Source: Thermodesulfobacteriota bacterium
Lineage (GTDB): Bacteria; Desulfobacterota_D; UBA1144; Nemesobacterales; Mycalebacteriaceae
Length of the DNA stretch: 64,000 bases
Assembly: GCA_965206175.1 (NCBI GenBank)
Contig: CBDBJA010000004.1
Location: 82,414-146,413, forward strand
Direction: 5' to 3'
In this document: positions 1 to 64,000 of the stretch, piece after piece
Layout: each line of letters starts with the position of its first letter
Numbering within the stretch: position 1 is the stretch's first letter
Program-made: the position numbers and the translations under genes
The notes under the pieces: model-generated
The model's database searches: none
The model's input: only the letters and a program-made list of their open reading frames with translations
Told to the model about the DNA's origin: nothing

Positions 1-1134
1 ATCTACACCGCTCTTGGAAGCGCTCTTATGCTGGGCGCAATTTTCTATCTTTACGGCGAACACACACAACAGTTCGGATACGCTTCAATGGCGATAGCGG
101 ATTTGCAAACCGTGTCCGCGCCTTTTGACGGACCGCTGAGTCCGCAGGGGCTTCTGTTTGCGGCGTTTTTTCTCGCTTTCGCAATAAAGGTTCCGATAGT
201 GCCTTTTCACACATGGCTGCCGGACGCCCATGTTGAAGCGCCCACCGCGGGCAGCGTTATCCTTGCCGGAATACTGTTGAAACTGGGAGTTTACGGAATG
301 TTGAGATTTCTGTTTCCGTTTTTCCCCGATGCGGCGGTGGCTTTTATGCCGTTTTTGTCCGGCATAGCGATTGCCGGGATAATTTACGGCGCAATGGTGG
401 CGTTTTCTCAGAAAGACCTGAAAAAACTTGTCGCATACTCAAGCGTGAGCCACATGGGAATCATAGTTCTGGGGATAACGCTTCCCAACATTCAGGGTGT
501 TCAGGGCGGCGTATTCCACATGCTGGCTCACGGAATTTCAACAAGCGCCCTGTTTCTTCTGGTCGGAATGATTTACGAAAGAAGGCACACAAAGAAAATA
601 AGCGAATTCGGCGGAATCGCATCGGCAATGCCGGTGTTTGCGATGTTTTTTGTTCTGTCCGCGTTTGCGTCAATCGGGCTTCCGCTGCTTAACGGGTTTG
701 TGGGAGAGTTTCTGGTTCTTCTCGGAGCGTTCGGAGAAAGTTACTGGTATGCGGCGCTGGGAGCGTCGGGAATGGTTCTCGGAGCGGTTTACATGCTGAA
801 AGCGGTTCAGAAAGTGTTTTTCGGACCTCTGGACAGAGAGGAAAACAAGCGGCTTTGCGATATAGGCGTAAGAGAGATAGCGGTGATTGCGCCAATGGCG
901 GCAATGATGATTTTTATGGGAGTTTATCCAAAGCCGTTTTTGTCGCGGCTTGAGACGGGAGCGGAAAAGTTTGTTTCCCGTTCGTCTGAAAAGGAGTCTA
1001 AAAAGGAAAAAAGGGCGGATAACAAAACCGCCGTTGCGGCGCGAAAACACAAACCGCCTTCCGGTGGTTTGTTACGGCAATCACATAAAAGTCCCGAAAT
1101 TACACGGGCGGAGGCAAGCAGCGATGGGCATTAA
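1..1134 (+). CDS. nuoM: NADH-quinone oxidoreductase subunit M (ND4/NuoM family), 5'-truncated by window edge
   Basis: Frame 1 is open from nt 1. It carries the NuoM-type signature FHTWLPDAHVEAPTAGSVILAGILLKLGVYG and many hydrophobic TM-like segments. It ends in a ~50-aa Lys/Arg/Ser-rich tail; stop at 1132-1134. Confidence 0.85.
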   Translation: MYTALGSALMLGAIFYLYGEHTQQFGYASMAIADLQTVSAPFDGPLSPQGLLFAAFFLAFAIKVPIVPFHTWLPDAHVEAPTAGSVILAGILLKLGVYGMLRFLFPFFPDAAVAFMPFLSGIAIAGIIYGAMVAFSQKDLKKLVAYSSVSHMGIIVLGITLPNIQGVQGGVFHMLAHGISTSALFLLVGMIYERRHTKKISEFGGIASAMPVFAMFFVLSAFASIGLPLLNGFVGEFLVLLGAFGESYWYAALGASGMVLGAVYMLKAVQKVFFGPLDREENKRLCDIGVREIAVIAPMAAMMIFMGVYPKPFLSRLETGAEKFVSRSSEKESKKEKRADNKTAVAARKHKPPSGGLLRQSHKSPEITRAEASSDGH

Positions 1135-1681
1135 AGACGCCATAACCGATATTCTGAAAGAGATTGGAGAAGACCCGAAAAGGGAAGGACTTGAGGGAAC
1201 TCCGGAGAGAATAGAAAAAATGTTCGGGGAGATAACGGTCGGTTATCGGCAGGATCCCTTTGAAATAGCACGGAAAGCGGTTTATAACATAGCGTATGAC
1301 GAAATGGTTGTTGTGAAAGACATAGAGTTCTACAGCCTCTGCGAGCACCACATGCTGCCATTTTTCGGAAGGTGTCATATCGCGTATATTCCAAACGGGA
1401 AAATTATTGGCTTGAGCAAAATACCGCGTATAGTTGAAGTGTTTTCAAGGCGGCTTCAAGTGCAGGAAAACATGACCGTTCAGATTGCCGAGTTTCTGAA
1501 GGAAGCGCTTTCGCCCAAGGGGGTGGCTGTGGTCGTAAAGGGATACCATCTTTGCATGGCGATGCGCGGAGTTGAGAAATCAAGTGCGAATATGATAACA
1601 AGCTCAATGAACGGGCTGTTCAGAAGCGATGAGCGGTCGCGGACGGAGTTTTTGAGTCTTATAAGAGAGAACAGTTTGTAA
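1124..1681 (+). CDS. folE: GTP cyclohydrolase I
   Basis: Starts at the internal ATG at 1124 (MGIKDAITDILKEIGEDPKREGL...). Motifs YSLCEHHMLPFFG and RRLQVQENMT are typical of FolE. Overlaps the nuoM 3' end by 11 nt. Confidence 0.9.
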   Translation: MGIKDAITDILKEIGEDPKREGLEGTPERIEKMFGEITVGYRQDPFEIARKAVYNIAYDEMVVVKDIEFYSLCEHHMLPFFGRCHIAYIPNGKIIGLSKIPRIVEVFSRRLQVQENMTVQIAEFLKEALSPKGVAVVVKGYHLCMAMRGVEKSSANMITSSMNGLFRSDERSRTEFLSLIRENSL

Positions 1682-3037
1682 TGACGAGCAGGGTTGTTGT
1701 TTTTGGAATAAGCCATAAAACCTCGCCGATTGAGGAGCGGGAAAGGATTTCTTTCGGCGGCGAATCTAAGACCGCCGAAGCTCTCCGCGCCCTTGCGTTA
1801 AAGCCGTCATTGAGCGAATGCGTAATACTTTCCACATGCAACAGGGTTGAGATATACGCGGTTTGCCAAAACGGTGAGCAGTGTTTTGACGACATATCAA
1901 GTTTTCTCCGCGAGTTCAACGGACAGATAGGGCGGGATTTTATTGAGGAGAAATTCTACTTCCTTGAAGGGTTTGACGCGATATGCCACATCTACGGAGT
2001 GGCGGCGGGAATGGACTCAATGGTCATCGGAGAGCCGCAAATTCTCGGACAGTTGAAACGCGCATACGAAACCGCGCTTGAAGCCCGGACGGTCGGAACC
2101 GCTCTTAATAAACTGTTTCAGAACGCTTTTTCCACGATAAAAAGGATAAAAAACGAAACAGGCATCGGCTCCCATACGGTTTCCGTCAGTTCGGTTGCGG
2201 TCAATCTTGCAAGAAACATCTTCGGCGAAATTGAGAAATGCTCCGTGATGGTCATAGGAACCGGAGAGGCGGCGGCGGAAGCGGCGGCTCAACTTGCCAA
2301 AAAGGGGAGCGGGAGAGATAAGAATCGCGGGCAGGAATGAAAAAGAAACGGCAAAACTCGCGTCTTCACTTGGCGGAAGCACAGTGAGGATTGGCGAGAC
2401 GGGGTTGTGGCTGAGAAAGACCGACATAGTGATTTCCGCAACCGGCTCCTCAAACTACATACTGAAGCCAAGCGATGTGCGCGATGCTGTGAAGCTGAGA
2501 AAAAACAAGCCAATCTCCCTTATTGATATAGCGTTCCCAAGAGACATAGACCCGAAAGTACGGGAAATTGAAAATGTGTTTCTCTACGATATGGATGACT
2601 TACAGAACATAGTTGATAGAAATCTTGACAAGTTGCGAAAGAGTCTTGACGAAGCAAAGGAGATTATAAAAGTCCGCGCCGAACAGTTTGTCCGCTGGCA
2701 GGATGGGCTCAAGGCGTTTTCCGCAATTGTTGAGCTCAGAAAGCAGACGGAGGAGATGGTCGGGGAAGAAATCCTGAAAACGATTGCAAAACTTGATTCC
2801 CTTGACCGGACGGGCGGTTGCGGTAAATCTGAAAGGGACGAGGCGCTCTGGTCTCTTTCTCGCAGAATAACGGGGAAATTTCTGCACAAACCCGTTACCG
2901 GACTGAAGAGAGAGGCGGCAAACTCTCCTTTGGAACGGGGCGCTTATGTGGAAGCGGTAAGAAATATTTTTGAACTGTCAGGAGAAAGTCGGGAAGAGTC
3001 TCCGGAAGATGAAAATCAGAATCGGAAGCAGGGGTAG
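1681..3037 (+). CDS. hemA: glutamyl-tRNA reductase, split by an apparent 1-nt insertion (fragments 1681..2340 and 2294..3037)
   Basis: The N-terminal fragment has VVFGISHKTSPIEERE and STCNRVEIY. The C-terminal fragment continues with AGEIRIAGRNEKETAKLA...ISATGS...LIDIAFPRDID. Deleting one base in the A5G4 run at 2299-2307 gives QLAKKGAGEIRIAGRN in one frame. The ATG overlaps the folE stop (TAATG). Confidence 0.85.
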
Positions 3038-3909
3038 TTCGCTCGCCGGAGTTCAAGCCGCCGGAGTGGGCAAGCTTCTGGCGGAAAAAATTCCCGAACT
3101 GAAAGCGGAGTTTGTGTTTATCAAAACTTCGGGGGACAGGGGGAACATGCCGATTTCAGATTCGGGAGGAAAGGGCGTTTTTGTCAAAGAAATAGAAGAG
3201 GCGCTTCTTAAAGGCGCGATTGACATCGCGGTTCACAGCATGAAAGACCTTCCCTCGGTTTTGCCGGACGGGTTGATTATAGGAGCGGTTCCGCAAAGGG
3301 AAGACCCGTCGGACTGCGTTATTTTCCCCGGCGGCGCGGACTGTTTTGAATCCCTCGGAAAAGGGGCGAAAATCGGGACGGGAAGTTTGAGAAGGGCAAG
3401 CCAGATTCTGGACATGCGCCCGGATGTTTCGGTTGAGCCGGTGCGCGGCAATGTGGAGACGAGAATTGCAAAGATGGATTCGGGAGAGTTTGACGCGCTT
3501 GTGCTTGCGACCGCAGCGCTCAACAGACTTGAACTGAAAAACAGAATAGGCCACAAGTTCAACCCGATGTCTTTTGTTCCCGCTCCGGGGCAGGGCGCTC
3601 TTGCGATTGAGTGCAGGGACGGAGACACGGAAATTGTTGAAATTGCAAAAACAATTGAATGCGCACAGTCGCGCCTGTGCGCTGAGGTTGAGAGGTCGTT
3701 TCTCCGAAAACTGGGCGGAGACTGCCAAATTCCGGCGGGATGTTATGCGAAAAAAAAACGGAGACAAAATAGAAGCGGTCGCAGTCATGGCATCGCCTGA
3801 CGGAGCGGAAATTTACAGGGAGAAAATTGAAGGTTCTGAAAAAGACGGAGCGGAAACGGGCGAAAGGATAGCCGAAAAAATTATGAAGCGGCAAAGCGCC
3901 GGGCATTGA
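3009..3909 (+). CDS. hemC: porphobilinogen deaminase (hydroxymethylbilane synthase), split by an apparent 1-nt insertion
   Basis: MKIRIGSRGSSLA...TSGD...GKGVFVKEIEEALL...AVHSMKDLP. The frame breaks at the A9 run (3750-3758). Removing one A joins ...GCYAKK to NGDKIEAVAVMASPDGAEIYREK... (frame of ORF 3574..3909). Confidence 0.85.
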
Positions 3910-3944
3910 CCGGGTGCGACAACAGTGTAGAGTTAAGGAACTAT

Positions 3945-4021
<77 letters not shown>

Positions 4022-4037
4022 AGCGGTTTTCCGGACG

Positions 4038-4235
4038 ATGTCTTTTGAAAAAAAACTTGAAAAAATAAAGAAAATCTCCGATTCCCTTGAAAACAAAGAA
4101 ATCCCCCTTGAAAAAATGATAGAGAGTTTTGAAACCGGCGTAAAGTTGATAGGGGAATGCCGCCGTATACTTGAAGAGACTGAGAAAAAAATAGAAGTGT
4201 TTGAAGAAAAAGATGAAAAAGGGAAGCGTCCCTGA
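4038..4235 (+). CDS. xseB: exodeoxyribonuclease VII small subunit
   Basis: 65-aa helical protein MSFEKKLEKIKKISDSLENKEIPLEKMIESFETGVKLIGECRRILEETEKKIE. It sits in the typical xseB-ispA arrangement. Confidence 0.8.
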   Translation: MSFEKKLEKIKKISDSLENKEIPLEKMIESFETGVKLIGECRRILEETEKKIEVFEEKDEKGKRP

Positions 4236-4239
4236 TTTA

Positions 4240-5073
4240 ATGAAACGCAATTTTTCCGAAATTGACCGATACATTGAAGACAAAAGAACCCAAGTCGGCA
4301 AACGGCTTGAAACCTACATCTCATCGGTTCGGGAAAAACATTCCGGGCTTGCGGACGCAGTCGCCCACGCTCTGAGAAACGGCAAGAAAATCAGACCGGC
4401 GCTCTGCATGGCGGCTTGCGAGTCGCTCGGCGGAAACATCAGTCGGGCAATGCCCGCGGCTTGTGCGATAGAGATGATTCACTCCTACTCGCTGATTCAT
4501 GACGACCTTCCGTCAATGGACAACGACGATACGAGAAGGGGGCTACCTTCAATCCACAAACTGTTCGGCGAAGCGACGGCGATACTTGCCGGAGACCTTT
4601 TGCTTACGGACTCTTTCGGTTTTCTCGTCTCGGAGGGAAGGGCGGCGGGTCTTCCCGACGGAGTGTTGGTGGAGATGGTTGGAATCATTTCCGATTCGGC
4701 GGGAAAATCCGGCATGGCGGTCGGACAGATGATGGACTTGGAAAATGAAAACCATACGGACAAAAATCCGGTTTCCGAAATCCATTCGCTTAAAACCGGC
4801 ATGTTGATTGAAGCAGCGGTAAAATGCGGGGCGATTGCCGCCGGAGCGGACAGCGGACGGGTTGAGATTCTTGCGAAATACGCAAAGGCGGTCGGGCTGG
4901 TTTTTCAAACTCTTGACGACATAATTGATTTTCGTGAAACCGGCTTGCAAACGGAAGCGAAGAAAAGGGCTGTTCAACTCACAAGCCAAGCGATAAAAAA
5001 ACTGGAAGCATTTGACGGAGAAAAAACGACGCTGATAAACCTTGCGCTCCGGCTTTGCGAACGCACGGCTTGA
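4240..5073 (+). CDS. ispA: polyprenyl (farnesyl/geranylgeranyl) diphosphate synthase
   Basis: First and second Asp-rich motifs are present (LIHDDLPSMDNDDTRRG and FQTLDDIID). The start is ambiguous: in-frame TTG 4201, ATG 4213 or ATG 4240. Confidence 0.85.
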   Translation: MKRNFSEIDRYIEDKRTQVGKRLETYISSVREKHSGLADAVAHALRNGKKIRPALCMAACESLGGNISRAMPAACAIEMIHSYSLIHDDLPSMDNDDTRRGLPSIHKLFGEATAILAGDLLLTDSFGFLVSEGRAAGLPDGVLVEMVGIISDSAGKSGMAVGQMMDLENENHTDKNPVSEIHSLKTGMLIEAAVKCGAIAAGADSGRVEILAKYAKAVGLVFQTLDDIIDFRETGLQTEAKKRAVQLTSQAIKKLEAFDGEKTTLINLALRLCERTA

Positions 5074-5081
5074 GCGACAAG

Positions 5082-5729
5082 TTATTTTTTCTTTTTCCAA
5101 TCCGCAAGAAATCTTTCAAGTCCAATATCCGAAAGCGGATGCTTGAACATCTGCATCAGAACCTTGTAGGGAAGGGTTACCACATCCGCGGCGACAAGGG
5201 CGGACTCAACAACATGCATCGGATGACGCACGCTTGCCACAAGAACCTCCGTGCGGAAATCGTAGTTCTCAAATATCCGGCTTATGTCTTCAACAAGACT
5301 CATTCCGAAAGAGGAGACATCGTCCAGCCGTCCGATGAAAGGGCTCACATAAGCCGCCCCCGCTTTTGCCGCAAGCAGCGCCTGAGACGCCGTGAAAATC
5401 AGAGTCACATTTACGTTGATCCCCTCGGATGAAACCGTTTTTGTGGCTTTGATGCCGTTTTCCGTAAGGGGCATTTTTACCACGACAAAGTCGTCTATTT
5501 TTGCGAGCAAACGCGCCTCGGAGACCATTTTCTTGTAGTCGGTTGAAATAACCTCCGCGCTCACCGGACCCCGCACAACGCGGCATATCTGCCTGACCAA
5601 ATCGGCAAACTCTTTCTGTCCGCCCTCATTGGAAACCAAACTTGGATTTGTCGTAACGCCGTCTATGACGCCGAGAGAAGCGGCGTCCTTTATCTCTTTC
5701 AGGTTGGCGGAATCAAGAAAAATTTTCAT
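5082..5729 (-). CDS. tal: transaldolase-family protein (fructose-6-phosphate aldolase / type 3B transaldolase)
   Basis: MKIFLDSANLKEIKDAASLGVIDGVTTNPSLV... and VVVKMPLT are typical of the short Tal/Fsa family. The ATG is at 5729. Confidence 0.85.
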   Translation of the reverse strand: MKIFLDSANLKEIKDAASLGVIDGVTTNPSLVSNEGGQKEFADLVRQICRVVRGPVSAEVISTDYKKMVSEARLLAKIDDFVVVKMPLTENGIKATKTVSSEGINVNVTLIFTASQALLAAKAGAAYVSPFIGRLDDVSSFGMSLVEDISRIFENYDFRTEVLVASVRHPMHVVESALVAADVVTLPYKVLMQMFKHPLSDIGLERFLADWKKKK

Positions 5730-5859
5730 GCGGTTTTCTCTGCGCGACACAATCTACCACAAAATCGCCGAAGTTGCATACCGGTCTGCGGTTTCTTGAC
5801 AAAACGCTCTTATAACAGCATACTGTGCGGACTTTACCAATCGGGAGACGGACTTAACA

Positions 5860-6193
5860 ATGGCGTTGCGCATCAAATCGGCTAAGAAAAAACACAGGCA
5901 GAGCCTTAAAAAAAGACTGAGAAACAGATTTGTCAAATCCTCTTTGAGAACCATGACAAAAGGTTTCCTCGCCGCAGTTGAGTCAAAAGACTCTTCAACC
6001 GCAAGTTCCATCTTCCCGAATCTGGTTTCCGCTTTTGACAAGGCGGCTTCAAAAGGCGTTCTTCACAAAAAAAAACGCGTCAAAAAATGTGGCGAGAATG
6101 TCGCGCAAACTTCATATGCTTTCTTCCGAGCCAACCCCTCCGCCACCGACAACCCCTCCGCAAGAAAGCGCTACCGCTCCGCAAACAGATTGA
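5860..6193 (+). CDS. rpsT: 30S ribosomal protein S20, split by an apparent 1-nt insertion
   Basis: MALRIKSAKKKHRQSLKKRLRNRFVKSSLRT... Removing one A from the A9 run at 6067-6075 gives ...GVLHKKNASKNVARMSRKL..., which ends in a Pro/Thr-rich tail with a stop at 6193. Confidence 0.8.
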
Positions 6194-7148
6194 CGGTCAT
6201 TCTCACGAGCGTTTCATAACCGTTTGAACGCGATGTTTTAAGGGCTCTGTCCGTATCGGCGAAATTTTTCATAATACGCGCGGCATCGCTCCGCGCAAAA
6301 TTGCGGGACTGCTTCCACATAAAATGAGCCGCGCCGGGTTTGATTTTCAGTTCTTTTGCTATCAGTTTTTTCTGCTGTTCGGGGGAAATCCCCGGGGATT
6401 TTGACCTTACAGCCGCCGCTCTGAGGACATTTCGTATCCTTGAGGAAACGGCGGAAAGTATGAACAGCGGTTCAATCTGATTCTGCGCGGCAATCTCGCC
6501 GAGTATGGCAAGCGTTTCGGTTTTTTTCCTGTCCGCTATGGCGTTTGTCAATTCAAAAATGTCCCTTGATTTGCGGCGGTCAAACATGCCGGAGATGTCG
6601 TTTTGACTTATGACGGTTCCGGGACCGTGAGTTTCGGCGAGTTTGGCGAGTTCGCTTCTTATAACGCTCAGGTCTTCTCCGATAAGGTCGCAAAGGTAAG
6701 TTGAGGCGGCGTGGCGCATAACAATGCCCAGTTTGTCCGCCTCTTCAATCACTCTTTCATGAATTTTCCTTGAATCTTCCTCAACGCTTTTGACAAAAAT
6801 TCCTTCTCCGGATTTCAGGTCGGGTTTTGAAACATCCGCCGAAACAAGAACAAGGCGCGCATGAGACGCCGGTGAGAGGGCGTATTGTTTGACAAGTTCA
6901 AGCGATTTTTTGTCGACAGTTTCGGCGCGTTTGAGCACGACAACTTTTTTTGAGGAAAACATGGAAAGGTTGGAAGCATTGCTTATGACTTCCGCAATCG
7001 GCGTTTCATCGGCGTAAAAAACCGACACATCCGCCTGATTGCCGTCTCCGAGAAACTGTTTTGATATTTCCGCGACAAACCTGTCGGCGAGAAGCGTCTG
7101 CGCTCCTCTGACAAGACAGACGGGAGAGTTGACGGCTTCGGATTTCAA
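6171..7148 (-). CDS. holA: DNA polymerase III subunit delta
   Basis: N-terminal pattern VCLVRG...LLADRF...VSVFYADE...[17 protein letters not shown] fits HolA. The TTG start overlaps the ndk stop (TTGA). Confidence 0.7.
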
Positions 7149-7567
7149 GATAGTCGCCGGATTTCAAGGGAGTTGAAAAAATATCCAATCTCTCTCACGG
7201 CGGATTCCGGACTGTCCGAACCGTGAACCGTGTTTTTTTCAATGCTTTCCGCGTAAAGTTTTCTTATGGTTCCTTCCTGTGCTTCGGCGGGGTTTGTCGC
7301 CCCCATAATTTTTCTCACTTTCATTATCGCCCCGTCACCCTCAAGCGCCATCACAACGCACGCGCCCGATGACATGTATTCGGTCAGGCTTGAAAAAAAC
7401 GGTTTTTCCGAGTGCTCGGCGTAAAACCCTTCCGCCTGTTTTTTTGTCATCCGAATCATCTTCAGGGCAATGACGGAAACGCCCGCTTCCTCAAACATTG
7501 AGATCACTTTCCCCGTAAGGTCTCTTGATGTGCCGTCCGGCTTGACTATTGACAGTGTCCGTTCCAT
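7145..7567 (-). CDS. ndk: nucleoside-diphosphate kinase
   Basis: [12 protein letters not shown]...[11 protein letters not shown]...IMGATNP...GTIRKLYA...NTVHGSD; the ATG is at 7567. Confidence 0.95.
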
Positions 7568-7722
7568 TTGCGCCCTCCGCAAGACAAAAATTTTGTGATA
7601 TTATCTTAACTGAAAGCCGCGCTGTCAAACGCGCCCGGAATGTTTTTCCGCTTGACTGCGGAGTCCGGCGGTTGTAGGTTTTGCTTTTCCCGAACCAAAG
7701 AAACTCAAAGGAGAACACAAAG

Positions 7723-8313
7723 TTGGAACAAAAATTTATCATCCCGCACGAGCATTACATAACAAAGCATGACAGGAGAAAAGCGAACGGGCACGGTTCC
7801 GTTGTCGTATGGTTCACCGGACTTCCCTCATCGGGGAAATCAACGCTTGCAAACGAGGTTGAGAAAAACCTCATGAAAGAGGGGCTAAAAACCTACATAC
7901 TGGACGGAGACAACATAAGAACGGGGCTGTGCAAAGGGCTCGGCTTTTCCGAGGAAGACCGCGCCGAAAACATTAGAAGAATCGGGGAAGTTTCCAAACT
8001 TTTTGTTGACGCCGGAGTGGTAACTCTTTCCGCATTTGTCTCGCCCTACCGAAAAGACAGGGACGGCGTAAGGAACCTGTTTGAGAAAGAAGAGTTTGTT
8101 GAGGTTTTTGTGCGCTGTCCGGTCGGGGAATGCGAAAAAAGAGATGTGAAAGGGCTTTACAAAAAAGCAAGAGCCGGCGAAATCAAAGGATTTACGGGCA
8201 TTGACGACCCTTACGAAGAGCCCGAAAATCCGGAAATTGTAGTTGATACGGACAGGGAAAGTTTGAAAGAATCGGCGGATAAAATCCTCTCATACCTGAA
8301 AAACAGAATTTAG
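7723..8313 (+). CDS. cysC: adenylyl-sulfate kinase
   Basis: P-loop GLPSSGKST and YILDGDNIRTGL..GLGFSEEDRAENIRR...SAFVSPY. The likely TTG start at 7723 follows AAGGAG. Confidence 0.9.
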   Translation: MEQKFIIPHEHYITKHDRRKANGHGSVVVWFTGLPSSGKSTLANEVEKNLMKEGLKTYILDGDNIRTGLCKGLGFSEEDRAENIRRIGEVSKLFVDAGVVTLSAFVSPYRKDRDGVRNLFEKEEFVEVFVRCPVGECEKRDVKGLYKKARAGEIKGFTGIDDPYEEPENPEIVVDTDRESLKESADKILSYLKNRI

Positions 8314-8420
8314 AGTCCGGTGAAAAATCCCGACAAACCGTTCCGGCGTCCTTTAATATCCGGCGCTCATACCCTCTTGCCATTGAACGCTCTCCGTATT
8401 ATTCTACCGCCGGTTTAACT

Positions 8421-9693
8421 ATGGTGGAAAACAACCCCTCAACCCTTTCCATTATGGCGGAAATCGCCTCCGAAGCAAAAGAGGCGGCGACCGTTTTGTC
8501 CGTCCTTGATTCTTCAACAAAAAACAAAGCGTTGAAAAAAAATTGCCACGGAACTGATAAAAAGACGGGAAGACATATTCAAGGAGAACCGCATCGACAT
8601 AGCCGAAGCGGAAAAGAAAAAAACGCCGCCCGCTTTTATTGACCGGCTTGTTTTTGACCGCAAGGCGGTGGAAAAGATGTCTCAGGGCATCGCCGAGGTT
8701 GCGGAACTTGAAGACCCTGTGGGAGAAATTGTTCCGTTTGGAAAAAGACCCAACGGACTTGTGGTGGAAAAAATGAGAATCCCCCTCGGCGTGATAGGGA
8801 TAGTTTACGAATCAAGGCCGAATGTTACGGGCGATGCGGCGGCTCTCTGCCTAAAATCCGGCAACGCCGTAATTCTGAGAGGCGGCTCGGAATCCCTGCG
8901 CTCAAATATAGCCATAGGTCGCATTATACGAGACTGCCTGTCGGATTCGGGCGTTCATCCCGGCGCGGTGAATGTGGTTCCCGATGCCGACAGAAAACTG
9001 GTTCTGGAAATGCTCAAACTTGAGGGAAAGATAGACCTGATAATTCCCAGAGGCGGCGAGCGGCTTATCAGGTTTGTTACGGAAAATTCCGCGATACCGG
9101 TTCTGAAGCACTACAAGGGGGTCTGCCATATATTTGTGGACGAATCCGCGAAAACCGACATGGCGGTTGATGTCTGTGTTAACGCCAAGGTTCAGCGTCC
9201 GGGGGTTTGCAATGCGATGGAAACCATGCTTGTTCACAAAAAAATCGCGGCGAAGTTTCTGCCCGCCGTTGTCGGGGAAATGAAGAAAAACGGAGTTCTG
9301 CTCAAAGGGTGTCCGCAAACGCTCTCGTTTGTTTCGGACGCCGAGCCCGCGTCCGAACGGGACTGGGAAACCGAGCATCTGGCGCTCATTCTCAATGTGC
9401 GCGTTGTGAAAGATATTGACGAGGCGGTGGCTCATATAGACAGATACGGCTCAATGCACACGGACGCGATTATCACCGAAAACAAAAACAACGCGGAATA
9501 TTTTCTGCGGCGGGTTGAGTCGTCCGCCGTGATGCACAATGTTTCAACGCGGTTTAACGATGGTTTTGAGTTTGGAATGGGAGCGGAGATTGGGATCAGC
9601 ACCACAAAGATTCACGCTTTCGGACCGATGGGGCTCAGGGAACTGACTTCGGAAAAATTTGTCGTCCGAGGCGGGGGGCAGACAAGAAAATAA
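8421..9693 (+). CDS. proA: gamma-glutamyl phosphate reductase, split by an apparent 1-nt insertion (fragments 8421..8642 and 8668..9693)
   Basis: Removing one A from the A8 run at 8535-8542 gives ...KNKALKKIATELIKRREDIFKENRIDIAEAEKK...AFIDRLVFD...GIAEVAELEDPVGE. Downstream motifs are IGIVYESRPNVT, AVILRGG and CNAMETMLVH. Confidence 0.9.
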
Positions 9694-9710
9694 AATCCGG
9701 CAAACGGCCG

Positions 9711-10271
9711 TCAGTTGTTTGACTGCATATAAGAAGAAAAAACCACCGCCGCCACTACGGTCGTCCACAAACCTTTTTTGTCCCCGAAAGCCGTCTGAGT
9801 CACATTTTTCGTTTTCACATTGTGTCCGCTTATCTTCCAAATATCTTTCTGTTCATCGTAACTTTTATCCAGATTGAAAGGCGCGCCCAGAGTGGTCGCA
9901 AGCATATAGGCGGCAAGGTCTTCGGCGTATTCCCCAGCCTGGGAACTTTTCTGTCCGAAACCGTGGTGTTCGGATATGTAACCGAATCTGTTTTTATCGT
10001 TCGGTATCGCAATGCCGGTGGAAGCCGCTATAAGCCGGTTCGGCTCATCGGTTGAGTTTTCGCTCATCACAACATTAACCACCTGTCCGGCGGAAAGAAA
10101 ACTGACGCCTTTTGAGCGCGACACAAGGTTGCAGTGGGGCGGAAATATGCTTGAGACTTTAACCAGATTGAACTGCGCTATTGAGGCGTCCCTCAAAGCC
10201 ATCTCAAAACTGGCAAGTTTCTCCTTGCTTCTCCCAATTCCTTTTGTAACAAAAGCGGTTGTCGGAACCAT
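9711..10271 (-). CDS. pdaD: pyruvoyl-dependent arginine decarboxylase
   Basis: MVPTTAFVTKGIG...FEMALRDASIAQFNLVKVSSIFPP (the SS self-cleavage-site region) resembles PdaD family proteins. Confidence 0.75.
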   Translation of the reverse strand: MVPTTAFVTKGIGRSKEKLASFEMALRDASIAQFNLVKVSSIFPPHCNLVSRSKGVSFLSAGQVVNVVMSENSTDEPNRLIAASTGIAIPNDKNRFGYISEHHGFGQKSSQAGEYAEDLAAYMLATTLGAPFNLDKSYDEQKDIWKISGHNVKTKNVTQTAFGDKKGLWTTVVAAVVFSSYMQSNN

Positions 10272-10351
10272 TGTCGCCTCATTCGGAAAAATCCGAGACT
10301 TGATATATATATGCGACCGTATTTACTGTCAATACAGGAAAGGGCAAAGAC

Positions 10352-11209
10352 ATGAAAATAGGATGCCACATATCAATCGCCGGCGGAATTGAGAAAGCGC
10401 CCCGCCGCGCAATGGAAACGGGTTGCGAGTGTTTTCAGATATTTACCCGTTCGCCCAGAGGAGGGAAGGCGGGTGAGATTGAACCCTCCGCCTCGGAAAG
10501 GTTTCTTTCCGATTGCCGCAAGTTTAAAATTTCAAACTGCCATGTTCACACACCCTACATAATAAACCTTGCATCAAGGGAGACCGCGACAAGGGAAAAA
10601 TCGGTCAAAATGATAGTTGACGACCTCAAACGCTCCGACTCCATCGGGGCAAAGTGCGCGGTAACCCACATCGGAACTTCCGCCGGAATGCGACGGGGCG
10701 AGGCGGTCGCTCAAGCCGTCCGCTCAATAAAAAAGATTTTGGATAAAACACGCGGAAGCCGAACAAAACTTCTGATTGAAAACTCGGCGGGTCAGGGCTC
10801 CACCCTCGGAGACACATTTGAGGAAATGGCGGAAATTCTGGACGGAACAAGACCTGATTTGGGAGTCTGCCTTGACACCGCACACCTTTTCGCCGCCGGA
10901 TACGAAATCAGATCGCCGGAAAGCTTTGAAAAAATGCTGAAAAATATAAACACGACTTTTTCGGCGGAGCGAATAGGGCTTATACACTGCAACGACTCAA
11001 AGACCGGTCTGGGTTCGCGCAAAGACCGCCATGAACACATAGGAAAGGGGGAAATAGGAAAGAGAGGTTTTGAACTTTTAATTTCATGCGGGCAGTTGAA
11101 GCATATTGACATTGTCGCGGAAACTCCCCCCGCAGGAAGCGCGGAGGATGTGAAATTCCTCAAACGGATCAGACGGAGCGTCGCAAACCGTTCCGGGTCC
11201 TGTTGTTAA
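10352..11209 (+). CDS. nfo: deoxyribonuclease IV (endonuclease IV)
   Basis: MKIGCHISIAGG...FQIFTRSPRG...HTPYIINLAS...THIG...LIENSAGQG...CLDTAHLFAAGY...HCNDSK. Confidence 0.9.
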   Translation: MKIGCHISIAGGIEKAPRRAMETGCECFQIFTRSPRGGKAGEIEPSASERFLSDCRKFKISNCHVHTPYIINLASRETATREKSVKMIVDDLKRSDSIGAKCAVTHIGTSAGMRRGEAVAQAVRSIKKILDKTRGSRTKLLIENSAGQGSTLGDTFEEMAEILDGTRPDLGVCLDTAHLFAAGYEIRSPESFEKMLKNINTTFSAERIGLIHCNDSKTGLGSRKDRHEHIGKGEIGKRGFELLISCGQLKHIDIVAETPPAGSAEDVKFLKRIRRSVANRSGSCC

Positions 11210-11252
11210 TCAACCTTTTCCCCGCCGAGACTTGTGTGTAGAATGAAGCCAA

Positions 11253-12104
11253 ATGGAACAAAATGCTCACGGAAAAAGGGTTCTGACGGCGGCGTTTCTG
11301 ATTGCTCTCATAGGGGTTTTCACATATCTGGGAGGACCGTATTTTCTGTTTCTTATGTGTGTCATATCACTTTTATCGGGAGTTGAACTGTACAGTCTTC
11401 TCGTTCCGAACGGGCTGAATGTGCGCCGCGAATTTCTTATGATTTGCGTTCTGCTGACACTTGCGGGCGCGTATAAGGGAATTGAATATTTTTTAATCGC
11501 TCTCTACGCGGTAACGACGGGAGTTTTTGCGATACATCTTGTGAAGGGAAGAAAAGACATATCGGGATATGTGAAAGGAGTTGGAATGTCGCTTGTTTTC
11601 ATAACGCTACTCGCAACAATGACCGGCTCCGCGGTGCTTTTAAGAAACATTGAAATGGAAATGCCCGCGGACTGGACGACGGGGTCTTTCCTGAAAAGCG
11701 AACCGGGGTTTTTCTTTATTGCCATGGCTTTTATATGCGGGGCATTTAACGATTCGGCGGCTTATTTTATAGGAGGATGGAGAGGCAGAAGAAAACTTGT
11801 TTCCGGCATAAGTCCGGGAAAAACGGTGGAAGGAGGGCTCGCCGGAATTGCCTCCGCAACCGGTGCGGGACTGATTGTAAACATGGTTTTCAACTCTCCC
11901 CTGTCGGTTCCGTTCGCGTTGTTTCTGGGTCTGCTCGCCGGACTTTCATCCGTGGCGGGGGATTTGATTGAATCTTCCATAAAAAGAAACTGCAACGCAA
12001 AAGATTCCGGCACTCTTCTGCCCGGACACGGCGGTTTTTTTGACCGCTTTGACGGCATGATATTTGTTTTTCCGACTTTCTACATATTTGCAACTCTGCT
12101 CTGA
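11253..12104 (+). CDS. cdsA: phosphatidate cytidylyltransferase
   Basis: Multi-TM protein with the CDS signature SPGKTVEGG...SSIKRNCNAKDSGTLLPGHGGFFDRFDG. Confidence 0.9.
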   Translation: MEQNAHGKRVLTAAFLIALIGVFTYLGGPYFLFLMCVISLLSGVELYSLLVPNGLNVRREFLMICVLLTLAGAYKGIEYFLIALYAVTTGVFAIHLVKGRKDISGYVKGVGMSLVFITLLATMTGSAVLLRNIEMEMPADWTTGSFLKSEPGFFFIAMAFICGAFNDSAAYFIGGWRGRRKLVSGISPGKTVEGGLAGIASATGAGLIVNMVFNSPLSVPFALFLGLLAGLSSVAGDLIESSIKRNCNAKDSGTLLPGHGGFFDRFDGMIFVFPTFYIFATLL

Positions 12105-12115
12105 AATCCTGATTT

Positions 12116-15100
12116 CTATCTGAAATCAAGATTGAACAGAAGGTTGGCTCCCGGAGTAAGCCCGCCCGCGACTCCCTCAAGCACAAAGTGCCTGTTCAGA
12201 TTATACTCCGCGGTGAACCTGTTTTTATAGGAAGTGCTGATGGGAAGAATTTCATTTATGCGTTCATAGGCGAAATAGAGTTTGTCTGTCAAATAGGCTC
12301 CGACTTCAATCTCGGAATCAAATACGCCTCCGCCGCCTTCCCTGTTTACGCTGAAGACATCAACAAAAGTGAACAGATTGCCGTCAAGAACTGAAGAGAC
12401 AAGCTCGTCCGCCGCGTAGCCAAAAACCGTTTCACGCGCAATCCCGCTGTCACGCACTTTTTTGATAACGTCAAAAGCGCGGTTGTTCGTCCCCCTTCCG
12501 CCGTTGGAAAGCAACGCAAGAACTATCTCATCCTCTTCCATTGCCGGAGCGCTTGAAAGATGCAGTGTAAGATCGTCCGATTTTCCGTAAAGATTGGCTT
12601 TGACCGACAGTTCCGGCGTTTCATAAAAAGCGTTGATGTTGACCACCGGACTCAAATGCGCCCTTGAGGAAACGGAAACCGAGCCTTTGTCTATGGCAAA
12701 CTGCTTTCCCAGTATGGTGTATGAACCTCTTATAAGACTCAAATCCCCTTTTATTGCGCTGAAATTGTCGCCCGGTTTTCTTGATATATGAAGAGTGCCC
12801 GCCAAAAGCGAATTGACTTTGTCTATCTTGAATTTCGTGTCCCCGGAAATATGGAGGGGGAAATCCAAATCCGATGTATGAGAGAAAAAACCCGGTTTTT
12901 TACCCGCGGAAAAGCTTCCGTTCTCGCCGCCGTCAACAAAAACCAGCCCTCCGACCGCCACATTGTAATCGCGCTTTATCAATATATTCGCGCCTTTTGT
13001 TTTCAAATCAGACCCTCGGACCCTTATATTCTTTCCCGACCCGTCAATAACAATCTTCCCGTAAAAACCCGAATGCAGATGCTTGATGTGCATAAATATT
13101 CCTTCAAGATTAATTTCGCATGAATAGGAAAAGTCGCCGAGGCTGAAATTTCCCTCTCCGTCCATTCCGCCGAAAGGGTCTATCGCCCGAAAAGAGAAAA
13201 ACGCCTTGTCTTTGTCAAACACCGTTCGCAGGAAATCAACTTCCATCAGTTCCGTCCACGGGTCAACCCTGACCTGGGCGCCGCGAATATCAATCTCACC
13301 GCTAATGTCGGGATTGCCTTCACGGTTGAAAACCGACAGTTCGCCGCTGAAAATGCCGTCAACATCCTGAATTTTTTTTGACAAAAAATTAAGCGGTTTT
13401 ATGCTGAAATCTTTTGCTTTCAGCGTCAAATCGTAATTTGAGATATTTTGCAGAACCGATTTTATTTCGGGTTTTTCCTCCGTTGCGGAAGAAATTCCGC
13501 CTTTGATTTTAAAAAAACTGCCGGATGTCGTTTTGTCAACCGACAGATTGACCGAAAAACGGTCGGAGAAAGCCGGCCGGACTATTGACAAAACCGCTTC
13601 TTCTTCGCCGGATGCGCTCAAATACTTCACATCCACATTGGCAACGGGCCACTCCGCCGGTCCGTCCAGGATGATTTTGCCCGAAACCAAACCGCGATAA
13701 CGGGCGAGAGGAGGGTGGAAATGCTCAAAAAATTCGGTGTTTAAACCTGAGAAACTCGCGGATAAATTCAAGTCGCGCCGTTTCTCCCCGCGCTCGTATA
13801 AACCGGAAAATTGAAGATAAGCGCCTTTGCCTGAAAACACCGAATTTTCAACATCAATTTTTTCCCGTGAAACTTTGACGATGAAATTACGGGAAAGCGA
13901 CAGATTGAAGTCGTTCACCCCGAATTCGGCTTTTTTCACCTCGGCGTATAACTCCCCGTTCTTGCGGCGAATGTCCGCAATTAAACCCAAAAACCTGTCG
14001 TCTCCGAAATCAAGTTCGGCGTAAGAGTCTCCGTCAATGCCGAAATTTATCTCCGGGGCAAGCGTTTCCCCGTATGAAATTTCTTTCAGGGACGATTTGA
14101 CAAAAGCGTCCCTGAAACGGAACTTCTCAACCGGAATTCTGAAATTCACCTCCCCCTTGCCTATGTGTATTCTCTTGCGCAAGGCGGCTGAAAAATCTTT
14201 CAGTTCCAGTTGACCGGACAAGAAAAGCTTTCCGTTTTTCCGTCTTTCCAGCGCGCCGGAGGATTTGAACTCTCCGGACATTCCGTAACTTTTCAAAATC
14301 CGCGTTATCTTTGAAAGATGGAAAACGTTTTTTGATTGAACTTTGTATTTGACTTCAAGCCCGCCGTTCCTCAATGCTCCACCTTCGGCTTTCATTGAGA
14401 ATCCGGAAGATTTAATCAGCAGGTTTCCCGAATTAATTTTGTAGTTTTTGAAGAAAATTTCGAAATCGGATTTTTCCAGTCCCGCGCCGACCTCAAACAG
14501 GTCCAGTTTGTAATCTTCGGAAAGTTTTCCGGAAACCGCAAGCAAACCGTTTTTCTCCGCGATGTTCCCGACAATTTTCAACCCTCCGAGAGGCAGTAAG
14601 TCATCGGCTTTGCCGCCGCCGTAATACCGTCTGAATATGTCGCTTTCAATCTCAAAGCCGTTTTGTCCGCCCAGTTCGGGAATCAGGCTTTTCCCCGGCG
14701 CGGTGTTGACGGTCGCTCGTATCCGCGAGCTCAAACTTCCCAGAGACATGTCGCCCCGAATTGAAAGAACGCCGTCTTTTCCGAAAGCGACCGAGTTGAG
14801 ATTCACTTCGCCCTTCTTGCCAAAAAGGGGGAATTCCGAAAATGAAAACCTCCCCTCCCATACACTGCTCGGATTGTCTTTCGGAACGGAAACACCGAAC
14901 TCCGCGCGAATGTCTCCCCGTGAAGTTTCAAAAACTCCGTTTCCGCCGATGTCGGAAATTTCAAATCCGCCGGAAGTCAGGAGGGTTGAAGTCAGCAAAA
15001 AATTGTTTGCCGACAGATTGCGGGACGGCAGTGAGACATGCCCGCTTTTCAAAGTGATTTTCAACTCATCATCGGTTTTGCCCCGCGCGAAGGAAATCTC

Positions 15101-15613
15101 GGATTTTCGGACGGCAACATTTCCGGCTTGCGTATGGAGAACCGAATCACTGATTTTTATTTTCGGCAGACGCCGCTTCCATCCGGCGTTTTCACCGCCG
15201 TCCGCGGACTTCCGGCTTTCTTCCGGCTTGGAATTTTGGAAAGGAAAGGGCGGTTTCCCCTTGTTTCCCGAAAGAAACAGTTCAAGCCGCTCAATTTCAA
15301 TTTCCGTGGAAGGGGAAAAGTTTTCAAAAAATTCGGAAGACACAAAAGCCCCGAGCGAACCGTAGCCCACGGAGACGGTGTCCGCCCTGAGAACTTCACG
15401 CCCTCCGGTGGAAAGTCTCAGGTTTTTAATCACCACGCCTTTGTTATAAGACGCTCCGACCCGCTCAATGGAAATATCAAAGCCCGGCAGAGCGTCTTCA
15501 ATACGCTTTTCAATTTTTTCCCTCATGAATTCCATTGACATTGAGCGCGCGGGCGGCGCAAAAGACGGAAAGACGAACGCGACAAGCGTAAAAAACAGAG
15601 TGAGACGGCTCAT
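12116..15613 (-). CDS. TamB-like translocation/assembly module protein (DUF490-type C-terminus)
   Basis: About 1165 aa and beta-rich, with an N-terminal anchor MSRLTLFFTLVAFVF. The C-terminal ...GAYLTDKLYFAYER...FTAEYNLNRHFVLEG...LLFNLDFR resembles TamB/DUF490. The probable ATG is at 15613. Confidence 0.65.
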   Translation of the reverse strand: MSRLTLFFTLVAFVFPSFAPPARSMSMEFMREKIEKRIEDALPGFDISIERVGASYNKGVVIKNLRLSTGGREVLRADTVSVGYGSLGAFVSSEFFENFSPSTEIEIERLELFLSGNKGKPPFPFQNSKPEESRKSADGGENAGWKRRLPKIKISDSVLHTQAGNVAVRKSEISFARGKTDDELKITLKSGHVSLPSRNLSANNFLLTSTLLTSGGFEISDIGGNGVFETSRGDIRAEFGVSVPKDNPSSVWEGRFSFSEFPLFGKKGEVNLNSVAFGKDGVLSIRGDMSLGSLSSRIRATVNTAPGKSLIPELGGQNGFEIESDIFRRYYGGGKADDLLPLGGLKIVGNIAEKNGLLAVSGKLSEDYKLDLFEVGAGLEKSDFEIFFKNYKINSGNLLIKSSGFSMKAEGGALRNGGLEVKYKVQSKNVFHLSKITRILKSYGMSGEFKSSGALERRKNGKLFLSGQLELKDFSAALRKRIHIGKGEVNFRIPVEKFRFRDAFVKSSLKEISYGETLAPEINFGIDGDSYAELDFGDDRFLGLIADIRRKNGELYAEVKKAEFGVNDFNLSLSRNFIVKVSREKIDVENSVFSGKGAYLQFSGLYERGEKRRDLNLSASFSGLNTEFFEHFHPPLARYRGLVSGKIILDGPAEWPVANVDVKYLSASGEEEAVLSIVRPAFSDRFSVNLSVDKTTSGSFFKIKGGISSATEEKPEIKSVLQNISNYDLTLKAKDFSIKPLNFLSKKIQDVDGIFSGELSVFNREGNPDISGEIDIRGAQVRVDPWTELMEVDFLRTVFDKDKAFFSFRAIDPFGGMDGEGNFSLGDFSYSCEINLEGIFMHIKHLHSGFYGKIVIDGSGKNIRVRGSDLKTKGANILIKRDYNVAVGGLVFVDGGENGSFSAGKKPGFFSHTSDLDFPLHISGDTKFKIDKVNSLLAGTLHISRKPGDNFSAIKGDLSLIRGSYTILGKQFAIDKGSVSVSSRAHLSPVVNINAFYETPELSVKANLYGKSDDLTLHLSSAPAMEEDEIVLALLSNGGRGTNNRAFDVIKKVRDSGIARETVFGYAADELVSSVLDGNLFTFVDVFSVNREGGGGVFDSEIEVGAYLTDKLYFAYERINEILPISTSYKNRFTAEYNLNRHFVLEGVAGGLTPGANLLFNLDFR

Positions 15614-15657
15614 TTTTGAACACGCGACGGAGGGAAACTTTACAACCGCTTCCGCCA

Positions 15658-17049
15658 ATGTATTATAATGCCCGAATTATCAGACAAAGGAAATATCAAA
15701 CAGTTTTGCCTCCGAGAAGATCTTCAAAAACGAAAAAAAGACTGTTCCTTGCGGCGGTTGTCCTGCTGGGAGCCGCTTTCTTTTTGCGGGATTTTTTCCG
15801 TCAACCCGATGTCAGTTTTTTGCTTGACTCCGAAAAAGTGGGCGTAAATCCGTTCTCAATTAAATTTTCCGGGGGCGGCAAAGGGTTGAAAAGAATTGAA
15901 GTTTTCTATATCGGAGCAGAAAGCAACAGACTTTTGCTCAAACGCAAACGGTATTCCGAAGAAGAAAACATACGGGAAGATACGGTTGCGGTTTCCCTCA
16001 ACCCGATTGCCGGCATTGAAGACGGGCCCGCGGAGATTGAAGCCGTCTGTGAGTCTTACGGCGGGCTGAGGCAAACCGTAACCAAAACCGCAAGCATAGT
16101 GGCGGACCTGTCTCCGCCGAAAATAACGGTCTTGTCGGCAACGGAAAACATGTCGCAGGGAGGTTCGGGAGTTGTCGTGTATAAAATTTCCGGCGACACG
16201 GTTAAAAGCGGCGTAAGAATAGGGGACAGTTTTTTCAAGGGATACAAAGCGTCCGGAGCGGGATTTACGGATGAAAATATCCGCATATCTTTTTTCTCCT
16301 ACCCTTATAATCTGCCCGAAGGCGAGACCGTTCTGATTACCGCAAGCGATGACATAGGGAACAGAAGAAACCTTCCCATAAACTACAATCTGATAGAAAA
16401 GCCCTTCACCGAGCTGGACATTCAGGTAACCGAAAAGTTTATCAAAATGAAAATGCTTCCCATGATAAACGCCTCAGGAGATGTCGCGCTCAAAGACATG
16501 TTTCTTCTTGTCAACCGGAAAGTGCGTGAGGCAAACAACAGGAAAATTGAAAAAGCGCTTTCGCAAGTGGCGGAAAAAATTATGTGGGAAGGACGTTTTA
16601 TCAGACCGTCCGGGTCTTTGCAGTCCCAGTTTGAAAAGAGAAAGTATTTCTTTGAAGGCGAACAGATAGACGAACAATACCATCTCGGCTACGACATAGC
16701 TTCGCAGAAAAAAAATCCCGTCCGCGCGTCAAACAACGGCGTTGTTATTTTTGCCGACGACCTCGGGATATACGGAAACGCCGTGATAATAGACCACGGA
16801 ATGGGACTCGCCACTCTTTACGCGCATCTCAGTTCAATGACAGTTCAGACGGGGGACGCGGTTGCCACCGGAGACAGAATAGGCAGCACGGGAGATACCG
16901 GACTCGCTTTCGGAGACCATCTCCACTTCGGAATCTATGTCGGAGGACAGCCGGTTCTGCCAACCGAGTGGTGGGACCAGTTCTGGGTGCGGACGAGAAT
17001 CACCCAAAACATTCAAGACGCCAAAGCGGAAACTTCCGCAACCAAGTAG
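15658..17049 (+). CDS. M23-family metallopeptidase
   Basis: C-terminal LytM/M23 motifs HLGYDIA...GNAVIIDHGMGLATLYAHLS...GSTGDTGLAFGDHLHFGIY, plus an N-terminal TM segment. The start is uncertain (TTG 15616 or ATG 15658). Confidence 0.85.
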   Translation: MYYNARIIRQRKYQTVLPPRRSSKTKKRLFLAAVVLLGAAFFLRDFFRQPDVSFLLDSEKVGVNPFSIKFSGGGKGLKRIEVFYIGAESNRLLLKRKRYSEEENIREDTVAVSLNPIAGIEDGPAEIEAVCESYGGLRQTVTKTASIVADLSPPKITVLSATENMSQGGSGVVVYKISGDTVKSGVRIGDSFFKGYKASGAGFTDENIRISFFSYPYNLPEGETVLITASDDIGNRRNLPINYNLIEKPFTELDIQVTEKFIKMKMLPMINASGDVALKDMFLLVNRKVREANNRKIEKALSQVAEKIMWEGRFIRPSGSLQSQFEKRKYFFEGEQIDEQYHLGYDIASQKKNPVRASNNGVVIFADDLGIYGNAVIIDHGMGLATLYAHLSSMTVQTGDAVATGDRIGSTGDTGLAFGDHLHFGIYVGGQPVLPTEWWDQFWVRTRITQNIQDAKAETSATK

Positions 17050-19059
<2,010 letters not shown>

Positions 19060-19063
<4 letters not shown>

Positions 19064-20751
19064 TTGCGTCCGTGCGCCTCCAGCCGTTCAAGTAGGTCCG
19101 CAAGGGGCAGGGTGTTCAAAAAATCCTCCGCCCGCGCCCATCCGCGCCTTGCGACCGCAACTCCACAAACCATTGCACCGAGATGCCGCGCCGCATGGGC
19201 GTCCGTTGATACTATAAGTTTCACTCCCTTTTCAACGGCAAGACGCACATGCTCGTCCTTAAGGTCAAGCCGGTGACATGAACTGTTTATTTCAAGAAAC
19301 TTGCCGTGCTCAAGCGCGGCATCCGTAACCGTTTCCATGTCCATCCGGCAGGGGGGGCGTCTTCCTATTATCCTCGCCGTGGGGTGTCCGAGGGCGTGAA
19401 CAAAAGGGTTTTCAAGAGCGCGGACGACCCTTGCGGTCATCATGTCGGAGTCCTGCGAAAAAGAGCTGTGAATGGAGGCGACAACAAAATCCAGTTCGGA
19501 AAGAACATCGTCGGGATAGTCAAGAGAGCCGTCCGGCTTTATGTCAACCTCGGCTCCGGCAAGAACCGTTATGCCGTCCATCCGGGAATTGACTCTTTTA
19601 ACCTCTTCGGCTTTGAGAGCAAGTCTTTCCGCGCTCAACCCGTTTGCCACAGTTGACGAGGGCGAGTGGTCTGTCAGCGCTATGTATTCGTATCCTCTTT
19701 CCCGCGCCGCGGCCGCCATCCGCTCAACCGTGTCCGCGCCGTCGCTCCAGTCCGTATGGATGTGAAGGTCGCCCCTTATGTCGGACAACTCAACCAGTTC
19801 GGGCAGGGCTCCGCTTTTTGCGGCTTCAATCTCTCCGCAGTCCTCCCTGAGTTCGGGCGCAATGAGGGGAAGACCCAGTTCCGAATAAAAATCCTCCTCG
19901 CTCCGGGGACGGGACGGAAGAGCTGCTTTGGCGAAGGAAATCAGTTTTTCCCAGTGGGAATGCGAACCCGTAAATCTTGCAAGGTTAAAGGCGAAATCCC
20001 GCGGGTCTGTCGTGTAAACAACGGCTTTGATGCCGGAATCTGTCATGACCTCCGCCTTTGAAGCGTCAGACCCGCAGGTTTCTTTCACACTCCCGAGATT
20101 TGAAAGACTCTTGAAAAACGGGTCCGTTCTCACGCCGCCGAGAGACGCAAGCAGTTCAATTTGCGAAACCGTTTCCCGCATTCTTCTCAAGCCGCCCACG
20201 GGACGGACTTCAACAACCCCTTCAAGCCGTGAAATTTCATTGCACAAAACACGGGCGACAGCCAACGCCTCGCCGAGACTGTAAACCGAAACATTCCGTT
20301 TATAGAAAGCAACCGCCTCGGATATGCTTTCCGCTTTCTTTTTCCCGACCCCCGCAATATCGGTGAGACCTCCGCTTTCAAGACGCCTCTCAAGTTCGCT
20401 TATGTCTTTTATGCCCGCGTCCGAAAAAAGGCGAATCATCTTCGGCCCGACGCCGCGGAGTTTGAGCATTTCAAGCGGACCGTCTCCCACCTCGGAGCGC
20501 AGACGGCTGTGGTATTCAATCCCTCCCGTGTCAACAAACTCCTTTATTTTTAACGCCATGTCTTTCCCTATCCCCTTGATTGCGGTCAAACCGCTTGCTT
20601 CGGAAGCCGTCTCCGAAACATCCGTTTCCAATGCGCTTATCAAATCGGCGGCGTTTTTATACGCTCTTATCTTGAACGGGTTGGCGTCCTGAATTTCCAG
20701 CATTGAAGCTATTTCGGAAAACAGATGCGCTATTTTGCAGTTTGCGCCCAT
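19060..20751 (-). CDS. polX: family X DNA polymerase with C-terminal PHP domain (PolX)
   Basis: N-terminal HhH region (FKIRAYKNAA..., KGIGKDMALKI, LRGVGPK) and a PHP domain (GDLHIHTDWSDG...ALTDHS...STDAH). Overlaps the ligA start by 4 nt. Confidence 0.8.
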
Positions 20752-20822
20752 ATATGAAAAGACCTTGAGTTTCAGTATATTCTATTTGCGGATGAACTTG
20801 TCCGCAACACGGTGGAAGAACT

Positions 20823-21593
20823 TTGGATTCCTCAATAAAAGTGACCGTTCTGGGTTGCGCGACCTCAACGGGCGTGCCTGTTGTGGGATGCGGCTGCGGG
20901 GTGTGCCGTTCGCAAGCGCGGGAGAACTGGCGCACCCGGAGTTCCGTGCTTGTGGAAACTCGCGGAAACACAATCCTCATAGACACATCCCCCGACCTTA
21001 GAACACAGGCGCTGCGCGAAGGTTTTTCTCTTGTGAACGCCGTTTTATACACTCACTCACACGCAGACCACACAAACGGAATAGACGATTTAAAACCGTT
21101 CACCCGTTTCGGGAAAGAGCTGATAGAGTGCTACGCCAACTCCGATACCGCCGCAAACCTGAGAAACAATTTCGGCTACATATTCGGCGGCGAAGGAGAG
21201 GGGGGAAAAAGACCGAATCTTCACCTGAACGAAATTGACGGGAACTTTGCAATCGGGAAAGCGGAAATTGTTCCGGTGGAAATCATGCACGGCACATGGG
21301 AAATTCTGGGCTACAGAATCGGAAATTTCGCCTATCTGACAGACTGCAACGGGATTCCGCCGGAATCAATGAAAAAACTCAAAAACCTTGATCTTCTCAT
21401 AATAGGCGCGTTGAGATACGAACCGCATCCCGCTCATTTCAACCTTGAGCAGACGCTTGAGCAAATAGGGATAATCGCTCCGGGCAGGGCGATTTTGACA
21501 CACATGAGCTGCGATATGGACTACTTTGAGTTGAAAAAAAATCTTCCCGAAAATATTGAGCCCGCGTATGACGGTTTGAAGTTTGAGATTTAA
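20823..21593 (+). CDS. MBL-fold metallo-hydrolase (PhnP/RNase Z-like)
   Basis: VTVLGCATSTGVP..., the YTHSHADH motif and the downstream LTHMS. Confidence 0.7.
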   Translation: MDSSIKVTVLGCATSTGVPVVGCGCGVCRSQARENWRTRSSVLVETRGNTILIDTSPDLRTQALREGFSLVNAVLYTHSHADHTNGIDDLKPFTRFGKELIECYANSDTAANLRNNFGYIFGGEGEGGKRPNLHLNEIDGNFAIGKAEIVPVEIMHGTWEILGYRIGNFAYLTDCNGIPPESMKKLKNLDLLIIGALRYEPHPAHFNLEQTLEQIGIIAPGRAILTHMSCDMDYFELKKNLPENIEPAYDGLKFEI

Positions 21594-21628
21594 AATGCCG
21601 AAAATTGAAAATACGGGAGGGAAAACAG

Positions 21629-22861
21629 TTGTCTGACATTCAAAAACTTGCCGGAGATCTTTGCGTGGAGTCCGATTCCAAAATCATAATGTGCGTTCTT
21701 GACGGTCTCGGCGGGCTGCCCGTAAACGGCAAGACCGAACTTGAAAGCGCCACAACCCCCAATCTTGATAAAATCGCCCGCTCGTCATCGTGCGGCTTCC
21801 ATATTCCGGTCGCTCAGGGAATAACTCCGGGTAGCGGAGCCGCCCATCTCGGGCTTTTCGGTTATGACCCGCTTTTGTTCAGAGTGGGAAGAGGCGTTGT
21901 TGAAGCCGCCGGTCTCGGCGTAAATATCGGAAAAAACGACTTGGTGGCGCGGGGCAACTTTGCAACCTCCGAAACAAAAAACAAAAAAACGGTAATTACG
22001 GACAGAAGAGCCGGAAGAATATCAACCCGCCAAAGTGTGGATTTAATTTCCCGGATGTCGGACTCAATAAAAAAAATCGGAAATGTAAAAATCAAAATCC
22101 ATCCCGGAGTGGAGCACAGGTTTGTCGTTGTGTTCACATTTCCGCATCAAATTCCGAACGGAGAGACCATTTGCGATACCGACCCGCAAAAAGAGGGGGC
22201 TGCTCCCGTCACCGCAAAAACCGCCTCCCGGAACAAAGCGACCGTCTCCGCCGCGAGAACGGTTCGACTGTTTGCGGAAAAAGCCGCCGAAATCCTCAAA
22301 TGCCGCAAAAATGCTAACTGCGTTCTGCTAAGGGGATTTTCCTCCTCGCCGGATTTCAAGCCGTTCGGCGAAACATACCGCCTGCGCGCGGCGTGCGTTG
22401 CGGCGTATCCGATGTATCGCGGTGTTGCGGGGATTCTGGGAATGGACATACGCGACCCCGAAAACGGGGAGACGGAGAAAATCGTCCGGAGGGCGGAAAC
22501 AGTTCTTGCCGATTTTGACTTCATATATCTGCACATAAAGCCCACCGACCGGCACGGAGAAGACGGAGATTTTAAAGCGAAAGCGAAAGTGATAAGCGAG
22601 TTTGACAAACTCCTGCCGCGTCTGATTGGTATGAATCCCGATGTTCTGATAGTAACGGGAGACCATTCAACTCCCGCGCTGATGTCGTCTCACAGCTGGC
22701 ATCCGGTTCCGCTTTTGATAAAATCGCGCCACAGCATCGGCGGCAAAGGCGGGTTCAACGAAAGGGACTGTCGCATGGGAGAACTCGGAACAATACGGTC
22801 GGTTGAGATAATGCCGCTTGCGCTTGCGCACGCGGGGCGGCTTGCAAAATTTGGAGCCTGA
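21629..22861 (+). CDS. apgM: cofactor-independent phosphoglycerate mutase, archaeal-type (ApgM)
   Basis: CVLDGLGG...TPNLDKIA...GSGAAHLGLFGYDP...TGDHSTP is typical of ApgM. The probable TTG start at 21629 follows GGGAGGG (the ORF is open from 21605). Confidence 0.8.
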   Translation: MSDIQKLAGDLCVESDSKIIMCVLDGLGGLPVNGKTELESATTPNLDKIARSSSCGFHIPVAQGITPGSGAAHLGLFGYDPLLFRVGRGVVEAAGLGVNIGKNDLVARGNFATSETKNKKTVITDRRAGRISTRQSVDLISRMSDSIKKIGNVKIKIHPGVEHRFVVVFTFPHQIPNGETICDTDPQKEGAAPVTAKTASRNKATVSAARTVRLFAEKAAEILKCRKNANCVLLRGFSSSPDFKPFGETYRLRAACVAAYPMYRGVAGILGMDIRDPENGETEKIVRRAETVLADFDFIYLHIKPTDRHGEDGDFKAKAKVISEFDKLLPRLIGMNPDVLIVTGDHSTPALMSSHSWHPVPLLIKSRHSIGGKGGFNERDCRMGELGTIRSVEIMPLALAHAGRLAKFGA

Positions 22862-22891
22862 TGTATTTGTGATACAATTGCGGTCCGCAAG

Positions 22892-22973
22892 CCGAAGTGG
22901 CGGAATTGGCAGACGCGCTATCTTGAGGGGGTAGTGCCCTTGTGGCGTGGGGGTTCAAGTCCCCCCTTCGGCA
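22892..22973 (+). tRNA. tRNA-Leu (GAG)
   Basis: Acceptor gccgaag/cttcggc, anticodon stem ctatc/ggtag with loop ttGAGgg, a long variable arm and a T-arm ggggg-ttcaagt-ccccc. No CCA is encoded. Confidence 0.85.
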
Positions 22974-23169
22974 GAAAGGCGCAATGTTCAACAGATAAAG
23001 TGTCAAGTGAACATATTAGCTTGATTCCCGCAGCTGGCACGAACGGGCCGAAAGACAAACCCGATTCAGCGTGGAGAAAAAAGACAACGGGCTGTTTGCC
23101 GCGAACAAGACAAGAAACCGATTTTACACAAAGAGAAAAAACAACATATTATTTCCGCGCAAAGCAGCA

Positions 23170-23487
23170 ATGAACAGAACAAAAAAACAACCCCGATTTC
23201 ACGCGGAGAAAAAAGACATCCGTAAACTCATAGCCCTCGGCGAGATAGTGGAAAAGACTTTCGGCATAACGGACAAAGAAAAAATTGATTCCGCAAAAAG
23301 GAAGAAGTTTGACAGTCTTATAGTTTCCGTAACCGAAGAACTGAAAAACCGCGACACCCGCAAAGCGGAACAAATCGTCAAATCAATCCTGACCGATGTC
23401 CTGCTTTACCATGAAACAAGAGCGGACTTTATGATAAAAAACCATCTGAAAAGTGTAAGCGTCCGCTTCAAAACTACCGAACATTAA
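23170..23487 (+). CDS. hypothetical small basic protein
   Basis: ORF open from GTG 23071, with the first ATG at 23170 (MNRTKKQPRFHAEKKDIRKLIALGEIVEKTFG...). I recognise no family. It is AT-rich and lies just downstream of tRNA-Leu. Confidence 0.4.
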   Translation: MNRTKKQPRFHAEKKDIRKLIALGEIVEKTFGITDKEKIDSAKRKKFDSLIVSVTEELKNRDTRKAEQIVKSILTDVLLYHETRADFMIKNHLKSVSVRFKTTEH

Positions 23488-24268
23488 CCCCGCCTTCAAC
23501 CGTGTCCGCGGCTTCGGGTGCAACCTCATTTTCGGGCGTATCCGCCACGGTTTCCGGTATCCCGGAAGTTTCAATTTCAGGCGTATCCGCGGTCTCAACC
23601 TGAGATTCGGTCTGATTTTCTTCGGATTCCGGTTCGGGGTCAAAGACTCCCGCTTTCGGGAAGGAGATTGCAAACCTCGCATACACGGCTTCCGCTTTCT
23701 CTTTGCTTCCGCTTTCCCTGTATGCGGTTCCAAGAAGAGGCAGAACTCTTTTCTCGTGATGCGCGATTCGCAGTGACAGCAACTCCTCAAAGTATGCTAT
23801 CGCTTCTTCCCAGCTTTCAAGACGATAGTTTGCAAACCCCGCCATAAAAAGAGCGTTGGGTCTGAGAATTTCATCGGGAGATTCGAAAAGAAAACGCTCC
23901 ATACGCTCAAGAGATTCTCTGTCTTCTTCCAGTCTGAAAAGAATCGCCCCTTCGTAGTAGTCGGCAATTTTCAGTTCCGGAAAATCGTTCCTGACACTTT
24001 TTATGGCCGAGAGGGATTCGTCTATCTCGCCTCTCTCATAAGCCTCAATCGCGGCGTCCATCCTTCTGTTCGCTTCCATAAGACTGTTTTCCCGCGAACT
24101 GAGAAAAAGCCCGGTCAGCACAGCCGCCGCAATTACAACCAGAAAAAATGCGGCAAAAGAAAGCCCGCTTACTTTCGCAAGACGCCCGAAAATTCTTTCC
24201 ATAACCGGAACTCCGGTCAGTGGGTTGTCGCCGGGAACCTGTCTGTCGCTGTCGCTGTTGCCGTTCAT
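23474..24268 (-). CDS. membrane-anchored TPR-like protein with acidic Pro/Glu-rich C-terminal tail
   Basis: One TM segment (LSFAAFFLVVIAAAVLTGLFL) is followed by helical-repeat-like sequence (ADYYEGAILF..., ALFMAGFANY...EEAIAYFE). The tail is DPEPESEENQTESQVETADTPE... Confidence 0.55.
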   Translation of the reverse strand: MNGNSDSDRQVPGDNPLTGVPVMERIFGRLAKVSGLSFAAFFLVVIAAAVLTGLFLSSRENSLMEANRRMDAAIEAYERGEIDESLSAIKSVRNDFPELKIADYYEGAILFRLEEDRESLERMERFLFESPDEILRPNALFMAGFANYRLESWEEAIAYFEELLSLRIAHHEKRVLPLLGTAYRESGSKEKAEAVYARFAISFPKAGVFDPEPESEENQTESQVETADTPEIETSGIPETVADTPENEVAPEAADTVEGGVNVR

Positions 24269-24295
24269 TGTCGGACGGTTATTATAGTTCTTAAA

Positions 24296-25672
24296 GTGAT
24301 GTCCCGCAAGGTATCATATATTGTCGCCGTGTTTCTGTGCGCATGCTTTCTGTGCGCAACCTTCGTCACATCAGGAAACGCGGAGGAAGGATTTGAAAAA
24401 CAACCCAAAACTGTTGTTGTTGCAACCCTCAAGGGAACCATCAATCCTTTCACGGCGGATTTTGTCAAGACGGCAATAGAAAGCGCACAACGGCAAAAAG
24501 CCGGAGTGGTCGTCATTGTTATTGACACTCCCGGCGGACTGCTGAATTCAACCCAAGAGATAGTCAAAGACATTTTGAACTCTCCGGTGCCCGTAGTCGC
24601 TTATGTTTCCCCGTCCGGAGCGACCGCCGCCTCCGCCGGAACTTTCATAGTTCTTGCGTCCCACATTGCGGCAATGGCTCCCGGAACAAGCATAGGGGCG
24701 GCGCAGCCGGTTACCTCGGAAGGCAAAGCCAAAGAAGGCAAGGCGGGCAAAAAGATAGAAAATTTCGCCGCTTCCTACATAAAGAGCATCGCGGAAAAAA
24801 GAAACCGCAACGCAAAATGGGCGGTCAGCGCGGTCAGGGAAAGTTCATCGGTAACTTGGGAATACGCCGTCAAAAAGAACATAGTGGACCTTGCGGCGAA
24901 AGATATGAACTCCCTGCTTGAAAAAATTGACGGAACCGAGATACAAATCGGAAACGGAATCAGAAAACTGTCAACATCGGGGGCAAAGATTCTCACGCAC
25001 AAAATGTCAACCCGTCAGCGGGTCGGAAACATTCTCGGCTCGCCGGACATCGCATATCTTCTTCTGTCTCTGGGTTCCATAGGGATTTTAATGGAGATTT
25101 ACAATCCCGGAAGCATATTCCCGGGTGTTGTGGGTCTCATCGCTCTGATGCTCGCTTTTGCTTCCCTTCAGATTCTTCCGTTCAACTACGCCGGTCTCGG
25201 ACTCATAGCGGTCGGCATGGGGCTTATGGTCGCCGAAGTGTTCATGACGAGTTACGGGCTTCTGGCGCTTGGCGGAATCATATCGCTTCTTGCCGGAGGG
25301 GTTCTTCTTTTTGACCCCGAGGAAACCGGCGGATTGAGAGTGGGATATGAGGCTCTTGCCACGGTTGGCGCGACTTTCGGTCTGCTTTTTGCTTTTGTGG
25401 TTTTTTCCATTATGCGTTCCTCAAAAATTTCCTATCTGGGCGGAGAGGAAGCGTTTGCGGGCAGGGAAGGCAGAGTTGTTGACTGGGACGGTGACGGAGG
25501 TATAGTGTTTGTCAGCGGGGAATACTGGAAAGCCGAGAGCGATGACGCTCTTTCAAAAGGTTCTCCTGTTGTTCTTCTGGGAAAAGAGAGAGGTCTGAAA
25601 GTCAAGGTTAAGCGCCGTAACGGGGAAAGTTCCGAAACGGCGGTTGACGAAAAAAACAAGGAGAAAAAATGA
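24296..25672 (+). CDS. nfeD: NfeD-family membrane-bound ClpP-class serine protease
   Basis: IDTPGGLL...[28 protein letters not shown], a central multi-TM block and a C-terminal OB-like domain (GEYWKAES). It is paired with an SPFH gene, as is usual. Confidence 0.85.
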
Positions 25673-26486
25673 TTCCAATACCTTCAATTACAACTTTGCT
25701 GATAATAGTGGTTCTCTTCTGCTGCTGTCAGGATCGAAAATTCTCAAGGAATACGAAAGGGGCGTGGTTATGCGTCTTGGGCGTGTCATAGGCGTAAAAG
25801 GTCCGGGTTTTGTCTGGATAATCCCTTTTGTTGACAAGATGACACGGCTCAGTCTTCGCGTGATAGCGATGGATGTTCCGCCTCAGGATGTAATCACAAA
25901 AGACAATGTGTCTGTCAAGGTAAACGCCGTTTTGTATTTTAGGGTGATTAACCCGATAAACACGATTGTAAAAGTGGAGAACTACTATTACGCGACTTCC
26001 CAACTTGCCCAGACGACTTTAAGGAGTGTTCTCGGTCAGGTTGAACTGGACGGGCTTCTTGCTGAAAGGGAGGAGTTGAATCTGAAACTTCAGGAAGTTT
26101 TGGACCAGCAGACCGATGATTGGGGGATAAAGGTTACGCTTGTTGAGGTGAAGCATGTTGATTTGCCTCAGGAGATGCAGAGAGCGATGGCGAAGCAGGC
26201 GGAAGCCGAAAGGGAGAGAAGGGCGCGAATCATAAGCGCGGAAGGAGAGTTTCAGGCGTCTCAGAAAATTGCCGACGCATCCGATATTCTTTCAAGAAAT
26301 CCGGCATCGCTTCAGTTGAGGTTTTTACAGGCGTTGTCAGATCTTCCGTCCGAGAGAAATTCAACGATAATTGTTCCGCTTCCGCTTGAGTTGTTGAAGC
26401 CGTTTATGGAGAAGAAAGTTTTTGACGACAAGCCGCAGATTAAGCCCTCGGGGAATAGTGATCCGTTTAAGAGCTCGGGCGGGTAA
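25669..26486 (+). CDS. SPFH/band-7 (stomatin-like) protein, probable frameshift near the 5' end
   Basis: The body (frame of ORF 25644..26486) has [17 protein letters not shown]...[11 protein letters not shown]...EAERERRA. The expected N-terminal TM helix ([17 protein letters not shown]) is encoded from ATG 25669, behind AAGGAG, in a different frame. The frames switch around 25711-25722. Confidence 0.8.
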
Positions 26487-26536
26487 GAACAAAGATATAA
26501 CCGCCTTTTGAAATAAACTTGAAAGAGAGGTGTCGG

Positions 26537-27679
26537 ATGAGTAAAAACATCTTGGGATTAAAAGAATTGACGGAAGCGGTTTCAAAAGCCGCGGCAATTC
26601 GCCTGCGGTTGGAATTGGAACCTGTCGCCGGAAAGGGCGAGAAGATTTTCCCTCCAACCTACAAGGGAGGCACATACGCAATTGAGGATAGAGTTGACTC
26701 CAATGGGGAGATTGAAAAATGCGTCACCATAGACTCGGTTCAGTCTCAGGCAAACCGTTTTGAAGAGTGTTTACAAAAAGCGATTGATGAAGGCGCTATT
26801 ACCCTGCCAATAATTGAGATTGACCTTGAGTCATTGAAATCAAAAGATGGCGAGGGCAGAATCACGACATTGACCGCGCCTCATAGATGGGCGGACGCTT
26901 ATTTTATTTACAGTCAAGACGACAAAAAGAAAAAGTTTAGAGATACTGAAATCGGCATAGCATTGTCCGAAGCGTTGCCTAAAAATGCAACCGTCTTATT
27001 TCAATACTGCCCGACTTCACTGCTTTTTGGCGTTTGGGATTCTCATAAAGCAAAGGGGGCAACGGGAACAAAGTTTGAAAGGTGCCTGGCATCGGAAATC
27101 GTCGCATACGGAATAGAAGAAGGAACCCGCTTTGCGAGCAAGGGAGACCCTATGGTGAGCAGCAATGCGGACAAGTTCAAAGGTCAGGAAGCGTCTAAGT
27201 TGGGATTTGGCATGATTCCGCCTACAGACACTCACGGAGGAATTACCTCAAAGACAATCAGGCAGGTTTCTTTAATTTCTCTGACCGGATTGCGAAAACT
27301 GCGCTTTCCTCTCAACGGCAAATCCGACATGGAAACAGATAACGCCGCAAGGACTGTTTTGGCCGCCTTGGGTCTTTTTGCGCTTACCGATTTATTCCAT
27401 CGCGGTTACTCTCTGCGGTCAGGATGTTCCCTGCGTTCATCCGAAAAAGAATTGACTTTTGAAATTGTCAGCAACGGCGGAGAACGTTCTTTTACACTTG
27501 ACAAAGAATCCGCCACATCCTTATTCATGGATGCGGTTGAACAATCTAAAAAAGCAAAATTGCCGTGGGAAACAAAGCCAAAAACTTTCTATGCGACTGA
27601 AGAATTGAAAAAGTGGATTTTAGCAGCCCAGAAACAAGACAAGGAAGGCAAAAACGACAACAAAAAAGAAGGTGACTGA
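26537..27679 (+). CDS. csb1: type I-U/I-G CRISPR-associated Cas7u (Csb1, GSU0053-family-like)
   Basis: The motifs KIFPPTYKGGTYA and IDSVQSQANRFEE match what I remember as Csb1/Cas7u hallmarks. It is the first gene of a coupled four-gene operon next to a CRISPR array. Confidence 0.75.
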   Translation: MSKNILGLKELTEAVSKAAAIRLRLELEPVAGKGEKIFPPTYKGGTYAIEDRVDSNGEIEKCVTIDSVQSQANRFEECLQKAIDEGAITLPIIEIDLESLKSKDGEGRITTLTAPHRWADAYFIYSQDDKKKKFRDTEIGIALSEALPKNATVLFQYCPTSLLFGVWDSHKAKGATGTKFERCLASEIVAYGIEEGTRFASKGDPMVSSNADKFKGQEASKLGFGMIPPTDTHGGITSKTIRQVSLISLTGLRKLRFPLNGKSDMETDNAARTVLAALGLFALTDLFHRGYSLRSGCSLRSSEKELTFEIVSNGGERSFTLDKESATSLFMDAVEQSKKAKLPWETKPKTFYATEELKKWILAAQKQDKEGKNDNKKEGD

Positions 27680-29115
27680 TGCTCATCATTTCAGTCAACT
27701 ACCTTATGGGACGCGCCGTTGCGAGAGACTATTTCAGCAGTCCTTCAACAAGCGAATGGCCTCCCCATCCCTGCCGTCTTTTTTCGGCAATGGTTGCAAG
27801 CTGGGGAAATGCGGACGAAGATGAATCCGAAGCGGATGCCCTAAAATGGCTTGAAAAACAAAATCCTCCCGAAATCACCGCCTGTAAGGTTCAAACCGGA
27901 AAAGCAGTAACTCTTTGTTCAATAAGGTCGGATAAGATAGAAGATAAAAACGAAGAAGGGAGAGTAATATTACAACCCGCCACCGAACATCATTTCCCCC
28001 GTATCGCGCTTTCGGACCCTCAAGTTTTCTTCATCTGGAAAAACGGGGGAAAAGAATTTGACGGACACCGTCCCGCACTTGAAGCCATCGTGCGGAGAAT
28101 ACCTTATCTTGGAACTTCAATGTCTCCCGTAACCGTCTCACTGTGTGATTCTCCGCCCGAAGTTAAAAACCTGATTCACTATGTTCCAAACAAAAACGGC
28201 GATTTATCCCTGAGGGTCGCACACAAGGGGCGTTTTGACAACCTGTGTTCAATATACGAAAAGAGCGGAGGAAAAAGTTCCGATATTCCCGTTTCGCCTC
28301 AAGTTTCCTATACGGACAAAGAACCCGGGGAAACCGTTCCCGATGAAACTCACGACATAATTGTTCTGAAACTGTCTCCCGACAAGGATAAAGATCCGCA
28401 AAGCTGTCTCCCTTATTTACAACACTGTCATAAATCATCGGATGTTTTACACAAAGCGATGATTCAAAAAGCGGAAGAGACGGGAGTTTCCGCCGAAGCA
28501 AAGGAACTTATTTCGGGACACCCTTCCGGCTCGTCGGACAAAACTGAAAAACCGCACATCACGCGTATCCCTCTGGCAAATGTCGGATGGGAACATTCGG
28601 ACGGCAAGGTGTTCGGGTTTGCTTTGCTTTTGCCTCCAGGAACGGAAGCAAGAGTTGTTCGTGAAATCAACAAAGTTGCCGAAGGGCTGGAGTATTTGAC
28701 AGCCGGAGGTTTTGGCGTTTGGAATGTGGAAGTTGTTGACCCCGAAGTAAGTCAGATGTCTTTGAATCCATCGCGTTATTTGAAGTCTTCCAAACTATGG
28801 GCAACAATAACTCCGGTGCAGTTTGACACTCCGCCAAACCGTCCCAACAGCGCGCAAAGTTACAAGATTCTACACCGAAGTTTTGAAAGACAGGGATTGC
28901 CAAGTCCTGTTTTCGGCAATAGCAGACAGTTGCAACATTCTCCAATTCAAGGCGTCCCGCGAAGTCAGGATTTCAAGGTTTTACGAAGAGAAGACGACCG
29001 CAGACCTTGGACTCACCTTACAGTTGAGTTCAAAGAGTCGGTTAAAGGTCCCGTTATTGTCGGCGCGTTACGCTTTTTTGGTTTGGGTCTTATGATGCCC
29101 ATTGATGAAAACTGA
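27679..29115 (+). CDS. csb2: type I-U/I-G CRISPR-associated Cas5u-Cas6 fusion (Csb2, GSU0054-family-like)
   Basis: The N-terminus MLIISVNYLMGRAVA...EWPPHPCRLFSAMVA matches the Csb2 pattern (EWPPxPxRLF). A C-terminal RAMP glycine-rich loop is present (GALRFFGLGLMMP). The start overlaps the csb1 stop (ATGA-type coupling at 27679). Confidence 0.75.
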   Translation: MLIISVNYLMGRAVARDYFSSPSTSEWPPHPCRLFSAMVASWGNADEDESEADALKWLEKQNPPEITACKVQTGKAVTLCSIRSDKIEDKNEEGRVILQPATEHHFPRIALSDPQVFFIWKNGGKEFDGHRPALEAIVRRIPYLGTSMSPVTVSLCDSPPEVKNLIHYVPNKNGDLSLRVAHKGRFDNLCSIYEKSGGKSSDIPVSPQVSYTDKEPGETVPDETHDIIVLKLSPDKDKDPQSCLPYLQHCHKSSDVLHKAMIQKAEETGVSAEAKELISGHPSGSSDKTEKPHITRIPLANVGWEHSDGKVFGFALLLPPGTEARVVREINKVAEGLEYLTAGGFGVWNVEVVDPEVSQMSLNPSRYLKSSKLWATITPVQFDTPPNRPNSAQSYKILHRSFERQGLPSPVFGNSRQLQHSPIQGVPRSQDFKVLRREDDRRPWTHLTVEFKESVKGPVIVGALRFFGLGLMMPIDEN

Positions 29116-31856
29116 TGTCTGAAAGTTATTCATTTACAAATTTCTTTGAGGAACTGCACGGTTGCAAACCTTTTCCTTGGCAAGACCGGCTGGCAAATGA
29201 AATATCTGAAAAGCGAAATATGCCGGACATTCTGAATCTGCCAACGGCTTCGGGCAAAACCGCTTTGATTGACATTTGGCTGTGGTCTCTTTACAAAAAC
29301 ATTTCAAGCGAAAACAAACGGGATATTCCCATACGCCTTTTCTATGTGGTGAACCGCCGTCTCATTGCCGATGCCGCGCACAAAAGGGCGGAACATATCG
29401 CCGCAAAATTGAGAGAATCACGCAACGGAGTTTTAAGAAAAATGGCGGACGGCTTGCAAACTTTTTCCGGTAACGATTCTCCGCTGGAAACCGCAATTTT
29501 ACGCGGCGGTATGGCGCGGGAATCAAACTGGTGCAAATCTCCGGCGCAACCGATGGTTTGCAGCGGAACGGTTGATATGATTGGCTCGCGCCTTCTGTTT
29601 CGCGGCTATGGAATACCGCTCAGGCAGCGTTCCATTGATGCCGGACTGACGGGTTGCGATGCGATGGTGGTTCTTGATGAAGTTCACCTTTCGGAAGCGT
29701 TTGAAAGCACACTGAAAAACATCGCCAATCTACGCGGCGATGAAAGTGAAACAGAAAAATTGCGCGTGGTTCGCATGTCTGCGACAAACCGCAACGGCAA
29801 AGAGAAGGCGTTTGAACTGAACGAATCGGACTTCAAAAACAAAGATATTTTAAGGCGTCATGGAAACCCCAAATCCGTCCGGCTGGAACAGACAAAAAGT
29901 GGAAAGACTTCCGACCTCATTGATAAACTGGCGGAACAGGCGGAACTTGCTTTGAAAAGTTCCGAAATAAAAACCCCCGTTGTCGCGGTGGTTGTAAACA
30001 CGGTTGAAGTTGCGCGGGAAATTCACAATTTGCTAACAAACAAAAAAGACGGCACGGAAGCAGTTCTGCTGACGGGCAGATGCCGACCGTTTGAACGGGA
30101 AGAAATGATTGAGGAATACGGTCAACGCCTGTTCGCGCAGGAAAAACGGGACGGTGAAACGCCCTTGTTTGTTATCGCAACACAGTGCGTTGAAGTGGGG
30201 GCGGACTTTGATTTTGACGCAATGGTTTCGGAGATTGCGCCTCTGGATTCTCTGATTCAGAGATTCGGAAGGTTGAACCGCTTGGGACGGCGAAAAGAAG
30301 CGGAAGGGGTTGTTGTGGCTCCGAAAAGTTTTGGTGAGCGGAAAAAGCAAATTCCATTTTACGGCGATGCGCCGGAAAAGACATGGAAGCGGTTGAAAAG
30401 AATTGCAAAGAAAGACAAAGTGGATTTTTGCGTGTCCGCAATTAAAAAGGAAAATCTTCAAGATGACGATTGTATCGTTCCCCGCAAAAATGCTCCCGTG
30501 ATTGCGCCGGAGTATGTTGATATATGGTCTCGCACAAGTGTCGGGCAGTTTGCCGAATCGGATATTTCTTTGTTTCTTCACGGAGAGTCCGAACCGGCGG
30601 ATGTTCAAGTGGTGTGGCGGGGAGATATACCTGAGGACTTGGACGGTGAAGTTCCGCCGTCAGCACTGCAAGTTCTTTCGGGACTGCCTCCTCAAGCCGG
30701 AGAGTCGGTTTCTCTTCCGGTATGGAAATTCAGAAACTGGATTACGGGGGGAGGTAAAGACGAATCTCTCGCCGATGTTGAAGGAAGCGGCAAGGAAGCG
30801 AAAAGCGGACAGGGAACAAAAGCCGGAAAAATCATCCGTTGGAGAGGATATGAAAAAGATGAAAAAGACAGGGCAAAACTTGTTTCGCCTCAGGAGATAA
30901 AATCGGGCGATGTTGTGGTTCTGTCTTCCGCGCGGGGCGGATGCGATGAGTTTGGCTGGAATCCACAATACGAAAAAAGTGTAAAAGACATTGCAAAGAA
31001 AAGGAGGAAAGCGCGTAAAAATTATCGGGAATACGCTCTCCGTGTTCATCCCAATTGCTGCGACTGCGACAAGTCATGGAAAGATGTAAAAGAGTGGATT
31101 GGAGACGAAGGTCTTCCCGTTTCACGGAAAATTGCCGAAAAACTGTTTGGAATAAAAAATCCTGAAAATTGCAAAGTTGTTCTCTACGGCAAAACATGGG
31201 AAAAAGGTTTTGCTCTTTTGATTCGGGAGAACAAGGAACAAAAACGGAGCAGGGGCGGCAAGTTTGTGTCATTGAAAAAACACTGTGAAGGCGTTGCGGC
31301 AATGGCGGAAGACTTTGCAAAGAAAGCGGGGCTTTCAAAGGAATTTGCCGCCGTTATGAAAACCGCCGGAGAGTGGCATGATGCGGGCAAGGCGGAAAGC
31401 CGGTGGCAGGAATACATAAGAGGCGGGGAAAATTCTGATGAACCCGTTGCAAAATCTCCGCTCCCCGTTGACCCGAAAGCATGGGGAAAGTCCGGTCTGT
31501 CCAAAGGTGAGCGTCATGAGTATTGGTCTTGCTTGCTTGCGGAGAAAAAATTGCCGGAAGAAAACCGCGATTTGATTTTACATCTTATTGCGTCTCATCA
31601 CGGCAACGCCCGTCCTTTTCCAATGCCGCCCGAGGACGGGGGAGAACTGGCAAGAGCATCCGACAAGCAACAAATTGAATTCAACGGCGCGAGCGCAAAA
31701 GTGGCGGACAGCCTTGGTCTTTGGAAACTGGACAGCGGGTTTGCTTCAAGGTTTGCGGAATTAAACAAACAATACGGCTATTGGGGGCTGGCTTATCTGG
31801 AAGCAATTTTCCGGCTTGCGGATTATGAACAGTCGCGCCGTGAGGAAACGGAATGA
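29115..31856 (+). CDS. cas3: CRISPR-associated Cas3 helicase-nuclease with C-terminal HD domain (Cas3u-like)
   Basis: It has SF2 helicase motif I LPTASGKT, motif II LDEVH and the later QRFGRLNR. The C-terminal HD nuclease motifs are EWHDAGK and IASHHG. The start overlaps the csb2 stop. Confidence 0.85.
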   Translation: MSESYSFTNFFEELHGCKPFPWQDRLANEISEKRNMPDILNLPTASGKTALIDIWLWSLYKNISSENKRDIPIRLFYVVNRRLIADAAHKRAEHIAAKLRESRNGVLRKMADGLQTFSGNDSPLETAILRGGMARESNWCKSPAQPMVCSGTVDMIGSRLLFRGYGIPLRQRSIDAGLTGCDAMVVLDEVHLSEAFESTLKNIANLRGDESETEKLRVVRMSATNRNGKEKAFELNESDFKNKDILRRHGNPKSVRLEQTKSGKTSDLIDKLAEQAELALKSSEIKTPVVAVVVNTVEVAREIHNLLTNKKDGTEAVLLTGRCRPFEREEMIEEYGQRLFAQEKRDGETPLFVIATQCVEVGADFDFDAMVSEIAPLDSLIQRFGRLNRLGRRKEAEGVVVAPKSFGERKKQIPFYGDAPEKTWKRLKRIAKKDKVDFCVSAIKKENLQDDDCIVPRKNAPVIAPEYVDIWSRTSVGQFAESDISLFLHGESEPADVQVVWRGDIPEDLDGEVPPSALQVLSGLPPQAGESVSLPVWKFRNWITGGGKDESLADVEGSGKEAKSGQGTKAGKIIRWRGYEKDEKDRAKLVSPQEIKSGDVVVLSSARGGCDEFGWNPQYEKSVKDIAKKRRKARKNYREYALRVHPNCCDCDKSWKDVKEWIGDEGLPVSRKIAEKLFGIKNPENCKVVLYGKTWEKGFALLIRENKEQKRSRGGKFVSLKKHCEGVAAMAEDFAKKAGLSKEFAAVMKTAGEWHDAGKAESRWQEYIRGGENSDEPVAKSPLPVDPKAWGKSGLSKGERHEYWSCLLAEKKLPEENRDLILHLIASHHGNARPFPMPPEDGGELARASDKQQIEFNGASAKVADSLGLWKLDSGFASRFAELNKQYGYWGLAYLEAIFRLADYEQSRREETE

Positions 31857-32755
31857 CAAACGGAACGGAAACAAAATTATTTCCTTTGCCTTATTTTCAC
31901 TATGGCAACTTGCAGGCCTTTATGGCTTTGTGCGGACTGATGAATCTTTTGCATGAAAACAAAAAAGAATGGAAACCTGCCTGTCAATGGAAAGAAACCA
32001 ATGATACAAGGGGTTTTTGTCCCACCATCAGATTGTCCGTTTCTACCACGGAAAAAGAATTTGCAAGCATTGTCTATAAAAATGTGAAAAAAGATTTAAG
32101 AAAAAAATCAGAACATTGGATAGATAATCTTAAAACCGATAACGAAAAAATTATACAGCCATTGGCTTTTTGCTTCCCCGAAGAACCAAAAAAATCACCA
32201 TTCTGGATGGCGGATGTTAAACCAGCGAAAACAGCAAAAGCATCTATGGAAAACTTAACCGAAGACCATATTGGAGATTCTCTTTTCAAGAAGTGGGATT
32301 ATGGTGAAAGGTCAACAAAATTCAAAAGAGCAGGAGATAAAAACAAATATATTCCCGTAGGTAAATTAGGCTATGACCCTATTTACTCTAACCGCACACA
32401 ATCCAAACTTGGCTATAGGCCTAAAGATGATAAGTCTGTTCCAGTTGAAGGTGGGGCAAACGCTCTTGCTGGTTGTGGGTGGGATATGTTTCCGTGTATC
32501 CCTTTAGTAAAGGGAAATGTCAGCGCACCTTGTTATTTTAGAGAGAAAAACGCGAATATGGTTCGCTATCCTCTTTGGAATGTGTGGCTTGATTTTGAAG
32601 AAATAAAGTCATTGTTATGGTCAAACTGGCATGAGTTTTCTAATCCTCAATTAGAGGCAATAGGAATTACGGATATAATTTCTGTGAAAATAGAAAAAAA
32701 AGAAAAGGGGGGTTGGCGTCCTTTGCAAGGACAAATTTTCAAAAAAATTGTTTGA
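31853..32755 (+). CDS. hypothetical CRISPR-associated protein in the Cas8u (Csx17/Csb3) position, 300 aa
   Basis: The ATG overlaps the cas3 stop (ATGA, 31853-31856). The N-terminus LFPLPYFHYGNLQAFMALCGLMNLL loosely recalls the Csx17/Cas8u N-terminal motif. The gene is visibly AT-rich, and its stop is only 34 nt before the first CRISPR repeat. The family assignment is unverified. Confidence 0.5.
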   Translation: MTNGTETKLFPLPYFHYGNLQAFMALCGLMNLLHENKKEWKPACQWKETNDTRGFCPTIRLSVSTTEKEFASIVYKNVKKDLRKKSEHWIDNLKTDNEKIIQPLAFCFPEEPKKSPFWMADVKPAKTAKASMENLTEDHIGDSLFKKWDYGERSTKFKRAGDKNKYIPVGKLGYDPIYSNRTQSKLGYRPKDDKSVPVEGGANALAGCGWDMFPCIPLVKGNVSAPCYFREKNANMVRYPLWNVWLDFEEIKSLLWSNWHEFSNPQLEAIGITDIISVKIEKKEKGGWRPLQGQIFKKIV

Positions 32756-32789
32756 ATTGTTAGTGAACTCAACAGGTTGAAAACGATTT

Positions 32790-34145
32790 GTTTTGCCACA
32801 CTTGGTTTTGTGGTCTAATTGAAACTCCCGCAGTCGCGGTTGCCGCGATTTTCGGGTTTTGCCACACTTGGTTTTGTGGTCTAATTGAAACGCCGGCGAC
32901 GCGAACCAAACGACACCTCTGGTTTTGCCACACTTGGTTTTGTGGTCTAATTGAAACAATGGAAGCGCCGCGAGCGGATCTTCCGAAGTTTTGCCACACT
33001 TGGTTTTGTGGTCTAATTGAAACGGCACAGGGCGCACCACCGTGCACGATGCAGTTTTGCCACACTTGGTTTTGTGGTCTAATTGAAACGCAACGCCGGT
33101 CGGAGCCGCGCCGTATGTGGTTTTGCCACACTTGGTTTTGTGGTCTAATTGAAACCCGCGAATTGCAAACCGCATGGAGCCAAACGTTTTGCCACACTTG
33201 GTTTTGTGGTCTAATTGAAACGGCACGGTTGAGAATGGCGTAAACGCGCGAGTTTTGCCACACTTGGTTTTGTGGTCTAATTGAAACAGCGTCGAGGCGG
33301 CGTCTGTTGATTTTGTCGTTTTGCCACACTTGGTTTTGTGGTCTAATTGAAACATGGCAGAGAACGGGCTGTTCTCAAATTGTGTTTTGCCACACTTGGT
33401 TTTGTGGTCTAATTGAAACTTGAGTTGTTCGGACGCCCCATTCGCTACCGTTTTGCCACACTTGGTTTTGTGGTCTAATTGAAACGCGGACAAAAAGGAA
33501 AAGACACGAGCGAAAGTTTTGCCACACTTGGTTTTGTGGTCTAATTGAAACCGAATCCGGTGACGGAAAGAATCGGAGCGGGTTTTGCCACACTTGGTTT
33601 TGTGGTCTAATTGAAACTTGAAGGAACGCTTGCGGTTAAACCGCAAGGTTTTGCCACACTTGGTTTTGTGGTCTAATTGAAACGGGGCAAGCGTAACGGC
33701 AAGTGAGGGGGGAGTTTTGCCACACTTGGTTTTGTGGTCTAATTGAAACTGGATAAAGGCATCACAGACGCCGCGGACGGTTTTGCCACACTTGGTTTTG
33801 TGGTCTAATTGAAACTGGGTTGCTCTCACCTCTTACATCAACGATGTTTTGCCACACTTGGTTTTGTGGTCTAATTGAAACAAGAACTTGATCCGTGATA
33901 TCACTTGGAGTGTTTTGCCACACTTGGTTTTGTGGTCTAATTGAAACCTTATTGCAAGCCCTGCGAACCGTTTTTTAGTTTTGCCACACTTGGTTTTGTG
34001 GTCTAATTGAAACACTATCCAGGTCTTCCCCGCGCCGCTTGCGGTTTTGCCACACTTGGTTTTGTGGTCTAATTGAAACAACCGCAGACGCAATTTCAAC
34101 CGGCACTTCGTTTTGCCACACTTGGTTTTGTGGTCTAATTGAGAA
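32790..34145 (+). CRISPR. CRISPR array: 21 x 36-nt repeats, 20 x 30-nt spacers
   Basis: The repeat GTTTTGCCACACTTGGTTTTGTGGTCTAATTGAAAC contains an internal CCACA/TGTGG hairpin and a 3' ATTGAAAC handle. I hand-indexed an exact 66-nt period from 32790 to 34110. The last repeat (34110-34145) degenerates to ...ATTGAGAA. Orientation is co-directional with the cas genes. Confidence 0.98.
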
Positions 34146-34226
34146 AACATCCGCATAACGGACTTAACGCTTTCATAAGTTCTCATATCATCATCCAAAC
34201 CGCCAACCTTCTCAAACAAAGACTGG

Positions 34227-34246
34227 ATTCCTGCTTTCGCAGGAAT
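34227..34246. repeat. REP-like perfect hairpin ATTCCTGC-TTTC-GCAGGAAT
   Basis: An 8-bp perfect stem with a 4-nt loop (GAAA on the minus strand), 81 nt downstream of the last CRISPR repeat. It shares the ATTCC...GGAAT core with the elements at 62838 and 62991. Confidence 0.7.
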
Positions 34247-34412
34247 GGCAAGGTATCAGCAACTGCCATTGCAATTGCAACTTTAGCCGACCCATCTCCG
34301 TTGAAACATGTATGAATCATACGGAATAAGCGTTCGGCAGCCGGAAACGGCACTTGCAAAACACCAAACACTATTTATATTTGAACCAATCCTATGCGTT
34401 TGCGAGACACCT

Positions 34413-34889
34413 ATGATTTTCAGACTGGAAGAGATTGCGGATGAAGGGCTGTTCTTTGAGATTTCCAAAAACGGGAAATGGCTCACAAACATAAGGGAGA
34501 TAGCCGAAGAAACAGGAGAAACAAAACTGCTTTCTCCCGTTTCCTTCAGCGCGGGCATTCAAAAAATGAGCGGATATCTGAGCGTTTCAGGCAAACTGTC
34601 GTTTGAACTTTCCTCGCCATGCGTGCGCTGCCTGAAAACGGCGCGGAGCAAAATCGGCGGTCAAATCGGATTCTTTATTTCACTTTCGAGAAAAGAGAAT
34701 AGAATAGACATCTCCGATGATATGAGACAGCAGGTCGCAATGGCAATGCCTGAAAGGATTATGTGCTCGGATGAATGCAAAGGACTTTGCGCAATGTGCG
34801 GAAAAGACTTGAATGAAGGCGTCTGTTCGTGTAAAACGGAGGAAACAGACAACAGGTTTCAAGCGCTGAAACAACCCGATCCGTCTTAG
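34413..34889 (+). CDS. yceD: YceD/DUF177 family protein
   Basis: MIFRLEEIADEG... with the C-terminal Cys cluster CSDECKGLCAMCGKDLNEGVCSC. It sits directly upstream of rpmF, as is typical. Confidence 0.8.
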   Translation: MIFRLEEIADEGLFFEISKNGKWLTNIREIAEETGETKLLSPVSFSAGIQKMSGYLSVSGKLSFELSSPCVRCLKTARSKIGGQIGFFISLSRKENRIDISDDMRQQVAMAMPERIMCSDECKGLCAMCGKDLNEGVCSCKTEETDNRFQALKQPDPS

Positions 34890-34916
34890 GACGGAGCGCG
34901 GCAAAAGGAGAAAAAC

Positions 34917-35138
34917 ATGGCGGTTCCAAAAAGAAAAACTTCAACTTCCAAATCCCGAAAAAGAAGAACCCACTACAAGGCGGTAGTCCCGCCATCTTCC
35001 GTTTGCCCGGAATGCAACGAGAGGATGTATCCGCACAGGGCTTGCCCGCACTGCGGCTACTACAAGGGAAGAGCTTTTATGAAAGAAGAAGAAACGGAAG
35101 AGATTGAAGAAGAAGAGTCGGAGGCGGCCGCCGAATAG
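34917..35138 (+). CDS. rpmF: 50S ribosomal protein L32 (with acidic C-terminal extension)
   Basis: MAVPKRKTSTSKSRKRRTHYK...CPECNERMYPHRACPHCGYYKG. Confidence 0.95.
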   Translation: MAVPKRKTSTSKSRKRRTHYKAVVPPSSVCPECNERMYPHRACPHCGYYKGRAFMKEEETEEIEEEESEAAAE

Positions 35139-35177
35139 ATGCTGCTTTCGCCTGTTGAGACTTGATGAAAAAGTAAG

Positions 35178-36095
35178 ATGACATCTTTTGTTTTCCCCGG
35201 ACAAGGTTCGCAGTATGTCGGAATGGGAAAAGATCTCCGCGACAACTTTCCCGAATCCAGACTTGTGTTTGAACAGGCAAGCGACGCCATAGGCGAAGAT
35301 ATGAGCGCCCTGTGCTTTGACTCCGACGAGGAAACCCTGAGTTTGACCGCAAACGCGCAGCCCGCCATTCTGACGGTCAGCATAGCGGTTCTGCATGCGT
35401 TCCAAAAAGAAAAAAACCGGAAGCCGGACTTTGTCGCCGGACACAGCCTCGGAGAGTATTCCGCGCTTGTCGCGGCGGGAGCGATTGAGTTTTCCGATGC
35501 GGTGAGAATTGTGAGAAAAAGAGGCGAACTGATGCAGGAAGCGGTTCCGCGGGGAGAAGGGGCGATGGCGGCAATCATGGGTTTGACAAAAAATGAAGTT
35601 GAAAATGTTTGCAAACAATGTTCGGATAACGGACGGCATGTTTCGCCCGCAAACTACAATTCGCCTGAGCAGACAGTCATATCGGGACACACGGACGCGG
35701 TGGAAAAAGCAACACATCTCGCCCTTGAAAGCGGAGCCCGCAGGGCGGTGCCGCTGAAAGTGAGCGCCCCTTTCCACTGCTCTCTTATGAGTCCGGCGGC
35801 TGAAAAACTTGCGGAAACACTGGAACAGATTAAAGTGTCGCCCATTGTGGTTCCGGTTGTTACCAACCTTGAGGCGACTGAAAACACGGAACCGGAAAGA
35901 GTGAAAAAATTGCTGCTTGAACAGATAACAAACCCCGTCAGGTGGTCGGAATCGGTTGAATACATGAACGGCAGAGGGGTCGACAGATTCATTGAGATGG
36001 GTCCCGGAAAAGCGCTTTGCGGACTTGTGAAAAGAACCGTGAAAAATGTGGAAACTGTTAATCTTGAAATGGCGGAGCATTTGCATAAGGTTTAG
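35178..36095 (+). CDS. fabD: malonyl-CoA:ACP transacylase
   Basis: FVFPGQGSQYVGMG and the active site GHSLGEYSALVAAG. Confidence 0.95.
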   Translation: MTSFVFPGQGSQYVGMGKDLRDNFPESRLVFEQASDAIGEDMSALCFDSDEETLSLTANAQPAILTVSIAVLHAFQKEKNRKPDFVAGHSLGEYSALVAAGAIEFSDAVRIVRKRGELMQEAVPRGEGAMAAIMGLTKNEVENVCKQCSDNGRHVSPANYNSPEQTVISGHTDAVEKATHLALESGARRAVPLKVSAPFHCSLMSPAAEKLAETLEQIKVSPIVVPVVTNLEATENTEPERVKKLLLEQITNPVRWSESVEYMNGRGVDRFIEMGPGKALCGLVKRTVKNVETVNLEMAEHLHKV

Positions 36096-36099
36096 AGAA

Positions 36100-36855
36100 A
36101 TGAACTTCGGGACTGAATTCAAAGGGAAAACCGCGCTTGTTACGGGAGCATCACGGGGGATAGGAAAGCAGACGGCGATAGACCTTGCGGCGGCGGGCTG
36201 TCATGTGATTGTGAACTACGCATCAAATTCCGGTGAGGCGGAGGAGACCCTTGAGATTATCAAACAAAACGGAGGAAGCGGCGAAACCGTCCGCTTTGAT
36301 GTTTCAGACTACAAAGCGGTGGGGAAGACCGTCAAGCCGTTTATTGAAAAGAAGGGCGGGATTCACATACTCGTAAACAACGCGGGAATCACAAAAGACA
36401 AACTGCTTGTCAGAATGACGGAGCGGGACTGGAACGATGTTCAGGACACAAACCTGAGTGGAGTCTTCAACTGCACGAAAGCGGTCATAAGAAACATGCT
36501 GAACGCCAGATACGGAAGAATCATCAACATCACCTCGGTGGTGGGCGAAATGGGAAACCCCGGACAGATAAACTATTCTTCCTCAAAAGCGGGTATAATA
36601 GGGTTTACAAAATCGGCGGCGAAAGAGTTCGCTTCACGCGGGATAACAGTAAATGCGGTAAGTCCCGGATTTGTGGAAACGGACATAACGGCGCCCATTC
36701 CCGAAGAAATGAAACGCGCATACCTTGAGTCAATACCGCTCGGCAGATACGGCACGGTGAAGGATGTGTCGGGCGCGGTAACTTTTCTGGCATCGGACGC
36801 GGCTTCATACATCACCGGAGAAGTGATGAAAGTGAACGGCGGACTTTATATTTAA
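36100..36855 (+). CDS. fabG: 3-oxoacyl-ACP reductase
   Basis: KTALVTGASRGIGK, NNAGI and the YSSSKAG catalytic motif; the ATG is at 36100. Confidence 0.95.
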   Translation: MNFGTEFKGKTALVTGASRGIGKQTAIDLAAAGCHVIVNYASNSGEAEETLEIIKQNGGSGETVRFDVSDYKAVGKTVKPFIEKKGGIHILVNNAGITKDKLLVRMTERDWNDVQDTNLSGVFNCTKAVIRNMLNARYGRIINITSVVGEMGNPGQINYSSSKAGIIGFTKSAAKEFASRGITVNAVSPGFVETDITAPIPEEMKRAYLESIPLGRYGTVKDVSGAVTFLASDAASYITGEVMKVNGGLYI

Positions 36856-36894
36856 TTTTGGAAGGAAAAACAAACAAGACAAGGAGGAAAACAA

Positions 36895-37155
36895 ATGTCT
36901 CAGGAAAAAGAAACGGAAATAATCGGCAAAGTCAAAGGGATGATAGCCGGTCAGTTCGGCAAATCAGTCGAAGAGATTGAACCGGAGCTGTCGTTCATTG
37001 ACGACCTCGGCGCGGACTCGCTTGATCTGGTGGAGCTTGTAATGTCAATAGAGGACGAGTTCGGAATTGAAATCCTTGACGAGGATGTTGAAAAAATCAA
37101 ATCCGTTCAGGACGCGGTTGATTTCATAAAGGAGAAGCAAGGAGATGGCGCGTAG
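36895..37155 (+). CDS. acpP: acyl carrier protein
   Basis: [21 protein letters not shown] (phosphopantetheine Ser), with AAGGAGG 8 nt upstream. Confidence 0.95.
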
Positions 37156-38377
37156 GGTCGTCATAACCGGGCTTGGCCTTGTAACCCCCCTCGGTATAGG
37201 ACACAAACAAACTTGGGAAGCCGTCTGCGCGGGCAGAAGCGGGGTCGGCGCCATAACCAGATTTGACGCCTCAAACCACAAAACGCAGATAGCGGGTGAA
37301 GTCAAAAACTTCCGTCCGGCGGATTTTATGACCGAACGGGAAGTCCGCAGGGACGACATCTTTATCCATTACGCCATCGCGTCAACAAAACTCGCGCTTG
37401 AGGATTCGGGGCTTGAAATAAGCGATGAAATGTCTCATAGAGTCGGCGTCGTAATCGCGTCCGGAATCGGCGGAACGACAACATACTGCGACATGGTGCG
37501 GGTTCTTGACGACAAAGGTCCGGGCAGAGTTTCGCCGTTTTTCATCCCCAATGTGATAACGAACATGGCGGCGGGTTATGTGTCAATAAAATTCAACGCG
37601 AAAGGCCCCAACTGCAGCACGACAACCGCCTGCGCGGCAAGCGGTCATTCGCTTTCCCTTGCCGCGATGCTCATAAAAAACGGAGACGCGGACGCGATGA
37701 TAGCGGGGGGAAGCGAAGCTCCTCTTGTTTCGCTTACGGTGGCGGGTTTCAATGTAATGAAAGCGCTCTCAACGCGCAACGACGACCCCGAAACGGCGTC
37801 AAGACCCTTTGAAAGGGACAGGGACGGGTTTGTTCTCGCCGAAGGGGCGGGAATGGTAATTCTGGAAGAGTTTGAATCCGCCAAAGCTCGCGGCGCGAAC
37901 ATATACGCCGAGGTTCTCGGACACGGAATGAGCGGGGACGCCCACCACATAACCGCCCCGTCTCTTGACGGACCCGTCAGATGCATGAAGGCGGCTCTTC
38001 ACAATTCCGGCGTCAACAGCGAAGATGTTGACTACATAAACGCTCACGGCACTTCCACAAAACTCAACGATTCAAACGAAACCGCAGCGATAAAAGATGT
38101 TTTCGGAAACAGGGCTTACGACATTCCCGTAAGTTCCACAAAATCAATGACAGGACACATGCTCGGAGCGACGGGAGCGGTTGAAGCGTCTTTGTGCGCT
38201 CTGGCGGTCAAGCACTCCGTAATACCGCCGACCATAAACCTTTTCAACAAAGACCCCGAGTGCGACCTTGACTATGTGCCGAATGAGGCGCGGGAAGCGA
38301 AATTGAAAATCGCCATCACAAACTCATACGGATTCGGCGGCACAAACTCGGTAATTGTGCTTGGGAGGGTTGATTAG
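37145..38377 (+). CDS. fabF: 3-oxoacyl-ACP synthase II
   Basis: [33 protein letters not shown] and NSYGFGGTN. Confidence 0.95.
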
Positions 38378-38380
38378 AAA

Positions 38381-41065
38381 ATGCGGGACAAATTCAAAAC
38401 TTTAAGGGAAATGGAAGCGGGCGGGAAAAAATACTTTTTTCACTCTCTTGCCGAACTTGAAAAAAACCTGAAAACGGAGATTGGCGGACTTCCCTTTTCC
38501 ATCAAAATCCTTCTGGAAAACGCTCTCAGAAACCATGACGGAAAAACCGTTACCGACGACCATGTGCGAGCCATTGCAAACTGGAAGGACGGGAAGCGGG
38601 GACGGGAAATTCCCTACAAACCGGCAAGGGTGATACTTCAGGATTTTACGGGAGTTCCGTGTGTGGCGGATTTGGCGTCAATGCGCTCGGCGGTCAGCCG
38701 CATTGACGGGGCGGACTATTCGCGCATCAACCCGGTGGTTCCGGTTGACCTTGTGATAGACCATTCAATACAGGTTGATTTTTTCGCGGGCAAAGACTCT
38801 TTTTCAAAAAATGTTGAACTTGAATACGAGAGAAACAGGGAGCGCTACAAGTTTCTTAAATGGGCGCAGAACTCTTTTGACAATTTCAGGGTGGTTCCCC
38901 CGGGCACGGGAATTGTGCATCAGGTCAACCTTGAGTGTCTGGCGGATGTTGTGTCTTCGGCGGAAAAAGACGGGAAAACCGTTGCGTATCCCGATACGCT
39001 GGTCGGCACGGATTCCCACACGACAATGATAAACGGCTTGAGTGTGGTCGGATGGGGAGTGGGCGGAATTGAAGCCGAAGCGTGCATGCTCGGTCAGCCC
39101 CTCTACATGCTGATGCCGGAAGTAACGGGGTTCAAAATCACCGGACAGCCGTCCGAAGTCGTAACGGCAACGGATGTGGTGCTTACGGTTACCGAAATGC
39201 TCAGGAAGAAAGGGGTTGTCGGAAAATTTGTTGAATTCTACGGAGACGGACTCGGGAAACTCTCCCTTTCGGACAGGGCGACCATAGCAAACATGGCTCC
39301 CGAATACGGAGCGACCATGGGATTCTTTCCGACCGATTCCGAAACCCTGCGCTACATAAACTCAACGGGCAGGGGCGACCGTTCGGAACTGATTGAAAAA
39401 TACGCAACGGAGCAGATGCTGTTCAGAAAAGCCGGCGAAGCGCCGGATTACACGGACACCCTTGAACTTGACCTCGGAACGGTTGAGCCCTCAATGGCTG
39501 GACCCGACAGGCCTCAGGACAGGGTTCCGCTTAAAAACCTGAAGCGGTCTTATGAAAAAAGCATTAAAGAAAAAGCCGCCGGAGGCGGGGGCGCGGCGCG
39601 AATTGAAATGAAGGGGAAAAGTTGCGACCTGAGAGACGGCTCGGTTGTGATTGCGGCGATTACAAGCTGCACAAACACTTCAAACCCGTCCGTTATGGTC
39701 GCGGCGGGGCTTCTCGCCCGCAAAGCCGTTGAAAAAGGACTTGGCGTAAAGCCGTATGTGAAAACAAGCCTCGCGCCCGGCTCCAGAGTTGTTACGGACT
39801 ATCTTTCAGCCGCGGGGCTTCTGGAACCGCTGGAATCTCTCGGATTCAACGTTGTCGGATACGGCTGCACAACCTGCATAGGCAACAGCGGACCGCTTCC
39901 GGCGGAAGTTGAGAAAGGTATCAGTGAGGAAAACCTCACTTGCGCTTCCGTGCTGAGCGGAAACAGAAACTTTCAGGGCAGAATTCACCCTCTCGTCAAA
40001 TTCTCCTATCTCGCGTCCCCTCCGCTTGTGGTCGCTTTCGCTCTTGCGGGAACAGTGAACAAAGATGTTCTTTCATCACCAATCGGAAAAGACGGAAACG
40101 GAGAAGATGTGTATCTGAAAGACATTTGGCCGAGCCGGGAAGAGATAAACCGGACGGTTTCGGAAACGGTCAGCCCTGAAATGTTCAAGCGGCAATACTC
40201 CGGCGTTTTTGACGGAGACCGCATGTGGTCGGAGCTTTCAGCCTCGGAGAACCGCATTTACGATTGGGATGAAAACTCCACATACATAAAAAATCCGCCT
40301 TTCTTTGAAAACTTTTTTCCGGGCGAAAACGGCGGAAAGAGTTCTGAAAGCGTAACGGAAGCGAGGGCGCTCGCAGTGCTCGGAGACTCCGTAACAACAG
40401 ACCACATCTCGCCCGCGGGAGTTATTCAGCCCGACGGACCGGCGGGGAAATACCTCATTTCAAAAGGGGTGGAGCGGAAACATTTCAACAGTTTCGGAGC
40501 GCGGCGCGGAAACCATGAAGTGATGATCAGGGGAACTTTCGCCAACATAAGGATAAAAAACCTGATGGTTCCCGAAACCGAAGGGGGATTGACCGTTCAC
40601 ATGCCGTCCGGAGAGCGGATGGCGATATACGACGCGGCGGAAAGATATATGAAGGACGGCGTTCCGCTGATTGTTATTGCCGGAAAAGAATACGGAACCG
40701 GAAGTTCGCGCGACTGGGCGGCGAAGGGAACGGCTCTGCTTGGAGTCAAATACGTTATCGCGGAAAGTTATGAAAGGATCCACCGGAGCAACCTTGTCGG
40801 AATGGGGGTTCTGCCGCTTCAGTTCAAAGACGGGGAAAATGCGCAAACCCTTTCCCTGACCGGTTTTGAAACCTTTTCCATAACGGGCGCATCCGAAGAG
40901 ATGTCGCCGGGAAAGGAAGTCCGGGTAAGCGTGAAAAGCGAAACCGGAGAAAAGACATTTACCGCAATCTGCCGTTTGGACAGCCCCGTTGAAGTAGAAT
41001 ACTATAAAAACGGAGGAATTCTTCAGACGGTTATAAGGCAAATGATCATACCAAACGGGTATTGA
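38381..41065 (+). CDS. acnA: aconitate hydratase A
   Basis: 894 aa with VILQDFTGVP, GTDSHTTMINGL, ITSCTNTSNP and GCTTCIGNSG. Confidence 0.95.
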   Translation: MRDKFKTLREMEAGGKKYFFHSLAELEKNLKTEIGGLPFSIKILLENALRNHDGKTVTDDHVRAIANWKDGKRGREIPYKPARVILQDFTGVPCVADLASMRSAVSRIDGADYSRINPVVPVDLVIDHSIQVDFFAGKDSFSKNVELEYERNRERYKFLKWAQNSFDNFRVVPPGTGIVHQVNLECLADVVSSAEKDGKTVAYPDTLVGTDSHTTMINGLSVVGWGVGGIEAEACMLGQPLYMLMPEVTGFKITGQPSEVVTATDVVLTVTEMLRKKGVVGKFVEFYGDGLGKLSLSDRATIANMAPEYGATMGFFPTDSETLRYINSTGRGDRSELIEKYATEQMLFRKAGEAPDYTDTLELDLGTVEPSMAGPDRPQDRVPLKNLKRSYEKSIKEKAAGGGGAARIEMKGKSCDLRDGSVVIAAITSCTNTSNPSVMVAAGLLARKAVEKGLGVKPYVKTSLAPGSRVVTDYLSAAGLLEPLESLGFNVVGYGCTTCIGNSGPLPAEVEKGISEENLTCASVLSGNRNFQGRIHPLVKFSYLASPPLVVAFALAGTVNKDVLSSPIGKDGNGEDVYLKDIWPSREEINRTVSETVSPEMFKRQYSGVFDGDRMWSELSASENRIYDWDENSTYIKNPPFFENFFPGENGGKSSESVTEARALAVLGDSVTTDHISPAGVIQPDGPAGKYLISKGVERKHFNSFGARRGNHEVMIRGTFANIRIKNLMVPETEGGLTVHMPSGERMAIYDAAERYMKDGVPLIVIAGKEYGTGSSRDWAAKGTALLGVKYVIAESYERIHRSNLVGMGVLPLQFKDGENAQTLSLTGFETFSITGASEEMSPGKEVRVSVKSETGEKTFTAICRLDSPVEVEYYKNGGILQTVIRQMIIPNGY

Positions 41066-41147
41066 TTGAACAGTCCGCAGATGTTAGAATTTCCGCCTGT
41101 TTAATTAACTTTGTGTCCCAAATTAAAAACGGAAGAGGTGTGGTTTC

Positions 41148-42017
41148 TTGGTAACTTGGGAAAAAAATAAGCGCACAAAAAGCTTTGAGCTGTATCCGAT
41201 ACCGAATCGGTTTGAAAAACAGGTAAACAAGCCGCTTGTCGCTCTGTTTGTTGTCGCGCTCGTCTGTTTGATCGGGATCGGCGTTGGTGTTGCCGTGCTT
41301 TTTTCCTCCGATGACAACAAAAACAGCCTGACAGATGACGTGTTCATGAGCAGCGCGACTTATGACCAGATAGAAAAAACCATACAAAACGGCGCCGATG
41401 TAAACGCAAGAAACGGTCAGGGTGAAACCCCGCTGATGATTACCGCCCGCCTGAGGGAAGACACAAAAAGTTTTCTTCTTATCATTGAAAGCGGAGGGGA
41501 CGTCAACGCAAGAGACAAAGAAGGCAAAACCCCGCTCATGTTTGCGGCTCAACACAACATGAACACGCGGAATGTTCTAACCCTGATAGAAAAAGGCGCG
41601 GAAGTGAACGCGAGAACTCCGGACGGGTATACGCCCCTTATGTTTGCCGCATGGAACAACAGAAATGAACAGATAACCTCCTTGCTGATAGAGAAGGGAG
41701 CGGATATCAAGGCGGTGGACTTAATCAATGAGACCGCCCTTGTAAAAGCGGCATGGAACAACGATAACCATAAAGTCATTCTTGTTCTTGTTGAAAACGG
41801 AGCGGAAGTGAACAAGGCGGGATTTGACAGGAGAACCCCACTTATAAAAGCGGCATGGAACAACAAAAACCCCGAAGTCGTAGTCGCGCTGCTCAACAGC
41901 GGAGCGGACCCGGGAAGAAAGGACAAAAACGGGAAAAAAGCGATAGATTTTATTATGGAAAACGAAAATCTGAAAGACTCCAAGGCATACTGGGAACTCA
42001 AACAGCTTGACTACTGA
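41148..42017 (+). CDS. membrane-anchored ankyrin-repeat protein
   Basis: An N-terminal TM segment (LVALFVVALVCLIGIGVGVAVLF) is followed by about 6 ANK units (G.TPLM.AA...N...V..L...GA.VNA). The C-terminal module is GKKAIDFIMENENLKDSKAYWELKQL. TTG start. Confidence 0.85.
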   Translation: MVTWEKNKRTKSFELYPIPNRFEKQVNKPLVALFVVALVCLIGIGVGVAVLFSSDDNKNSLTDDVFMSSATYDQIEKTIQNGADVNARNGQGETPLMITARLREDTKSFLLIIESGGDVNARDKEGKTPLMFAAQHNMNTRNVLTLIEKGAEVNARTPDGYTPLMFAAWNNRNEQITSLLIEKGADIKAVDLINETALVKAAWNNDNHKVILVLVENGAEVNKAGFDRRTPLIKAAWNNKNPEVVVALLNSGADPGRKDKNGKKAIDFIMENENLKDSKAYWELKQLDY

Positions 42018-42123
42018 CCCGTTTCCCCGCCGTTGACAACAAACCTTTGCGTAATTATTATTACTCCTTCAGTCGGCAAACTGCCGGAGATTAAAACCGT
42101 TCAGAAATACAAGGAGTTAAGCA

Positions 42124-43503
42124 ATGCCCGAAGGACAGCAGATAAAAATCAAAAAAGGCGGAACACTTGAAGTTCCCGACAATCCCGTAATACCTTTCAT
42201 TGAAGGAGACGGCACCGGACCCGACATTTGGAAATCCTCACAGCATGTGTTTGATTCGGCGGTTGAACGGGCTTACGGCGGAAGCAAAAAAATTGCCTGG
42301 CTTGAGGTGCTCGCCGGAGAAAAAGCTTTTAACGAAACGGGAAACTGGCTTCCCGAAGAAACGGTTGAGGCGTTCCGCAAATACTTTGTCGGAATCAAGG
42401 GTCCGCTCACAACCCCGATTGGCGGCGGAATAAGGAGTCTGAATGTCGCCCTGAGACAGATGCTTGACCTTTATGTGTGCCTGCGTCCGGTGAAATGGTA
42501 TGCGGGTGTTCCAAGTCCGGTGAAAAAACCCCAAGATGTTGACATGGTGATTTTCCGGGAGAACTCCGAAGACATTTACGCGGGAATTGAATGGAAAGCG
42601 CAGAGTCCGGAAGCGAAAAAAATCATCAATTTCATGCGCCGGGAAATGGGAGTGGAAAAAATCCGTTTTCCGGAAACTTCGGGAATCGGAATCAAACCGG
42701 TTTCACAGGAAGGAACATACCGTCTTGTGCGCGCGGCGATTCGCTACGCGCTGGATGAGGGGCGCAAAAACGTCTGCTTTGTGCACAAAGGAAACATAAT
42801 GAAATTCACCGAGGGCTCTTTCAAAGATTGGGGCTATGAGTTGGCGGTTTCCGAGTTCCGCAACGAGGTTGTGACGGAAAGAGAGAGCTGGATACTGGAC
42901 AACAAGGACAGGAAAGCGGACATCAGCTCCGAAGACAACGCGAAACAGATAGACCCCGGATATAACATGATGACCGGTTCGCAGAAAGCCGAACTGCTCG
43001 CCGAAGTTGAGGGGGTTGTCAACTCAATATACGGTTCCCACGGAAACGGAAAATACAAAAACAAGCTTCTGATTAAGGACGCAATAGCGGACATAACGCT
43101 TCAGCAGGTTCTCACAAGAGCCAAAGAGTTTGATGTCATAGCGACCATGAACCTTAACGGAGACTACCTTTCAGACGCCCTCGCCGCTCAAGTCGGGGGA
43201 ATCGGCATCGCCCCCGGAGCAAATATAAACTACGAAACCGGTCACGGAATCTTTGAGGCGACTCACGGAACCGCGCCCAAATACGCCGGACAGGACAAAG
43301 TGAACCCCAGTTCGGTCATTCTTTCGGGAGTCATGATGTTCCGCCATCTCGGCTGGGATGAAGTTGCCAGTCTGATTGAAAAGGGCATAGCAAAATCAAT
43401 TGAGAAAAAAACGGTAACTTACGATTTTGAACGGCTGATGGAAGGCGCGACTCTTTTGAAATGCAGCGAGTTCGGAAACGCCATAGTTGAAAACATGGAA
43501 TGA
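42124..43503 (+). CDS. icd: NADP-dependent isocitrate dehydrogenase
   Basis: Very close to E. coli Icd by eye ([65 protein letters not shown]). It carries an extra internal segment. Confidence 0.95.
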
Positions 43504-43522
43504 GAAAACAAAAGTGGAAAAA

Positions 43523-44464
43523 ATGACATCAAGACCCAAAATCTCCGTAATCGGCGCCGGCAATGTCGGAGCGACCGCCGCCATAAGAATCGCCGAACTT
43601 GAACTGGGCGATGTGACGGTGGTTGACATCGTTGAGGATATGCCTCAGGGAAAAGCTCTGGACATGATGCAGATGTGCGCCGTTCTGGGAGTTGATGTGA
43701 AGATTTGCGGAAGCAACGGATACGATGAAACCGCAAACTCGGACATTGTAATCATCACATCGGGCATTGCCAGAAAACCGGGCATGAGCAGGGACGACCT
43801 TGTTGCCACAAACACAAAAATTGTTCGGCAAGTGGTCACTCAAGTTGCCGAAAAATCCCCGAACGCCATTCTCATCCTTGTAACAAACCCGCTTGATGCA
43901 ATGGTTTATGTCGCGCACAAGACAAGCGGATTTCCCAAGCGGCGCGTCATGGGAATGGCGGGCGTTCTTGATTCGGCGCGATTCAAAACCTTCATATCTT
44001 CGGAGCTGGGCGTTTCGGTTGAAAGCATAAACGCTTTTGTGCTCGGCGGACACGGAGACGACATGGTGCCGCTTGCCCGCTACACAACGGTTGCGGGAAT
44101 TCCGCTTGTTGACATTCTCCCGCCGGAGAAAATAGACGCTTTAACGGAGAGAACCCGCAAGGGCGGAGCGGAAATAGTGAAGCTGCTGAAAACGGGAAGC
44201 GCGTTTTACGCCCCCGGAGCGTCCGCGGCTCTGATGGCGGAAGCGATTATAAAAGACAAAAAACTGATACTTCCCTGCTGCGTGCTCGCCGAAGGGGAAT
44301 ACGGAATTGACGGAATTTTCACGGGGCTTCCCGTCAAGCTCGGAGCGGGCGGGGCGGAAGAGATAGTTGAGATAGAACTGACCGACGGGGAATCGGAAGA
44401 CCTTCGGCTTTCCGCGTCAAGGGTAAAAGAGTTGTGCGATAAAACGGATGAAATTGCAGGTTGA
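43523..44464 (+). CDS. mdh: malate dehydrogenase (LDH-like family)
   Basis: [36 protein letters not shown] and GGHGD. Confidence 0.9.
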
Positions 44465-45143
44465 TAAAGTGTCATCCGTATTAAAAAAAATTCTGAACGG
44501 ACTCACCGGCATGGGGCTTATCTTTTTTGTCTCAGTGCATCTGCTCGGAAACCTGACACTGTTCAGCGATGATTCAGTCCTTTTCAATTCCTACGCAAAG
44601 TATCTCCACGGGCTGGGATGGCTTCTCACTTTTATTGAAATAGGGCTGCTCATTCTGTTCTCCGCTCACATAATCAGTTCCGTTGTCGTTACAATCGGCA
44701 ACAGAAAAGCCCGTCGTGAAAAATACAGGGCGGGAACAAGCGGGAGAGCAACCGCTACAAATCCGGCGGTTTCAAAAAACATGATCTACACGGGCATCGC
44801 GCTGGGAGCGTTTGTGGTGTGGCATGTCATCTCTTTCAGGTTCGGTCCCGGAATTGCCGAAGGATACGCAACGGAGATTAACGGTGAAATCTCAAGAGAC
44901 CTCTACGCGGTGGTCTATGATTTCTTTCAAAACCCTCTCCATGTTGTCTTATACACGGCGGCAATGGTTTTTCTCGGATTCCACTTGCGCCATGGTTACT
45001 GGAGCGCGTTTCAGTCAGTCGGGGCGGTGAATAAAAAATACATGCCCGCGCTGAAAGTAACGGGCTATGTTTTTGCGGTCGTTTTGTCGTTTGGATTTTT
45101 ACTGATACCCGTATGGATATACTTTTCGGAATGGGGAGGATAA
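44448..45143 (+). CDS. sdhC: succinate dehydrogenase/fumarate reductase cytochrome b subunit (b558-type)
   Basis: About five TM segments with conserved His (VHLLGNL, SAHII, WHV, GFHLRHG), directly upstream of sdhA. The start may be GTG 44469 rather than ATG 44448. Confidence 0.75.
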
Positions 45144-45149
45144 GCGTCA

Positions 45150-47060
45150 ATGTCTTTTAACGCAAAAGTTCCCGAAGGCGGACTTGAAGAAAAATGGACG
45201 AAATACAAATCCAATGTAAAACTGGTCAATCCGGCGAACAAGCGCGGTTTTGAAGTTATTGTTGTCGGCAGCGGACTTGCCGGAGCGTCCGCATCGGCAT
45301 CGCTTGCGGAACTGGGATACAAGGTAACGAACATCTGCATACAGGACTCTCCGCGAAGAGCTCACAGCGTTGCGGCTCAGGGCGGAATAAATGCGGCAAA
45401 AAACTATCAAAACGATGGAGACAGCGTCTGGCGCCTTTTCTACGACACGATAAAAGGCGGAGATTACAGGGCGAGAGAAGCGAATGTCTATCGGCTCGCC
45501 GAGATAAGCTCGGGCATCATAGACCAGTGCGCCGCGCAGGGAGTACCTTTCGCAAGAGACTACGGGGGAATGCTTGAGAACCGCTCTTTCGGAGGGGCGC
45601 AAGTGTCCAGAACTTTTTATGCGCGCGGGCAGACCGGACAGCAGCTGCTTATCGGCGCTTACGGAGCGCTTATGCGTCAGGTGGACAAGGGGGGTGTTGA
45701 GATTGTTCCGATGAGGGAAATGCTTGACCTTGTTGTTATTGACGGCAAAGCGCGGGGAGTGGTGTGCAGAAATCTTGTAAACGGAGCCGTGGAGTCTTAC
45801 GGAGCCGATGCGGTTGTTCTTGCAACGGGCGGATACGGCAACATCTACTACTTGTCCACAAACGGCAGAAACTCCAACGCAACGGCGGCTTGGCGCTGCC
45901 ATAAAAAAGGCGCTCTTTTTGCCAATCCCTGCTTCACTCAGATACATCCCACCTGTATTCCGGTGTCGGGCGACCATCAGTCAAAACTGACTCTGATGAG
46001 CGAAAGTCTCAGAAACGACGGAAGGGTGTGGGTTCCGAAAACCAAAGGCGACACAAGAAAACCGGATGAAATCCCCGAAGATGAAAGAGACTACTACCTT
46101 GAGAGAAGATATCCCGCATTCGGAAATCTTGTGCCGAGAGATGTGGCGTCAAGAGCGGCAAAACTTGTATGCGATGAAGGCGGGGGAGTCGGCGAAACCG
46201 GACTTGCGGTCTATCTGGATTTCGCGTCCGCAATAGAGCGGCTCGGAGAGAATGCGGTAAAAGACAAATACGGAAACCTTTTTGACATATACCGGAAAAT
46301 CACCGACGAAAATCCCTACAAAGTTCCGATGAGAATATATCCCGCCGTCCACTACTGCATGGGCGGACTGTGGGTTGACTACGGACTGATGAGCACAATT
46401 CCGGGTCTTTTTGTTCTCGGAGAAGCGAATTTCTCCGACCACGGAGCAAACCGCCTCGGCGCAAGCGCGTTGATGCAGGGTCTTGCGGACGGCTATTTTA
46501 TAATCCCCTACACGATAGGCGAATACTTTGCGGGAACGGAGTTGTCAAAAATCGGCGCGGATATGCCGGAATTCAAGAGGAGCGAGGAGGAAGTGAGAGA
46601 AAACACCCGGAAACTGCTTTCCATAAAAGGCAATCAGACTGTTCTGGAGTTTCACCGCAAACTCGGAAAAATCATGTGGGACTATGTGGGAATGTCCAGA
46701 AGCAAAGAGGGGCTGAACCATGCCCTTCAAGCGATTCCCGCTCTGAAGGAAGAGTTTTGGAACAGTGTAACGGTTCCCGAAGACGCGGAAACGATAAACA
46801 AAAACCTTGAGATGGCTTCCAGAGTCGCCGATTTTCTTGAACTTGGCGAACTTATGGCGAAAGACGCCCTTGACAGGGAAGAATCGTGCGGCGGACATTT
46901 TAGGGAAGAGTATCAGACCAAAGAGGGAGAGGCGTTGAGGAAAGATGAGGAATACTCTTATGTGTCCGCGTGGAAAAACAACAACGGCGGACAGGCGGAA
47001 CTTCAAAAAGAAAATCTTGACTTTGAGTTTGTGAAACCGACTACGAGAAGTTACAAGTAA
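45150..47060 (+). CDS. sdhA: succinate dehydrogenase/fumarate reductase flavoprotein subunit
   Basis: [11 protein letters not shown], the [17 protein letters not shown]-attachment His region and HYCMGG. Confidence 0.95.
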
Positions 47061-47331
47061 AACTTGATACGACCGCTGAAAAAATGCGGTGACACGCGCA
47101 CAGCGGAATGCCGGGAATCAAATCCGCCATATCGGGAACGAAATCTTAAAGCGGTGCGGTTTGTGACAAGAGTCTTGATACTGTTTGACAAAACAGCCCT
47201 GATTTGCAAAAACAGTTTATAAAGCGGGGATAATTTCCCGCTCCGGTCAATTTACAATATCTCGTTTTTAATGTAAATTTGCCATTCAGGACTTCCGTTT
47301 TCGCGGCAACAACTGAAGATAGTGGAAACGA

Positions 47332-48105
47332 ATGAAATCTCCAATGTCTGAAAACATAAAAACAATGGATCTTACCCTTATGGTCTGGCGGCAAAAAGAC
47401 TCGCAATCCGCCGGATCCATGGAGCGTTACGAGGCAGGTGGCGTATTGCCCGACATGTCTTTCCTTGAGATGCTGGATGTTGTGAACGAAGGTTTGATTA
47501 AACGGGGCGAAACCCCGATCGCTTTTGACAGCGACTGCCGTGAGGGAATCTGCGGAACCTGCGGGCTTACAATCAACGGCGCGGCTCACGGGCCCGAAGC
47601 GGCTACCACTGTGTGTCAACTGCACATGAGACACTTCAGCGACGGAAACACAATATTTATTGAACCGTTCCGGGCAACCGCTTTTCCGGTTCAGAAAGAT
47701 CTTGTTGTTGACAGAAGCGCGTTTGACAGGATTGTCAGCGCGGGCGGATACATTTCGGTAAACACCGGAAGCGCGCCCAACGCAAACGATATTCCGGTTC
47801 CCAAGGATATTGCGGACGAGGCGATGGATTCGGCGGAATGCATAGGATGCGGCGCGTGCGTGGCGGCTTGCCCGAACGCTTCCGCTTCGCTTTTTACCTC
47901 GGCAAAAATATCCCATCTGGGCATTTTGCCGCAAGGAATGCCCGAAGCGGCGAGAAGAGTCTCAAGAATGGTTGAACAGATGGATGCCGAAGGTTTCGGC
48001 AACTGTTCAAACCATGCGGAATGTGAAGCCGTGTGTCCGAAAGAAATCTCAATCACCAACATAGCAAGAATGAAAAGGGACTGGATAAAGTCCGCAATAA
48101 AATAA
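47332..48105 (+). CDS. sdhB: succinate dehydrogenase/fumarate reductase iron-sulfur subunit
   Basis: Cys clusters [21 protein letters not shown] and [12 protein letters not shown]. The start is ATG 47332 or ATG 47365. Confidence 0.9.
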
Positions 48106-48124
48106 CCAAAGGGAGAAACTAACC

Positions 48125-49288
48125 TTGAACCTTCATGAGTATCAGTCAAAAGAGTTGCTTTCAAAATACGGAGTGCCGGTTCCGCTTGGAAAAGTGGCGA
48201 CCACCGCGGAGGAAGCGCGGAAACATGCCGAGAGCATGAAATTTGAAAAGTTTGTCATCAAAGCGCAGGTGCTTGCCGGAGGCAGGGGAAAAGCGGGCGG
48301 AATAAAAATCGCACAAACCCCGGAAGAGGCGGAGAAAATCAGTTCCGAAATGCTCGGAATGAAACTTGTTACGCATCAGACGGGGCCGGAAGGAAAGATA
48401 GTTCACAGCGTTCTGGTTGAAGAGCCGTCGGAAATAGCCCACGAATTCTATCTTGGCATTGTTTCAGACCGCTCAAGCGAGCGGGATGTTGTGATGGCAA
48501 GCGCGGAGGGCGGGGTGGAAATTGAGGAAGTTGCCGCAAAAACCCCCGAAAAAATCATCAAAGAATTTATTGACCCGACAATCGGCATCCAGCCGTTTCA
48601 GTGCAGGCGAATCGCATACGGGCTTGGACTTAAAGGCAAAACAGTGAACAAAGCGGTCGGGTTTATCATGAATCTCTACAAACTGTACGCGGAAAACGAC
48701 TGCTCAATCGCGGAGATAAACCCTCTTGTCCTTACGAAAAAAGACGAACTCACGGCGCTTGACTGCAAACTCAATCTTGACGACAACGCCCTTTACAGAC
48801 ACAAATCTCTTGAAGAAATGCGCGACACAAGAGATGAAAACCCCCTTGATGTTGAAGCGAGGGAAGTGGGAATCAGTTTTGTCAAAATGGAGGGAAACAT
48901 CGGGTGTCTTGTCAACGGAGCGGGGCTTGCAATGGCTACGATGGACATTATCAAATATTACGGCGGAGAGCCGGCGAACTTTCTTGATGTCGGCGGGGGA
49001 GCAAGCACGGAACAGGTAACAAAAGCGTTTAAGATGATTCTGAGCGACAAAAATGTAAAGTCGGTTCTGGTCAACATATTCGGCGGCATAATGAAGTGTG
49101 ATGTTATAGCGGAAGGAATAATCACCGCCGCAAAAGAGGTGGGAATCAATGTCCCGCTTGTTGTGCGTCTTGAAGGCACAAATGTTGAACTCGGCAGAAA
49201 AATGCTTGCGGAATCGGGGCTGAACATAACAACCGGAGCGGATATGAAAGAAGCCGCTGAAAAAGCGGTTGCCATGGTATCGGGATAA
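48125..49288 (+). CDS. sucC: succinyl-CoA synthetase beta subunit
   Basis: (M)[35 protein letters not shown] and EINPL. TTG start after AGGGAG. It is full length (387 aa). Confidence 0.95.
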
Positions 49289-49316
49289 CCTGCCACGGAA
49301 AACACAATTTTGATAA

Positions 49317-49348
49317 ATCAATTGCGCCCGCTTGCGCGCGCAATTGAT
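49317..49348. repeat. perfect 11-bp-stem inverted repeat (atcaattgcgc / gcgcaattgat)
   Basis: Hand-indexed; the loop is ccgcttgcgc. It lies 29 nt after the sucC stop and no U-tract follows. Confidence 0.7.
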
Positions 49349-49523
49349 GCAAATCCGGGAAACACCTCGCATAAACTGACGGAATATATGCGCTTTCATG
49401 CCCTAACAAGGCAACAAAACACTTTAGAATTTAATTGAAGTTTATGACTTAAACAACTGTGAAAGAAAGAATTACCGTTGTTTTTCTAAAAACAGTTTCT
49501 TTATAAAATACCGCCTTTGTTTC

Positions 49524-49551
49524 TTGACACTCCGCTTGTTGTGTTTATTTT
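49524..49551 (+). promoter_or_regulatory. candidate sigma70-type promoter upstream of rpoH
   Basis: TTGACA (49524-49529), a 16-nt spacer, then TATTTT (49546-49551), about 20 nt upstream of the rpoH ATG. Confidence 0.35.
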
Positions 49552-49572
49552 GAGTGGCGGAAGGAAAACGGC

Positions 49573-50439
49573 ATGAAAGAAATAGCGACAAGTTCAAATA
49601 TCGGAGCGTTCCTGAGAGATATTGAGCGCCATCCGTTGCTGAGCAGGGAAGAAGAGTTTGACCTTGCCGTAAGGCACAGGGAAACCGGCGACCTTGAAGC
49701 GGCGCGTATGCTTGTAACTTCAAATCTGCGTTTTGTGGTGCGAATTGCCAAACAATACACGGCTTACGGAACGTCTTTGCTCGACCTTATCCAGGAAGGG
49801 TCAATCGGTCTTATGACGGCTGTAAAGAAGTTCAATCCGCATCGTGGCTACAGACTTATCTCATACGCAATATGGTGGATAAAGGCGCGGATACACGAGC
49901 ACATTATGCGGTTTTGGAGCAGCGTGAGGATAGGGGGCAGCCGCAAAGAGAGAAAGCTGTTTCATAAAACTGCGGGGGCGCTGAGAAAAAGCCATGGGCT
50001 TTCGGGCGCCGAGAGAAAAGCGGAACTTGAAAAGTTATCCGAGACTCTGGGCGTCAGTTCACAAGACATATCGGAGATGGAGATGAGAACTTCGTCAAGG
50101 GACTTCTCGCTTGACGCGGATATCCAAGGTGAAGGCGCGGACGGATCTTCCCTTATTCAACTTGTCGCCGATGCGACGCCTTCACAAGAGACTGTTCTGG
50201 CGGAAAGGCAAAGCGGGGAGACGGAGAGGGCTGCTTTGAAGAAAGCCATCAGGGAAACCCTTAACGAGCGGGAGAGGAAAATTCTTGCATCCCGTTTTAT
50301 GGCTGACACTCCGGCGAAACTTGAGGACTTGGGCGGCAAATTCGGAATATCGGCGGAGAGAGTAAGGCAGATAGAAAGCGGGGCGATCTCCAAACTCAGG
50401 AGGTCGGCGGCGGTTAACAGGGCGAAAGAACTCATATAA
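49573..50439 (+). CDS. rpoH: RNA polymerase sigma-32 (heat-shock) factor
   Basis: It has sigma70-family regions 2 and 4 ([40 protein letters not shown]). An RpoH-box-like RKERKLFHK and a C-terminal HTH ([16 protein letters not shown]) are also present. Confidence 0.8.
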
Positions 50440-50456
50440 AAAACCGGAGGAAATTA

Positions 50457-52379
50457 ATGTCAAAAATAATCGGAATAGACCTTGGGACAACAAATTCGGT
50501 TGTCTCAATAGTGGAAAGCGGAGAGGCGAAAATAATCGTAAACGAGGAAGGGGAGCGCACGACTCCCTCGGTTGTGGCGTTTACAAAGGAAGACGGAGTG
50601 CTTGTCGGCGGTTCCGCAAAAAGGCAGGCGGTTGTCAACCCGGGCAACACTATCTATTCGTCCAAACGTTTGATGGGAAGGCGTATTGACGAGGTTAAAG
50701 ACCTTTCGGACAAACTTCCTTACAATGTTGTTTCATCGCCCGAAGGCAAAGACGCATGGATTGAGATTGAGGGGAAAAAATACTCTCCTCCGCAAATTGC
50801 ATCCCATATCTTGATGAAACTCAAAAAAGCGGCGGAAAGCTATACGGGCTCCGAAGTGAAAGAAGCGGTCATAACGGTTCCGGCATATTTTAACGACAGT
50901 CAGAGACAGGCGACAAAAGACGCGGGGGAAATCGCCGGATTGAAAGTTGACAGGATTATAAACGAGCCGACCGCAGCCGCGCTTGCATACGGATTCAACA
51001 ATCAAAAAGACAGGAAAATTGTGGTTTACGATCTCGGCGGCGGAACTTTTGACATATCCGTTCTTGAAATAAGCGACGGCGTTATAGAGGTGAAATCAAC
51101 CAACGGAGACACCGCTCTGGGAGGCGACGACTTTGACAGACACATCATCGCCTACATTATTGAGGAGTTTAAGAAAGACAGCGGCATAGACCTTTCGGGC
51201 GACAAGATGGCGATTCAGAGGCTCAGAGAGTCCGCGGAGAAAGCAAAGGTGGAACTGTCAAGCAAACTTGAAACCGAGATAAACCTTCCGTTTATTACGG
51301 CGGACTCTTCCGGCGCAAAGCATCTGGTGATGAAAATCACAAGGTCAAAACTGGAACAGCTGATAGAGCCTCTGGTCAAGGGAACACTCAAGCCGTGCGA
51401 ATCGGCTCTTGAGGATTCGGGGTTCAAGGCATCCGACATATCGGAAATTCTGCTGGTGGGCGGTTCCACAAGGATGCCGCTTGTCCAGAAAACGGTAACG
51501 GAATTCTTCGGCAGGGAACCACACAAGGGAATCAACCCCGATGAGGTTGTGGCGATGGGAGCGGCAATTCAGGGAGCGGTGCTCGGCGGGGATGTGAAAG
51601 ACGTTCTGCTTCTGGATGTTAGTCCGCTTTCTCTCGGAATTGAAACGCTAGGCGGTGTTATGACTCCGATAATTGAGGCAAACACAACCATACCCACAAA
51701 GAAAAGCCAGATATTTACAACCGCCGAAGACAACCAGACTCAAGTTGAAATCCATGTCCTTCAGGGAGAAAGGAAAATGTCGGCGGACAACAGAACCCTT
51801 GCCAAATTTATTCTGGACAAAATTCCGCCCGCGCCCAGAGGTCTTCCTCAGGTTGAGGTTTCGTTTGACATAGACGCGGACGGCATTTTGAATGTTTCGG
51901 CAAAAGACAAAGCGACCGACAAAGAGCAGAAAGTCAAAGTTGAAGCGTCAAGCGGACTTTCTCAGGAAGAGATAGAAGCCATGAGAAAAGAAGCGGAGGA
52001 GAAAAGCGAGGAAGACAAAAAGAAACACGAAACCGTTCAGGCAAAAAATCAGCTGGACCAGTTGGTATATTCCACGGAAAAAACCTTTGAAGAACACAAG
52101 GAAAAACTGTCCGAAGAGGAAAGGAAAGGTCTGGAGCAGGCGCTTGAATCGGGAAGGCGGGCGATAAAATCCGACAGTTCCGAGGAAATGGAAAAAGCGT
52201 CCGCCGCCATAACTCAGGCGTCCCACAAACTCGCCGAAATCATGTATAAACAGCAGCAGACAAACAGCGCGGCTCCCGGAGGCGCGGATGCCGGAAGCGG
52301 CGGAAAGCCGGATGAAAAAGGCGGAAAGCCGGACGATGATTCGGGAGAAGTTATAGACGCGGAAATAACAGAAAAATAA
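50457..52379 (+). CDS. dnaK: molecular chaperone DnaK
   Basis: [21 protein letters not shown] and the EEVD-less acidic tail; 640 aa. Confidence 0.98.
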
Positions 52380-52380
52380 A

Positions 52381-52914
52381 TTGATAAAAACTGTTCAGGG
52401 AAAATCCCCGTTAATACACCCGACCGCCTTCATCGCCGAGCGGGCGGTCATAATCGGGGATGTTACAATCGGCGAGCGGTCAAGTGTCTGGTTCAACACG
52501 GTGGCAAGAGGCGATGTTAACAGTATCAGGATAGGCGACGGCACGAATGTGCAAGACAACTCAATGCTTCATGTAACGACAAACACTCATCCGCTTGAAA
52601 TAGGAGACTGTGTGACAATAGGCCACAGCGCCGTTGTTCACGGATGTTCGGTGGAAAGCGGGGTTCTCATAGGAATGGGGGCAATAGTCCTTGACGGCGC
52701 GGAAATACGGAAAGAATCAATTGTCGGGGCGGGTTCGGTTGTGCCTCCGGGGTTTGTCCTGCCTTCCGGCAAACTGGCGGTCGGCGTCCCGGCAAAAGTG
52801 GTGAGAGACCTCACGGATGAAGAAATAGAAGACATAAAAACCTCCGCCGAAAACTATGTAAAAAATTCAAGGATCTATATGCAAGACGGGTTTGCTCAAA
52901 AGATAAAAAAATGA
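52381..52914 (+). CDS. gamma-carbonic-anhydrase-like left-handed beta-helix (hexapeptide) protein
   Basis: IGDVTIGERSSVWFNTVARGDVNSIRIGDGTNVQDNSMLH is typical of the YrdA/PaaY-like LbH family. TTG start. Confidence 0.8.
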   Translation: MIKTVQGKSPLIHPTAFIAERAVIIGDVTIGERSSVWFNTVARGDVNSIRIGDGTNVQDNSMLHVTTNTHPLEIGDCVTIGHSAVVHGCSVESGVLIGMGAIVLDGAEIRKESIVGAGSVVPPGFVLPSGKLAVGVPAKVVRDLTDEEIEDIKTSAENYVKNSRIYMQDGFAQKIKK

Positions 52915-53561
52915 CTTCAGAAAAAAAACAGAAAAACGGCGCGGAAACAAACAGCCCCGAAGTGAAAGAGGAAAAATCGCCCGCCGCTCAGACCGGCGAA
53001 CAGGCGATGAAAAACTCTCCCGAACACGACGGCGCCCCGGGGGAAAACAAACCTGAAAGCGCGGAAAACTTTGAAGAAAAACACAACATTCTGAATGACA
53101 AGTTTCTGCGTCTTGCGGCTGAATTTGACAATTACAAGAAACGGGCGGAAAAAGAGAAACAGCAGGCTCAAGTCGCGGGAATGAGGGAAATGACATCTTC
53201 AATTTTCCAGACATTGGACAGTTTGGAGCTTGCGCTCCGGCACGGTTCGCAGTCGGAAGTTGACGGCGAGGGGCTTATACGCGGGGTTCGGCTTACTTAT
53301 GAGCAGTCGGTCTCGCAGTTGAAAAATTTTGGCATAGTCCAGCTGTCAGCCGAAGTCGGAGAAAAATTTAATCCCGCCTTGCATCAGGCGATAGAGAACA
53401 GGCCGTCCGAAGATGTGAATGAGGGTCACATAGCGCAGGAAATAGCAAAGGGATATACCGCCGGAGAAACTTTGATTCGTCCCGTTGTTGTCGCGGTGTC
53501 GTCCGGTCCCGAAAAGGAATCACCGGAAAAACCTTCCGGAGATAAAAAACGGGAACAGTAA
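52911..53561 (+). CDS. grpE: nucleotide exchange factor GrpE
   Basis: [16 protein letters not shown] and the C-terminal [14 protein letters not shown]. Confidence 0.9.
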
Positions 53562-53562
53562 A

Positions 53563-54630
53563 ATGGCGAAAAGAGACTACTACGAAGTGCTCGGCGTTTC
53601 GCGCGGCGCCGGAGAGGATGAAATCAAGAAAGCGTACAAGAAACTCGCCCTCAAACACCATCCCGATAGAAATAAAGACAAGGCGAAAGCCGAGGAAAAA
53701 TTCAAGGAAATCAACGAAGCGTATCAGGTTCTTTCCGACAAAAGGAAAAGGGCTCAATACGACAGTTTCGGGCATGCGACCGGAGCGGGTTCGCCTTCTG
53801 ACTTTGGGGAGGGATTTGGCGGAGAGGGAAGAGGCGGAGGATTTGGCGATCTCAGCGGGCTTTTCGGCGACCTCTTTGACGATGTTTTTTCGGGAGGAAT
53901 GGGCGGAAGAAGAGGCGCGGGCAGGGGGCAAGACCTCATTCTTGACCTTGCCATTTCTTTTGAAGACGCTGCGTTCGGCTGCAAAAAAGAAGTGGAAATT
54001 CCGAGAACGGTTCAATGCGGGAAGTGCGGCGGCAAAGGAGGAAACAAGACGGTCACATGCGACCAGTGCGGGGGCAGCGGAAAGCGGGATTATTCGCAGG
54101 GGTTCTTCTCCATAAGCCAGACTTGCAGAGGTTGCGGAGGAAGCGGGAGGCTGATAACAGACCCGTGCGGAAATTGTCGCGGAGCGGGGGCTGTGAGGGA
54201 TGTAAGCAAAGTGAATGTGTCAATACCCGCCGGTGTTGACAGCGGAACCCGGCTGAGAATCAAAGGCGAGGGGCAGGCGTCCGCAAGTGGCGGGGGAATG
54301 AACGGCGACCTCTACATAAGGTGCATAGTGGCGGAGCACGACTATTTCAGAAGGGAAGGGGCGAACCTTTTTTGCGATGCGCGGATAAACTTCATACAGG
54401 CAATCAAAGGCGATGAGATATCAATACCGTCTTTGAAGGGGAAGGGTATCAATTTCAAAGTTCCGGGCGGCACTCAGCCGGGAACTTTGCTGCGTCTCAG
54501 GGAAAAGGGAATTGCAGACATGAGCAGAGGCGGCATGGGAGACCTGTTCGTAACCGTCAAAGTGGAAATACCGAAAAAACTGTCGGCAAAACAGAAAAAA
54601 CTTATTGAGCAGATTGAAAAGGAATTTTAA
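53563..54630 (+). CDS. dnaJ: molecular chaperone DnaJ
   Basis: J-domain [33 protein letters not shown], a G/F region and four CxxCxGxG repeats. Confidence 0.97.
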
Positions 54631-54652
54631 TCTGCAAACAGTGCCGAAATTA

Positions 54653-54837
54653 ATCCCCAAACACGGCGGCTACCGCAAGTTAAACAGTTTTTTGCGACCG
54701 TTACATTGACAAGTTCAGCCGCACAAAAAACCGGACGGCACAGGCGGCTCGCATTGGCGCGGGACTTTGAAAATGAAGGCGGATTTACCGAACGCCTATA
54801 CAGTGCGCGAAGAGACAAAAGAAAACGCAGCGCATGA
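54653..54837 (+). pseudogene. remnant of a four-helix-bundle (23S rRNA IVS-protein-like, 'four helix bundle suffix domain') gene
   Basis: Two short frame-disjoint pieces are present: IPKHGGYRKLNSF (frame of 54653) and LALARDFENEGGFTERLYSARRDKRKR* (ending at 54837). They match the N- and C-terminal ends I remember for this roughly 200-aa family. The middle is missing. Confidence 0.45.
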
Positions 54838-54854
54838 TTTGTGCAATCTTGATT

Positions 54855-55127
54855 TCACCCGCCGGCAATAGCGGGAATTATTGAAACATTGTCCCCATCC
54901 GAAAGCGCCGTCTCTTTTCCGTCAAGAAACCTGATGTCTTCGTTGTTGACATAGATGTTGATGAACCTTCTCACCTCTCCGCTTTCATCGCAGAGACGGT
55001 CTTTGATTCCGGGGCATTCCGCCTCAAGTTTTTCAATCATCTCCAACACGCTTGACGCGGCGATTTTTATTTCGTCTCTGTTTCCTGAAAGATTTCTAAG
55101 CGGGGTCGGTATTCTGACAATCGGCAT
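54855..55127 (-). CDS. MoaD/ThiS-family sulfur-carrier protein (C-terminal Gly-Gly)
   Basis: A 90-aa beta-grasp-like sequence ending ...[14 protein letters not shown]. Confidence 0.8.
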
Positions 55128-55144
55128 TTTCCACTCCTTTGGTG

Positions 55145-56380
55145 TTAATTGGTCTTTGCGAACATCTCTTCAAAATCCTCAATGTTCGGTTCTATAAGAT
55201 AAGGGGTTGAAACACTGTTTTCAATCGCATCCTGAGTTTTCAAGCCGTTGCCCGTAATACACAGAACAACCGGCTCCCCGTCCGGGATGCGTCCCTGCTC
55301 AATCAGTTTCTTTGCGACCGCAACGGTAACCCCTCCGGCGGTTTCGGTGTATATGCCCTCGGTCTCGGCGAGAAGGACGATGCCTTCTACTATCTCGTCG
55401 TCCGAGGCGTCTTCACTCCACCCTCCGCTTTCGTTTATGACTTTGATTGCATAGTAGCCGTCCGCCGGATTTCCTATTGAAAGCGATTTCGCCACGGTGT
55501 CCGGTATAACCGGTTTGAAAAAATCCCTTCCGTCTTTGACCGCCGTTGAGATTGGAGAGCAGCCGGTCGCCTGAGCTCCGTGCATAATCGGCGGCAAACC
55601 GCCGTCAACAAGTTCCAAGTCACGCAACTCGCCGAACGCTTTCCATATTTTTGTGAGAAGGGAGCCGCTTGCCATGGGCACAACAATATGGCGCGGAACC
55701 TTCCAGCCCAACTGTTCGGCAATTTCATAGCCCAGACTTTTTGACCCCTCGGAGTAATAAGGTCTCATGTTCACATTCACAAAAGCCCATTCGCGCCTGC
55801 CGGCGATTTCACTGCAAAGCCGGTTCACATCGTCATAAGTGCCTTTGACGCCCACAAGTTTTGCGCCATAAACAACGGTGTTGATTACCTTTGATTTTTC
55901 AAGGTCTTGCGGGATAAATATGACGCTTTCAAGCCCTCTTGCCGCCGCAATGGAAGCGACCGCGTTTGCAAGATTGCCCGTTGACGCGCAAGACACGGTT
56001 TTGTATCCGAACTCAAGGGCTTTGGAAAGAGCGACTGAAACCACCCTGTCCTTAAACGAAAGTGTCGGGAAGGAAACCGCATCGTTTTTGACATACACCT
56101 CGCGGTGTCCGAGAGCGCGGCCAAGTTTGTCGGTTTTAAGAAGCGGTGTGAAGCCGACTTCGGCTCCCGCCTGCGGCTCTCCGTCCAACGGAAGAAGTTC
56201 CTTGTATCTCCAGATGCTCGGCGGGCGCGACCGTATCACATCGCGCGAAATGGTTTTCTTTATCGCCGCGTAATCGTAAACAACCTCAAGCGGACCGAAG
56301 CAGTCCTCACAAACATGAGTGGCTTTCTTGGGATATAAACGCCCACATTCCTTGCAGGAAAGATTTTCCACAAAAGACAT
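55145..56380 (-). CDS. thrC: threonine synthase (PLP fold-type II, with N-terminal Zn-ribbon)
   Basis: CKECGRLY...[10 protein letters not shown], the PLP lysine motif FPTLSFKDR and SSGN-like STGNLA. Confidence 0.8.
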
Positions 56381-56519
56381 AAAACAAACCTCAAAAACCC
56401 GCTCAAAGCGGCTTGTGTCAGACCGTTACTATTACAGCGTCCGGGCGGGTTGTCAAAAACCATCAATCTGCGGTTTTTTGATTGAATCCCGCCATAGTGT
56501 AGATTTTACCATCTGACTT

Positions 56520-57299
56520 ATGGAAATTTTTAACTGCAAGCGGTTTGCCATAGCGAGGTTTGCCGTTCCCAAAAGCGATGGAAACTACAGTTACACCGTG
56601 TCATGCGCGGAAACGGGGTGTTGCGTTGTCATAGACCCGCTTGCTCCGGAGGAAATTCTTGATTACATCACACGGGAGAAAATGTCCGTCCGGAGCATAG
56701 TGAACACGCACTCTCATCCCGACCACATTGCGGGAAACGGACAAACGGCAAAAGCGACCGGAGCGGAGATTGTTTCGCATCCGCTCGGAGCGGGGAAAAC
56801 GGGAGCGCAAAGAACGGTGAATGAGGGAGACTCCATCCCTTTTGGAAATCAAACGCTTTCCGTTATTCACACGCCGGGACACTGCCCCGACCACATATCC
56901 CTGCTGACGGAAGGCAACGCTTTTGTTGCGGACACACTGTTCCTTTCGGGATGCGGAAACACCCGCTTCGGGGGAAATACCGGCGACCTGTTTCATTCCG
57001 TCTCGCGGCTGAAAAAACTGGACGGCAAAACACGGGTCTTGTGCGGACACAACTACGCTGAAACAAACCTTAGATTTGCTCTCAGCATTGAGCCGGAAAA
57101 CACTGAAACCAAACGCAAACTGGATGAAGTGAAGTTACCCGGAAATCCGATTTCAACTGTCGGAGAAGAGATTCTTTACAACCCGTTTATGAGGCTTGAC
57201 AGTCCCGAAGTTGTAAAACGGGTGGCTGAAGTTTTTCCCGATGCAAAAACCGACGCCGATATTTTCGCCGGACTGCGGGAACTTAGAAACAACTGGTAG
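56520..57299 (+). CDS. MBL-fold hydrolase, hydroxyacylglutathione hydrolase (glyoxalase II)-like
   Basis: VIDPL..., [21 protein letters not shown] and GHNY. Confidence 0.75.
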
Positions 57300-57318
57300 A
57301 AACCGACCGGAAGTCGTT

Positions 57319-60300
57319 ATGAAAAAAACAAAATCATCGGGAAAATCGCCCGAAAACGCTCTGAGAAATCTGCTGGAAAAGAGAATCGTCTTTCTGGACG
57401 GCGCGATGGGAACCATGATTCAACGCCTCAAATTTGAAGAAAAAGATTTCAGGGGAAAAGTTTTTAAAAACTCCGGAACAGACCTCAAAGGCAACAACGA
57501 TATTCTTGTCCTGACGCAGCCGGATGCGATCCTGAACATACACAAAGCGTATCTGAAAGCTGGATGCGACATAATAGAAACGAACACATTCAACGCAAAC
57601 GCCATATCACAGGCGGATTACGGACTTGAAAAGCACGCGTTTGAAATCAACAGAAGGGCGGCGGAGATTGCCGTCCAAGCGGTAAGGGAAACAGGCGGAC
57701 AAGGTGAAAAATTTGTCGCGGGAGCGCTCGGACCCACAAACAAAACCGCGTCAATGTCTCCCAATGTTGAAGACCCGTCCTACAGAGCCGTAATCTTTGA
57801 CGATCTTGCGGCCGTTTACCGGGAACAGGCCGAAGGGCTTGCCGAGGGCGGGGCGGACATCCTTATAGCGGAAACAAGCTTTGACACCCTTAATATGAAA
57901 GCCGCCATCCACGCGATGGAGGAAATGTTTGAGCGGAGAGGAAAGAGAATGCCGGTGATGCTCTCCATGACGGTAACGGATATGTCCGGCAGAACGCTTT
58001 CGGGACAAACCGTTCAGGCGTTCTGGAACTCCGTCCGGCACGCAAATCCCTTAAGCGTGGGAATAAACTGCGCTCTCGGCGCATCGGAGATGAGACCCTA
58101 TGTTGAAGACCTTTCCCGAACGGCGGACTGCTTTATAAGCTGCTATCCCAACGCCGGACTGCCCAATCCGATGAGTGAAACGGGATACGATGAAAAACCC
58201 GAAGACACATCGGCGCTGCTTGCCGAATTCGCCGGCGCGTCGCTTGTCAACATAGTGGGCGGCTGCTGCGGAACAACCCCGGAGCATATATCGGAGACGG
58301 TAAAAAAACTGAAAAAAATCCCCCCGAGAAAACTTCCGGAAATTCCGGCGGCGACACGGCTGAGCGGGCTTGAGCCGTTAACCGTCAGACCGTCCGAAGA
58401 AACGGAGGGCGGAAACATCGGCAATTTTATAATTGTCGGAGAGAGAACGAACATTACCGGCTCGCCCGCGTTCGCCCGTCTTGTGAAAGAGGGCGATTTT
58501 GAAGGCGCATTGCAGGTCGCCCGCCAGCAGGTTGAGAACGGAGCAAATCTGATAGATGTGAACTTTGACGAGGCGATGCTTGACGGCGTGGAGTGCATGA
58601 CGCGCTTTTTGAAACTTGTCTCGTCCGAGCCGGAAATATCGCGCGTTCCGATAATGATAGACAGTTCCAGATGGGAAGTGATTGAAGCCGGACTCAAATG
58701 CGTTCAGGGCAAATGCGTGGTGAACTCCATAAGTCTCAAGGAGGGCGAGGAGGTTTTTCTTGAGCAGGCGAAAAAAATCATGCGCTACGGAGCCGCCGCG
58801 GTTGTTATGGCGTTTGACGAAAAAGGGCAGGCGGCATCGGCAAAAGACAAAGTGCGGATATGCAGCAGAGCATACGAACTTCTGACAAAAAAAATCGGAA
58901 TGAATCCCTGCGACATAATTTTTGACCCCAATGTGCTTGCGATTGCGACCGGAATTGAGGAGCACAACGGATATGCGGTTGAGTTTATTGAGTCGTTAAA
59001 AGGGATAAAAAAACACTGTCCGGGAGCGCTGATAAGCGGCGGCATAAGCAACCTTTCATTCTCCTTCCGAGGCAACAGAGCAGTCCGCGAGGCGATGCAC
59101 AGTGTCTTCCTTCATCACGCCGTCAACACGGGGCTTGACTTGGGAATAGTGAACGCCGGAATGCTTGCGGTGTATGAGGACATAGAGAAAAACCTTCTTG
59201 AAAAAGTTGAGAACGCGGTTCTGAACAAAACCCCCGACGCGGCGGAAGAACTGCTTGAAATCGCCCAGAGTTTTCAAGGCGGGGGAAAGGCGAAAGACGG
59301 CAAAAATCTTGATTGGAGAAAAGAAAGCGTGGAGGAGCGCATCAAGCACTCGCTTGTCCACGGGATTGTTGATTTCACGGAGGGGGACACAAAGGAGGCG
59401 CTTAAAAAATATAAAAAACCTCTTGAAGTCATAGAGGGTCCTCTTATGGAGGGAATGAAGGTTGTCGGACGGCTTTTCGGCGAAGGGAAGATGTTTCTTC
59501 CTCAAGTGGTAAAAAGCGCCCGTGTGATGAAAAAGGCGGTTTCATTTCTGACGCCGCTGATGGAAAAAGAGAGAAAAAGAACGGGAGGAAAATCAAGCGC
59601 GAGGAAATTTGTGATAGCGACCGTAAAGGGCGATGTGCATGACATAGGGAAAAACATCGTGTCCGTTGTGCTCTCATGCAACAACTACGATGTGATAGAT
59701 CTCGGCGTAATGGTTCCGTGCGACAAAATTATCAACACCGCAAGAAAAGAAAAAGCGGACGCAGTCGGCATGAGCGGACTCATCACCCCGTCGCTTGACG
59801 AGATGATATACAACGCCCGCGAGATGGAGAGGCAGAATTTGAATATTCCCGTTCTGATAGGGGGCGCGACAACAAGCGGAATTCATACGGCGGTAAAAAT
59901 AGCCCCCAACTACGGGGGATTGGTTGAGCATGTCAAAGACGCGTCTCTTGTGGTCGGCATCTGCAACAACATTTTGAATCCGGAGAAAGCGGAACAGTAT
60001 GCGAAACAGGTTGAGGAGGAACAGGAAAAACAGAGGGAAAGACACCTGCTCGGCTCCGCAAGAATAGAGTATGTTTCAATTGAAACGGCGAGAAAGATGA
60101 AGTTCAAAAGCGATGAAAAACATCCGGTATTCAAACCCGAAAAAACCGGCGTCATACCGTTTCCCGACCTTGACACGGAGGAGATAGCGCAGTATTTGGA
60201 CTGGTCTCCGTTTTTCTGGACATGGGAATTAAAGGGCTCTTTTCCGTCAATACTGAAGCACCCCGAATGGGGAAAACAGGCGACCGAGCTTTACGACGAC

Positions 60301-61053
60301 GCAAGGCGGGTTCTGGATGAAATAATAAAATCCCGCGTGTTCAACCCGTCCGCCGTAATCGGTTTCTGGCCCGCAAACAGCGACGGCGATGATGTGAAAA
60401 TATATTCGCCGAAATCAAAAAATCCCGTCCGTCCGATTGCGACCGCGTGTTGTCTGCGTCAGCAGACAAAAAGGGCGGGGCGCGTAAAAAAAGAGGAAGT
60501 TTATTACTGCAACTCCGATTTTATAGCACCGGTTGATAGCGGAATTACCGACTACATCGGAGCGTTTGTCGTAACCGCCGGGAGCAACACGGAAAAATAC
60601 GCCGAAACTTTCAGCCGTGCCGGAGACGACTACACTTCCATCATAGTAAAAGCCCTTGCGGACAGAATAGCGGAGTCTCTCGCGGAGATGATGCACAAAA
60701 AAGCGCGTGAAATATGGGGATACGGAAAGAACGAAAACCTTTCCAGGGAAGAACTCATAAAGGAAAAATACAAGGGCATCCGTCCCGCGCCGGGTTATCC
60801 TTCATGCCCCGACCACACGGAAAAGCTGATCATCTGGAAACTTCTTGACGCCGAGAAACACACCGGAGTTTCTCTCACCGAAACATTTGTGATGAACCCC
60901 GCAAGTTCGGTTTCGGGATTTTATTTCGCACATCCTGAAGCGAAATACTTCAATGTGGGTAAATTGTGTGACGACCAGATAAGGGATTACGCGAAAAGAA
61001 AAAAGATGTCTTTGAAGGAAACAAAAAAATGGCTTACGCCGAATCTGGCGTAA
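57319..61053 (+). CDS. metH: cobalamin-dependent methionine synthase
   Basis: About 1245 aa covering the Hcy-binding domain ([18 protein letters not shown]), pterin-binding domain, B12-binding domain ([11 protein letters not shown]) and AdoMet activation domain. The ATG is at 57319. Confidence 0.95.
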
Positions 61054-61078
61054 AAACAAGCCGCAAAAGGAGATTAAA

Positions 61079-61867
61079 ATGACGGAAAATTTCAACGAGT
61101 TTTTTCAAAAAGGGAACAAATGCGCCGGTTCCGAGGACTGGGACGGGGCGGTTGAAAACTACCGCCGCGCGATTGAACTGAAAGGGGACTATCCCGATGT
61201 GTTTTACAACCTCGGAGTTGTTCTCGCAATGAAGGGCAAACTGAGGGACGCGACCGACAGTTACACAAAGGCGATTGAAGTCAAGCCCGACTATGCTCAG
61301 GCGTTTTACAATCGGGGTTCGGTTCTTGTGGACATTGGAGACCACAGTCCGGCGATAGAGGATTTCAACAAGGTGATTGAACTGATGCCCGATTTTTCCG
61401 GCGCTTATGTGAGCAGGGGAACCGCTTACGGGCGGCTTGGCAAACAGGAACTTGCCATAGCGGACTATGGAAAGGCGATTGAGTTGGAACCGAAAAACGG
61501 CGAAGCGTTTTATAATCGGGCGACCACTTATCACAACTTGCTGAGGGATTACAAAAACGCCTTGAAGGATTACGACAAAGCGATTGAGATAAACCCGAAG
61601 GATTTTGAAAGTTACTACAGCAGAGGGCATGTTTATGACAGCATGGGAAACAACACAAAATCGGCGGAGGATTTTAGCAAGGCGTTGGAAATAAATCCCG
61701 ATTTCACAAAAGCCCTGTTCGCGCGGGGGACTGAGTTTCAAAAGTTGGGTGAGTTCAAAAAGGCGAAAGAGGATTTTGAGGCGGTGATAAAAAAAGAACC
61801 GGAGTCTGAACTTGCGGGAACTGCTAATCAGGTTTTGAAAGCGAATGAGAGGAAGTTTGAGGGGTGA
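61079..61867 (+). CDS. tetratricopeptide (TPR) repeat protein
   Basis: Seven or so 34-aa units of the form A..Y.KAIEL.PD...A(F)YNRG. Confidence 0.85.
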   Translation: MTENFNEFFQKGNKCAGSEDWDGAVENYRRAIELKGDYPDVFYNLGVVLAMKGKLRDATDSYTKAIEVKPDYAQAFYNRGSVLVDIGDHSPAIEDFNKVIELMPDFSGAYVSRGTAYGRLGKQELAIADYGKAIELEPKNGEAFYNRATTYHNLLRDYKNALKDYDKAIEINPKDFESYYSRGHVYDSMGNNTKSAEDFSKALEINPDFTKALFARGTEFQKLGEFKKAKEDFEAVIKKEPESELAGTANQVLKANERKFEG

Positions 61868-61871
61868 GGAT

Positions 61872-62792
61872 ATGAGGAAAAGATTACTGATAATTACCCT
61901 GTTTGTTTTCTTTGCTTTTGCGCCTTTTGTGAATGCTCAGAATAGGTTGCTTGACTATGGATTTATGAAAACAGCCACAGTTGCGGATATTGAGAGAGAA
62001 ATTCAAAATGGCGCGGATGTGAATGCAAGGAATGAACTCGGCTTGACGGCTCTGATGTGGGCGGCAAGCAACAACTCTAATCCTGAAGTTATCACGGCTC
62101 TTGTCAAAAATGGCGCAGATGTCAATGCAAGGGCTGAACTCGGCTTGACGGCTCTGATGGCTGCGGCAGTCAACAACTCTAATCCTGAAGTTATCACGGC
62201 TCTTGTCAAAAACGGCGCAGATGTCAATGCAAGGACTGAAGACGGCTGGACAACTCTGATGTATGCGGCAGGCAACAATTCTAATCTTGAAGTTATCACT
62301 TCTCTTGTCAAAAACGGCGCAGATGTCAATGCAAGAAATGAAGACGGCTGGACGGCTCTGATGTTGACGGCAGGCAACAACTCTAATCCTGAAATTATCA
62401 CGGCTCTTGTCAAAAACGGCGCAGATGTGAATACAAGGGTTGAAAAGGGCTTGACGGCTCTGATGGCTGCGGCAACTCTTAATTCTAATCCTGAAGTTAT
62501 CACGGCTCTTGTCAAAAACGGCGCAGATGTGAATGCAAGGACTGAAGACGGCTGGACGGCTCTGATGGCTGCGGCAGGCAACAACTCTAATCCTAAAATT
62601 ATCCTTGCCTTGCTTGAACACGGAGCAAATCCACGCCTTGCCGACAGGGATGGAAAGAATGCATTTGATTATATTAAGGATAATAAAGAGTTAAAGAACT
62701 CAAAGGCATATTGGAAACTGAATGAGTTAAGGTATGCTCCCGCTCCTTCCAAGCCCAAAAGTTTTATGGAAAAAATCAAAGACTTGTTTTAA
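61872..62792 (+). CDS. secreted ankyrin-repeat protein
   Basis: Signal peptide MRKRLLIITLFVFFAFAPFVNA|Q, then six near-identical 34-aa units NAR.E.G.TALM.AA.NNSNPEVITALVKNGADV. The C-terminal module is GKNAFDYIKDNKELKNSKAYWKLNEL. Confidence 0.9.
   Translation: MRKRLLIITLFVFFAFAPFVNAQNRLLDYGFMKTATVADIEREIQNGADVNARNELGLTALMWAASNNSNPEVITALVKNGADVNARAELGLTALMAAAVNNSNPEVITALVKNGADVNARTEDGWTTLMYAAGNNSNLEVITSLVKNGADVNARNEDGWTALMLTAGNNSNPEIITALVKNGADVNTRVEKGLTALMAAATLNSNPEVITALVKNGADVNARTEDGWTALMAAAGNNSNPKIILALLEHGANPRLADRDGKNAFDYIKDNKELKNSKAYWKLNELRYAPAPSKPKSFMEKIKDLF
62022..62633 (+). repeat. intragenic tandem repeat, six units of 102 bp (ankyrin units)
   Basis: Long identical DNA stretches (aactctaatcctgaagttatcacggctcttgtcaaaaa[c/t]ggcgcagatgt[c/g]aatgcaagg) recur at 102-bp spacing. 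Confidence 0.85.
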
Positions 62793-62837
62793 TTGTTTTT
62801 CCGTACGGAAGTTGTATTTCAGTAAGAATGCTTTTTC

Positions 62838-62862
62838 CTGTCATTCCGTGCTTGACACGGAA
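62838..62862. repeat. palindromic REP/MITE-like element copy A (ctgtcattccgtgcttgacacggaa)
   Basis: It forms a hairpin by itself (ttccgtg-cttga-cacggaa). Its reverse complement matches 62991-63015 with one mismatch. Confidence 0.75.
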
Positions 62863-62990
62863 ACAGAGGGTAGTGGGATGGGTTCTATAATCCAGAATAG
62901 CGGCAGAAAAAACTATAAGCACCTGCAGACTTTACTGACTTCTCAGTATTTGTATTTTCCACCATATTGAATGCCCTCACCCCCTCTAGA

Positions 62991-63015
62991 TTCCGTGTCA
63001 AGTACGGAATGACAG
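62991..63015. repeat. palindromic REP/MITE-like element copy B, inverted relative to copy A
   Basis: ttccgtgtcaagtacggaatgacag is the reverse complement of copy A except for one base. The two copies bracket 128 bp. Confidence 0.75.
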
Positions 63016-63219
63016 TTGGGTTAAGTATCCACTCCACTAATCAACCCCACAATCTCCTTGTCAACATGCGGATAGTAGCTCACACAAAAAGTTCCGGAAA
63101 GGACAAACCTGACCAACTCAACCCCCTTTACAAACTTGAATTGCCTTCAAGAACTACCTACAATTTTACCATCCCCGTTTCAGCCCTCAGGCGTTTCGGT
63201 TTTCAGGAAGGAAGAAGAT

Positions 63220-64000
63220 ATGAGAAAAACATTACTTTTAACTCCCTTGCTCGCTTTCCTTGCGCTTGCTCCTTTTGCAAATGCGCAAAACGCATTGATT
63301 GACTACAACTTTATGAAAACAGCCACAGTTGCTGACATTGAGAGAGAAATCAAAAACGGCGCGGATGTGAACGCAAGAGACGAAGACGGCTTGACCGGTT
63401 TGACCGCTCTTATGTATGGGGCAAACAACAACCCTAATCCCGAAGTTATCACGGCTCTTGTCAAAAACGGCGCAGATGTAAACGCAAGGGACGAAACAAG
63501 TTTTACCGCTCTGATGTATGCGGCGGAAAACAACTTTAATCCTGAAGTCATAATGATTCTTGTCAAAAACGGCGCAGAGGTGAATGCAAAAAATGAAAAC
63601 GGTGGAACGCCCCTGATGGTTGCGGCAAGCAACTCCAACCCTGAAGTTATCACCGCTCTTGTCAAAAACGGCGCGGATGTGAACACAAGGAATAAATTCG
63701 GCTTAACGGCTCTGATGTTTGCGGCAAGCAACAACTCTAATCCTGAAGTTGTCTTAGCTCTTATCAAAAACGGCGCGGAGATGAATGCAAAAAATGAAAA
63801 CGGCGGAACCGCTCTGATGTTTGCGGCGGACAACAACTCTAATCCTGAAGTCATATTTGCCTTGCTTGAAAACGGAGCAAACCCACGCCTTACTGACAGG
63901 GCTGGAAAGAATGCGTTTGACTATATGAAAAGAAACAGACGGTTAAAGGAATCAAAGTCATATCAGAAAGTGAAAACATTACTGTATAACCCCGATACTC
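63220..64000 (+). CDS. secreted ankyrin-repeat protein, paralog of 61872..62792, 3'-truncated by window edge
   Basis: It is absent from the ORF track because no stop is reached. ATG 63220 follows GGAAGGAAG. The signal peptide is MRKTLLLTPLLAFLALAPFANA|Q, followed by ANK units and GKNAFDYMKRNRRLKESKSY. The frame is open to nt 64000. Confidence 0.85.
   Translation, partial: MRKTLLLTPLLAFLALAPFANAQNALIDYNFMKTATVADIEREIKNGADVNARDEDGLTGLTALMYGANNNPNPEVITALVKNGADVNARDETSFTALMYAAENNFNPEVIMILVKNGAEVNAKNENGGTPLMVAASNSNPEVITALVKNGADVNTRNKFGLTALMFAASNNSNPEVVLALIKNGAEMNAKNENGGTALMFAADNNSNPEVIFALLENGANPRLTDRAGKNAFDYMKRNRRLKESKSYQKVKTLLYNPDT

Follow-up and report, generated by a model that had tools for sequence, protein, structure and literature searches.

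The closest described relatives of the locus analysed here are type I-G systems, with two further systems bearing on its missing adaptation genes. The system of Thioalkalivibrio sulfidiphilus (PDB 8b2x; PMC9638904), whose Csb2, Cas7 and Cas3 are homologous to the proteins discussed below, serves as the mechanistic model: the repeat is cut by Csb2, leaving an 8-nt handle, and the solved complex holds a 72-nt crRNA and seven Cas7 subunits with Cas3 as an integral component. In Bifidobacterium animalis (bioRxiv 10.1101/2022.08.19.504415; PMC12915315) the effector consists of a Csb1-Csb2-Csb3 Cascade and Cas3, the adaptation genes are a cas4-cas1 fusion and cas2, and the spacers measure about 35-36 nt; the I-G spacer has been described as 'prototypical 36 bp' (PMC12915315). 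I-U variants without cas1, namely I-U_csx17 and I-U_Sa, were described in Salinispora in 2014 with the caution that they may not be able to take up spacers, in a paper that gives average repeat lengths and no short fixed spacer (Wietz et al., PMC4223832). Acquisition in trans was shown experimentally in Flavobacterium columnare, in which a type VI-B locus uses the Cas1 of a type II-C locus and the new spacers are mostly of 30 bp (PMC8092290).

The window, that is, the whole 64,000-nt stretch of DNA analysed, carries a locus that has all four effector proteins in common with B. animalis, including a small Csb3-type Cas8. Csb2 keeps its catalytic His and Csb1 its H122/R123 pair, and the repeat is likewise a 36-nt hairpin repeat, but the locus contains no adaptation genes and its spacers are 30 nt long. 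Identity between the Cas3g proteins of the window and Bifidobacterium is about 31-37%. Compared with T. sulfidiphilus, the window differs in gene order, in the 72-nt crRNA and seven Cas7 subunits known there, in the linked adaptation genes, and in its Cas8 protein, which has 300 aa whereas Cas8g1 of T. sulfidiphilus has 720 aa and a Cas11-like C-terminal domain. The Salinispora variants likewise combine I-U/I-G effectors with a lack of cas1, but have another Cas8 type and another host phylum. The F. columnare locus resembles the sublineage described below in that it lacks cas1 and cas2 while its spacer content still varies, although its effector types are different and a donor locus is known there only.

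The cas operon consists of four genes on the forward (+) strand. The first, cas7g (csb1), at 26537..27679 (+), encodes a Cascade backbone subunit of 380 aa; csb2, at 27679..29115 (+), encodes a Cas5-Cas6 fusion of 478 aa, predicted to be the pre-crRNA endoribonuclease; cas3g, at 29115..31856 (+), encodes a protein of 913 aa with an N-terminal helicase and a C-terminal HD nuclease; and the gene at 31853..32755 (+) encodes a small Cas8g-type subunit of 300 aa (Csb3 or 'Cas3-extension' family). In the list of open reading frames cas7g opens at 26519, and an ATG lies at 26537 with a GAGAGG ribosome-binding site 7-8 nt 5' of it; because this site precedes that ATG, the start is placed at 26537, where the earlier note had put it. 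The genes are joined by 1-base TGATG overlaps at 27679 and 29115 and by a 4-base ATGA overlap of cas3g and cas8 at 31853-31856, which bears out the earlier description of four co-directional, translationally coupled genes. Only these four genes lie between the Band_7 gene and the array, so that separate cas11, cas5 and cas6 genes are absent. Together the four effector proteins sum to approximately 2,070 aa.

The identities proposed earlier for Cas7g, Csb2 and Cas3g agree with profile searches, and the motifs on which they had been based (KIFPPTY, DSVQSQANR, EWPPHPCRLF, PTASGKT, DEVH, HDAGK and SHHG) were all found. Cas7g matches PF09617 of Pfam (E 2.5e-51, 174.5 bits against a cutoff of 25), TIGR02570 (93.6 bits, cutoff 38) and PADLOC Cas7g (E 3.5e-51), and keeps the conserved H122-R123 pair, numbered from the 26519 reading frame. 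Csb2 matches TIGR02165 over its full length (234 bits, cutoff 45) and PADLOC Cas56g (E 1e-94), and retains the glycine-rich loop and the conserved C-terminal His446, whose counterparts by position are two catalytic residues, H503 in T. sulfidiphilus (PMC9638904) and H520 in B. animalis (bioRxiv 10.1101/2022.08.19.504415). Cas3g scores 751.7 bits against TIGR02621 (cutoff 400), with the Pfam domains DEAD at 21-225, Cas3-like_C_2 at 289-390 and HD at 722-866; its Walker A residues G47-K48-T49, the D188-E189-x-H191 motif and the HD residues H723, H755-D756, H801 and H828-H829 are invariant in 13 Cas3g sequences.

The fourth protein, which had been suggested as a possible Cas8, proved Cas8-like by three profile results. 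It matches PADLOC Cas8g PDLC01514 (E 2.5e-24); it scores 58.4 bits against NCBIfam NF049934, under the cutoff of 65, and this family was matched by all 46 of its 46 aligned homologues; and the family profile matches 8b2x_M, the type I-G large subunit Csx17 of T. sulfidiphilus, within the N-terminal ~360 residues (E 2.9e-5). No match was found in Pfam. A structure model built from three clade sequences only reached a mean pLDDT of 50.8, and a Foldseek search of the PDB with this low-confidence model returned nothing under E 0.4; the assignment rests on profiles because the model is too poor to confirm the fold. Thus three of the four proteins pass curated I-G cutoffs and the fourth is a member of an I-G Cas8-like family.

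The locus is an ordinary type I-G interference module and not a new CRISPR type, in keeping with the subtype (I-U/I-G) first read from its effector genes, which match I-G profiles. The Csb2 fusion, Cas7g and a single-chain Cas3g with N-terminal helicase and C-terminal HD are all present, as is a Cas8g-type large subunit in one of its three known size variants, though the window protein falls below the NF049934 cutoff. The earlier note had called the gene order unusual; this did not hold, as cas7g-csb2-cas3g-cas8 is the majority order, found in 66 of 86 surveyed I-G loci, including a Bifidobacterium locus (L052) whose csb2-cas3-cas8 agrees with the window to the limit of the contig. A Geobacter-like order was seen once among the 86 (L059). 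NF049934 itself bears the NCBI name 'adjac_Cas3_IG', after the gene position beside cas3. A transposon-associated type I system of the CAST kind, which would lack Cas3 and have Tn7-like tnsA/B/C and tniQ genes alongside, was considered and rejected, given the intact Cas3g and flanks of housekeeping genes conserved in relatives; no transposase-like open reading frame was recognised on reading the window translations.

As had been claimed from the start, cas1, cas2 and cas4 are absent across the 64 kb. No Cas4/Cas1 or Cas2 match to I-G profiles was obtained even at E <= 10 among six-frame open reading frames of at least 50 aa in the window, and the cas4-cas1 fusion with cas2 that is usual for I-G was not encountered there. 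Absence of the adaptation module does not exclude I-G membership, because subtype assignment rests on effector genes. Nor is it special to this locus: 9 of 33 comparison I-G loci, those with 5 kb or more of sequence on either side, have no adjacent adaptation genes. A known variant with the same order and commonly without cas1/2/4, which the earlier note had named as the finding that would speak against its reading, is therefore essentially what emerged (66/86 loci; 9/33; PMC4223832).

The CRISPR array at 32790..34145 (+) consists of 21 copies of a 36-nt repeat separated by 20 spacers, each 30 nt long, and directly follows the cas genes as earlier described, 34 nt from the cas8 stop. This gap (32756..32789, +; ATTGTTAGTGAACTCAACAGGTTGAAAACGATTT) forms a minimal leader, in which a scan for promoters and terminators found nothing above background; 34 nt is very short as an integration site. 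The repeat unit is GTTTTGCCACACTTGGTTTTGTGGTCTAATTGAAAC, identical in copies 1-20, while the terminal copy (34110-34145, +) is degenerate with 2 mismatches (...ATTGAGAA). Folding of the repeat gives 5 nt, a 6-bp hairpin at nt 6-25 and an 11-nt tail ending in ATTGAAAC, a layout matching that of canonical I-G repeats, which have 36-37 nt, a hairpin and a 3' ...ATTGAAGC-like handle (51 canonical arrays compared). No further repeat-like copies occur on either strand of the window, no CRISPR-DR family of Rfam matches the array, and the repeat had no match in JGI metagenome contigs with a strict or a loose pattern, so that no donor locus was found that way. The combination of a 36-nt repeat and 30-nt spacers is also a type II geometry. 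A type II-like array, suggested by a repeat that starts with GTTTT and ends with AAAC, was rejected on account of the I-G hairpin-plus-handle layout and of its tracking I-G genes in three lineages.

The distinctive trait of the locus is its unusually short and uniform spacers, exactly 30 nt in 20 of 20. Canonical I-G arrays (n=51) have spacers of 35-38 nt that vary in length and a period of 71-75 nt, with units of 67 nt or less in 4 of 1,220 cases; the window array departs from this pattern. In the Cas3g tree the window clade and a sister clade (L004/L086/L087) were grouped in 100 of 100 bootstraps; the P0328 lineage (L088) joins them in an enlarged tree, a placement without bootstrap. Repeats of 36 nt and spacers of 30 nt occur in all three, the closest outgroups are canonical, and no cas1/2/4 was found in any of the three within the sequence examined. 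The locus belongs to this distinct, well-supported Cas3g sublineage of I-G, made up of three lineages. The gap between cas8 and the array is similarly short in L088 (29 nt), the sister-clade leader is conserved over ~115 nt, and in two lineages the locus keeps a fixed place in the chromosome. It is tentatively proposed that the sublineage, with its array 29-34 nt after cas8 in two of the three lineages and a conserved site in at least two, may have parted permanently from Cas4/Cas1-Cas2, may use a strict 30-nt guide with probably one Cas7 fewer, and would depend on an unlinked, possibly non-I-G integrase.

Mean GC is 57% in the window spacers and 49% in the host. None of the spacers matches the 64-kb window, and none matches the retrieved loci beyond chance. 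No protospacers were found for 8 spacers in IMG/VR, with patterns that left every sixth position free; the whole array had no match in a phage collection and chance matches only in a plasmid collection, and nothing was found for the L004 array against phages.

The flanks were read from the window translations as NfeD/Band_7 upstream and YceD/L32/FabD/FabG/ACP/FabF downstream, and the precomputed Pfam annotation of syntenic genes in relatives is consistent with this, so the two housekeeping operons named earlier are confirmed; all sizeable open reading frames outside the locus were recognisable as housekeeping genes in the same reading. The ligA gene of the window is split by an apparent frameshift, and the assembly therefore holds at least one indel. 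Host DnaK is 85-86% identical to that of Candidatus Mycalebacterium; the nearest named relative of the lineage is sponge-associated. In three relatives (L001, L002 and L003) the module occupies exactly the same place in the chromosome and has the same gene order, and no reading frame is interrupted; identity is 73-88% for the flank proteins and 48-64% for the Cas proteins. The same junctions occur in independent assemblies, Band_7-cas7g in L001 and L003 and cas8-YceD in L002, and L002 has a single degenerate repeat without any spacer. No member of the window clade was among the matches listed in a scan of genome contigs. The AT excess noted earlier is real but small: the cas genes have 46.1% GC against 49.8% for the remaining window, ~3.9 sd under same-sized windows, mostly due to cas8 at 37%. 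The horizontal acquisition deduced from it was not upheld, as the module is found at this site in three relatives, and their housekeeping proteins have diverged by 12-27%.

Taken together, the locus is likely a chromosomal I-G interference module of the common Csb1-Csb2-Cas3-Csb3 arrangement, vertically inherited in Dadabacteria near Candidatus Mycalebacterium, with spacers that most likely arrive in trans. That it is instead a frozen or decaying remnant, its adaptation genes lost, its array a fossil and the module drifting to loss, is judged unlikely. The missing cas1/2/4, the tiny leader, spacers without a match in the viruses or plasmids searched, and the reduction of L002 to a single degenerate repeat, a possible sign of decay in part of the clade, would all fit such a remnant; but the frames are open and the catalytic residues intact in four genomes despite a difference of 36-52% between the Cas proteins, which points to purifying selection, and repeats 1-20 are identical. 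The spacer sets also speak against a fossil: three sister-clade strains, with Cas3g 83-96% identical, carry entirely different spacers behind the conserved leader, which suggests acquisition in trans and makes it plausible, although these differences could in principle reflect differential loss. The same variation, together with the intact nuclease and helicase motifs of Cas3 and spacers that are compositionally foreign and match neither the window nor the retrieved loci beyond chance, makes it very improbable that the module was domesticated to serve outside defence, for instance in gene regulation or genome maintenance, even though this would explain the fixed place amid housekeeping genes in two lineages and would suit the want of viral matches.

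Recent arrival of an I-U/I-G-like module of novel architecture and unusual gene order drew on the deficit of 3.7 GC points and on an order unlike the Geobacter and T. sulfidiphilus reference loci. This reading is refuted and retains hardly any probability, as its order is that of most I-G loci, Bifidobacterium L052 among them, and a module at the same site in three relatives with diverged housekeeping genes means no recent horizontal acquisition. Least credible is an assembly artefact, with adaptation genes that really adjoin the locus dropped through a misjoin in the region of 26.4-26.6 kb or of 34.1-34.5 kb; the apparent ligA frameshift points to an imperfect assembly, but the independent assemblies of the relatives share the junctions upstream (L001, L003) and downstream (L002).

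For the favoured vertically inherited module, a mechanism can be proposed. The cas operon and array are probably co-transcribed, because 34 nt only separate them. By homology, the Cas6-like domain of Csb2 would cut each repeat at the hairpin base, and the expected crRNA would be 66 nt long, its 30-nt guide flanked by a 5' handle of 8 nt and a 3' hairpin part of 28 nt. Cas7g would polymerise on the guide, probably as six subunits, one below the seven on 36-nt guides, and the small Cas8g/Csb3 and Cas3g would complete the effector, with degradation of matching foreign DNA. The locus itself does not make new spacers; most likely a Cas1-Cas2 from another part of the genome, working with a strict 30-bp ruler, integrates them or once did so.

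If functional, the locus would provide a natural experiment on what determines Cascade length in the type I subtype that has been studied least, and would allow the upkeep of type I arrays to be followed where adaptation genes are missing; its compact, apparently intact Cas3-based effector with a naturally shorter 30-nt guide may be of interest for genome editing. In conclusion, the locus documents CRISPR immunity as a chromosomal trait that has been conserved in a little-known lineage of Dadabacteria.

The locus at window positions 26537-34145 is an ordinary type I-G (former I-U) interference module with the usual gene order. ORF reading gave four plus-strand genes, cas7g/csb1 (26537-27679), csb2 (27679-29115), cas3g (29115-31856) and a gene for a Cas8-like protein of 300 aa (31853-32755), with stop/start overlaps of TGATG, TGATG and ATGA at the three successive junctions. 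The CRISPR array follows on the plus strand at 32790-34145, 34 nt after cas8, with 21 repeats and 20 spacers. The four coupled, co-directional genes and directly adjoining 21-repeat array described in the earlier note were thereby confirmed, but the gene order, which it had called unusual, proved common. At least 80 I-G loci from species-representative genomes were retrieved with a Cas3g alignment, more were added through protein look-ups, and all were annotated with profiles built for this analysis. The order cas7g-csb2-cas3g-cas8 was found in 66 of the 86 surveyed loci, most of the others being on truncated contigs, and the Geobacter-like order in a single one, L059. A Bifidobacterium contig (L052) carries csb2-cas3-cas8, in agreement with the window up to the contig limit.

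Type I-G profile searches bore out the first three protein calls, and all of the motifs quoted for them were found in the window translations. Gene 1 is Cas7g/Csb1 (PF09617, E 2.5e-51; TIGR02570, 93.6 bits against a cutoff of 38) and retains H122-R123. Gene 2 is Csb2, a Cas5-Cas6 fusion (TIGR02165, 234 bits against 45), in which the conserved C-terminal histidine and the glycine-rich loop are both kept. Gene 3 is Cas3g (TIGR02621, 752 bits against 400) with an N-terminal helicase and a C-terminal HD domain, whose Walker A, DExH and HD residues are intact and invariant among the compared sequences. Gene 4 gave no match in Pfam; it matched PADLOC Cas8g (E 2.5e-24) and, at 58 bits and under the cutoff of 65, NCBIfam NF049934, titled "type I-G CRISPR-associated protein, Cas3-extension family". 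All 46 aligned homologues from other I-G loci match NF049934, and the profile of their alignment matches Csx17, the solved type I-G large subunit (PDB 8b2x_M), over its first ~360 residues (E 2.9e-5). Based on these matches, gene 4 is assigned by sequence as a small Cas8g variant. The small Cas8g is named Csb3 in the Bifidobacterium literature (bioRxiv 10.1101/2022.08.19.504415), and three size variants of Cas8g have been noted (PMC9638904). At L089, an outgroup locus, the gene in the cas8 position (7602-8858) is longer, at 418 aa, with a helix-hairpin-helix (HHH_5) Pfam match.

What sets the module apart is its spacer length. The 36-nt repeat (GTTTTGCCACACTTGGTTTTGTGGTCTAATTGAAAC) occurs in 21 copies, the last of which is degenerate, placing the leader end on the cas-gene side and the reading of the array on the plus strand. 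The twenty spacers, reported earlier as uniform, are each exactly 30 nt, and the array keeps an invariant period of 66.0 nt. The 51 canonical I-G arrays of the survey have repeats of 36-37 nt ending in ...ATTGAAGC, periods of 71-75 nt and spacers of about 35-38 nt (sd about 1-2), and just 4 units out of 1,220 measure 67 nt or less. The I-G spacer is described as "prototypical 36 bp" (PMC12915315), whereas that of the window has 30 nt; in the solved I-G complex a crRNA of 72 nt is carried with seven Cas7 subunits (PMC9638904). Among the surveyed loci listed, a fixed 66-nt period was otherwise found only in L004, a member of the nearest Cas3g clade. A neighbor-joining tree of 88 Cas3g sequences recovered the window with its three relatives, the sister clade L004/L086/L087, and the union of both, each with full bootstrap support (100 of 100). 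No intermediate Cas3g lineage emerged when 1.84 billion representatives were searched exhaustively, scores dropping from 2097 to 555 bits. When the top representatives were added to the tree, P0328 fell within the sublineage and P0364, P0343 and P0342 just outside it; the bootstrap values apply to the 88-sequence tree. The array geometry predicted from this tree held at the three loci on which it was checked: L088 (P0328), within the sublineage, has 11 repeats of 36 nt and 10 spacers all of 30 nt in an array that begins 29 nt past cas8, while the outgroup loci L089 (P0364) and L090 (P0343) have a period of 73-75 nt and spacers of 34-37 nt, respectively. Fixed 30-nt spacers are therefore a derived trait of a three-lineage I-G sublineage. 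The I-G repeat architecture, 5 nt followed by a 6-bp hairpin and a tail of 11-12 nt, is preserved in each of the three lineages.

Several further features were observed around these arrays. In the sister clade the repeat stem varies in a compensatory manner between strains, CCCCGA...TCGGGG against CCTCGA...TCGAGG (L004 13885-14449, L086 14178-14476, L087 13992-14490). Some of its Cas3g proteins (L086 10001-13108, which is P0018; P0009, P0022, P0023) are ~100 aa longer, 1005-1035 against 916-928 aa in close relatives, which suggests an insertion within Cas3g. One L088 spacer (8983-9012) consists of perfect 9-nt tandem units, (CCGCGCAAG)x3.3, which is odd for a virus-derived acquisition. Upstream of the canonical I-G locus L031, two arrays (152-1120 and 2779-3417), in which a repeat of ~28 nt (GTCGCCGACCCCGGATATCGACCGGAGC) recurs every 64 nt, are probably those of another CRISPR type present in the same genome.

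The lack of cas1, cas2 and cas4 in the 64 kb, also remarked upon in the earlier note, stands: six-frame ORFs of the window gave no match to the I-G Cas4/Cas1 and Cas2 profiles even at E <= 10, and the sizeable ORFs outside the locus all read as housekeeping genes. As an unusual trait it carries less weight, for among the 33 comparison loci with flanks of 5 kb or more on either side, cas4/cas1 and cas2 were adjacent in 24 and not adjacent in 9, and a 2014 paper had described Salinispora I-U variants that "lack cas1" (PMC4223832). Acquisition in trans has been demonstrated by experiment (PMC8092290), and it is recognised that spacers can vary at loci lacking adaptation genes; the absence of adjacent adaptation genes is thus a known, recurrent state and only mildly unusual. 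No member of the short-spacer sublineage showed cas1/2/4 within the sequence covered, about 26 kb upstream and 30 kb downstream in the window, 10 kb downstream in L002, 7 kb upstream in L003, about 7-10 kb on each side in L004, L086 and L087, and 2 kb upstream only in L088. Nor were they seen within the flanks of outgroup L089.

Spacer content differs within the sister clade, in which three strains from one sample have Cas3g proteins 83-96% identical, a common site and a conserved leader of ~115 nt. Their sets of 8, 4 and 7 spacers have none in common, and such wholly different spacers behind a conserved leader in closely related strains favour the view that spacers are still being acquired with no adaptation genes linked to the array. 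Evidence for the window array is indirect: its first 20 repeats are identical, its spacers are compositionally foreign (GC 57% against 49%) and none matches the 64-kb window, consistent with an array that is alive. No protospacers were found for 8 window spacers in IMG/VR, nor for the whole array in phage and plasmid collections. On the other side, in the relative L002, with cas genes intact, a single degenerate repeat (GTTTTACCACACTTGGATTTGTGGTCTCATTCCTTC, 6232-6267) without spacers lies between cas8 and yceD; it is either a collapsed array or an assembler effect, and array loss may be ongoing in parts of the window clade.

Horizontal acquisition had been proposed from the AT-richness of the locus. 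The cas genes are indeed lower in GC (46.1% against 49.8% for the remaining window), mostly owing to cas8 at 37%, but the comparison with relatives gives no support to a recent horizontal arrival. A search of 5.8 billion proteins gave just three close relatives of the window Cas3g (58-62% identity), and all three lie in modules that occupy the window's chromosomal site, preceded by LigA-PolX-MBL-ApgM-TPR-NfeD-Band_7 and followed after the array by YceD-L32-FabD-FabG-ACP-FabF-aconitase. Flank proteins are 73-88% identical between the window and these relatives, and Cas proteins 48-64%. On this evidence the module is an old vertical inheritance whose cas genes evolve faster.

The host belongs to the Dadabacteria, its DnaK being 85-86% identical to that of Candidatus Mycalebacterium; DnaK, ACP, FabF and SucC are each the sole member of their 90%-identity cluster. 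Several ankyrin-repeat proteins are encoded at 41148-42017, 61845-62792 and 63303-63854; their tandem units measure 102 nt (34 aa), and each begins with a hydrophobic N-terminal segment. Such a set is typical of sponge symbionts, which fits the DnaK placement. On the minus strand ligA (17050-19063) is split into ORFs at 18593-19063 (N-terminal 156 aa) and 17050-18582 (510 aa); LigA of the relative L003 is intact at 670 aa, and the split probably stems from an indel in the assembly, while decay of this essential gene into a pseudogene is less likely. Both here (34917-36095) and in L002 (6877-8026), fabD directly follows rpmF (L32), without the plsX and fabH that commonly lie between them in other bacteria.

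A mechanism can be proposed that draws on the data for the identity of the proteins, the intact motifs, the layout of the repeat, the synteny and the geometry of the array, and on homology for processing, stoichiometry, activity and spacer source. The array is probably transcribed by read-through from the cas operon, and Csb2 would cut the repeats to yield crRNAs of ~66 nt. A Cascade of Cas7g (probably six copies), Csb2 and the small Cas8g would act with Cas3g to degrade matching DNA, and the spacers would come from an unlinked integrase that measures out exactly 30 bp. In conclusion, the novelty is modest: an I-G sublineage with short spacers and no linked adaptation genes, at a conserved site, in a little-known bacterial lineage.

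Follow-up and report, generated by a model that had tools for sequence, protein, structure and literature searches.

A 300-residue open reading frame beside a type I-G CRISPR array is probably an intact, divergent member of a short Cas8g-like family

Is the short gene that separates cas3g from the CRISPR array in this type I-G locus a complete subunit gene, or is it the stump of a longer one? The window, that is the whole 64-kb stretch of DNA that was analysed, carries on its + strand an open reading frame of 300 aa in the large-subunit position, here termed X (31853..32755). The ATG start codon of X at 31853 sits on the stop codon of cas3g, which ends at 31856, in an ATGA overlap, and a Shine-Dalgarno-like GAGGA lies 8-12 nt 5' of this ATG. 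Its TGA stop codon (32753-32755) is separated from repeat 1 of the array by 34 nt on the same strand (32756..32789), the residual leader, as the earlier sequence-only reading had reported. Neither a sigma-70-like promoter nor a terminator was predicted in the gap 32756-32789. Taken as a whole, the explanation that we consider probable is that X is undamaged and forms the fourth gene of a standard variant operon, cas7g(csb1)-csb2-cas3g-X, with the array directly after it.

The genes upstream of X passed the core tests for type I-G, with Csb2, Cas7g and a Cas3g carrying a C-terminal HD domain all exceeding the profile cut-offs. The first gene, cas7g or csb1 (26519..27679, + strand, 386 aa), encodes the effector backbone subunit and scored 93.6 bits against TIGR02570 (cut-off 38), with a match to PF09617 at E 2.5e-51. 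It is followed by csb2 (27679..29115, + strand, 478 aa), a Cas5-Cas6 fusion and the type I-G signature, which reached 234 bits against TIGR02165 (cut-off 45) over its full length (residues 1-475 on profile 1-492) and matched PADLOC Cas56g at E 1e-94. The third gene, cas3g (29115..31856, + strand, 913 aa), codes for a helicase with a C-terminal HD nuclease; it matched TIGR02621 over the full length with 751.7 bits (cut-off 400), and its translation contains the motifs Walker A (SGKT), DEVH and HD. The array itself (32790..34145, + strand) is composed of 21 copies of the 36-nt repeat GTTTTGCCACACTTGGTTTTGTGGTCTAATTGAAAC, which recur exactly every 66 nt and enclose 20 spacers of 30 nt. Twenty repeats have one and the same sequence, the last one carries two mismatches, and since this degenerate terminal repeat lies at the far end, the leader end is on the side of X. 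The repeat folds into a 6-bp hairpin between a 5-nt tail and a second tail that ends in AUUGAAAC, a layout which, as predicted here from sequence, is also that of the characterised repeat of type I-G, where the handle is AUUGAAGC; the repeat 3' end ATTGAAAC is identical to the Thioalkalivibrio handle at 7 of 8 positions. The effector module of the locus is complete and belongs to a common variant of type I-G.

X matched the NCBIfam profile NF049934, named 'type I-G CRISPR-associated protein, Cas3-extension family' (adjac_Cas3_IG), with 58.4 bits and E 8.6e-16, and the PADLOC profile PDLC01514 ('Cas8g, CAS-I-U effector_LS') with E 2.5e-24. The name Cas8g, the I-U large subunit, is given to the family both by PADLOC and by the Makarova-style profiles. 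Since the score lies below the curated NF049934 cut-off of 65 bits, X is not a strict member by the NCBI rule, and the hmmscan alignment covers residues 126-291 only, with residue 291 falling on position 295 of the 299 profile positions. For typical members, the match to the profile spans positions 1-298 of 299 and yields 130-233 bits. A profile of X and its two orthologues retrieved 84 representative clusters, nearly all of 290-390 aa, and all 81 aligned members matched both NF049934 and PDLC01514 (best E 3.6e-83 and 2.7e-91). When the X clade was aligned with 40 typical members using hhalign, a probability of 98.2% and an E-value of 4.6e-14 were obtained, with X residues 1-273 on template positions 2-301. 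Going by these profile alignments, the homology of X to the family is statistically significant and near full length.

Within this short Cas8g-like or 'Cas3-adjacent' family X is divergent. Motifs in common with the NF049934/PDLC01514 family are GNLQAFMALCGLM in X versus DNLLAFLALLGLL, GANALAG versus GANRLAA and YPLWNVW versus WPIWR, whereas identity to typical NF049934 members is only ~20-24% and both the near-invariant FRWDP and the N-terminal His of the family are absent from X. The X clade is also rare: among 5.8 billion clusters it was represented by just the window and two other assemblies, and no member was found in GTDB representatives or JGI metagenomes. The ORF is nonetheless not a chance one, as 51% identity is kept in these two assemblies and the family is large. 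X is best described as a divergent new member of an already catalogued family of ~320 aa.

The family comprises at least 1600 sequence clusters at E <= 1e-5, one of which carries the NCBI name Cas3-extension family, and GTDB species representatives contain 209 family loci. Its median length is 324 aa (n=205), and 176 of the 205 proteins fall within 300-349 aa, compared to 300 aa for X. In the loci surveyed for gene context, cas3g was directly upstream of the family gene in 69/69, csb2 was present in 67/69 and cas7g in 65/69. The order cas7-csb2-cas3 followed by a 'hypothetical' gene of ~320 aa recurs, including in Thermus, Azotobacter and on Streptomyces plasmids. Since a ~320-aa family always follows cas3 in this common I-G variant, X is unremarkable as a short gene of large-subunit type, rather than a stump. 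One database protein, P0086, begins with ~90 residues of a Cas3 C-terminus and continues into an X-like domain. A search of 85 loci turned up no true Cas3-X fusion. A literature search returned no experimental papers on the short family.

The sequence-only reading had also proposed that a deletion took away the 3' half of cas8u together with the adaptation genes and most of the leader, fusing the remainder to leader sequence. On this view, X would be what is left of a full-length cas8u/csx17 gene, namely its 5' half, and the last ~35 codons would be former leader. Behind this proposal stand the length of X (300 aa compared to 720 aa for Csx17), the mere 34 nt between its stop and repeat 1, the lack of cas4-cas1 and cas2 in the window, and the AT-rich and homopolymer-rich tail. 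This tail is present, contains gaaaatagaaaaaaaagaaaagggggg and caaattttcaaaaaaattg and has a GC content of 33% over the last 100 nt, but low GC spans the entire gene (37%, versus 45-49% in the other cas genes of the operon, hence 8-11 points lower than the neighbouring genes), and the same is seen in both orthologues. Family homology extends to at least residue 273 of X by hhalign and to residue 291 by NF049934, members of the family normally measure ~320 aa, and in 69/69 loci the genes are arranged as in the short-family variant. A recent truncation of Csx17 would moreover retain a match to the Csx17 model, which X does not have. X as the stump of a deleted gene is ruled out by the end-to-end family alignment, the orthologues and the family size, and we give the deletion scenario next to no chance. 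A full-length match to a known Cas family of ~300 aa, which the sequence-only reading itself had named as speaking against anything unusual, was found, and X is therefore ordinary.

A search for orthologous loci, likewise suggested at the time, returned two, L001 and L002, whose X proteins are 51% identical to that of the window. Their C-terminal segment GI..V.I...K.G.R..G is conserved and the stop positions agree within 1-2 residues. Both loci have their genes in the order Band7-cas7g-csb2-cas3g-X ahead of a repeat, which begins 61 nt beyond X in L001 and about 97 nt beyond it in L002, compared to 34 nt in the window. The L001 contig stops inside the first repeat, and the 3' region beyond is unseen. 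In L002, a solo repeat comes next after X, with yceD(-rpmF-fab) beyond it; no adaptation module is present beside X, the array being a single degenerate repeat, while all four effector genes are intact.

The suspected loss of adaptation genes fared better than the suspected damage to X. Cas1, Cas2 and Cas4 gave no PADLOC match in 51 further ORFs of the window, whereas 30/57 family loci carry a cas4-cas1 fusion and cas2 downstream of X and before the array, in a full layout; the X gene itself is undamaged. From this comparison, cas4-cas1 and cas2 appear to have been lost in the lineage of the window, and it is their loss that would have brought the array within 34 nt of an intact X.

We regard it as improbable that the locus is an inactive remnant in which X is intact only for want of decay time. 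This idea draws on the missing adaptation genes of the window, the L002 array that is down to one degenerate repeat, and the 22/57 family loci in which both an array and cas1 are missing within 8 kb; in addition, none of the spacers tested matched a protospacer. It is countered by the conservation across three lineages, whose housekeeping proteins are 73-88% identical and whose cas proteins are 51-64% identical. That all four genes are intact despite this divergence requires long-term purifying selection. The near-uniform repeats of the window and the catalytic motifs of Cas3g also speak against decay.

How, then, does the intact X relate to the known large subunit of type I-G, Csx17 or Cas8g1 (PDB 8b2x chain M, TIGR04113; Shangguan et al. 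2022, PMC9638904)? The gene for Csx17 lies directly after cas3g, as does that for X, and the solved chain 8b2x_M has 720 aa, in line with the length of roughly twice 300 aa given in the sequence-only reading. Csx17 ends in a C-terminal helical Cas11-like domain (PMC9638904), which the 300-aa X lacks. In a search of the family profile against the PDB (177,635 sequences), the best match was 8b2x_M, 'Type I-G Cascade large subunit CSX17', with E 1.3e-5. The similarity is confined to two collinear islands, profile positions 3-45 on Csx17 residues 7-48 and 216-263 on 284-332, and the independent model TIGR04113 found the same two islands in the family at its positions 1-39 and 297-335 of 718. The faint N-terminal resemblance to a Cas8u motif, noted from the sequence of X, is thus real at the family level. 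The link is weak nonetheless: it is lost with the narrower A4 profile, and X itself gave no match to TIGR04113 at E <= 1. These alignments tentatively suggest that the family is remotely homologous to the N-terminal alpha+beta region of Csx17 (720 aa), without the C-terminal helical Cas11-like domain. The earlier term 'miniature Cas8u' was essentially right, because the family has this weak collinear N-terminal similarity to Csx17 but not its helical half.

The other possibility raised from the sequence was a small, large-subunit-type or Cas11-like component of a minimal Cascade. For a 'large' subunit, the protein is on the small side, in favour of a Cas11-like role; its 300 aa are, however, about twice the usual size of Cas11. 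The AF2 model of X (pLDDT 83.6, pTM 0.87) is a confident one and shows a mixed alpha/beta fold, with an N-terminal beta-alpha-beta-beta-alpha unit and C-terminal strands, and no helical bundle. Foldseek of the model against the PDB, along the lines proposed earlier, gave nothing significant (best E 0.3), and 8b2x was absent among the 50 matches listed. A separate cas11 gene is missing from type I-G (PMC9638904), which might invite a Cas11-like assignment for X; the Csx17 similarity, however, maps to residues 7-48 and 284-332, that is to the first half and away from the C-terminal Cas11-like domain. A Cas11-like small subunit is thus highly improbable, while the large-subunit part of the proposal is backed by the short family labelled Cas8g, the position after cas3 and the weak collinear similarity to Csx17.

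By analogy to Csx17, X would be expected to act as the Cas3-tethering, DNA-recognising subunit. Cas3 of the Thioalkalivibrio type I-G system joins Cascade only when Cas8g is present, and the size of Cas8g differs among I-G variants (PMC9638904). In the mechanism that we propose, the ATGA overlap would couple translation of X to that of Cas3g, so that both are made in step. X would sit on the Cas7g-Csb2-crRNA backbone close to the 5' handle, keep Cas3g attached to the complex as an integral subunit and may also take part in PAM-dependent DNA recognition, as Cas8g does in Thioalkalivibrio. The crRNAs would come from the neighbouring array, which is probably reached by transcripts reading through from the cas operon, and the Cas6-like domain of Csb2 would leave the 8-nt AUUGAAAC as 5' handle.

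Alternatively, X could be an accessory or extension module that binds or regulates Cas3g, for instance by controlling the nuclease or its loading, with PAM recognition by Cas7g/Csb2 as in type I-F2. We consider this unlikely. The NCBI family name leaves the curators uncommitted on a large-subunit role, the X gene is always beside cas3g and overlaps it, and P0086 joins part of Cas3 to an X-like domain. The Csx17 similarity is weak, no Cas8 of any kind was matched by structure, and Cas8-independent recruitment of Cas3 exists in type I-F2 (PMC12956352). The adjacency to cas3 fits a Cas8g role equally well, however, because in canonical I-G the gene after cas3 is the large subunit too, and it is this subunit that tethers Cas3 (PMC9638904). 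Two independent models place the similarity at collinear Csx17 positions, none of the 85 loci holds a true Cas3-X fusion, and the four-gene operons offer no other large-subunit candidate. There is also a slim chance that the window clade is a chromosomally fixed, vertically inherited, adaptation-less I-G derivative, placed between nfeD-band7 and yceD-rpmF-fab in three diverged genomes, whose only 'large subunit' is the very divergent, AT-rich, short Cas8g-like X devoid of a Cas11-like domain. Together with the four intact effector genes of L002 next to a single repeat, this could mean that the short family works unlike Csx17, as a Cas3-bound module instead of a belly subunit of Cascade or in a role independent of a local array; on this reading, the clade might also represent a naturally minimal four-protein Cascade-Cas3 of ~2080 aa in total.

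As a short Cas8g-like subunit, X can be set beside other type I effectors. The canonical order is cas3-csx17-cas7-csb2, as in a Mycobacterium locus (PMC10333696), compared to cas7-csb2-cas3-X in the window. In the type I-G system of Bifidobacterium animalis, Csb3 is a third Cascade protein other than Csx17, taken as the Cas8 equivalent, which co-purifies with Csb1, Csb2 and crRNA; productive target engagement in this system needs Cas3 (bioRxiv 10.1101/2022.08.19.504415; PMC9335239). The reported gene order argues to some extent against the identity of Csb3 with X, as csb1-csb2-csb3 is followed by cas3, whereas X comes after cas3. Type I-F effectors lack a separate Cas11 and provide an architectural precedent for complexes without a Cas11-type minor filament (PMC9638904). 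Type I-F2 has neither Cas8 nor Cas11 (PMC12956352). The proteins of I-F and I-F2 belong to another subtype and are unrelated to X, and the likeness is architectural only.

The value of assigning X lies mostly in annotation. Pipelines would label it hypothetical, because it falls under the NCBI cut-off and has no Pfam domain, and such an annotation would make the locus look damaged or devoid of a large subunit. The short Cas8g-like family is found in hundreds of species, and how PAM reading and holding of Cas3 may be achieved without the Cas11-like half of Cas8g would be a question for the family as a whole rather than for this window.

The 300-aa protein, here termed X, is encoded on the forward strand at 31853-32755 of the window (ATG at 31853, TGA at 32753-32755) and is the last gene of a four-gene cas operon. 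By their profile matches, the three genes upstream are unambiguously type I-G effector genes, namely cas7g/csb1 (26519-27679; TIGR02570, 93.6 bits), the Cas5-Cas6 fusion csb2 (27679-29115; TIGR02165, 234 bits, full length) and cas3g (29115-31856; TIGR02621, 751.7 bits), an assignment on which Pfam and PADLOC concur. The start of X and the stop of the preceding 913-aa gene, cas3g, overlap in ATGA; 8-12 nt 5' of this start is a GAGGA motif. A 300-aa ORF stopping 34 nt before repeat 1, as described in the sequence-only reading, was confirmed as written. The AT-rich, homopolymer-rich tail noted there is present, yet the whole X gene is AT-rich (37% GC, GC3 0.33, versus 45-49% GC in the other three cas genes).

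The CRISPR array (32790-34145) consists of 21 copies of the 36-nt repeat GTTTTGCCACACTTGGTTTTGTGGTCTAATTGAAAC and 20 spacers of 30 nt, with a period of exactly 66 nt. Twenty repeats are identical and the last copy carries two mismatches; as this degenerate repeat marks the far end of the array, the leader lies on the X side. The repeat is predicted to fold into a 6-bp hairpin, with a 5-nt tail before it and a 3' tail that ends in AUUGAAAC. The Thioalkalivibrio type I-G repeat, which has been characterised biochemically, shows the same tail-hairpin-tail layout and has AUUGAAGC as its 8-nt 5' handle (PMC9638904). Neither three leader-proximal spacers, searched against IMG/VR, nor the whole array, searched against phage and plasmid collections, produced a match, so that no PAM can be derived. 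Spacer GC content declines along the array, from 60-73% in the five leader-proximal spacers to 40-47% in several distal ones (window, 49%).

A PADLOC scan of the 51 further ORFs of the window did not find Cas1, Cas2 or Cas4. For an array that keeps 20 identical repeats without local adaptation genes, the simplest answer would be Cas1-Cas2 encoded elsewhere in the genome. In ORFs not localised further than outside 26519-34145, the same scan matched PDC-M72A (two ORFs, E 2e-42), MzaA (E 8e-25), PDC-S48 (E 4e-12) and, at E 2.5e-8, a PrimPol model, all of which may be generic domains. Two window ORFs match the PADLOC 'Ankyrin' model (E 3e-14). At the right end, ORFs contain tandem 102-nt (34-codon) repeats (62005-62603 and 63406-63851) and probably encode ankyrin-repeat proteins.

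A Pfam scan of X returned no domain match. Against NF049934 (NCBIfam 'type I-G CRISPR-associated protein, Cas3-extension family', 299 positions), X reached E 8.6e-16 and 58.4 bits, slightly below the curated cut-off of 65 bits, with residues 126-291 aligned to positions 145-295. The match to PADLOC PDLC01514 ('Cas8g; CAS-I-U effector_LS', 287 positions) had an E of 2.5e-24. A profile built from the three sequences of the window clade, X and its orthologues P0002 and P0003, recovered 84 clusters from 1.84 billion representatives, nearly all of 290-390 aa. Each of the 81 sequences that were aligned is recognised by NF049934 (best E 3.6e-83) as well as by PDLC01514 (best E 2.7e-91); typical members cover NF049934 over its whole length, scoring 130-233 bits. 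At E <= 1e-5, a search with the 81-sequence alignment gave at least 1600 clusters, and the NCBI family name is borne by one of them; the median length was 324 aa (n = 205 sequences collected). In a profile-profile comparison with 40 typical members, the window clade aligned over positions 1-273 to positions 2-301 of the template profile (98.2% probability, E 4.6e-14). On this profile evidence, X is a divergent member, ~20-24% identical, of a catalogued family with a normal size of ~320 aa. According to the sequence-only reading, the ORF would be ordinary if it aligned over its full length with a known Cas family of ~300 aa and the C-terminus was conserved, and such an alignment was obtained.

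We scanned GTDB with one genome per species, which yielded 209 confirmed loci, and surveyed the best 80 of these. In 69 loci the upstream sequence was long enough to judge; all 69 have cas3g directly before the X homologue, 67 have csb2 and 65 have cas7g. Both flanks are complete in 57 loci, of which 30 contain a cas4-cas1 fusion, 25 contain cas2 and 28 have an array within 8 kb. Since cas4-cas1 and cas2 typically come right after X and the array next, the full layout reads cas7g-csb2-cas3g-X-cas4/cas1-cas2-CRISPR. Neither array nor cas1 was present in 22 of the 57, and five have an array without cas1, as in the window. Stand-alone effector modules seem to be common in this type I-G variant. 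Many of the 22 loci lacking array and cas4-cas1 within 8 kb (found among L010-L089) lie in Vicinamibacterales MAG chromosomes. An ORF of ~60 aa abuts or overlaps the cas7g start in the family loci L004 (4117-4308) and L005 (4072-4269) and in eight further Vicinamibacterales loci. Counterparts of the L004 copy, 37-49% identical to it, occur in eight other loci, of which seven are labelled Vicinamibacterales and the eighth Acidimicrobiales. The window has no counterpart, and band-7 stops 33 nt before cas7g.

The same four-gene block occurs in metagenome-assembled chromosomes and in plasmids of Thermus, Azotobacter and Streptomyces, whose records label the fourth gene 'hypothetical protein'. On a Rhodothermus plasmid, the stretch viewed ends at the record origin just past cas3u, before any fourth gene. 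The block is rearranged on a Methylomagnum plasmid, where a 430-aa X homologue (L009, 12733-14025) lies beside a separate, split-off Cas3'' HD gene. A tblastn search of plasmids with Csb2 matched 18 records; the six loci inspected were all of the short-X variant, and no canonical Csx17 locus was found among them.

Apart from the window's own protein, a word-indexed protein search with X retrieved only two relatives, 51% identical to X. The cas loci of these relatives, L001 (X at 6543-7424) and L002 (X at 5292-6134), have the gene order cas7g-csb2-cas3g-X, as in the window. There, the cas block is flanked by housekeeping genes, with nfeD and band-7 on the upstream side (24296-26486; Pfam labels taken from the L001 context) and yceD-rpmF-fabD-fabG-acpP-fabF on the downstream side (34308-38377; named by similarity to Pfam-labelled L002 genes). 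The upstream flank recurs in L001 (band-7) and the complete downstream series in L002, with 60-89% protein identity. These common flanks indicate that the block has a fixed place in the chromosome and is inherited vertically rather than being a mobile island, and the search for orthologous loci proposed in the sequence-only reading thereby returned the same gene order at the same site. Between the genomes of the window clade, housekeeping proteins are 73-88% and cas proteins 51-64% identical, X being the most diverged; as all four genes are kept at this level of identity, they have stayed intact across substantial divergence. In L001 and L002, too, X has a markedly lower GC content than the other genes of its operon (41% versus 47-48% and 44% versus 50-51%, respectively); typical short-family members differ from their own cas3 by just 0-3 GC points. 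Scans of GTDB representatives with the clade profile, and of JGI metagenomes with the repeat and the clade profile, found no further relatives, and the window clade is rare.

The sequence-only reading had also considered X a deletion scar, in which a truncated cas8u ran into leader sequence. This was rejected, as P0002 (293 aa) and P0003 align through the very end of X. The gene call for P0003 gives 266 aa; by tblastn, its reading frame reaches further, to no more than a few codons from the cas3 stop. In all three proteins the C-terminal segment retains GI..V.I...K.G.R..G, and they stop within 1-2 residues of each other. One part of the deletion scenario did stand: judged against the family layout, the adaptation module has been lost from the window clade together with most of a leader of usual size (~270 nt in the family locus L012, as an example), a loss that left X untouched. 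In L001, a repeat follows 61 nt after X, where the contig ends; in L002, a single degenerate repeat lies ~97 nt after X, followed by yceD. The L002 array is thus reduced to this one repeat (GTTTTACCACACTTGGATTTGTGGTCTCATTCC; X-yceD interval 6135-6363). The csb2, cas3g and X frames of L002 are intact and cas7g is interrupted by the contig end only, making it an effector module without a local spacer.

[quoted passage not shown] Among all PDB sequences, the top match of A2, a diverse profile of the family, was Csx17 (8b2x_M; E 1.3e-5). At 720 aa, this protein agrees with the length given for Csx17/Cas8u2 in the sequence-only reading, roughly twice that of X. Two stretches are collinear: profile positions 3-45 with Csx17 7-48 (LxG...LAAYLxALGxLR motif) and 216-263 with 284-332, containing a W-P-L-W motif. 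Positions 1-39 and 297-335 of TIGR04113, an independent Csx17 model of 718 positions, weakly matched several members of the family. The N-terminal Cas8u motif suspected earlier is therefore seen at family level, but X itself does not match the Csx17 model. Against PDB sequences, A4, a narrow profile of typical members, did not retrieve Csx17, which was found by A2 alone, and the three-sequence clade profile gave no match. Two Csx17 fragments gave many weak phmmer matches to family members; this is circular rather than independent evidence, because the fragments were picked from the family alignment. A Csx17 fragment query for full-length Csx17 sequences returned no candidates. Going by these two short islands of remote homology, the short family would correspond roughly to the first half of Csx17, with nothing matching the helical Cas11-like second half.

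An AF2 model of X from the 81-sequence alignment (pLDDT 83.6, pTM 0.87) superseded a first one from three sequences (pLDDT 50.8). It confidently predicts a mixed alpha/beta protein that opens with a beta-alpha-beta-beta-alpha unit, is helical in its middle and ends in strands, a fold that rules out a Cas11-like bundle as far as the model goes. Foldseek of this model against the PDB gave nothing significant (best 7sba_I, E 0.3), so that the structural comparison proposed in the sequence-only reading did not confirm a Cas8 relationship.

In the Bifidobacterium type I-G system, Cas3 is needed for target engagement (PMC9335239). A Cas8g-type gene directly follows cas3g in both the canonical and the short type I-G variants. 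From this position and the Cas3 requirement we infer that X is a large-subunit equivalent. The small large subunit considered in the sequence-only reading is thereby favoured, and its Cas11-like version is excluded by the predicted fold. X would occupy the end of the crRNP that bears the 5' handle, anchor Cas3g, its translationally coupled partner, and add to PAM-dependent DNA recognition, in an effector complex without a Cas11-like belly. The array would be transcribed by read-through, which fits a simple consensus scan predicting neither a sigma-70-like promoter nor a terminator between X and the array. Bifidobacterium Csb3 may be distinct from the X family, as its reported gene order is csb1-csb2-csb3 then cas3, whereas X follows cas3g.

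The main rival, which computation cannot separate from this, is that X serves as a Cas3g accessory and not as a Cascade subunit. The neutral NCBI family name permits such a role, but none of 85 loci carries a true Cas3-X fusion. The term 'extension' is supported solely by two family proteins, P0086 (487 aa) and P0033 (387 aa), which start with Cas3 C-terminal residues; these and the Methylomagnum homologue are possibly fusions or gene-call artefacts, which bears on the name.

In the plasmid records NZ_CP010420.1, NZ_AP024272.1 and NC_017273.1 (L007, L008 and L091), the gene of ~320-336 aa after cas3u is labelled 'hypothetical protein'. The short family was evidently named just recently, and X, while no surprise to a specialist, is of use for annotation: older annotations give such loci the appearance of having no large subunit.
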